Positions 1-33,221 of a stretch of DNA of 33,221 nt are shown in pieces. The stretch is from Bacteroidales bacterium. Lineage in GTDB: Bacteria; Bacteroidota; Bacteroidia; Bacteroidales; UBA10428. The stretch lies in NCBI GenBank assembly GCA_020354785.1, contig CP070654.1:2534654-2567874 (forward strand), given 5' to 3'. The translations under genes and the position numbers were made by a program. The notes below the pieces were generated by a model. It worked only from the letters and a program-made list of their open reading frames with translations, was not told where the DNA came from and did not search any database. Numbering within the stretch: position 1 is the stretch's first letter; the number at the start of each line of letters is the position of its first letter.

Positions 1-103
1 TCAGATAGTTAACTGGTTTCTTAAAAGTTTTAAATTGAAAAAATATTTTTTAATAGTCTCAGCATTCATCGATAAAAGAATTTAGAAGCTTTATTCAGGT
101 ATT

Positions 104-2254
104 CTATTCATGTTTAATAATACTTGAAATTTTATGCATTACTCCACCGTCAATTAATTTATTGGCATTATCATGGTTAACATTAATAACCTGTCCGGAC
201 TGATCAGTTATTTGTAAATTACCCGGGGAATTCAGTATATCAAGTTCCCCGTAAACTATTCCCTGATCCGTAACTGTATCAATAAAATTTGTATAGAAAA
301 TACCTGACTTTTCTCCATTATCAAAAATTACATCTCCTTTCACAAAATGATAAAATATAAAATCTTTTAGAAGATCCGGATCATCCGGAATATCACCATC
401 ATTCCGAGCCTGTATTACTGCCGAATTATCCGGTAAAAACATAGTCCAGTAATCCGTTTCAGCCAGGAAGTTAAGAACCGGCAGTGTGTCAAATGACATA
501 GGGTCTACCCAGGTAGTCAATAGATTTGAACTGTCAAGTAAAGTATAGAATTCTGATAATTCAGGATCATTTCCGATAAGTTCAGCAGCAGTATAATCAG
601 GCACTTTAATAACATTATTAAGATAATACAATGCACCGTTTATTTCATTATCTTGCATATCTGTAAATCCTGTGTTATCACCATCTTCATAGTTGCCTGC
701 TCCGTAGAGCACATTGTTATTATAATATACATAGTGCCTTGAACTCATTTCAACATAACCTTCTCCGCTAAAGTCTGTTATTTTTGCTTTTATGATATGA
801 TTTTCAACAAATTCTTCTAAATCTTCCAACCTGAAATTAGTCCACAAACCGCTCCGGCTTAAAAACTGCATTATATTATCCTGAGCATTATAACGAATAC
901 CATTATTTGTCAGCTGTTCGTTATCCGGGGCAAAAACAGTTACCTTAAATTCAGGGGTTGAAATTGAATTTATCATATCTGCTCTTAATAAAGCATTCAG
1001 GAATATAGAATAGTTACTGTTAAAAAACAGTGGTCCCGGGACTGTTGTGAATACATAAGGTTCAACCACTTTGTTCATTTCATATAATGCCCCGTTGCTG
1101 CACATGAATGCATCTGAAATGTCATTATCCGGATCAATGTATACAATATCTCCAAATACATTATAAATACCTTTTTCGATCTTTGATTTAAGTCCAAGTT
1201 TATCAGTAATATGGGATTGAATAATATAATTCAGGGTAACCGACGGCATGCTGTCAATAGAGCTGTAATACGGATACACATTTTCATCCAGGTATGCCTG
1301 CAAAACATCATTTCTTGGTATATATGCAGTAAACAAGTCCTGCCTTATAAGCTCATCCCCTGCGGACGGACCCGCTTCATCGGCAATATCGAGCATTGGA
1401 TTTGTATAATACTTAACATAGACCTGCTGATCCTGATCGTTGGTACCATTAGTTCTATATCTTGCAAAGCGCTGAATCAGCTCATAATATAATCCGTACT
1501 TATCCTGGTTATCTTTCAAATATTCCTCAAGGGTGGGCATAGGTTCTACAACCCGATCGAGGTAGTAAATAAATCCGGTTCTGGTTCTTACTTCGGCTTC
1601 GGTTACCATGGCACTGTGCCATTGCATCCCTCCCCATTCACTGTCCCTGTATAAAAATTCATAATCGGAACCGTCAGGCGATGCGAAATAATCTTCCATA
1701 AAATCTACTGTAAACAGAGGCACCCATTTATTTCGCCTGGTATGAATGATTAAATTTTCGCCTATATAATTGGGATCATAAAGCACTGTCTCTCTGTAAG
1801 GCAAAGAAATACTTCTGGTCTGTTTTCTGAAAAACAAAGCTGCATATTCTCCCGTAGGTCCCTGTAATTCACCCCATACCCACTCATATATTAACTGAAA
1901 TCTGGATCTTGGATTTCTCAGTACATGCAATGTGAAAAGCGAGCGTGCCTGGTCTTCGGTTAATTCATCCACCGATTCAATACCAATTTTATTGAAATAC
2001 GCCCGAAAAGCGCTATCGCGTGGCACAAATAATGTAAAGAGTTGTTTTGTTATGGGTTCGGTATATTCAGCTATTTCCATTAAGGATAAGTATATATTGC
2101 AATCTCCCTCTTCAGTTAGAGTTTCAATACTTGTTCCTCCCAGCCATTCCGGGGTTTCATATATTTCCTTTGTTTGCTTTTCACAACCTGATAAAAGCCA
2201 AAATATACCGACAAAAAAAACAAATGTTCTTAAAAACAAATATCGCCTTGCCAT
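104..2254 (-). CDS. Fasciclin (FAS1) multi-domain lipoprotein
   Basis: The N-terminus MARRYLFLRTFVFFVGIFWLLSGCEK is a signal peptide with a lipobox Cys. At least four FAS1-type motifs recur: FTLFVPRDSAF, FTAYIPRNDVLQAY, VTVFAPDNEQL and TMFLPDNSAVIQA. Each is followed by H-x-[IV] motifs such as LHVL, QSHIT, ENHII and YHFV. The stop codon is TAG. Confidence 0.8.
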   Translation of the reverse strand: MARRYLFLRTFVFFVGIFWLLSGCEKQTKEIYETPEWLGGTSIETLTEEGDCNIYLSLMEIAEYTEPITKQLFTLFVPRDSAFRAYFNKIGIESVDELTEDQARSLFTLHVLRNPRSRFQLIYEWVWGELQGPTGEYAALFFRKQTRSISLPYRETVLYDPNYIGENLIIHTRRNKWVPLFTVDFMEDYFASPDGSDYEFLYRDSEWGGMQWHSAMVTEAEVRTRTGFIYYLDRVVEPMPTLEEYLKDNQDKYGLYYELIQRFARYRTNGTNDQDQQVYVKYYTNPMLDIADEAGPSAGDELIRQDLFTAYIPRNDVLQAYLDENVYPYYSSIDSMPSVTLNYIIQSHITDKLGLKSKIEKGIYNVFGDIVYIDPDNDISDAFMCSNGALYEMNKVVEPYVFTTVPGPLFFNSNYSIFLNALLRADMINSISTPEFKVTVFAPDNEQLTNNGIRYNAQDNIMQFLSRSGLWTNFRLEDLEEFVENHIIKAKITDFSGEGYVEMSSRHYVYYNNNVLYGAGNYEDGDNTGFTDMQDNEINGALYYLNNVIKVPDYTAAELIGNDPELSEFYTLLDSSNLLTTWVDPMSFDTLPVLNFLAETDYWTMFLPDNSAVIQARNDGDIPDDPDLLKDFIFYHFVKGDVIFDNGEKSGIFYTNFIDTVTDQGIVYGELDILNSPGNLQITDQSGQVINVNHDNANKLIDGGVMHKISSIIKHE

Positions 2255-2299
2255 AGTTATTATTATATTAGTTAATATTCTATTAGTCTTTTATTAAGT

Positions 2300-2410
2300 C
2301 CCTTATTCCTCAATCGCAAATCTTAAATCGTTAATCTTAAATCGTTAATCTTAAATCGTTAATCTTTATTCCCTTATTCCCTTACTCCTTTATTTCCCTT
2401 ATTCCTCTTA
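2300..2410. repeat. Composite intergenic tandem repeat: 4 x 14-bp AATCGTTAATCTTA units flanked by 8-9-bp ATTCCCTT-type units
   Basis: Direct reading gives cccttattcct, then aatcgcaaatctta / aatcgttaatctta / aatcgttaatctta / aatcgttaatcttt at 2312-2367. This is followed by attccctt attccctt actccttt atttccctt attcctctt at 2368-2410. The reverse complement matches motifs at 10611-10826. Confidence 0.85.
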
Positions 2411-2505
2411 TCAATAAATCTCTGAATTTATAAAAAATGTCTTATAATGAATAAATATTTAACACTTTAAATATAATAATTATTTAAAATAACATACTTG
2501 CTTCA

Positions 2506-3108
2506 TTAAATTTTTGCATTTCTGGATTTTATTCCCAGGTATCCTCCATGATGCCTCTTTGCATATTCTTCAGGCGAAAAGTTGATTTTATTCATCATAA
2601 GGACTACCAGTATATCTCCTATGACCGTCATTGTGGTGGTAGATGTAGTAGGAGTTAAGCCAATCGGACATACTTCATCTGGGTGGCCGGTATGGATTAT
2701 AATATCTGCAATATTTCCAAGCTGACTATCCTGATTTCCAGTTATTACAACTATGGGTATGTTCTTAACCAGCTTTCTTGCCAGCTCAACAAGTTCAATA
2801 ATTTCCCTTGTCTTTCCTGAGTTTGAGATAAGCAGAAGAACATCATTTTTCTGTATTACACCGAGGTCACCATGCTGTGCATCACTAGGATGTAGAAACA
2901 ATGCCGGAGTACCCGTGGAACTAAATGTTGTTGCAATATTTGTTGCTATCTGTCCAGCCTTACCCATACCACTCGCAATTATCTTACCTCCCTTATTATG
3001 CACATATTGAAAAATTAATTCTATGGTTTTATCAATATCTTCAGTTACAGGTATATTTAATATTGCATCTGCTTCTGCTCTTAACAGCCTCTCTATATCT
3101 TTCTTCAT
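2506..3108 (-). CDS. Single-SIS-domain sugar-phosphate isomerase (KpsF/GutQ-like, possible arabinose-5-phosphate isomerase lacking CBS domains)
   Basis: SIS-domain motifs are present: GGKIIASGMGKAGQIATNIATTFSSTG, LLLISNSGKTREI and IPIVVITGN. At 200 aa there is no room for the CBS pair of full-length KpsF. Confidence 0.75.
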   Translation of the reverse strand: MKKDIERLLRAEADAILNIPVTEDIDKTIELIFQYVHNKGGKIIASGMGKAGQIATNIATTFSSTGTPALFLHPSDAQHGDLGVIQKNDVLLLISNSGKTREIIELVELARKLVKNIPIVVITGNQDSQLGNIADIIIHTGHPDEVCPIGLTPTTSTTTMTVIGDILVVLMMNKINFSPEEYAKRHHGGYLGIKSRNAKI

Positions 3109-3424
3109 TTAATATTCATATAAAGTATTTAACTCAGACAAAGATATAAGAAATTCACAGCAGAGACAGGCTGGACAAAATTATTTTAAAGAAATAACGG
3201 AATATTCAGGCACCTGATCTGCTAATTCAAAAAAATCCCGTACCTTACCTATAAAAGGGTTATATATTTATATTTATACATTTTTTATTTTTTTACTATT
3301 TATTTAATATGGTTTATTTATACTTTTTATTTTATTTTATAATTTATACCCTTCTGTTTTGGGGGTTATATTTATTTTTTTATATTTACAACTTAAATTC
3401 ATTTGCAACTTAAAACTTTTAGCT

Positions 3425-4141
3425 ATGAAAAATTTCTATCTGCCTGTCTTTTTCGCAATTGCATTATTATTGATTCCGGTAGATAATCTTAAAGCCCAGG
3501 AAGAAGAGGAGTCTTCACCGGTATCTGTAGGAGCAGATTTAGTAAGCCGGTATATTTGGCGTGGTACAGATTTCGGAAGTTCACCCAGTATACAGCCCTG
3601 TATCGAAGCCAATATTTACGGGATAACATTAGGTGCATGGGGGGCATATACACATAATGCTCCGGGAGCTCAGGAAGCCGATCTTTATATTTCCTACACA
3701 TTCGCCGACATGGTATCTGTCGGATTTACAGATTATTTCTTCCCTGACGACCAGGCGGGTTTAATGGACTACTTTTCTGATTCAAATCACGTTATTGAGT
3801 TTAATGCCGGATTTTCAGCAGGAGATTTTAGTTTTTCAGCAAATATTAATTTAATGAACGACAATGACAATTCCCTGTATTTTGAAGCCGGATACAGTTT
3901 TGGCTTTATAGACGTGTTTGTTGGTGCCGGAAATGGCATTTATACTGTTGAAACAGCAGTACCTGATTATGATCCTGTGGTTGATCCTGACCCGGGCGAC
4001 GAATTCATGATAGTAAACTTTGGTATTTCGGCATCAAAAGATATTAAGGTAACGGACAGCTATTCTATACCAGTTTCAGGTTCATTTATTATTAATCCTT
4101 ACACCAGAACCCCATTCCTGGTGTTTGGTATTTCATTTTAG
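3425..4141 (+). CDS. Putative small outer-membrane beta-barrel protein (TorF/Gcw_chp-like)
   Basis: I chose the ATG at 3425 because it yields a clean signal peptide, MKNFYLPVFFAIALLLIPVDNLKAQ. The sequence has alternating aromatic/Gly-rich strands (VSRYIWRGTDFG, GAWGAY, DLYISYTF) and a C-terminal FGISF. The family assignment is from memory and tentative. Confidence 0.5.
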   Translation: MKNFYLPVFFAIALLLIPVDNLKAQEEEESSPVSVGADLVSRYIWRGTDFGSSPSIQPCIEANIYGITLGAWGAYTHNAPGAQEADLYISYTFADMVSVGFTDYFFPDDQAGLMDYFSDSNHVIEFNAGFSAGDFSFSANINLMNDNDNSLYFEAGYSFGFIDVFVGAGNGIYTVETAVPDYDPVVDPDPGDEFMIVNFGISASKDIKVTDSYSIPVSGSFIINPYTRTPFLVFGISF

Positions 4142-4151
4142 CATAAAAAAA

Positions 4152-4179
4152 GGCTGCCTTATAAAGACAGCCATTTTTT
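4152..4179. terminator. Probable bidirectional intrinsic terminator between convergent genes
   Basis: A stem ggctgcc / gacagcc (one mismatch) has a 7-9-nt loop. It is flanked by an A6 run upstream (4145-4150) and a T6 run downstream (4174-4179). Confidence 0.55.
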
Positions 4180-4202
4180 ATCAAAGTTTGTTAATTCTAT
4201 AT

Positions 4203-5564
4203 TTACGGTTTAGGATAGTGCTTGATTAACTCAAGATTCTTATCGATTTCTTCCTGAGGTAAATCATAATCTGTTAACTGGCCGGTAAGGAATTTGTCAT
4301 AGCCTGTAAGATCCATCAATCCATGGCCACTGAAATTAAACAATATGACCTTTTCTTTTCCTTCCTCTTTTGCTTTTTTAGCTTCGCGAATTGCAGCAGC
4401 AATAGCATGAGTTGTTTCAGGAGCGGGAATTATACCTTCAGTTTTGGCAAATAATACTCCTGCTTCATAACTTTCAATCTGATGCAGCGCCAGGGGTGTT
4501 AAAAGACCCTCTTCAACAGCTTTACTTACCAGTGGTGCCATACCATGATAGCGTAATCCACCTGCATGAATCGGAGGAGGAACAAAGGTATGTCCCAGAG
4601 AATGCATAGCTACAAGGGGAACCATCATAGCAGTATCACCATTATCATAAACATAGGGACCCCTTGTCATAGTCGGGCATGATGCAGGTTCTACCGGTAT
4701 AATTTCAATGTCCGCACCGTTAATCTTATCATAAAGAAAAGGAAATGATAATCCTGCAAAATTACTTCCTCCGCCTGCACAACCGATAATAACATCAACT
4801 TTCTTTTCCCCGAACTTTTCCAGCTGTTTTTTAGTTTCAAGTCCGATTACAGTTTGATGCATGCAAACAAAATTTGTAACACTACCCAGCGAATATCTTG
4901 TTTTTCCGCTTTTATCTGTTACTGCCGCTTCAATTGCTTCACTAATAGCAATTCCCAGGCTTCCCGGAGTATCAGGGTCTTTCTCCAGTATTGTCTGCCC
5001 TGCCTTTGTTTCAGTACTCGGACTCGCAACGCAGTTGGCTCCCCAGGTTGCCATCATAAGCTTCCTGTAAGGTTTCTGTTCAAAACTTATACGTACCATA
5101 AAGACTTTACATTCCAGCCCTACCAGGGCACAGGCAAAAGCAAGTGCACTGCCCCATTGTCCTGCTCCGGTTTCAGTAGTTAACCGCTCAATACCAAACT
5201 CTTTGTTGTACCATGCCTATGTTGCGGCAGTATTTGGTTTATGGCTTCCGGCCGGCGACAGGCTTTCATTTTTATAGTATATTTTAGCCGGAGTTTGTAA
5301 GGCTTCTTCCAGTTCGTAAGCCCTGTGCAAGGGTGAAGGTCTCCATCTGGATAACAGGTCAAGAACACCCTCAGGTATATCTATCCATCGTTCAGTGCTG
5401 TATTCCTGTTCAACTAAATTCATCGGAAAAACAGGAGCCCATGCTTCGGGTGGCACAGCACCGTCAGGACTCATATAAGGAGGCACTTTGATATCAGCCG
5501 CCAGATTGTACCATTGCCTCGGTATTTCCTTTTCATCAAGGTAAACTTTTCGTATTCTACTCAT
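4203..5564 (-). pseudogene. trpB: Tryptophan synthase beta chain, TrpB2 type, interrupted by a single in-frame TAG
   Basis: ORFs 5217..5564 and 4203..5099 lie in the same frame. Translating 5100..5216 on the minus strand gives [39 protein letters not shown], which joins them seamlessly. The PLP-lysine motif SPAGSHKPNTAAT is followed by TAG (plus-strand cta at 5217-5219) at the position where I recall TrpB proteins having a conserved Gln. The reconstructed length is about 453 aa. Confidence 0.85.
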
Positions 5565-5590
5565 AGGAATTAAATTTAGGGTTAATACTT

Positions 5591-5645
5591 TCCTGCTCCC
5601 TGAAACATGTTGTTTTAATGAATTTCAACATCTTTCACTGCAGGA
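5591..5645 (-). terminator. Long imperfect hairpin in the galU-trpB2 spacer (candidate galU terminator or trpB2 leader structure)
   Basis: TCCTGC (5591-5596) pairs with GCAGGA (5640-5645). GAAACATGTTG (5602-5612) pairs with CAACATCTTTC (5626-5636) at 10 of 11 positions. No U-tract follows on the minus strand. Confidence 0.35.
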
Positions 5646-5736
5646 GAAGATATAAAATATAAGTTCTAGATAAAGACATGTTAGTCTTGTTTCCTGCAAA
5701 AATAAATATTCTGCTTAATATTCCTAATTTATTTTC

Positions 5737-6618
5737 TTATTTCTGTTCCTTTTCCGGTTTATCAATAATATCTCTTAAGAATGCCTTAAAAGGTTTGGCA
5801 AATTCTTTTCTTTTTAACGCAAATTCAACGGTTGTTTTCAGAAAATCCATTTTATTACCTATATCATAACGCTTGCCTTCGATAGTAAGTGCCATTATAT
5901 TATCGTGCTTCAGCAATAATTTCATGGCATCTGTCAGCTGGATTTCGTTGCCTTTACCTCTTGGTGTCTTTTCCAGAGCATCAAATATTTCCGGGGTAAG
6001 GATATATCTCCCTGCTATAGCCAGATTTGAAGGAGCCTTATTAATTTCAGGCTTTTCAATAAGTTCATCTACCTGCATTAATTTGTCACTTATCTGTTTT
6101 CCTCCTGTAATTCCATATCTTGTAACTTTGTCTCTGGGAACTATTTCGACCGCAATTATTGTTTGCTTATATTGCTCATAAGTATCTATAAGTTGTTGTG
6201 TTACCGGGATAACCGAATCAATTATTGTATCACCCAGCAATACTACAAATGGTTCATTTCCACAATGACAGCGTGCATGAAATACAGCATCACCCAGGCC
6301 ATTAAGCTCTTTCTGGCGAATAAAATGAATATTTGCCATATCTTCAATATGTCTGAGTTGCGTATATAATACCTCATCTTCCTTTTCCTGAATTTTAGTT
6401 TCTAACTCCAGATTCCTGTCAAAATGATCTTCAATTGATCTTTTACCCTTGCCTGAAATAATTAATATGTCCTCAATACCGGAGTCAACACACTCCTGTA
6501 CGACATATTGAATTACCGGCGTGTCAATGACAGGCAACATCTCTTTGGGTTGAGCTTTTGTTGCAGGAAGAAATCTTATGCCTAAACCTGCAGCAGGAAT
6601 AACAGCTTTACTGATCAT
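5737..6618 (-). CDS. galU: UTP--glucose-1-phosphate uridylyltransferase (GalU-type UDP-sugar pyrophosphorylase)
   Basis: The N-terminus AVIPAAGLGIRFLPATKAQPKEMLPVIDTPVIQYVVQE is the canonical GalU signature. Also present are VLLGD, GRYILTPEIF and the E-I-Q-L-T-D motif. Confidence 0.9.
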   Translation of the reverse strand: MISKAVIPAAGLGIRFLPATKAQPKEMLPVIDTPVIQYVVQECVDSGIEDILIISGKGKRSIEDHFDRNLELETKIQEKEDEVLYTQLRHIEDMANIHFIRQKELNGLGDAVFHARCHCGNEPFVVLLGDTIIDSVIPVTQQLIDTYEQYKQTIIAVEIVPRDKVTRYGITGGKQISDKLMQVDELIEKPEINKAPSNLAIAGRYILTPEIFDALEKTPRGKGNEIQLTDAMKLLLKHDNIMALTIEGKRYDIGNKMDFLKTTVEFALKRKEFAKPFKAFLRDIIDKPEKEQK

Positions 6619-6622
6619 ATTA

Positions 6623-7618
6623 TTAAATTATAAAGGGTTTAATTACTCTTGCATTGATTTTTTTCAGACTTAAGACTAGTTTTCTAAGCATCTCATCGTC
6701 TTTATAGGAGCCGATTATTGCCCCGCCTGAACCGCTGAACTTAGCTGAAGCACCACATTTTCGTGCAGCCTTTACCATCTCCAGGTTACTTTCAGAAATA
6801 TTCATAATCTTACATCTTAAATCAAAATTTGTGTTGATTAAGTCATATAATTCATCATGATCACGCCTGGCGATCGCGTCTTTACCCTTGTCAGCCATTG
6901 ATGCAATCTCTTTAAGTGTTTTATGGACGAAATCGTCTCCATTCTCAAACCTTTGTTTTACAGTATTAAATACCTTGCCTGATTCTTTCCCCAGCTGAGT
7001 TTTATATGCCAGGTAAAGTTTTGGTAAATTCTCAGGATTTAAATGTTCATATTTGCCATGGTTGTTCTTTTCCAGATATGATTTATTAAAATCCATATAT
7101 ACACATCCCTCGTATACCTGTATAACCCTGTCCTGCAAACCTGCATTTATACCTAATTCATCTACTTCGGCCGATAATATCAATGACGGTAATACAGGCA
7201 ATGGAATATTAACATCATAAAATTTCATTAAGCCTTTTATTGTTGCAGTAATAATTGCACTTGAACCTGCTAACCCAACCTGTCTGGGAATAGAGGACTG
7301 GTACTGCAGGGTAAAATTCTTATTAGATAATTTGATTTTATTATCGTCACAATACTCACAAAATTTCTTTATAGCTGCTTTTATTAACCTTGTTCCTCCA
7401 TAGTAACCTGTTAAATTTACCGAGTCAACCAGATGATATACATTACGAAATCTGTTACTGTCAACCGCCTGTTCTTCAATTACTAAATCCGGCGATTCAT
7501 AAATTGAAATAATAGCTCCGAAATTTCTGATAATAATAGAAATTGTCTTTCCAAAATATCCGTCAGAAGGATTACCCAGGAGTCCGGCCCTGGCATAAGC
7601 TCTTGATTCAATTATCAT
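6623..7618 (-). CDS. GHMP-family sugar kinase, glucuronokinase-like
   Basis: The GHMP motif IPRQVGLAGSSAIITATIKGL is present, with N-terminal YARAGLLGNPSDGYFGKTIS, GLQDRVIQVYEG and C-terminal KFSGSGGAIIG. As I recall them, these blocks resemble plant glucuronokinase. The stop lies 4 nt upstream of the galU start. Confidence 0.65.
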   Translation of the reverse strand: MIIESRAYARAGLLGNPSDGYFGKTISIIIRNFGAIISIYESPDLVIEEQAVDSNRFRNVYHLVDSVNLTGYYGGTRLIKAAIKKFCEYCDDNKIKLSNKNFTLQYQSSIPRQVGLAGSSAIITATIKGLMKFYDVNIPLPVLPSLILSAEVDELGINAGLQDRVIQVYEGCVYMDFNKSYLEKNNHGKYEHLNPENLPKLYLAYKTQLGKESGKVFNTVKQRFENGDDFVHKTLKEIASMADKGKDAIARRDHDELYDLINTNFDLRCKIMNISESNLEMVKAARKCGASAKFSGSGGAIIGSYKDDEMLRKLVLSLKKINARVIKPFII

Positions 7619-7644
7619 GTTCTGTATTTCTAATTATATTTTCC

Positions 7645-9282
7645 CTATAATCCTAAAACGCTCATACCCTGCTCAAATACTATATCAACAGGAATGTCTT
7701 TTTCTTCTATTTTCTTCAGTGCTTTTTCAAGATCAGCATCAATAACTCCATATTTGTCAATAATTTCATTTGCCCTGTCATAATCTCCGTTGCCCTGAAT
7801 AGTCAGAATAAGTTCTGATAAAGAGTTGACAGCTTTCTGAAACTCCTCATAACTGACGTTATATTTCCCGTTTACATCAATATAAAAGGCTCCCTTTTCC
7901 TTGAAATAGTTAAACCTTATCAGGTTTGCCTTTCCATGTGCGCTGGCGGCACCAAAACGTATGGAGCGGAATATACCTGCCATAAAAGTCGAGTAATTAT
8001 CCATTAAATCGTTGTCAATTTCTCCCATCTCTTTTAGCTTCATTACAAGAAACAATCCCAGTATGTCTGCCTTTCCTTCTTCAATAGTTGTATAGTTGTC
8101 TTTTAACGCTTCCCTTACTGTTCCCCTGTTATTTATTGTATTTTTTATTCCTAATCCGTGAGCTACCTCATGATACATTGTATTAGCAAAGAATGCATCA
8201 AATGTTATATGTTGCTGCTGATCCTCAGCCATTAATTCTTTTGCTATCGGAACCAGAATTTTGTCAAATTTGGCTTTCATTGAATTTTTCAGCTGAAGGT
8301 TCCGGCTGCCTTTCTCCAGCTGCACTTTCTCGTCATTAGGCAGGTTTATAGCAATAGATTTGGCTCCTGCATTGCAATCCCCCGCATAGTATATTGCATC
8401 ATAAGCGCCAAGATCGGAATCGCTGCCAGGTATCTCGGATTTATATATCTCATTAACCGGTAAGGCCTTCTGTAATTGAGGTAAAATAGAAGAATACTTA
8501 TCAAGCTTTTTGCTCCATTCAAGATCCTTAATCAGAATAAACGCTTCAAATGATGCTTTGTATCCGTATAATTGATCTTCATATGTTTCAATCGGTCCAA
8601 CAATGAAATCAATTTTATTTGTCTTCATATCCATCCATGCAATATCGCTTGCAAAATAATCGTCTGTTAAAAGGGCCGCTGCTCTCAACTTCAGATATTC
8701 TTTAAATCCCTGGTCTTCTGCAAGTTCTGCCGCTTTTAGTAATAAGCCGGATGCTTTTGCTGACTGTTCTTTAAAACATAAATGATAAGGTACAGATTCC
8801 AGGCTTCCGTCCTCTTTCCTTTTTATTAGTGTATACAGACTTGCTTTATCATCTGAATTGAATGAAGTGAATTCTTCTTTAGTCATATCTTCAGGATAAA
8901 AGTTTGCACCGGCAGGTTTTTCTCCTGCCCCCTCTATAAAGGGCTTGTTATTATTAAGTCTTTCCCAGGGACCATAATTTATCAATACTAATTTTTTCCC
9001 GGCTTCAGAATCAATATTGCTTAATAATTCTTCTTTGTCTCCATATGCCTGGTACCAGAAAAGTTCATCCATTATCTCAGCAGCTTCAATCAATATCGGG
9101 ATCATCTTTTTCTGGTTATCACTCAAGTCATCTAAACTGGTTGTCAACTTTACTATAGCAAAGTCATTGATTTTTTCCATAAGTTCATTATTTGTTTCAT
9201 CCTGGCTGTTATAAGAGCTTCTTTTACAGGAACCAATTATTATCAGGAAAATTAGAAGTATGCCAACTGTTTTATTTATCAT
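7645..9282 (-). CDS. Zinc metallopeptidase lipoprotein, M49 (dipeptidyl-peptidase III)-like with an HExxH variant motif
   Basis: HEVAHGLG is followed about 30 residues later by EEGKADILG. I chose the ATG at 9282 because it gives MINKTVGILLIFLIIIGSCK, a signal peptide with a lipobox. Confidence 0.6.
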   Translation of the reverse strand: MINKTVGILLIFLIIIGSCKRSSYNSQDETNNELMEKINDFAIVKLTTSLDDLSDNQKKMIPILIEAAEIMDELFWYQAYGDKEELLSNIDSEAGKKLVLINYGPWERLNNNKPFIEGAGEKPAGANFYPEDMTKEEFTSFNSDDKASLYTLIKRKEDGSLESVPYHLCFKEQSAKASGLLLKAAELAEDQGFKEYLKLRAAALLTDDYFASDIAWMDMKTNKIDFIVGPIETYEDQLYGYKASFEAFILIKDLEWSKKLDKYSSILPQLQKALPVNEIYKSEIPGSDSDLGAYDAIYYAGDCNAGAKSIAINLPNDEKVQLEKGSRNLQLKNSMKAKFDKILVPIAKELMAEDQQQHITFDAFFANTMYHEVAHGLGIKNTINNRGTVREALKDNYTTIEEGKADILGLFLVMKLKEMGEIDNDLMDNYSTFMAGIFRSIRFGAASAHGKANLIRFNYFKEKGAFYIDVNGKYNVSYEEFQKAVNSLSELILTIQGNGDYDRANEIIDKYGVIDADLEKALKKIEEKDIPVDIVFEQGMSVLGL

Positions 9283-9388
9283 GATTTTAATATTATTATA
9301 ATTATTATCGAGGAACAAATTTAAGATTAAATTCCTCAATAAATAATCTAATAGACTATTTTTGCAGCTTTATCAAGCGTGCATCCCA

Positions 9389-10609
9389 ATGGATAAATTG
9401 TATAATTTAAAATCAAACAGGATTAAATTTATAGTTCATGGATTCTTCATTTCTTCGGGGATGCACGTTGCTGAACCTTCCACTATCTTACCTTTGATTG
9501 TCTCATATTTCAGCCAGAGCAACATTTTGCTGGGATTCTTTTCGTCTTTGATAAGAGGAGGGGCAGTTATTATGCAGCTTTATACGGCATTTTTTGCCCA
9601 GGCATACAGCAGAGTTATGAAGCCCCTGAGAATTATCTTTTTTTTCCGGTTTATATCATGGTTTGGAATTGGAATATCAATCTTTTATTTCGGCGAGTTA
9701 AGCAGTACACTTGCCTTATGGTTTATAGGACTGGGATTGTTTGCCTTCTCATTTTGTGCAGGTTTAGGGACAATATACTTTCATGAATTACTAGGTAAAA
9801 TATTTTCTAATGACTACAGAGGCGTAACCTGGGCTTATCGCCAGATTTTTATGGGGCTGGGTGGAGTTGTAAGCGGTGTATTTGCTGCATGGCTTCTAAA
9901 CAGGTTTGAAGAGCCAAGAAGTTTTGCACTGGTTTTTATGATTAGTTCAGGTTTTATGGTAATAGGTTATTTGTTTCTGGGCACTGTGAAGGAATTCCCA
10001 AAGAAAAAAATTCAAAAGAAGGAAGATAAGTTTTCGACTTTTCTTGTAAATACATTCCGAACATTAAAGCATGAAAAAGATCTCAAATCACAGATTACAG
10101 TTCGCTTAATATCATATTCATATTTGTTTGTACTGCCATTTATAGTAAAATATGCTGATATAGACATTAATCTTGGAGGGCTGGCGTTGGGTTCAGCAGT
10201 ACCACTGCTTGGAGGTTCAATGCTGGGGAATATACTATGGGCAAAATATGCTTCGATTGGTTCAAATAGAAAAATCATATCAGCTTCCTTTATAATGATT
10301 ATCATAAGCCTGTTTATAGCTTTCTTTGCCAGTAATATTTATTTATTCATTCTGATATTCTTACTGGCAGGAAGTGCTTCAGACGGTTTTAAGCTTGCCT
10401 TTAACAACCTTGTTTTAAGTATAGCCCCTGAAGAAAAAAGACCGGTTTATTTTGCCATACAGAATAACCTGACTTCTCTTGGCCTGTTTTTTTCTATTCC
10501 CGGGGGTATAATTCTGAACTTAATAGGTTATAAAGCATTAATTGCTATGACATTGCTAATCTTAATATTCGGATTATACTTGGGCTTTAAACTGAAGGAC
10601 GCCAAGTGA
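9389..10609 (+). CDS. MFS-type transporter
   Basis: There are roughly 12 hydrophobic segments in two halves, separated by a charged loop (KEFPKKKIQKKEDKF). I chose the ATG at 9389 rather than the TTG at 9362. Confidence 0.7.
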   Translation: MDKLYNLKSNRIKFIVHGFFISSGMHVAEPSTILPLIVSYFSQSNILLGFFSSLIRGGAVIMQLYTAFFAQAYSRVMKPLRIIFFFRFISWFGIGISIFYFGELSSTLALWFIGLGLFAFSFCAGLGTIYFHELLGKIFSNDYRGVTWAYRQIFMGLGGVVSGVFAAWLLNRFEEPRSFALVFMISSGFMVIGYLFLGTVKEFPKKKIQKKEDKFSTFLVNTFRTLKHEKDLKSQITVRLISYSYLFVLPFIVKYADIDINLGGLALGSAVPLLGGSMLGNILWAKYASIGSNRKIISASFIMIIISLFIAFFASNIYLFILIFLLAGSASDGFKLAFNNLVLSIAPEEKRPVYFAIQNNLTSLGLFFSIPGGIILNLIGYKALIAMTLLILIFGLYLGFKLKDAK

Positions 10610-10610
10610 T

Positions 10611-10826
10611 TTAAGATTAACGATGTACGATTAACGATTTAAGATTTGGGAAAGGGTAATACAGGAATATGGGAAATACAGGAATATGGGTAATACAGGA
10701 ATATGGGAAATACAGGAATATGGGAAATACAGGAATATGGGAGTAGGGGAAATATTGGGAATATGGGAAATACAGGAATATGGGAAATAAGGATTTAAGA
10801 TTAACGATTTATGATTAACGATTTTT
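10611..10826. repeat. Composite intergenic repeat: TAAGATTAACGAT units flanking about 8 tandem 17-bp GGGAAATACAGGAATAT units
   Basis: 17-bp units start at 10654, 10671, 10688, 10705, 10722 and 10765, with a degenerate stretch at 10739-10764. They are bracketed by ttaagattaacgatgtacgattaacgatttaagatt (10611-10646) and tttaagattaacgatttatgattaacgatt (10793-10822). Confidence 0.9.
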
Positions 10827-11039
10827 GATGGAAGGATTAAGCCGAAAGATATTAGGTTTTGGAGGGGCAGGTTCTTTTGTCCGGGTAATTGGCCTTAAAA
10901 AAATTTGGGTAACAAATCTTTGTGAAGGCTCGTCGCGAAGGACCTTAAGCATTGCGCAAGTGAAACGATTAGCAATGCGGCAAGAAGAGCCGAACAACTA
11001 GTCCCGATTATAGATTTTGTTGGATTTGTTTTACAAATC

Positions 11040-11082
11040 CTTACAAATCTTATATCGGGGTTTTTGTAAGCCTTGATTTTTT
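11040..11082 (+). terminator. Hairpin plus T-run (plus-strand intrinsic terminator-like)
   Basis: CTTACAAA (11040-11047) pairs with TTTGTAAG (11063-11070). It is followed by ccttgaTTTTTT (T-run 11077-11082). Confidence 0.45.
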
Positions 11083-11083
11083 G

Positions 11084-11109
11084 GTTCTTTTGTATCAAGA
11101 CAAAAGAAC
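11084..11109 (-). terminator. Hairpin 15 nt downstream of the proS stop (candidate proS terminator, no U-tract)
   Basis: A perfect 9-bp stem GTTCTTTTG / CAAAAGAAC has an 8-nt loop. Confidence 0.45.
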
Positions 11110-11124
11110 AACAGAACAGTAAAA

Positions 11125-12600
11125 TCAATATGCTTTTGCAAACAATACTCTCTGCTTTGAAGGTTTACCTGTAAGAATACATTTTCCTTCCTCCTGTTCA
11201 CTGTCTAATAGTATGCATCTTATTGTTGCCATTGTTTCGTCTTTAATCCTTAATTCGGTCTTTTCCGTCCCATCCCAGTGTGCCAGTATAAAACCTCCTT
11301 TATCTTCCATTATGTGCTTAAACTCTTCATAGTCGTCAGTTCTGTATGTATTTTTTTCTCTAAAGTCTAATGCCTTCTTGAAAATATTAGCCTGCATCTC
11401 ATCCAGGAGTTTAGCAACTACTTTCTCTATGCCTTCCTGCGGATAAGTTTGCTTTTGCAGAGTATCTCTTCTTGCAAGTTCAACTGTATTATTATCTATA
11501 TCATTTGGCCCTATTGCCAATCTAACCGGAATTCCTTTTAACTCATACTCTGCAAACTTCCAGCCGGGTTTATGTGTGTCGCGGTTATCGTATTTTACAG
11601 TAAGACCTTTATCTGATAACAATTTCTTAATCTTCTCAGCTTTTTCAGAAATTACTGATAATTGATCATTATTCTTATAAATAGGAATAATAACAACATG
11701 TACCGGTGCAAGTTCAGGAGGCAATACCAGTCCGTGCTCATCCGAATGTGCCATAACCAGTGCACCTATCAGACGGGTAGATACACCCCAGGATGTGGCC
11801 CATACATGCTCCAGTTTGCCATTTTTATCAGTAAAAGTAACATCAAATGCTTTGGCAAAATTCTGTCCGAGGAAATGTGAGGTTCCTGATTGCAGGGCCT
11901 TGCCATCCTGCATTAATGCTTCAATAGCATAGGTATCAACTGCTCCAGCAAACCGTTCATTTTCAGTTTTAACACCTTTCATTACAGGCATAGCCATATA
12001 ATTCTGTGCAAAATCAGCATATACATCAAGTATCTTAAATGTTTCTTCAATAGCTTCATCTCTGGTTGCATGGGCAGTATGACCTTCCTGCCATAAAAAT
12101 TCCGTGGTCCTTAAAAACAGGCGTGTACGCATCTCCCATCTTACAATGTTGGCCCATTGATTTATCAGGATAGGTAAATCCCTGTATGATTGAATCCAGT
12201 TCCTGTATGTATTCCAGATTATTGTTTCTGATGTTGGTCTGATAATAAGTTCTTCCTCAAGTTCAGCATCTTTATCAATAACTACACCTGAACCATCTTC
12301 AGCATTTTTTAACCGGTAATGAGTTACAACTGCACACTCCTTTGCAAATCCTTCAACATGTTTTGCTTCCTTGCTAAAAAATGATTTTGGAATAAACAGG
12401 GGAAAATATGCATTAGTATGCCCTGTATCCTTAAACATCTTATCGAGAGCGGCCTGCATCTTTTCCCATATTGAATATCCGTAAGGTTTAATTACCATGC
12501 ATCCTCTAACAGACGAAGGTTCCGCCAGGTCGGCCTTAACAACCAGATCGTTGTACCATTGTGAATAATTCTCTTCCTTATTCGTAACTTCTTTAGCCAT
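11125..12600 (-). CDS. proS: Proline--tRNA ligase (archaeal/eukaryote-like type, as is typical of Bacteroidota)
   Basis: The full 491-aa sequence has class II aaRS motifs and the ProRS N-terminus [17 protein letters not shown]. It also has RPTSETIIW and [16 protein letters not shown], and ends in AKAY. Confidence 0.95.
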
Positions 12601-12709
12601 AATTATGTTTTGGTATGATATTTGATACTTGTTTTAAAAATTAATTCTGATGCAAAATAAAAAAATAAAATCATATATTCACACAATAAAAATTAGAAGG
12701 AGGAGAACC

Positions 12710-14242
12710 ATGAAAACAATTATACACATATTCGGAATTTTCGGACTTGTTTTAGGTTCCTGCACAGTTAGTTTTCAGGCAGCAGCACAGTATGATGACA
12801 TTTATTATAATCCCAAGGATGATCCGGCTGTGACAAAGAAAAAAGAAGTTGTTAAAGAAAAAGAAAATGAAAGAGAGATGAGCGATTATGAAAAATATAT
12901 TGCAACATTGGAGAAACAACAGGAAGATTCTTTAAAATATGCTTATGACAGCCTTGAATATGAAGAAGATCAGGATTATATTGATCAGGAATACTATGAG
13001 GAAGACGGAGATACTTATATAAGTAATAATTATTATTATGATGATGATTACTATTATACTTCAAGAATAAGAAGGTTTCACAGGCCATTTTATTATTTTA
13101 ATTATTATGATCCCTGGTACTACGATCCTTACGGCTATGGCTACTACTACGACCCATATGGATGGGACTGGGGTTTAGGATTTTCATATGGCTATCCCGG
13201 ATGGGGCCTTAGCTTTTCATACGGTTATCCGCATTATTATTCATCATGGTACTCTCCGTGGTATCATCATTCATATTGGAGAAGGCCATGGCACAGACAT
13301 CATTATGGATATTACGGCGGATATTACAGCCATTACTACGGAGATCATTACGGATATTATTATAATGACTATTACAGACCGCACAGAAGGACATATTTTG
13401 GAAGAAGTCATTCAGTATCAGGAAATAACAGGTCAAGAGGGTCTGTATCAAATCCAAGGGTTGCTACACAGCAGGGAATCTCACGTAACATAAAATCAAC
13501 AAAATCCGGTTCTGTCAATGGAAGGAGAGTTGACTATCAGTCAACAAGAACCGGTGTTACTCGTTCTGATTATTCAAGAGGAACAGGCAGGGCAACTGAT
13601 AAGAGTACAGGAGGAACATCTGTTACAACAAGACCTGCAACTGATCGCAGAAGCTCAGCAACCAGGTCAACTACACCATCGACACGTCCTACAGGTAGAA
13701 GCAACTATTCTTCAAGTTATACACGGCCGTCAACAGTAACAAAGCCTACCTATAACAGTAGACCAGCTTCTTCAAGATACACAAGACCCGGAAGCACGTC
13801 CGGTTCAAGGAGTGGATCAAGTTACTCCAGACCCGGTACTCCTTCGCGCAGTAGCTCAAGCTATTCAAGGCCAAGTTCCAGCTCAAAGAGCAGCTCAAGT
13901 TATTCAAGGCCAAGTTCCAGCTCAAAGAGCAGCTCAAGTTATTCAAGGCCAAGTTCAGGCTCAAGAAGCCGCCCGAGTTATTCGCGGCCAAGTTCCGGAT
14001 CAAGAAGCAGCTCAAGTTATTCAAGGCCAAGTTCAGGTTCAAGGAGCAGCTCAAGTTACTCACGGCCAAGTTCAGGCTCAAGAAGCAGCTCAAGTTATTC
14101 AAGGCCAAGTTCAGGCTCAAGGAGCAGCTCAAGTTACTCAAGATCAAGTTCTCCTTCCCGTAGCAGTTCATCATCAGGAAGGTCAAGCAGCCCCAGCAGA
14201 TCATCCAGCGGAAGCTCAAGATCCAGCAGCGGCAGGAGATAA
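12710..14242 (+). CDS. Secreted or lipid-anchored low-complexity protein of unknown function, with acidic, Tyr/Gly/Trp/His-rich and Ser/Arg tandem-repeat regions
   Basis: The ATG at 12710 gives MKTIIHIFGIFGLVLGSCTV, a signal peptide with a lipobox. An E/D/Y-rich block follows, then the motif SRIRRFHRPFYYFNYYDPWYYDPYGYGYYYDPYGWDWG, then a His/Tyr/Gly block. The C-terminus is about 200 aa of an SSSYSRPSSGSRS array. AGGAGG lies 6 nt upstream of the start. Confidence 0.8.
   Translation: MKTIIHIFGIFGLVLGSCTVSFQAAAQYDDIYYNPKDDPAVTKKKEVVKEKENEREMSDYEKYIATLEKQQEDSLKYAYDSLEYEEDQDYIDQEYYEEDGDTYISNNYYYDDDYYYTSRIRRFHRPFYYFNYYDPWYYDPYGYGYYYDPYGWDWGLGFSYGYPGWGLSFSYGYPHYYSSWYSPWYHHSYWRRPWHRHHYGYYGGYYSHYYGDHYGYYYNDYYRPHRRTYFGRSHSVSGNNRSRGSVSNPRVATQQGISRNIKSTKSGSVNGRRVDYQSTRTGVTRSDYSRGTGRATDKSTGGTSVTTRPATDRRSSATRSTTPSTRPTGRSNYSSSYTRPSTVTKPTYNSRPASSRYTRPGSTSGSRSGSSYSRPGTPSRSSSSYSRPSSSSKSSSSYSRPSSSSKSSSSYSRPSSGSRSRPSYSRPSSGSRSSSSYSRPSSGSRSSSSYSRPSSGSRSSSSYSRPSSGSRSSSSYSRSSSPSRSSSSSGRSSSPSRSSSGSSRSSSGRR
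13814..14164 (+). repeat. In-frame 39-bp tandem repeat, about 9 copies, encoding SSSYSRPSS(G/S)S(R/K)S
   Basis: Units start at 13853, 13892, 13931, 13970, 14009, 14048, 14087 and 14126, with a degenerate copy at 13814. The consensus is agctcaagttattcaaggccaagttcaggctcaagaagc. Confidence 0.9.
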
Positions 14243-14302
14243 GAAAAATCTTACATACTTTCATTTATTGAAACATTTGTCAAACACTTAAAAAAAGGCA
14301 CA

Positions 14303-15778
14303 ATGAAAAGGATTACTTTAATATATATGATAATACTTTCCTCGGCAATCATTAAAGGACAGGGATTTGAAGAGGCACTTAAGTTCTCACAGAATTTTGC
14401 AGGAGGAACAGCCAGGTTTACATCAATGGGAGGCGCTTTTGGTGCACTTGGCGGAGACATTTCAGTTTTAAGTACAAACCCGGCTGGAATAGCAGTATAT
14501 CAAAAGGGAGCTTTTACTTTCACACCGGCTTATAATAAAAATCTTGCTAAAACAAGATATTTTGGAACAGACCGGGATGAGTTTAATTTAAACTTAAGTA
14601 TAGATAATATAGGCCTGGTAACAACAATAAAATCAAAAAACAAACAACTGGTAAATATAAACTTCGGTTTCGGCTATAACAGGCTGGCAGATTTCAATTC
14701 GAACCAGATTTTTGAAGGAATAAATTCCGGGGAAGGCACAAATCCTGCAAGTTCACTGGTTGATTATTTCCTGCATCAGGCATGGGGAAATCATCCTGAT
14801 GATTTAGACCCCTATGTGGAAGGACTGGCATATGATGGATATGTAATAGACTTGGATACCAATGCGTTACCAGAATTCGAATATTATACGGATATGCCAC
14901 CTCCCGGTCAAACTTACCAGAAAAGGATTATTGAAACCAGTGGGAGGATTAACGAATGGGCCTTTGCATTAGGTGCAAATTATGCACATAAATTATACTT
15001 TGGAGCAACACTGGGAATCCAGTCTTTGCACTATGAAAAGATTTCTAATCATAGGGAATCAGACAATGCTAATGATGAACTTTTGTTTGATTACTACAGA
15101 TTTAATGCTTACAGAGGGACAGGTTACAATTTAAAGCTGGGATTTATATACAAACCAATACAATTAATAAGGATCGGAGGAGCAATTCATACTCCTACTA
15201 TACTTCGTTTTGAACATGAATATGATGCTAAAATATACTCGATTTTTTCCAATCCTTCTAATCTCTATCCGTCAGATGAGAGCGGAAACTATTATGATAT
15301 AGGATTTTATGATTATAAAATGGTTACTCCGCTCAAAGCTATTGCAAGTATTGGCCTTCAGTTTAAAAAACTACTATTATTAAGTTTTGATTATGAATAC
15401 ATTGATTATTCACAGATTCGTTACCGTGAAGATGCTGATCTTAATGAAATGGATGAGGTTAATACCGCACTTTCAGATTATTTAAAACCGGCAGGCAACA
15501 TTAAAACAGGGGCCGAACTCAGATTAGGCGACTTTTCAATAAGAGGAGGATTTATACATTACGGCACTCCTTACGGCAAAAATGATTTTAATAAGGATGC
15601 TAAATACTATTCTATCTCATCCGGAGTTGGATTACGTGTAAATTCTTTCTTCTTTGATGTATCATACATATATTCTGTAAGAGAAGAACTAATCAGAGCA
15701 TATGATCATTTCTACAGTCCTGTGGATGCAGATTACAGAATTTCAAAAATAGCGGCCACAATTGGTTTCAGGTTCTAA
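14303..15778 (+). CDS. Outer-membrane beta-barrel protein, FadL/PorV-like
   Basis: A signal peptide is followed by the N-terminal motif GGTARFTSMGGAFGALGGDISVLSTNPAGIAVY, which I recall as typical of FadL/PorV-type Bacteroidota barrels. The sequence has alternating aromatic strands and ends in a C-terminal Phe (IGFRF). Confidence 0.6.
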   Translation: MKRITLIYMIILSSAIIKGQGFEEALKFSQNFAGGTARFTSMGGAFGALGGDISVLSTNPAGIAVYQKGAFTFTPAYNKNLAKTRYFGTDRDEFNLNLSIDNIGLVTTIKSKNKQLVNINFGFGYNRLADFNSNQIFEGINSGEGTNPASSLVDYFLHQAWGNHPDDLDPYVEGLAYDGYVIDLDTNALPEFEYYTDMPPPGQTYQKRIIETSGRINEWAFALGANYAHKLYFGATLGIQSLHYEKISNHRESDNANDELLFDYYRFNAYRGTGYNLKLGFIYKPIQLIRIGGAIHTPTILRFEHEYDAKIYSIFSNPSNLYPSDESGNYYDIGFYDYKMVTPLKAIASIGLQFKKLLLLSFDYEYIDYSQIRYREDADLNEMDEVNTALSDYLKPAGNIKTGAELRLGDFSIRGGFIHYGTPYGKNDFNKDAKYYSISSGVGLRVNSFFFDVSYIYSVREELIRAYDHFYSPVDADYRISKIAATIGFRF

Positions 15779-15803
15779 TGCTTATAAGATAACAATGATT
15801 CCA

Positions 15804-15831
15804 GGGCAGTTATTTTTAACTGCCCTTTTTT
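15804..15831 (+). terminator. Intrinsic terminator after the barrel gene
   Basis: GGGCAGTTA (15804-15812) and TAACTGCCC (15817-15825) form a perfect 9-bp stem with a 4-nt loop. A T6 run follows. Confidence 0.75.
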
Positions 15832-16489
15832 ATTTTACACATCTTCTCAAAATTTCTCTGGCATACGGTCCTTCATTAAAAAGTAAATCGATGATACTTA
15901 AATTAGGCAGAAAGCCATACTTTTCAATAAATACCTGGTTGTATTTACAGGGTACAAACCTGTTGTCTTTTTCTGCCAGTCTTTTCTTCGGATTAATGCC
16001 CTGTCTTAAATCCATAGCATGTTCGTATTTCTTGTGAAATGTATCTGTAAGGTTTATTTCAACATCAATCTCAAGAAAACCAAGTATTATTAACAGTATT
16101 TTCTGATTGAAATCCAGAAGTGTTTTTTCCTTATTACTGTAGAAGCTGCGCAAATCATCCTCATAAAAGTCAAAGAAAGGTGATGACCTGTAGGCTGACA
16201 CTATTGAGTTCCAGTGAATTCTCTGCCAGTCAGTATCATAATCAATTAATATATCTTGTGTTTTTGTATTGTTACTATTTACCTTCTTTACAGGGATAAC
16301 CATAGACATCCTGCCGTTTGTTCCGTATATATAACAACGGTTTCTGTATGATTGCTTTAAATAAGTTTCGTGCTGTTCAATAAGTATTCCTGAATAAAGA
16401 ATAAACTTTGTAAAATATTGTACCGGCCCAAGGTAGGCAGTTGAAAGAATAGCATTATCATATCCGTATTCATATGTTTTAATGCCCAT
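15830..16489 (-). CDS. WbqC-family protein
   Basis: The block YLGPVQYFTKF...IEQHETYLKQSYRNRCYIYGTNGRMSMVIPV matches the WbqC-like family pattern as I recall it. Confidence 0.7.
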   Translation of the reverse strand: MGIKTYEYGYDNAILSTAYLGPVQYFTKFILYSGILIEQHETYLKQSYRNRCYIYGTNGRMSMVIPVKKVNSNNTKTQDILIDYDTDWQRIHWNSIVSAYRSSPFFDFYEDDLRSFYSNKEKTLLDFNQKILLIILGFLEIDVEINLTDTFHKKYEHAMDLRQGINPKKRLAEKDNRFVPCKYNQVFIEKYGFLPNLSIIDLLFNEGPYAREILRRCVK

Positions 16490-16512
16490 TTATAACATTT
16501 TTTTAATATAAT

Positions 16513-17454
16513 CTAACCATTATACAACCTCCCCTGCCATGTATTCCTTTCTTCGAGCTTTTTTTCAAATTTTTCTAAAACCTGGTCATAGCGCAATCCC
16601 CATTTAATTCCCATGTTATACTCCGGAGGTACTTCACCTGCAATTCTTTCTACAATAAATGCCGGATTCAGCAATTCAACATAACCGACCATGAAATCAA
16701 GATATTCATTAATATCAAAGATATTAAACTCACCAGGATTCCTTTTATATTCTTCAGCAATTGCTGTATCCTTAACTATTTGTAACTGGTGAAACTTGAT
16801 ATTGCTCAGCGGTAACTTCGAGATTATCTTTGCCGAATTCAGCATTTCCTCTCTTGACTCACCCGGCAGTCCGAAAATCATATGAGCTCCGGTACGTATA
16901 CCCATGGCTACTGTGTCATTTATGGCCTTAACCGTCTCTTCAAATGTGTGCCCCCGGTTTATTCTTTTCAGGGTATTGTTATTACATGATTCAATACCAT
17001 ATTCAACTACTATATAGAAATTCTCAGACAGCACTTTGAAGTATTTAAGCTTCTCATTATCAACACAATCAGGTCTTGTGCCAATTACCAGTCCTACTAC
17101 TCTGTCATTATTCAGGGCCTGGTTATAAATTTCTTTTAATTGCCTCAGCGGTTTATATGTATTTGAATAAGCCTGGAAATACGCCAGGTACTTATTTGCG
17201 GTTTTATACCTTGTTTCATGAAATTGTATGCCTTCAAGTATCTGTTGCCTGATCGATTTTTCAGCTTTGCAGTATGAAGGATTAAAAGCATCATTATTAC
17301 AGAAGGTACATCCTCCGGTTCCTTTTGTGCCGTCCCGGTTTGGACAGGTAAATCCTGCATCTATAGAAACCTTTTGTACACGACATCCGAATTGCTTTCT
17401 TAGGTAATTCGTATAAGCATTAAATCTGCGGTTATGCCCCCATGGAAATATCAT
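16513..17454 (-). CDS. TIGR01212-family radical SAM protein
   Basis: IDAGFTCPNRDGTKGTGGCTFCN is the characteristic Cys motif of this family. A downstream TIM-barrel-like region contains GIESCNNNTLKRINRGH. Confidence 0.85.
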   Translation of the reverse strand: MIFPWGHNRRFNAYTNYLRKQFGCRVQKVSIDAGFTCPNRDGTKGTGGCTFCNNDAFNPSYCKAEKSIRQQILEGIQFHETRYKTANKYLAYFQAYSNTYKPLRQLKEIYNQALNNDRVVGLVIGTRPDCVDNEKLKYFKVLSENFYIVVEYGIESCNNNTLKRINRGHTFEETVKAINDTVAMGIRTGAHMIFGLPGESREEMLNSAKIISKLPLSNIKFHQLQIVKDTAIAEEYKRNPGEFNIFDINEYLDFMVGYVELLNPAFIVERIAGEVPPEYNMGIKWGLRYDQVLEKFEKKLEERNTWQGRLYNG

Positions 17455-17468
17455 ATTACTTCTTTTTG

Positions 17469-20400
17469 CTATGCCCGGACTATTTTACCAGTACTTATGT
17501 ACCAGACATAGGATTCTATGCTATCATATCCCATTTCCTTTAACAGAGTTTCGTATTCCCTTACCTGATCCATATACTCCCGGCGTTCAACAGCTCCAAA
17601 CTTATAATCAACAATTGCTGCACTATTACCTTTTACTAAAACCCTGTCAGGCCGCCTTACTGAGCCGTCAGGTAAAATAATATCCTTTTCATTAAATACC
17701 TTCCAGTCTTTTGAGAACCATCCTCTGATTTGATTATTATTAATTATTTGCTCTATATCCCTGAGTATTGATTCTTTTTCAGCAAGCCCTATCTTACCAT
17801 CATTATAAACCTTTTCAACAGCCCTTTCCAAATCATCAATTGTAACTATGCCGGCAAATATTTCATGCATAATTTTGCCATAATTCAATGGCCTGGTTTT
17901 AATTTCTGTGTCCCTTACAAAAAAATCACTGACCTGGTATGCTATTCTTAGTTTCTTCCTGCTATCCACTGCCGTGTATTCATCTATCTTATTGACTGTA
18001 TATTTATCATAATCTTCCTCCGGTTTAATATTTTCAAGATCTCCATATTCAAAAACCTGATGGGTTTTACTGTAGTAATCATCAAATGACAACAAATTAA
18101 CATCATCTTTACTTAATTCTTTACTCTTATAGTCATTTGATAGAATATTAAATAATAGGTCCGATACTGTTGATATCCTGCCGCCAGCTTTGCTCCCGGC
18201 ATCACAAATACAGTACAGAGCATGGCCGGCTCTTGTAAATGCCACATATAACAGATTTAAATTAACAACATAAGATTTAATTTTCTCAGTATAATATTCA
18301 CCTGCAAAAACGGTTTCTTTCAGGTTTTGTGAATAGTTAACAGGAACGATATCCAGTTTATCAAATGGTTTCCCTGAGGGTTTGCACCATAATATTTGTT
18401 TGTTTGCATGATGATCAATACGCCAGTTACAATATGGTATTATTATTGCTTTGAATTCCAGCCCCTTTGATTTGTGAATTGTCATTATCCTGATAGCATC
18501 CTGAGCTTCAGATATTGATATGCTCTTTTTATATCCGATATCTTCCCAGTATTCCAGAAATGTATAAATATTTGATGAATTTCTATTTGAGTAGTCAAGT
18601 ATCATATCCTGAAAAGCCTGAATAAATGGTAATTCGCCCATAATATTGTTTAATGAAAACATTTCAATTAAACGTTCAACCATCTCATAAAGAGACAGGC
18701 TTTTTAAATAATCAGCAGTCTCAATAAAAGACTCCTGAAACACTTCCTTAAAAAGAGTTCTGTAATCAGCAGTAATATACTCCCCGAGTATTATTTCATT
18801 ATCTCCGGTATTGGCTTTTATATAATTAAGATATTCAGATATAATATAGTAGATGTTTATAGCATCATTTTCATTAATAAAGAACTTCAAAAGGGAAATA
18901 AGAAACTTTACAGCTGAGGAACTACTTAAGTAAAGAGATTCATCAGATACTACATCATACCTGTATTTTCCTTCTGTTTTATTATTCTTTTTATATTCAA
19001 TTAAAAAGTCTGCAATATCTTTACCCTCCTCTTTTTTCCTTGTAAGAACAGCAATATCTTTTAATTTGTAGCCTTTATCCTGTAATTCATTCAGTATGCT
19101 TACCAGATTATCCTTTAAAAAGTTATCCTCTTTATTATCTGTAAACTGAATTTTAATATAACCTTTATCTTTATTTTCACTTGTTGCACACTGCTGGCGA
19201 ATATCGCTGTAAATATTAACTATATCGTTTTTTAGTTTTTCTGCATCAGGATGAACATTAAATTCGGATAATTCACTATTAAAGTAATTTTGCAAAACCC
19301 TGGCGGCCCTTACAAAAACGGAATTATTAAAGTCAATTATATTCTTATAACTTCTCCAGTTTTTCTCAAGTGGGTATTTTTTAACACTACCGGGATAAAA
19401 ATCATTAAATACTTTCTCGGTTAATATTTCCCAGTTAGTACTTCTCCACCTGTAAATCGACTGTTTTGCGTCTCCCACTACCAGGTTGTCGTAATTCTGA
19501 GATATACTGTTATCAATCAGCGGCTTAAAATTATTCCACTGAAATCCTGAGGTGTCCTGAAATTCATCAATCATAAAATGATGATAGTAGTTGCCTGTTT
19601 TTTCGTATATAAAGGGGGCATCGTTATTTTCTATTATTTTATTCAGAAATGCTGAAGCATCACTTAACAGGAATATATTTTTTTCGCTTATATATTGAAA
19701 GATCTCCCTTGTTATATCAGATAATATACCGAGTGTATAAATGTTTGATAAAATTGTTAAGGACGTCCTGTAATATTTATAATTCATATTAAAGAAATCA
19801 AGAATACTGACCAGCAAATTATTCAATCCCTTTTCCAATATTTCCACAATCCTGTTTTTCATTTCAGATGACTGGCTGTACCATTTTTCAGGGGAATTTG
19901 CAGCCTCCAGGATCCTGGACCCTGGTTTCTGGAAATTCCGGTTAGCAAGTTTCAGGAAATATCCTGCCGGGCCGGTTTCCTTATAGCTAAAATCATTAAC
20001 AGATAGAGAGTGTGAAGATATTAATTCCAGTCCTTCAATCCCCTTTTGTTCCACGGTATTTTCAAAATGTGCTTTGATTTTATATAAATTAGAAAGATAA
20101 CTGTCAAGGAATTTCTTGTTTTTAAGCTTCTCGGAAATAATATCATCAAATTCCCTGAATTCTTCTTTGAAAATTTGTTTGCCTAATTCCAGAATTTCCT
20201 TTTTAAAATTCCAGCTTCTCCCCTCTTCGGTCCTGTCAACAGCAAATTTAATCAGCCATTCTCTTAGTGATAAATTGCTGTCGGTGTCAAGAAAAAGCCT
20301 GTCAATAGCTTCCTCAAGAACATTATCTGTATCCAGTTCAATTGTAAATCCACTTTGTATACCTATTTCACGGGTAAATGACCTGATAATCCTTTGAAAG

Positions 20401-20729
20401 AAACTGTCTATTGTGCTGACTGAAAACCTCGAATAATCATGCAATATCTTTTTCAGAATTGTGTCAGATTTATTCCTTATTGTTTTTTCCTGAAATCCGG
20501 TATGGGTTATAAGAAATTCCAGATATTTTGATTTCTGTTTTGAAGCCAGTTTGTATAACTCTCCAATTATCCTGCTTTTCATCTCCTCAGTAGCCTTATT
20601 AGTAAAGGTTACTGCGAGTATATGCCTGAAATTATCAGTTTCCCCGAATAATAATTTCAGGTATTCCTGTGTAATCCTGGTAGTTTTTCCAGAACCAGCT
20701 GATGCACAGACTATTGAAAGTTCCGACAT
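17469..20729 (-). CDS. AddA-like UvrD/Rep superfamily-1 helicase with a C-terminal PD-(D/E)XK nuclease
   Basis: It has Walker A CASAGSGKTTR, motif II MIDEFQDTS, motif VI-like TIHKSKGLEF, and the C-terminal nuclease motif RPDRVLV...AAIVDYKFG. Confidence 0.8.
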   Translation of the reverse strand: MSELSIVCASAGSGKTTRITQEYLKLLFGETDNFRHILAVTFTNKATEEMKSRIIGELYKLASKQKSKYLEFLITHTGFQEKTIRNKSDTILKKILHDYSRFSVSTIDSFFQRIIRSFTREIGIQSGFTIELDTDNVLEEAIDRLFLDTDSNLSLREWLIKFAVDRTEEGRSWNFKKEILELGKQIFKEEFREFDDIISEKLKNKKFLDSYLSNLYKIKAHFENTVEQKGIEGLELISSHSLSVNDFSYKETGPAGYFLKLANRNFQKPGSRILEAANSPEKWYSQSSEMKNRIVEILEKGLNNLLVSILDFFNMNYKYYRTSLTILSNIYTLGILSDITREIFQYISEKNIFLLSDASAFLNKIIENNDAPFIYEKTGNYYHHFMIDEFQDTSGFQWNNFKPLIDNSISQNYDNLVVGDAKQSIYRWRSTNWEILTEKVFNDFYPGSVKKYPLEKNWRSYKNIIDFNNSVFVRAARVLQNYFNSELSEFNVHPDAEKLKNDIVNIYSDIRQQCATSENKDKGYIKIQFTDNKEDNFLKDNLVSILNELQDKGYKLKDIAVLTRKKEEGKDIADFLIEYKKNNKTEGKYRYDVVSDESLYLSSSSAVKFLISLLKFFINENDAINIYYIISEYLNYIKANTGDNEIILGEYITADYRTLFKEVFQESFIETADYLKSLSLYEMVERLIEMFSLNNIMGELPFIQAFQDMILDYSNRNSSNIYTFLEYWEDIGYKKSISISEAQDAIRIMTIHKSKGLEFKAIIIPYCNWRIDHHANKQILWCKPSGKPFDKLDIVPVNYSQNLKETVFAGEYYTEKIKSYVVNLNLLYVAFTRAGHALYCICDAGSKAGGRISTVSDLLFNILSNDYKSKELSKDDVNLLSFDDYYSKTHQVFEYGDLENIKPEEDYDKYTVNKIDEYTAVDSRKKLRIAYQVSDFFVRDTEIKTRPLNYGKIMHEIFAGIVTIDDLERAVEKVYNDGKIGLAEKESILRDIEQIINNNQIRGWFSKDWKVFNEKDIILPDGSVRRPDRVLVKGNSAAIVDYKFGAVERREYMDQVREYETLLKEMGYDSIESYVWYISTGKIVRA

Positions 20730-20829
20730 TAAAAAACAATAAATTTATTAATTGCTGAAATCAAAGAACTAATATCAAGAAAAACTTTCAATTTTTAAAG
20801 TTTTACAGGTCAACTTTTGTTCAAGCAAT

Positions 20830-20864
20830 AAAAAAGGGGCTGTTTTGCATTTCAAGACAGCCCC
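20830..20864 (-). terminator. Canonical intrinsic terminator downstream of the YD-repeat lipoprotein gene
   Basis: On the minus strand, GGGGCTGT, a 13-nt loop and ACAGCCCC are followed by TTTTTT (plus-strand A-run 20830-20835). Confidence 0.8.
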
Positions 20865-20922
20865 GGACATTTAACGGCATATCATCTGCCGTGTGATATA
20901 TTATGTCTTACGCTATTATTTA

Positions 20923-21678
20923 TTATTTCAGATATTCATAATAAAAGGTGTCATATACTTCCGTATTGAACCAGTTTCTTATTTCCTTTACCGGATATCC
21001 GTCTGAATTATATTCATACTGGTATTCATAATCTGGAGGCATCATGCATGAAAGTGCGTTCTGGTGGATATATCGTAAAGGATTATTATATTGAATAATA
21101 TCAGTGGGCAGTTTCCAGTTATACCTGGGATTATTCTTATTATCATATTCATATTCACTCGTTACTAATGTAAATTGAGATTCTTCGTCCTCGCCTTCTA
21201 TCCTGGTAAGAACATTGCCTCTTGAATCATATGTATAAGTAATATCCCGTATGTCCATATCACGGTAATTTACTACTCCCGTTTCAATTTGTCCTACTGA
21301 GTTATAAGTGTATTCATTAATCTGATAAACCTGGCTGTCGCTACCATGTATATTTAATCTTATATATCTTCCATATTCATCATATTCATAGGTCTCATAA
21401 TAATCATCCGAATATTTTTTCATAACAGCTTTGCCTTCGCTATTATAATTATATGCCTCAAAGTGATAAACAGAATCATCATAATAGTGATTTACTCTTA
21501 TTAATTTCTTATTATCATTATAAATATATTCCTGATATATTTTACCATCTTTTAAAATTCTGCTCAGTAAAAATTCTTTATTAACCAGTTTGACATCTGA
21601 TGGAGCCTTTTCGCATGCCGGGAAAAGAATTACATAAACAGCAAACAAGGATAATATTGAAATTCCGGAAGGTCTCAT
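20923..21678 (-). CDS. Small lipoprotein with YD/RHS-like repeats
   Basis: The signal peptide with lipobox is LFAVYVILFPAC. YD-type repeats recur: YEYDEYGRYIRL, YTYNSVGQIETG, YTYDSRGNVLTR and YEYNSDGYPVKEI. Confidence 0.6.
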   Translation of the reverse strand: MRPSGISILSLFAVYVILFPACEKAPSDVKLVNKEFLLSRILKDGKIYQEYIYNDNKKLIRVNHYYDDSVYHFEAYNYNSEGKAVMKKYSDDYYETYEYDEYGRYIRLNIHGSDSQVYQINEYTYNSVGQIETGVVNYRDMDIRDITYTYDSRGNVLTRIEGEDEESQFTLVTSEYEYDNKNNPRYNWKLPTDIIQYNNPLRYIHQNALSCMMPPDYEYQYEYNSDGYPVKEIRNWFNTEVYDTFYYEYLK

Positions 21679-21775
21679 TTTGATTTATTTTAATGAAATG
21701 AATTGTATTATACTATTGATGAAATTTACCGCTAAAGGTTGCGTTGGGGAGAAGCAGGTTCAGCAGGGGTAAGAA

Positions 21776-23338
21776 CTAAAACGGAAATTCTTCCTGGTCC
21801 TCAACTTCAAGCTTTTCGAAATATGGCTTTTCCGCCGGCTGGTGTATACTATTACCCTCAACATAAATTGCCTTGTGTGGTTCAACCGGGCAGGCATATT
21901 CACAGGCTCCGCATCCGACACATGTCGGCGGGTTTATAAAAGGTATTGTTAAATCTTCAATATATGGTACCATACTCACTGCCTGGGTCGGGCAATGTTC
22001 GGAACATGACCCGCATGCAGTTCTGTCGGTATATACTATGCAATTCTTCATAATAAAATGTACCCGTCCTATCTGTGTCAGTTTTTTTTCTTCCACGGTT
22101 AGCGGTAATATAGCTCCTGTAGGACACACATCTCCGCAAATAGTACATTCGAAATTGCAGTAATTTGTCTTATAGTCCATAAAAGGCTGCATCATACCTG
22201 TAAAACCAAATTCAAGAAATGATGGCTGCAACACTTTTGTCGGACATGCGGTAACACACAGATGACATGCTGTACAGTTATTATTGTAATGTCTGAGACT
22301 CCCTGATCCAGGCGGTGAAACAGGATTTTCCTTTTCAACAGGTATCAGCTTCTTTTCATTATTAGCCGGTTGAGACTTTGCCAGTTTTGTCAATCCGAAT
22401 AGTCCAAGTGCATATATCACAGATTTGGCAACAAATTCTCTCTTGTCCGTATCTATGGTTTCTTCCCTGGTTTTTGTCTTCTTTCGCATATCTAATTGAT
22501 ACTTAATAGCATCCTCGGGACAGGGTTTTATGCAATTATAGCAGGCAATGCAACGTGAAAAATCGACATCTAATTTTTTTATATTTATACAATTTGCCTT
22601 ACATACTGCAATACACTTTCCACACTTTGTACAGGTAGAGGGATTTATCCTGATTTTTAATATCGAAATCCTGGAAAGTAAGCCCAATAAGGTACCGACA
22701 GGACATACGGTATTACAAAATAATCTCCCGTGGTAAAAAGAAATCCATATTATAAATCCTGTAAATGCTATCGGGAACAGTGTGGTTGTCAGTTTGAAAT
22801 GCTGATAATCTACCTGGTGTACAGAGTAAATATTGAGTTTTTCCAGTAAAATGGAGACTAGGTTATTAATTCCTATTGCCGAAGGTCTTAACAGGTCCGA
22901 AGATATTCTTCCGAAGTTACTGTAAGGATCTAAAAGATTTATCAGAAAAATACTGCCAAAAATCAGGGGAATTAAAGGCAGTATAAGAAATACATACCTC
23001 AGCACATTATGAGCCCTGGCAAACTTGTATTTCTTTTTCTTTCTTATTCTTTTTGCCATGAATGATATTACATCCTGTAAAACTCCTAACGGACATACTG
23101 TTGAGCAATATACCCGGCCAAACAATAAATTCAGAATAATAATTATTAAGAATCCGATGGCAGCAAAGCCTAAAATATTTATAAACTTAATTATTGACGG
23201 AATAAACTGTAAATAAATTATAATATCGGAAACTGAAGCAGGTATTATTCCCCTGAAGTCAATAAATAGTAAAGAAATTGAAACAACAAAAACTAAAGAA
23301 ACAAATATTCTAAAAAGCTTAAGATATTTCTGAAACAT
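21776..23338 (-). CDS. Membrane-bound polyferredoxin (NapH/MauN-like N-terminal module plus multiple 4Fe-4S ferredoxin domains)
   Basis: Several N-terminal TM helices carry two CxxxCP motifs (CSTVCPLG, CNTVCPVG). Six CxxCxxCxxxC(P)-type motifs follow: CTKCGKCIAVC, CIACYNCIKPCP, CTACHLCVTACP, CTICGDVCP, CGSCSEHCP and CVGCGACEYACP. Confidence 0.85.
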   Translation of the reverse strand: MFQKYLKLFRIFVSLVFVVSISLLFIDFRGIIPASVSDIIIYLQFIPSIIKFINILGFAAIGFLIIIILNLLFGRVYCSTVCPLGVLQDVISFMAKRIRKKKKYKFARAHNVLRYVFLILPLIPLIFGSIFLINLLDPYSNFGRISSDLLRPSAIGINNLVSILLEKLNIYSVHQVDYQHFKLTTTLFPIAFTGFIIWISFYHGRLFCNTVCPVGTLLGLLSRISILKIRINPSTCTKCGKCIAVCKANCINIKKLDVDFSRCIACYNCIKPCPEDAIKYQLDMRKKTKTREETIDTDKREFVAKSVIYALGLFGLTKLAKSQPANNEKKLIPVEKENPVSPPGSGSLRHYNNNCTACHLCVTACPTKVLQPSFLEFGFTGMMQPFMDYKTNYCNFECTICGDVCPTGAILPLTVEEKKLTQIGRVHFIMKNCIVYTDRTACGSCSEHCPTQAVSMVPYIEDLTIPFINPPTCVGCGACEYACPVEPHKAIYVEGNSIHQPAEKPYFEKLEVEDQEEFPF

Positions 23339-23342
23339 ATAT

Positions 23343-24269
23343 TTAAATGGTGATTCTATTGATCTTCAGTTTATCCAGGTTTTTTGTCCCTGAGCCTAAC
23401 TCATGAGCCAAAGTAATATGCCTTACTTCTTCCGGTCTTAAGCCAAATATCTTTGTTGATGCGGCATCGGCTGCTACCATATCAGTACCTAAAACCTGGT
23501 ATTTCATTGTAACAACATCATTTACAGAAACACCTCTTGGTCCGTTTCGCTTTAGCACGCGGTAAGCATCAACAACATTAAGATCGGGCTTAATATATGT
23601 TGAAAAATCTGCAATACATTGCTGCAGGTCATTAGCATGCCACCAGCTTCTGTTCCAGACTATGCCCATCAGGTTCTTCATGCAGATTGACAGTCTTGCA
23701 CCCCCGTGGCTCTTTAATGTAGGGACATTAATAAACACATCTGATTCAAGAATGAGCTCATGTACCCTGGCATTCTTTAAAACTTTACCCCCTTTAATCT
23801 CAACAGGGTGATAATTACCCGAACTGTTACCGGCAACTATTTTACCTCCCGCCTTTTTAACCGCATCTTCAATTCCACTGTTCCTGTAACATCTTGTCCA
23901 TTCGTTGCAAGTATGATCAACTACATACACATCCTTTGCGCCTGCCATGATGCAATGTTCAACAATTCTTCCAACAAGATTTGGATTTGTATTTGCAGCT
24001 CTTTCCGGTGTTGAATCCCATCCTATATTTGGTTTTACTACAACTGTCTGATTTTTCCTGACAAACTTAGACATTCCTCCAAGGGATGCAATAGCTTTGT
24101 CAAACATAGCTTCAGGGCCTCCTCCTTTTATTGCTACAAGATCATATGGCAGGTCATCAGATTTATATTTATTAATTGCAAATAAACTCTCATTATTTAA
24201 CACAGAAATGGCTGTCCCGGCAACAACTCCTGCTCCTACTGATTTTTTTATAAACTCTCTTCTTTTCAT
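23343..24269 (-). CDS. DUF362-domain protein with a twin-arginine (Tat) signal peptide
   Basis: The N-terminus MKRREFIKKSVGAGVVAGTAISVL fits the Tat consensus (RR-x-F-[LI]-K). The core blocks TVVVKPNIGW, AGAKDVYVVDH and FINVPTLKSHGGARLSICMKNLMG match DUF362/COG2006 as I recall it. The stop is 4 nt from the polyferredoxin start. Confidence 0.7.
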   Translation of the reverse strand: MKRREFIKKSVGAGVVAGTAISVLNNESLFAINKYKSDDLPYDLVAIKGGGPEAMFDKAIASLGGMSKFVRKNQTVVVKPNIGWDSTPERAANTNPNLVGRIVEHCIMAGAKDVYVVDHTCNEWTRCYRNSGIEDAVKKAGGKIVAGNSSGNYHPVEIKGGKVLKNARVHELILESDVFINVPTLKSHGGARLSICMKNLMGIVWNRSWWHANDLQQCIADFSTYIKPDLNVVDAYRVLKRNGPRGVSVNDVVTMKYQVLGTDMVAADAASTKIFGLRPEEVRHITLAHELGSGTKNLDKLKINRITI

Positions 24270-24386
24270 TCGTCCTGTTATTTTAATTTTCTGATAATAA
24301 AATCCTTTTATGGATATTTAAAACATTCTATCTTCCTGTTTGAACCGGAAAGTTAGTTAATTTTGTAAAAACTTACTTTTAAGATC

Positions 24387-24431
24387 GAAATTTAGAAAGA
24401 ATTTAGAACGAATTTATAAAGAATTAAGATA
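24387..24431. repeat. Four phased 11-12-bp direct repeats (GAATTTAGAAA-like) in the DUF362/larC divergent intergenic region
   Basis: Consecutive units are gaaatttagaaa, gaatttagaac, gaatttataaa and gaattaagata. A separate direct repeat, GGA(A)TACTGAA, occurs at 24437-24447 and 24503-24512. Confidence 0.5.
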
Positions 24432-24544
24432 AAAAAGGAATACTGAACAATAAACATTATTTTTATTTAATAAGAAATTTTAAATAATTCCTATTTTTAG
24501 CAGGATACTGAATTATTCTCTAATAATTATCATACTTTTAGAAT

Positions 24545-25762
24545 ATGAAAATAATTTACTACGAATGTTTTGCAGGTATAAGCGGCGACATGAACCTTGG
24601 TGCAATGATTGATATTGGAGTAAAACCTGAATACCTGGTAAATGAGTTAAAGAAACTGAACGTAAAAGAATATGAACTGAAAATATCCAAAGATAAAAGA
24701 AAAGGTATATCCGGGACTAAGGTTGATGTAGTAATAAAAGGACAGAAGAAAGACACACAGCAAAGTGATAATAAACATAAACACAGGAATTTAAATGATA
24801 TCCGGCTAATAATAAATAAAAGTGATTTAAAAGACAGTGTTAAAAAACTCAGTCTGAAAATATTCGAAAAAGTAGCTAAGGCAGAAGCTATTGTGCATGA
24901 TAAAGATATGAATGAAATATACTTTCATGAAGTAGGAGCGATAGACTCAATAGTCGATATTGTTGGTGCAGCAATTTGTATTGATCATTTAAAACCTGAT
25001 AAAATATATAGTTCAACAGTTGAACTGGGCGGTGGATTTATAAATTGTGCTCATGGTACTTTGCCTGTTCCTGCACCTGCATCAGTTGAAATACTAAAAG
25101 GAAAACCAGTGAAAAAGGGCACTGTTCAATATGAAGCAACAACTCCTACAGGGGCAGCAATTCTTGCAACATGCGTCGATGAATTCACAGATAAGATAAA
25201 TTTTGTTATTGAGAAAACAGGGTACGGCATTGGGAATAAAGATGAGAATATTCCTAATGTATTAAGAGTGTATCTGGGAAGTGATATAAGCACAGAATCA
25301 ACAGAAAAAATCTCATCATCAATTGTTGAATGCAATATAGATGATATGAATCCCGAATATTATGATTATATAATTAATTCTTTGTTCAATGCAGGGGCAA
25401 AAGATGTTTTTATTACACCCATTATTATGAAAAAGTCAAGGCCGGCTGCTAAGCTGAGTATACTCTGCGATATAGGAGCGGAAAAGAATATAGAAGAGAT
25501 ATTATTTAAGGAAACTTCCTCACTGGGATTAAGAAAATATACGGTTGAAAAGATTATGCTTGACCGTAAGATAGAATATATCAAAACAAAATATGGAGAA
25601 GTAAAAATTAAATCAGCTTTTTACAGGAATAAACTTATTAAATCCAAGCCAGAGTATGAAGATTGTATAAGAATTGCAAAAGAGCAAAATATACCTATTA
25701 ATGAAGTGTACAGACTGGTTGAGAAGTTAATGAATGAAAAAGATGGAAGAATTAAAGAATAA
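24545..25762 (+). CDS. larC: Nickel insertion protein LarC (pyridinium-3,5-bisthiocarboxylic acid mononucleotide nickel chelatase)
   Basis: The N-terminus MKIIYYECFAGISGDMNLGAMIDIGV is the LarC/DUF111 signature. It also has HEVGAIDSIVDIVGA and the C-terminal LarC2-like half, all in one uninterrupted ORF. Confidence 0.9.
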   Translation: MKIIYYECFAGISGDMNLGAMIDIGVKPEYLVNELKKLNVKEYELKISKDKRKGISGTKVDVVIKGQKKDTQQSDNKHKHRNLNDIRLIINKSDLKDSVKKLSLKIFEKVAKAEAIVHDKDMNEIYFHEVGAIDSIVDIVGAAICIDHLKPDKIYSSTVELGGGFINCAHGTLPVPAPASVEILKGKPVKKGTVQYEATTPTGAAILATCVDEFTDKINFVIEKTGYGIGNKDENIPNVLRVYLGSDISTESTEKISSSIVECNIDDMNPEYYDYIINSLFNAGAKDVFITPIIMKKSRPAAKLSILCDIGAEKNIEEILFKETSSLGLRKYTVEKIMLDRKIEYIKTKYGEVKIKSAFYRNKLIKSKPEYEDCIRIAKEQNIPINEVYRLVEKLMNEKDGRIKE

Positions 25763-26552
25763 TGATAAATATAATAACCTGATTGAATATCTGAAAAAGC
25801 TTGAAAGTGTTGCTGTAGCATTTTCTGGAGGCGTAGACAGCACTTTCTTACTGGCATCTGCCAAAGAAGCATTATCTGATAATGTTGTTGCATTTACTGT
25901 CAGATCACCGTATATCCCCGACTGGGAAATTAAGGAGGCGAAAAATATTGCAAATAAGCTAAATGCACGGCATATAATCATTGACACAGAACTTAGTGAT
26001 ACAATTCTACATAATCCGGAAAACAGGTGCTATTTGTGTAAAAAATTAATTTTCACAAAGTTGAAAATTGAGGCAGGGAAGCTCTCTGTTAAATACGTTA
26101 TTGAAGGAACAAATTCTGATGACACCAAAGATTTCAGGCCAGGGATAAAAGCTTTAAAGGAATTAAATATAGTAAGCCCGCTTCTGGAAAATAAGATAAC
26201 AAAAGAAGATATAAGATATTTTTCCAGATTACTTAATCTGAAGACCTGGGATAAACCGGCTTATGCATGTTTACTGACACGAATACCCTATAACACCCGG
26301 ATTAGTGAGGAAGAACTCAGACGGATTGAAATGGCTGAAGTATTTTTAATGTCGCTCGGATTCAAAGGTGTGAGGGTAAGAAGCCATAATAATCTGGCAA
26401 GGATAGAATTAGATAAAACCCGGATTATCGAGGTTTTTCAGAACAAACTGGAAGACAAAATTGTTAACAAGCTCAAAGATATAGGTTATACTTATGTTAC
26501 AATAGATATTGAAGGATACCGGACAGGAAGCATGAATTCAAAGAAAGTTTAA
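25734..26552 (+). CDS. larE: LarE, ATP-dependent sulfur transferase for the NPN cofactor (PP-loop ATP pyrophosphatase family)
   Basis: It has the PP-loop motif VAFSGGVDSTFLL and the ACLLTR Cys motif. The start overlaps the larC 3' end by 29 nt, or by 20 nt if the ATG at 25743 is used. Confidence 0.9.
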   Translation: MKKMEELKNNDKYNNLIEYLKKLESVAVAFSGGVDSTFLLASAKEALSDNVVAFTVRSPYIPDWEIKEAKNIANKLNARHIIIDTELSDTILHNPENRCYLCKKLIFTKLKIEAGKLSVKYVIEGTNSDDTKDFRPGIKALKELNIVSPLLENKITKEDIRYFSRLLNLKTWDKPAYACLLTRIPYNTRISEEELRRIEMAEVFLMSLGFKGVRVRSHNNLARIELDKTRIIEVFQNKLEDKIVNKLKDIGYTYVTIDIEGYRTGSMNSKKV

Positions 26553-26622
26553 GAATGTTTTATTATTCTGTTTTAATAATTTTGTTTAATAAAGTATATA
26601 GCAACCAAATTTAATAATCAAG

Positions 26623-27369
26623 ATGAATCCGGAAGATTTAAAAAAGCTGTTACAAGAAGTTAAAGACGGAGAGTTAGATATTGACAAGGCACTTAACCAG
26701 CTGAGAGATTTCTCATATAAAGACCTGGGGCATACAAAAATAGATAATCACCGTGAATTGCGAACCGGTTATCCGGAAGTTATCTTCTGTTCAGGTAAAA
26801 CAGTAGAACAGGTACAGGACATCATAAGCCACATGCTTAAAAAGAAAAATAATATTCTTGCAACCAGGGCTACCAAAGAAATGTTTGATGCTGTTCAGCA
26901 AATTTGCGGTGACGCAAGATTTAACACTGCAGCAAAGACAATTACTATTAAAAGAAAAGACTTAAAAATACCTGATACTACTATTTCTGTTGTATCTGCC
27001 GGAACTTCTGATATGCCGGTTGCAGAAGAAGCAGCTGTCACTGCAGAGTTCTTCGGGAATAAAGTACATCGTGTTTTTGATGCAGGTGTTGCAGGCATTC
27101 ACCGCTTGTATGATAAATTTAAAGAGATCCGTAAATCCAGGGTAATAATTGTTGTTGCCGGAATGGAAGGCGCCCTTCCCAGTATAGTAAAGGGACTGGT
27201 TGACAAACCCGTTATTGCTGTTCCGACAAGCATAGGATACGGGGCAAATTTTAACGGCTTATCTGCCTTGCTTGGGATGCTTACAAGTTGTGCCAGCGGG
27301 GTTACAGTAGTTAATATCGACAATGGATTCGGCGCAGGATTCACTGCAAGTATGATTAATAAGTTATAA
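26623..27369 (+). CDS. larB: LarB, pyridinium-3,5-biscarboxylic acid mononucleotide synthase (PurE-like NaAD carboxylase/hydrolase)
   Basis: The PurE/AIR-carboxylase-like core is ISVVSAGTSDMPVAEEA and VVAGMEGALPSIVKGLVDKPVIAVPTSIGYG. An N-terminal LarB-specific extension is present. Confidence 0.9.
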   Translation: MNPEDLKKLLQEVKDGELDIDKALNQLRDFSYKDLGHTKIDNHRELRTGYPEVIFCSGKTVEQVQDIISHMLKKKNNILATRATKEMFDAVQQICGDARFNTAAKTITIKRKDLKIPDTTISVVSAGTSDMPVAEEAAVTAEFFGNKVHRVFDAGVAGIHRLYDKFKEIRKSRVIIVVAGMEGALPSIVKGLVDKPVIAVPTSIGYGANFNGLSALLGMLTSCASGVTVVNIDNGFGAGFTASMINKL

Positions 27370-30261
27370 ATGCCCTGCTTTTTACAGGATATTGCCGCAC
27401 AAGTATTCTCAACATATAAAGATGATCTGTCGGATATTTGCATTGTTTTTCCCAATAAAAGGGCAAGGCTTTACTTTAATAAGTATCTTTCGGGACTCAC
27501 AGACAAACCTTTATGGGCTCCTGCATACTTTACAATCAATGAATTAATGGAGCATCTATCAGGATTACAGGTTGCTGATCCTGTGACCAGGCTCTTCGAA
27601 TTATATTCATCATTTAAAAAGGTTACTCAGTCGCCTGAAAGTTTTGACAGTTTTTATTTTTATCTGGAAATTCTACTGGCAGATTTTGATGATATTGATA
27701 AAAACCTGGTTGCACCTGAAGATATTTTTCAGAACCTGGCAAAGATTAAGAATATTGAAAATTATTACGACTACCTTACTGATGATCAAATAGAAATAAT
27801 AACCAGGTTCTGGAAAACTTTTGTGCCGGCAAGTATTTCTGAAGATCAGAAGGACTTCCTGTCTTTGTGGGAATCAATGTACAATATATATGCAGCATTT
27901 AACGAAGCCCTCAGAAAAAAGAACCTCGCATATGAAGGCATGGCATACAGAGAAGTAATAAACAGGATCAATTCAAACAAATTAAACAATCATAATGCAG
28001 AAAAGTATATAATTATTGGATTCAACGCTTTAAATAAGTGTGAAAAGCAATTATTCCGTTACCTCAGAAATAAAGGAAAAGCAGAATTTTACTGGGATTA
28101 TGATGATTACTATGTGAATAACACTATACACGAGGCCGGGTATTTCCTGAGAGATAATATTAAAGAATTTCCTGCCCCTTTAAGTTCGCTGAGGCATAAT
28201 AATATCTCAAAAAAGGAAATGGAAATATCATTTATATCAGTACCATCAAATATCGGACAGGCCAAAATAATTTCCCGGTGTTTAAAGAAAATTGGAAAAT
28301 TGCAGGATATAGACATAGACAAAACAGCAATTATTCTGGCCGATGAAAATTTATTATTGCCTGTATTAAATTCAATTCCTGAAGAAATTAATGATATTAA
28401 TGTCTCAATGGGTTATCCCTTCAAAGAGACTCCTGTTTTTAGTTTTATTGCAAAATTAGTGGATATACACCGTAACAGCAGAACAGCCAGTAACGGTAAG
28501 ATACAGGTGTATTATAAAGATGTTATATCATTATTAAAACTTCCTGTTTTAATTGATATAATTCCTGAAGAGATCAGTGAACTGACTCAAAAAATAACAA
28601 GCCGGAACAAAGTATTTATAAATATTGATGATTTAAAAAGCAATGATAAACTGGCGAATGTATTTCTTGAGATAAAGGATCCTAAAAATATACCGGCTTA
28701 TATTCTAAGGATACTTGAAGTAGTAATGGATAGCTATAAACTAAAAAAGGCTGACAGCGGTTCAGAGATAAAGGTTGAACTGGATTTTATTTATCATGCA
28801 TATACTTATATACAGAGACTAAAAGAAATGTTGGAAGAGACCGGAATTGAATTTTCGGCAAATACTATATTTAAACTCCTGATCAACATTTTAAAAAAAC
28901 TAAGCATCCCTTTCAGTGGAGAACCTTTAGCAGGATTACAGGTTATGGGTATTCTTGAAACCCGCACACTGGATTTTGATAATGTAATTATTTTGTCTCT
29001 GAATGAAGGCATTTTCCCGAAATCTCATAATATACCTTCTTTTATCCCTGTTAGCCTGAGGTATGGTTTCGAATTGCCTGTACCTGAACATCAGGATGCC
29101 ATATATGCTTATTATTTCTACAGGTTAATGCAGCGCAGCAAGAATATTTTTCTTGTTTATAATTCCAGGACTGACGGACTCTTCACAGGTGAACGAAGCA
29201 GGTTCCTGCACCAGATATTTTATGAATCGGTATTTAATGTTACAGAGGAAAGCTTTTCTTATGATATTTCACCGGCAGCAAAAAAAACTATTACTGCAAA
29301 GAAGAATATCAATGAATCACATAATTTAAAAGAATATATTAAACAGGATTCAAAGATATGCCTTACACCTAGTGCTGTAAATACGTTTCTGAATTGTTCT
29401 TTAAGATTTTATTTCAGGTATATTGCAGAATTAAGAGAACCTGAAGAAGTAATCGAAGACATTGATCCTGCAATCTTCGGTTCAATATTACATAAATCTA
29501 TTAATATAATCTATAAACCTCATATTAACGACCTGATCAATAAAGATATACTGAATAAGATTGCTGAAAATAAAAGCATTTACGAATCAGCCATAAATGA
29601 TGCATTTCTTTTTGAATATTATAAAGAAAAAGACAGGAAAAATAATCCGGATATAACAGGAAGAAATCTTATTATAAAAGAAGTCATTAGCAAATATGTG
29701 AAACAGATCCTTGATATTGATATGCTTTACTCACCATTCAGGATCATCAGCCTTGAAAAGTACTACACAGCATATTTACCGGTAGAAATTAATAATAATC
29801 CTGAAAAGGTAAGGATTGGAGGTATAATTGACAGGATAGATGAAAAGGATGGAAAAATTAGAATAGTAGATTATAAAACAGGTCAGGCAGAAAATTCTTT
29901 TAAAAGTATAGATTCCCTTTTTGATGAGAAAGGTTCAGAGAGAAACAGTGCTGTTTTTCAGACTTTAATGTATTCATTAATTTACTCATATAATAACAGG
30001 GAATCAGAAATTATTCCTACCCTGTATGTCATCAGAGAAGCGTTTGCTAAAGATTTTGATTTTCGGATTATCTTACACAAGGGAAGGAAGGACAGCCAAC
30101 CGGTAAACAGTTACAGAGTATTATCCGAAGAATTCAGTCACAGGCTAAAACAAACACTTGAGGACTTATATAATGATAAGATGATATTCACTCAAACCGA
30201 TGATCCAAAGGTATGCACATTTTGCCCTTATGCCGGTATTTGTCACAAAGAGGAAGTATAA
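27370..30261 (+). CDS. AddB-like PD-(D/E)XK nuclease with degenerate helicase domains and a 4-Cys iron-staple motif
   Basis: There is no Walker A motif at the N-terminus. The C-terminal nuclease motif is GGIIDRIDEKDGKIRIVDYKTG. Cys in LNCSLRFYF plus CTFCPYAGIC (CxxCxxxxxC) matches the AddB [4Fe-4S] pattern. The ATG directly abuts the larB TAA. Confidence 0.8.
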   Translation: MPCFLQDIAAQVFSTYKDDLSDICIVFPNKRARLYFNKYLSGLTDKPLWAPAYFTINELMEHLSGLQVADPVTRLFELYSSFKKVTQSPESFDSFYFYLEILLADFDDIDKNLVAPEDIFQNLAKIKNIENYYDYLTDDQIEIITRFWKTFVPASISEDQKDFLSLWESMYNIYAAFNEALRKKNLAYEGMAYREVINRINSNKLNNHNAEKYIIIGFNALNKCEKQLFRYLRNKGKAEFYWDYDDYYVNNTIHEAGYFLRDNIKEFPAPLSSLRHNNISKKEMEISFISVPSNIGQAKIISRCLKKIGKLQDIDIDKTAIILADENLLLPVLNSIPEEINDINVSMGYPFKETPVFSFIAKLVDIHRNSRTASNGKIQVYYKDVISLLKLPVLIDIIPEEISELTQKITSRNKVFINIDDLKSNDKLANVFLEIKDPKNIPAYILRILEVVMDSYKLKKADSGSEIKVELDFIYHAYTYIQRLKEMLEETGIEFSANTIFKLLINILKKLSIPFSGEPLAGLQVMGILETRTLDFDNVIILSLNEGIFPKSHNIPSFIPVSLRYGFELPVPEHQDAIYAYYFYRLMQRSKNIFLVYNSRTDGLFTGERSRFLHQIFYESVFNVTEESFSYDISPAAKKTITAKKNINESHNLKEYIKQDSKICLTPSAVNTFLNCSLRFYFRYIAELREPEEVIEDIDPAIFGSILHKSINIIYKPHINDLINKDILNKIAENKSIYESAINDAFLFEYYKEKDRKNNPDITGRNLIIKEVISKYVKQILDIDMLYSPFRIISLEKYYTAYLPVEINNNPEKVRIGGIIDRIDEKDGKIRIVDYKTGQAENSFKSIDSLFDEKGSERNSAVFQTLMYSLIYSYNNRESEIIPTLYVIREAFAKDFDFRIILHKGRKDSQPVNSYRVLSEEFSHRLKQTLEDLYNDKMIFTQTDDPKVCTFCPYAGICHKEEV

Positions 30262-30265
30262 AAAA

Positions 30266-30943
30266 CTAATCATCAAGCAGATCAGGTCTGAGCTTTTTAG
30301 TTTTTTCCATTGATTGCTCCATTCTCCATTTCTCAATTTCTTCTGTGTTGCCTGACAATAGTATTTCAGGGACCTTCCAGCCTTTGTAATTAGCCGGCCT
30401 TGTATATACAGGCGGTGCCAGCAGGTTATCCTGAAATGAATCAGTAAGTGCTGACGTTTCATCTGAAATCACACCCGGCATAAGACGGCACACACTGTCA
30501 GTAATTATAGCAGCAGCGAGCTCCCCTCCTGTTAAAACATATTCTCCTATAGAAATCTCACGTGTAATCAAATGATCCCTTATCCTTTGATCAATTCCTT
30601 TATAATGGCCGCACAGAATTATAAGATTCTTAAGAGTTGAAAGATAATTAGCTGTCTTCTGTGTAAGTCTTTCACCATCGGGTGTTGTATATATTATCTC
30701 GTCATATTCCCGCTCGCTTTTCAATTTGCTAATTAAAATGTCAACCGGCTCGATGCACATAACCATTCCTGCTCCGCCCCCAAAAACATAATCATCTACC
30801 TGCTTATGTTTATTCTGTGAATAATCCCTGATATTATACACATTAACCTCAACCAGACCCTTTTCCCTGGCACGTTTAAGTATTGAATGATCCAGGGGAC
30901 TTTCAAGAAGTCCGGGTAAAATTGTTAAAATATCTATTCTCAT
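30266..30943 (-). CDS. trmD: tRNA (guanine37-N1)-methyltransferase TrmD
   Basis: From the ATG at 30943 the sequence [30 protein letters not shown] is the canonical TrmD N-terminus. It also has [13 protein letters not shown] and [10 protein letters not shown]. The 39-codon upstream extension in the ORF track is not TrmD-like. Confidence 0.9.
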
Positions 30944-31160
30944 AATACTCTTTTCTCCTGGAATTATTATTAAAATCTGTCTCAGACATATAATTACTAG
31001 TAAAAAACTTTGACTATTAGCTGTTAATGTATATTTTCGTAGTCTAATATTAAAAATCAATCATTTGAAAGACTAATAGCAGAGCGCTACGGTCGATAAT
31101 GAACCATTAATCTCTGTTCTTAAAGAACAATTCAGCGAAATTAATTAAAATGCTGAAAAT

Positions 31161-33221
31161 ATGAAGAAGTCTGAAACGTTAAATAAGAAATCTGCTGTTC
31201 TAGTTAAGGATAGTAAGAATATGAAGGAAGAAGAAACAGATAATCCAAAAAAGAAAGATGTTAAGGATTCCAGGTCCTTAAAAGAGAAAGAGTCTAAGCC
31301 AGCTTCCAAAGCTAAGACTAAGAGCAAGTCAGCCTCCGGTTCAAAGACTGCCTCCACAGACAAAAAGTCAAAATCAAAAAAACCTGCCGAAACAAAAGCT
31401 AAAACTACAAAGAGTACAGCAGTAAAAAAACAGGATAAAACCAGTAAGAAGGCTGTCAAAGAAAGTGTGGAAGAACAAAAGGAATCAAAAGACATAGAAC
31501 AGGTATTACCTGAAGACAGGAAAGTAAAAGAAGATAAAAAGACACAAGTACCTGAGGATAAAAAGCAGGAAGATGAGCAGAGAGAGGAAATTATAGACTA
31601 TTCATCCTTAAGTAAGAAAGATCTGGTTGATACGCTTAAGGATATTATCGATAACAAATCTGTGTTGCATATAAAGAATGACGTAGAATTAATAAAAACA
31701 AATTACTATAAAAAACATAAAGCCGATGTTGAGAAAAAGAGGAAGAATTTTTTAAAGGAAGGAGGTGACATTGAAGATTTCAAGGTGGAAGAGGATCCTC
31801 TGGAAAAATTACTCAAAGAATATTTAAAAAAATACAAGGAGATAAAGGCTGAATATAATAAGAAACTGGAAGATGAGAAGCAGGACAACCTGGATAAAAA
31901 ATACCAGATAATTGAAGAAATTAAAGATCTTGTAAATAGGAAGGAATCAATAAATAAGACTTTTCACGAATTCAGGGAATTACAGAAACAATGGAGATCA
32001 ATCGGGCTGGTCCCTCAACAAAATGTTAAAGATTTATGGGAGACCTATCATCACCATGTTGAAGCCTTCTATGATTACATAAAAATCAATAAGGAATTAC
32101 GAGACCTGGATCTTAAGAAGAATCTTGAGTTAAAAATTGAGTTGTGTGAGAATGCCGAAGAGTTATTATTAGAGCCAAATATTATTTCAGCATTTAATGA
32201 ACTGCAGAAATTGCACGAACAGTGGCGTGAGATTGGCCCTGTGCCTGCCGATATGAGAATTGAGATCTGGGAAAGATTCAAAGAAACGACTTCAAAAATA
32301 AATAAGAAACACCAGGAATACTTTCTTAACTTAAAAAAAGAACAGAAGAAAAATCTGGAGGCTAAAAGCGTATTATGTGAAAAGGTTGAGGAGATAAATA
32401 GCCTCATAATTTCAAGTCATAAGGAATGGGAAAACAAATCGAATGAAATAATAGAGCTTCAGAAGGTATGGAAAACAATAGGATTTGCCCCTAAAAAAGA
32501 CAATAATAAAATCTATAACAGGTTTCGTGCAGCATGCGATAACTTTTTTAATAAAAAACGTGAGTTCTATTCACAAAACAGAGAACAACAAAATGACAAT
32601 CTGCAGTTAAAAACAGATCTGTGTGTCCAGGCTGAGGCATTCAAGGACAGTGATGAATGGAAAAAAACTACAGAAGAACTTATCGCTCTGCAAAAAAGAT
32701 GGAAGGAAATCGGACCAGTACCATATAAACATTCTGATAGAATATGGAGAAGATTCAGACAAGCCTGCGATAAATTCTTTGAAAGAAAAGAGACTTATTT
32801 CTCCCAGATTGATAATTCTTACGAGCAAAACTTAAAGAAGAAGGAAGAATTGATAAAAAAAATTGAAAAATTAGCTCTAACTGATAAGGTGGAAGAATGT
32901 TTAAAAAAATTAAAAGAATTCCAGAGAGAATGGGCCGAAATAGGTTTTGTCCCATATAAAAACAAAGATGAAATCCAGGATAAATACAGGAATGCAATCA
33001 ATAAGAAGTTCGATGAATTAAATGTAGATGAAAACCGGAAGAATATCCTCAAATTCAAAACAAAACTGGACAACCTTAAAGGTAAGCCAAATGGTATCCA
33101 GAGAATAAGACAGGAGCGGGATAAATATGCCAGCAAACTTAAACAACTTGAGAATGATATTGTGTTATGGGAGAATAATATAGGTTTATTTACAAAAAGT
33201 AAAAATGCAGAATCAATGATT
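31161..33221 (+). CDS. DUF349-repeat protein (3' end outside the window) with a Lys/Ser/Glu-rich N-terminal tail
   Basis: This ORF is absent from the track because no stop lies in the window. I translated by hand from the ATG at 31161, and the frame stays open for 687 codons to the window edge. DUF349 units recur, such as FRELQKQWRSIGLVPQQNVKDLWETYHHHVEAFYDYI, LHEQWREIGPVPADMRIEIWERFK, LQKVWKTIGFAPKKDNNKIYNRFRAACDNFF, LQKRWKEIGPVPYKHSDRIWRRFRQACDKFF and FQREWAEIGFVPYKNKDEIQDKY. Confidence 0.85.
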   Translation, partial: MKKSETLNKKSAVLVKDSKNMKEEETDNPKKKDVKDSRSLKEKESKPASKAKTKSKSASGSKTASTDKKSKSKKPAETKAKTTKSTAVKKQDKTSKKAVKESVEEQKESKDIEQVLPEDRKVKEDKKTQVPEDKKQEDEQREEIIDYSSLSKKDLVDTLKDIIDNKSVLHIKNDVELIKTNYYKKHKADVEKKRKNFLKEGGDIEDFKVEEDPLEKLLKEYLKKYKEIKAEYNKKLEDEKQDNLDKKYQIIEEIKDLVNRKESINKTFHEFRELQKQWRSIGLVPQQNVKDLWETYHHHVEAFYDYIKINKELRDLDLKKNLELKIELCENAEELLLEPNIISAFNELQKLHEQWREIGPVPADMRIEIWERFKETTSKINKKHQEYFLNLKKEQKKNLEAKSVLCEKVEEINSLIISSHKEWENKSNEIIELQKVWKTIGFAPKKDNNKIYNRFRAACDNFFNKKREFYSQNREQQNDNLQLKTDLCVQAEAFKDSDEWKKTTEELIALQKRWKEIGPVPYKHSDRIWRRFRQACDKFFERKETYFSQIDNSYEQNLKKKEELIKKIEKLALTDKVEECLKKLKEFQREWAEIGFVPYKNKDEIQDKYRNAINKKFDELNVDENRKNILKFKTKLDNLKGKPNGIQRIRQERDKYASKLKQLENDIVLWENNIGLFTKSKNAESMI

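Follow-up and report, generated by a model that had tools for sequence, protein, structure and literature searches.

A possible periplasmic nickel-pincer oxidoreductase module: larC, larE and larB divergent from a Tat-signal relative of LarA and its polyferredoxin

The window, by which we mean the whole 33,221-nucleotide stretch that was analyzed, contains a five-gene block in which larC, larE and larB on the plus strand stand back to back with a minus-strand unit encoding a DUF362 protein and, 4 nt downstream, a polyferredoxin (Table 1). The divergent layout had been described in an earlier note on this DNA, and its coordinates proved exact throughout. The family assignments made there also held: LarC matched TIGR00299 at 215 bits (cut-off 90), the LarC2 model NF052512 at 149.5 bits and PF01969 at 498.6 bits; LarE matched TIGR00268 at 321 bits (cut-off 150); LarB matched NF033503 at 301 bits (cut-off 175); and the DUF362 protein matched PF04015 at 174.5 bits (cut-off 24). 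LarE has Cys residues at positions 99, 102 and 179, and its CXXC...C motif assigns it to the non-sacrificial enzymes that depend on [4Fe-4S] (PMC9283937). Searching all six frames of the window found no LarA/DUF2088 relative, and neither another oxidoreductase candidate nor an aldo-keto reductase is present in it.

Table 1. Features of the larCEB/DUF362/polyferredoxin block (positions in the window)
Feature	Position	Strand	Remarks
Polyferredoxin	21776-23338	-	520 aa
Internal twin-arginine-like motif D-K-R-E-F-V, residues 298-303	22430-22447	-	Precedes fifth hydrophobic segment
DUF362 protein	23343-24269	-	308 aa; PF04015
Putative cofactor-site segment encoding H188, K198, H211	23637-23708	-	Alignment to LarA His174, Lys184, His200; codons checked
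Twin-arginine signal peptide, residues 1-31 (MKRREFIKKSVGAGVVAGTAISVLNNESLFA)	24177-24269	-	RRxF conservation
Divergent promoter region	24270-24544		275 bp, AT-rich, common to both units
Candidate operator/promoter element TCTAAATTCTTTCTAAATTT	24388-24407	-	~120 nt upstream of DUF362 start
larC	24545-25762	+	Fused LarC1+LarC2 form; nickel-inserting cyclometallase
larE	25734-26552	+	ATP-dependent sulfur insertase with CXXC...C motif
larB	26623-27369	+	NaAD carboxylase/hydrolase

Orthologous divergent spacers measure 88 to 312 bp, and Rfam gave no match in the 275-bp spacer of the window. An exact TTAGA-N5-TCTAAA sequence occurs in 6 of 165 loci, always 105 to 125 nt upstream of DUF362. The window copy, TCTAAATTCTTTCTAAATTT, has two mismatches and by itself would not reach significance; this candidate element is significant solely through its orthologous position.

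The DUF362 protein begins with MKRREFIK, the twin-arginine signal previously read there. Of 82 orthologues, 82 have R3, 81 have R4 and 82 have F6, and outside RRxF the N terminus varies. A Tat-like motif is likewise found in 99 of 114 diverse DUF362 relatives. In the AF2 model (pLDDT 81.6), residues 1-37 are disordered. Despite the strictly conserved Tat signal, the protein contains no conserved Cys motif or other recognizable cofactor site.

DUF362 and DUF2088, the LarA family, both belong to Pfam clan CL0471 (PMC11770544). The earlier note had asked for a structural comparison of DUF362 with LarA. When the window model was compared with the PDB by Foldseek, 18 of 18 significant matches were LarA-family structures (E = 6e-6 to 3e-4), and the significant matches of a second DUF362 subtype were also all LarA-family. 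The PF04015 model in turn matched Lactiplantibacillus plantarum LarA (E = 5e-5). DUF362 is a sister family of LarA, and the statement that the window has no LarA-like ORF is right for canonical DUF2088 and wrong for DUF362, itself LarA-like. The DUF362 protein gave no match to LarA sequence models and has neither the LarA C-terminal domain nor an equivalent of LarA His108, and the lack of this His makes two-base racemization unlikely.

Residues D177, H188, K198, G202 and H211 of the window protein share alignment columns with LarA D163, H174, K184, G189 and H200. The H211-His200 match is ambiguous, with MAFFT supporting it and hhalign not, and it is a match of aligned sequence rather than of positions in three dimensions. 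We take LarA Lys184 to be the cofactor tether (through a thioamide), His200 to be a nickel ligand and His174 to be the catalytic His. [quoted passage not shown] A cytoplasmic DUF362 type into which a 2x[4Fe-4S] ferredoxin domain is inserted, present in Sporomusa, Clostridium and Methanomassiliicoccales, provides a bridge to this alignment: its spacing, H-x9-K-x15-H, is exactly that of LarA, its motif reads HxxAGFxGxxK, and its alignment to the Tat type has a probability of 95%. It belongs to the same family as the window protein, with the same conserved D...K.H...KN...H signature, and both pair a LarA-like site with clusters, which in the ferredoxin-insert type follow directly after the His200 equivalent. 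Unlike the window protein, this type has no signal peptide, carries its clusters within the same polypeptide and is mostly found away from lar genes (not adjacent in three of three look-ups), one exception (L088) also having the nickel transporter NicO.

The polyferredoxin is polytopic and has the two CxxxCP motifs (C78 and C208) and, for the approximately six 4Fe-4S motifs counted earlier, six four-Cys groups, two in its N-terminal half and four in its C-terminal half. Its description as NapH-like fits only one half. The whole is a fusion of a NapH-like membrane module (two CxxxCP and two [4Fe-4S] motifs) to a NapG/NapF-like module (four [4Fe-4S] motifs) with an internal Tat motif, an architecture known from a class that needs both Sec and Tat; NCBIfam matches to NapH, NapF and NapG were partial and far below the curated cut-offs. 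Across 71 orthologues the consensus of the internal motif is S-[RK]-R-x-F-[LI]; the second-position R is present in 69 of them and F in 57. Tat dependence of this architecture was established by experiment for the polyferredoxin of the delta proteobacterium MLMS-1 (Q1NSB0; Tooke et al. 2017, PMC5449189), which shares with the window protein the NapH-like module, containing two CxxxCP motifs and clusters on the cytoplasmic side, a twin-arginine motif right before the last transmembrane segment, and a NapG-like domain of four clusters for which a periplasmic location is predicted. The two differ in their Cys groups (six, versus seven predicted for MLMS-1) and in the motif itself (K-R versus R-R). 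The class originates from the NapGH quinol dehydrogenase, whose partner is nitrate reductase, whereas the window polyferredoxin is partnered by a DUF362 protein; the 2017 paper does not discuss a partner for the MLMS-1 protein (PMC5449189).

DUF362 and polyferredoxin genes are adjacent in 79 of 81 orthologous loci, and both exceptions lie at contig ends. Linkage to larBCE, which the earlier note had proposed to look for, is conserved in one part of this set. Of the 81 DUF362 loci, 17 (15/48 Bacteroidota and 2/3 Pseudomonadota) have lar genes at a distance of no more than 10 kb, against a rough chance expectation of ~0.4 that assumes one larC per 4-Mb genome, a 20-kb interval and independent loci. 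The other 64 have none within that distance, among them all 30 from Ignavibacteriota (21 loci), Desulfobacterota (7 loci), Kryptoniota and Chlorobiota. Within the close clade, six of six additional look-ups were linked. Four gene orders were seen. The Tat-type pair is divergent from larC-(larE)-larB in Bacteroidota; it forms a single-strand DUF362-PolyFd-LarC-LarE-LarB cluster in Competibacteraceae (L037 and L068), with gaps of 25-108 bp and unrelated housekeeping genes on its flanks; and at L092 DUF362-PolyFd-LarB is divergent from LarC. In the fourth, LarC-LarE-LarB-NicO-DUF362 (L088), the DUF362 protein is of the cytoplasmic ferredoxin-insert type and there is no polyferredoxin. Compared with L001, the five-gene block of the window is inverted relative to its flanks and therefore moved as a unit. 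At three Bacteroidota loci (L010, L013 and L033) the flanking synteny is kept and the lar cassette is missing.

Viewed from the lar side, 80 loci around LarC contained no canonical LarA; among Bacteroidota LarA is rare, being present in 9 of 192 genomes. Six of the 80 loci had a DUF362 family member and three had a fusion of an aldo-keto reductase with a ferredoxin domain. Nickel/cobalt transporters (NicO, CbiQ/CbiO-type) are common neighbors of LarC, and most DUF362-polyferredoxin loci stand alone, with neither lar genes nor nickel transporters. The lar genes are themselves often scattered (larE is missing in 9 of the 15 linked Bacteroidota loci, and no larB is nearby in 57 of the 80 LarC loci), so non-adjacency says little.

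We propose that these five genes work together as a single functional module producing a cofactor-loaded, Tat-exported, periplasmic and quinone-linked NPN oxidoreductase, a proposal for which we judge the chances to be even. DUF362 would take up NPN in the cytoplasm, with K198 as tether, H211 binding nickel and H188 catalytic by alignment, and, being already folded around its cofactor, would be exported by Tat. In the periplasm it would dock on the polyferredoxin's NapG-like domain with its four clusters, which would cross the membrane by way of the internal twin-arginine motif, and the NapH-like membrane half would join the cluster chain to the menaquinone pool. The activity would most likely be that of a dehydrogenase, in which hydride is taken from a small periplasmic substrate (candidates are a hydroxy acid, a sugar or a formate-like donor) and electrons pass to quinone. 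A flavin is normally required where a hydride, with its two electrons, is handed on to iron-sulfur clusters that take one electron each; no flavin is evident, which counts against the oxidoreductase proposal. The 64 loci without nearby lar genes, the missing match to LarA models, C-terminal domain and His108 equivalent, and the method-dependent H211 match also weigh against it. The literature searched contained no paper proposing DUF362-polyferredoxin as an NPN oxidoreductase; if the proposal is true, this would be a previously undescribed nickel-pincer enzyme exchanging electrons with the respiratory chain. The earlier idea of the pair as a new NPN client class gains from LarA homology, the aligned residues and lar linkage recurring in several orders and two phyla. 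Further points in favor are the Tat signal on a protein with no recognizable cofactor site, the scarcity of LarA in Bacteroidota and its absence around LarC, and the lack of another oxidoreductase candidate in the window. Such a client would not represent a new fold, since DUF362 belongs to a branch of the LarA fold that is sister to LarA itself.

The genes might instead be neighbors with no shared function, which we think possible but doubtful. The pair would then work as a periplasmic redox module with a different cofactor or with none, larCEB would serve a client elsewhere (a canonical LarA or an NphT-like aldo-keto reductase), and the linkage would be synteny that a single Bacteroidales clade inherited, with co-transfer from time to time. 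The 64 unlinked loci, the two well-sampled phyla with no linkage, the syntenic loci lacking the cassette and the usual separation of the cytoplasmic subtype from lar genes all fit such an account; non-LarA NPN clients are proven (PMC13524815), and the aldo-keto reductase-ferredoxin fusion in the L088 cluster is a plausible NphT-like one. Mere adjacency sits less well with a linkage that outlasts several rearrangements and spans phyla, or with so compact a cluster amid unrelated genes in Competibacteraceae. DUF362 is also the sole neighborhood family that is homologous to a known NPN enzyme and has its cofactor-binding residues by alignment, and the scattering of lar genes weakens the argument from unlinked loci.

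Two further accounts keep a tie to the cofactor. DUF362 could bind NPN or a precursor without catalysis, as a carrier, storage protein or sensor or for delivery to a periplasmic partner, and the aligned tether Lys and nickel-binding His, together with the missing substrate domain and His108 equivalent, would agree with this; we consider it improbable, as near-universal pairing with a six-cluster electron-transfer protein favors redox turnover over storage and the equivalent of the catalytic His174 is invariant. Very improbable, in our estimate, is that the pair serves the Lar pathway, for example in periplasmic nickel handling or by supplying electrons for cofactor synthesis. CcoG, a metal reductase, is among the NapH-family relatives, and nickel transporters are common beside LarC; however, cofactor synthesis is cytoplasmic, the predicted location of DUF362 and of four of the six clusters is the periplasm, and most loci of the pair lack lar genes and nickel transporters. 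Expression studies in E. coli with other lar genes already lead one to expect that this larCEB set would make NPN and activate LarA normally in a host without the pair (PMC11796402).

The LarA family is no longer the only group of characterized NPN clients, as the earlier note had it. NphT, characterized in 2026, is an NPN-dependent hydride transferase of the aldo-keto-reductase fold (Semersky et al. 2026, PMC13524815), and the same paper cites an ornithine cyclodeaminase that uses a dinucleotide form of the cofactor (PMC13524815). NphT was discovered by the same logic, from genes adjoining larBCE at loci without LarA, and its cofactor is Lys-tethered and His-bound, for which DUF362 has counterpart residues by alignment. 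Unlike DUF362, NphT is an unrelated TIM-barrel, is cytoplasmic and has no electron-transfer partner.

With LarA (lactate racemase superfamily, DUF2088: Lar_N PF09861 plus LarA_C PF21113; e.g. PDB 5HUQ) DUF362 shares its Pfam clan, the sole significant fold matches, residues aligned with His174, Lys184 and probably His200, and adjoining larB, larC and larE. DUF362 departs from it in lacking a LarA sequence-model match and the C-terminal substrate domain, in its Tat export to the periplasm, and in its obligate pairing with an iron-sulfur protein for electron transfer; this pairing suggests net redox chemistry and not isomerization. Formate dehydrogenase-N and the uptake [NiFe]-hydrogenase are Tat-exported periplasmic respiratory dehydrogenases and offer an architectural analogy. 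The module has no molybdopterin or NiFe site and no heme b subunit, and its putative catalytic subunit has a LarA-like fold; by analogy, it would share with these enzymes a cofactor-loaded Tat-exported catalytic subunit, a ferredoxin subunit with several clusters and a connection to quinone in the membrane.

Every coordinate and spacing in the earlier note's map of the block was confirmed, and the larC/larE/larB set that it had called complete is so, with all three products scoring above their NCBIfam equivalog cut-offs. The divergent DUF362 protein scores 174.5 bits on PF04015, far above the cut-off of 24 (residues 76-272, model positions 1-199/200). We found no other oxidoreductase candidate encoded across the 33 kb; Aldo_ket_red (PF00248) was absent from all window ORFs of at least 110 aa, and an Rfam search of the window returned no riboswitch and no other RNA. 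The window LarE carries a CXXC...C motif (Cys99, Cys102 and Cys179), which likens it to the [4Fe-4S]-dependent, catalytic LarE of Thermotoga maritima (PMC9283937) and sets it apart from L. plantarum LarE with its single sacrificial cysteine, despite the word 'sacrificial' in the NCBIfam name.

Coordinates of features in the window and, where a locus (L) is named, in homologous loci from the genome and metagenome scans
Feature	Location	Strand	Remarks
Polyferredoxin	21776-23338	-	520 aa
DUF362 protein	23343-24269	-	308 aa; 4 nt upstream of polyferredoxin
Divergent spacer, DUF362/LarC			275 bp
LarC	24545-25762	+	NCBIfam LarC1 215 (cut-off 90), LarC2 149.5 (cut-off 50)
LarE	25734-26552	+	NCBIfam 321 (cut-off 150)
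LarB	26623-27369	+	NCBIfam 301 (cut-off 175)
UvrD-type helicase	17469-20729	-	
PD-(D/E)XK nuclease	27370-30261	+	
Predicted lipoprotein	20923-21678	-	251 aa
Lys/Glu-rich ORF	~31150-33221	+	>690 aa; continues past right window end
WbqC-like gene (PF08889)	15830-16489	-	
WbqC-like gene, other loci	L001:6229-6876, L092:5433-6065		and 12 more loci
Palindrome, window copy	24388-24407		2 mismatches
Palindrome, other loci	L001:9894-9909, L002:434-450, L003:7102-7118, L005:9877-9893, L006:9876-9892, L033:9900-9915		
~170-aa membrane protein	L051:2913-3431		also L012, L023, L047, L050
Extra DUF362 paralogues	L072:8046-8984, L076:6674-7828		Geopsychrobacteraceae, Ignavibacteriaceae
Split polyferredoxin ORF	L166:10927-12487		long-read MAG contig
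Split DUF362 ORF	L169:8902-9832		long-read MAG contig
LarC cluster with DUF362	L088:7442-15175		one strand
Aldo-keto reductase-4Fe-4S fusions	L088:7442-8548, L147:8785-9945		

DUF362 (PF04015) and DUF2088, the N-terminal domain of lactate racemase (LarA), belong to one Pfam clan, CL0471, and LarA trees are rooted in the field with DUF362 sequences as outgroup (PMC11770544). The earlier note had stated that no LarA-like ORF occurs in the window. For canonical LarA this stood: using the L. plantarum sequence (identical to PDB 5HUQ) as query, a six-frame search gave no match in the window or in 81 orthologous loci, and phmmer gave zero matches in the window. It did not stand for LarA-like proteins as such, since the DUF362 protein is itself LarA-like by clan and by fold. 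When its AlphaFold2 model (pLDDT 81.6, pTM 0.82) was subjected to the structure comparison that the note had proposed, all 18 PDB matches with E <= 1e-3 were LarA-family (E 6e-6 to 3e-4, TM-score normalised to the query 0.40-0.48, 229-293 aligned columns), and below them the score dropped sharply to unrelated folds. The Pfam DUF362 model also matched L. plantarum LarA (E = 5e-5, residues 82-245). Neither Lar_N (PF09861) nor LarA_C (PF21113), both of which match L. plantarum LarA, matched the window DUF362 even at E <= 10, and the window protein is without the LarA C-terminal domain. Sequence searches of the PDB with the DUF362 protein and with a narrow profile gave nothing useful; the local match between a narrow alignment (A1) and a single LarA sequence in hhalign proved spurious, and broader alignments were required.

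A second type of DUF362 protein, cytoplasmic and with an inserted 2x[4Fe-4S] domain (the ferredoxin-insert type), aligns to the type with a Tat signal found in the window (the Tat type) at 95% probability and, judged from such alignments, is a bridge between the Tat type and LarA. Its own AlphaFold2 model had a pLDDT of 65, weakest around the putative site, and the LarA matches of this model are only supportive. The model for the 'Npun_F2552 family' (NF052623), cyanobacterial by name, scored 74.9 bits on the window DUF362, sub-threshold to its cut-off of 500.

We compared the residues that hold the cofactor in LarA, where Lys184 is the thioamide tether, His200 supplies the remaining nickel ligand, and the acid/base pair consists of His108 and His174 (PMC12611868). 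A profile of 114 diverse relatives aligned window D177...K186-x-H188...K198-N199 with LarA D163...H174...K184. At the level of alignment, K198 falls on the tether Lys184 in hmmsearch, hhalign and MAFFT, and all 82 orthologues have this lysine. The joint MAFFT alignment puts H188, K198 and H211 in the columns of His174, Lys184 and His200, and hhalign puts H211 on His217 with an insertion. Conservation of the three residues reaches 81-82 of 82 orthologues and ~95% of the diverse relatives (n = 114), with H188 invariant. The ferredoxin-insert type has a histidine exactly at Lys+16, as in LarA; its motif, H-E-M-A-G-F-G-G-A-I-K...(15)...H, has spacing identical to LarA H174-F-F-A-G-F-S-G-G-R-K184...(15)...H200. 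The position of the second catalytic histidine, LarA His108, is N122 in the window, and relatives have D or N there. That only one catalytic histidine of the pair is left speaks against racemisation and fits one-directional hydride transfer.

The window DUF362 is predicted to be exported. The twin-arginine signal that had been read in it, MKRREFIKKSVGAGVVAGTAISVL, does have an S/T-R-R-x-F-L-K-type motif and a hydrophobic region, and its RRxF is invariant across 82 orthologues; the Pfam TAT_signal model gave no match on the window protein but did match a DUF362 paralogue in L072, one of two loci where an extra paralogue lies just upstream of the DUF362-polyferredoxin pair. The polyferredoxin likewise contains the two CxxxCP motifs and six four-cysteine groups attributed to it. 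Sub-threshold NCBIfam matches cover residues 201-289 (NapH) and 291-498 (NapG and NapF). The NapH/MauN models (TIGR02163, NF007013) scored 90.5 and 88.6 bits, below cut-offs of 213 and 234, and the NapG/MauM models (NF007012, TIGR00397) scored 54.4 and 52.5 bits, below cut-offs of 269 and 179; because the NapH motif architecture is present but the score is below cut-off, we call the protein NapH-like rather than NapH. Its NapG-type features are four of the cysteine groups and a twin-arginine-like motif, here internal (S-[RK]-R-x-F-[LI], residues 298-303, conserved in a 71-orthologue alignment), with a hydrophobic segment and then basic residues behind it. By its motif order, the protein is a NapH-NapG fusion with a twin-arginine motif right before the last transmembrane segment. 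Tooke et al. (2017) described such a fusion, inserted by Sec and Tat, as a 'polytopic polyferredoxin'; it requires Tat for its last transmembrane segment and C-terminal domain, and that study names no partner for it (PMC5449189). On these grounds the DUF362 protein is predicted to be periplasmic, as is the half of the polyferredoxin that carries four clusters, and the NapH-like half would reach the quinone. Two long-read MAG contigs have a split ORF, one for the polyferredoxin and one for DUF362, through a frameshift in the assembly or through decay of the module.

The most likely reading, to which we give roughly even chances, is that DUF362 is a Tat-exported oxidoreductase loaded with the nickel-pincer nucleotide (NPN) built by LarB, LarC and LarE. 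NPN synthesised in the cytoplasm would be joined to K198, the holo-protein would then be exported by Tat, and the exported enzyme would exchange electrons with menaquinone via the six clusters. A difficulty for this reading is that the two electrons of a hydride would have to be divided among one-electron clusters with no flavin evident. On thermodynamic grounds, substrate oxidation feeding the quinone seems favoured, since hydroxy-acid/keto-acid couples lie below menaquinone; the reverse electron direction, by analogy with NapGH, is possible.

The main rival, which we consider less likely, is that the DUF362-polyferredoxin pair is merely adjacent to the lar genes and shares no function with them. 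We scanned one genome per species with DUF362 and kept the best 80 of at least 594 species matches, which with one look-up gave 81 loci. The polyferredoxin directly follows DUF362 in 79, the remaining two being at contig ends, and LarC and/or LarB lie within 10 kb of DUF362 in 17, where chance would give ~0.4 (assuming one larC per 4-Mb genome and independent loci, which in fact they are not). These linked loci belong to Bacteroidota (15/48) and Pseudomonadota (2/3, both Competibacteraceae); there were none in Ignavibacteriota (0/21), Desulfobacterota (0/7), Kryptoniota (0/1) or Chlorobiota (0/1). The diversity of gene orders is a stronger argument for the linkage than this number. Bacteroidota have larC-(larE)-larB divergent from DUF362. 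In Competibacteraceae a single strand carries DUF362-PolyFd-LarC-LarE-LarB, the genes separated by 25-108 bp and the cluster flanked by a CBS-domain gene and polA; and if L001, a homologous locus, is taken as reference, the five-gene block of the window is inverted with respect to the flanks. Linkage was present in 6/6 further close-clade loci, and 17 contigs were apparently common to the best-120 match lists of DUF362 and LarC.

The synteny survey that had been proposed thus found recurrent linkage, but lar genes are missing from the vicinity of most orthologous loci, and this favours mere adjacency. So does the lack of the lar cassette in three loci (L010, L013 and L033), though the flanking WbqC-like gene is kept directly beside DUF362. 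The ferredoxin-insert type had no lar neighbours in Sporomusa, Clostridium or Methanomassiliicoccus (0/3), so it gives no synteny support beyond a single metagenome locus, L088. The lack of adjacency carries little weight, since lar genes often lie dispersed; larE was missing in 9 of the 15 linked Bacteroidota loci, and 57 of 80 LarC loci had no larB nearby. LarA itself was found in 9 of 192 Bacteroidota genomes, which makes a canonical larA elsewhere in this genome unlikely on prior grounds.

Starting from LarC, we scanned metagenomes and kept 80 loci (36-60% identity). Around LarC, canonical LarA occurred in 0/80, a DUF362 family member in 6/80, and an aldo-keto reductase with a fused ferredoxin domain in 3/80; a homologue search with LarC gave Bacteroidales only among the matches listed. 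A third gene order was found in L092 (DUF362-PolyFd-LarB divergent from LarC) and a fourth in L088 (LarC-LarE-LarB-NicO-DUF362, of the ferredoxin-insert type). The LarC-linked aldo-keto reductases fit in with the recent description of members of this family that depend on NPN (PMC13524815). In L088, the genes LarC to DUF362 are preceded on the same strand by an aldo-keto reductase-ferredoxin fusion and a metallo-beta-lactamase-fold gene, which would bring two candidate NPN clients, that is, enzymes using NPN, together; the database protein identical to the L088 DUF362 is assigned by NCBI to a Firmicutes MAG. Aldo-keto reductases with a C-terminal 4Fe-4S domain adjoin LarC in L088 and L147, with a clustered homologue in L091 (itself unannotated), and look like an iron-sulfur-linked version of the NPN-dependent enzymes.

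Several features of the surroundings recurred. In six loci a palindrome, TTAGA-N5-TCTAAA, precedes the DUF362 start by 105-125 nt; it occurs at no other place among 165 loci, and the window has a copy at the same position. It is often followed by TTTG, resembling a Bacteroidetes -7 box, and is a possible operator of the DUF362 unit or of the two divergent units together; L033 has the palindrome but no lar cassette. The block is flanked by an AddAB-like helicase/nuclease pair pointing apart, an arrangement also present in L168, and the nuclease start codon abuts the larB stop (27369/27370), so the nuclease may be co-transcribed with larCEB. The WbqC-like gene follows larB in most Bacteroidota loci (gap of 3-90 nt in L092 and L001), which may reflect lineage synteny or make it a sixth member of the module. 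In 15 loci, mostly of Ignavibacteriota with some Bacteroidota and none of them with nearby lar genes, a divergent gene 60-175 nt upstream of DUF362 encodes a ~170-aa membrane protein without a Pfam or NCBIfam match, possibly a small transporter. Directly downstream of the window polyferredoxin is a predicted Tyr/Asn/Asp-rich lipoprotein with no family match and a very weak YD-repeat hint, which occurs in L168 and is otherwise not a conserved neighbour. The Lys/Glu-rich ORF at the right end, whose counterpart in L168 is a DUF349 protein, accounts for the strong A-skew of that region and seems unremarkable.

DUF362 comprises thousands of proteins in Bacteria and Archaea. We raise, tentatively, the broader idea that the whole of DUF362 is a second, redox-active branch of NPN enzymes in which pincer hydride chemistry is wired to iron-sulfur clusters. 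The branch would include the Tat type, the ferredoxin-insert type, whose insert immediately follows the equivalent of His200, and perhaps the Npun_F2552-like cyanobacterial family. If true, this would explain many larBCE genomes without larA, and these would be the first NPN enzymes to feed an electron-transport chain and the first to work outside the cytoplasm. NPN synthesis without LarA occurs in ~15% of surveyed genomes, and Cyanobacteria are reported to have larBCE with LarA mostly absent (PMC11796402), so the Npun_F2552 family may merit a look as their missing client.

The missing NPN clients are an active problem, and the first client fold other than LarA was published in 2026 (PMC13524815). 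This locus offers a concrete candidate, directly testable in published E. coli cofactor-loading systems: a large family homologous to LarA, with residues aligned with the cofactor-binding ones and an iron-sulfur carrier as partner. Confirmation would give DUF362 a cofactor, would add respiratory-type redox catalysis to an NPN chemistry that so far comprises isomerisation and hydride shuttling, and would mean Tat export of an organometallic nickel cofactor. The literature that we searched contained no proposal of DUF362 as a cofactor client and no mention of a periplasmic NPN enzyme. The lar genes, the DUF362 label, the polyferredoxin class and the clan relationship between DUF362 and LarA are already known; what is new here is where this LarA-fold relative is predicted to reside, which partner it has and, probably, what chemistry it carries out.
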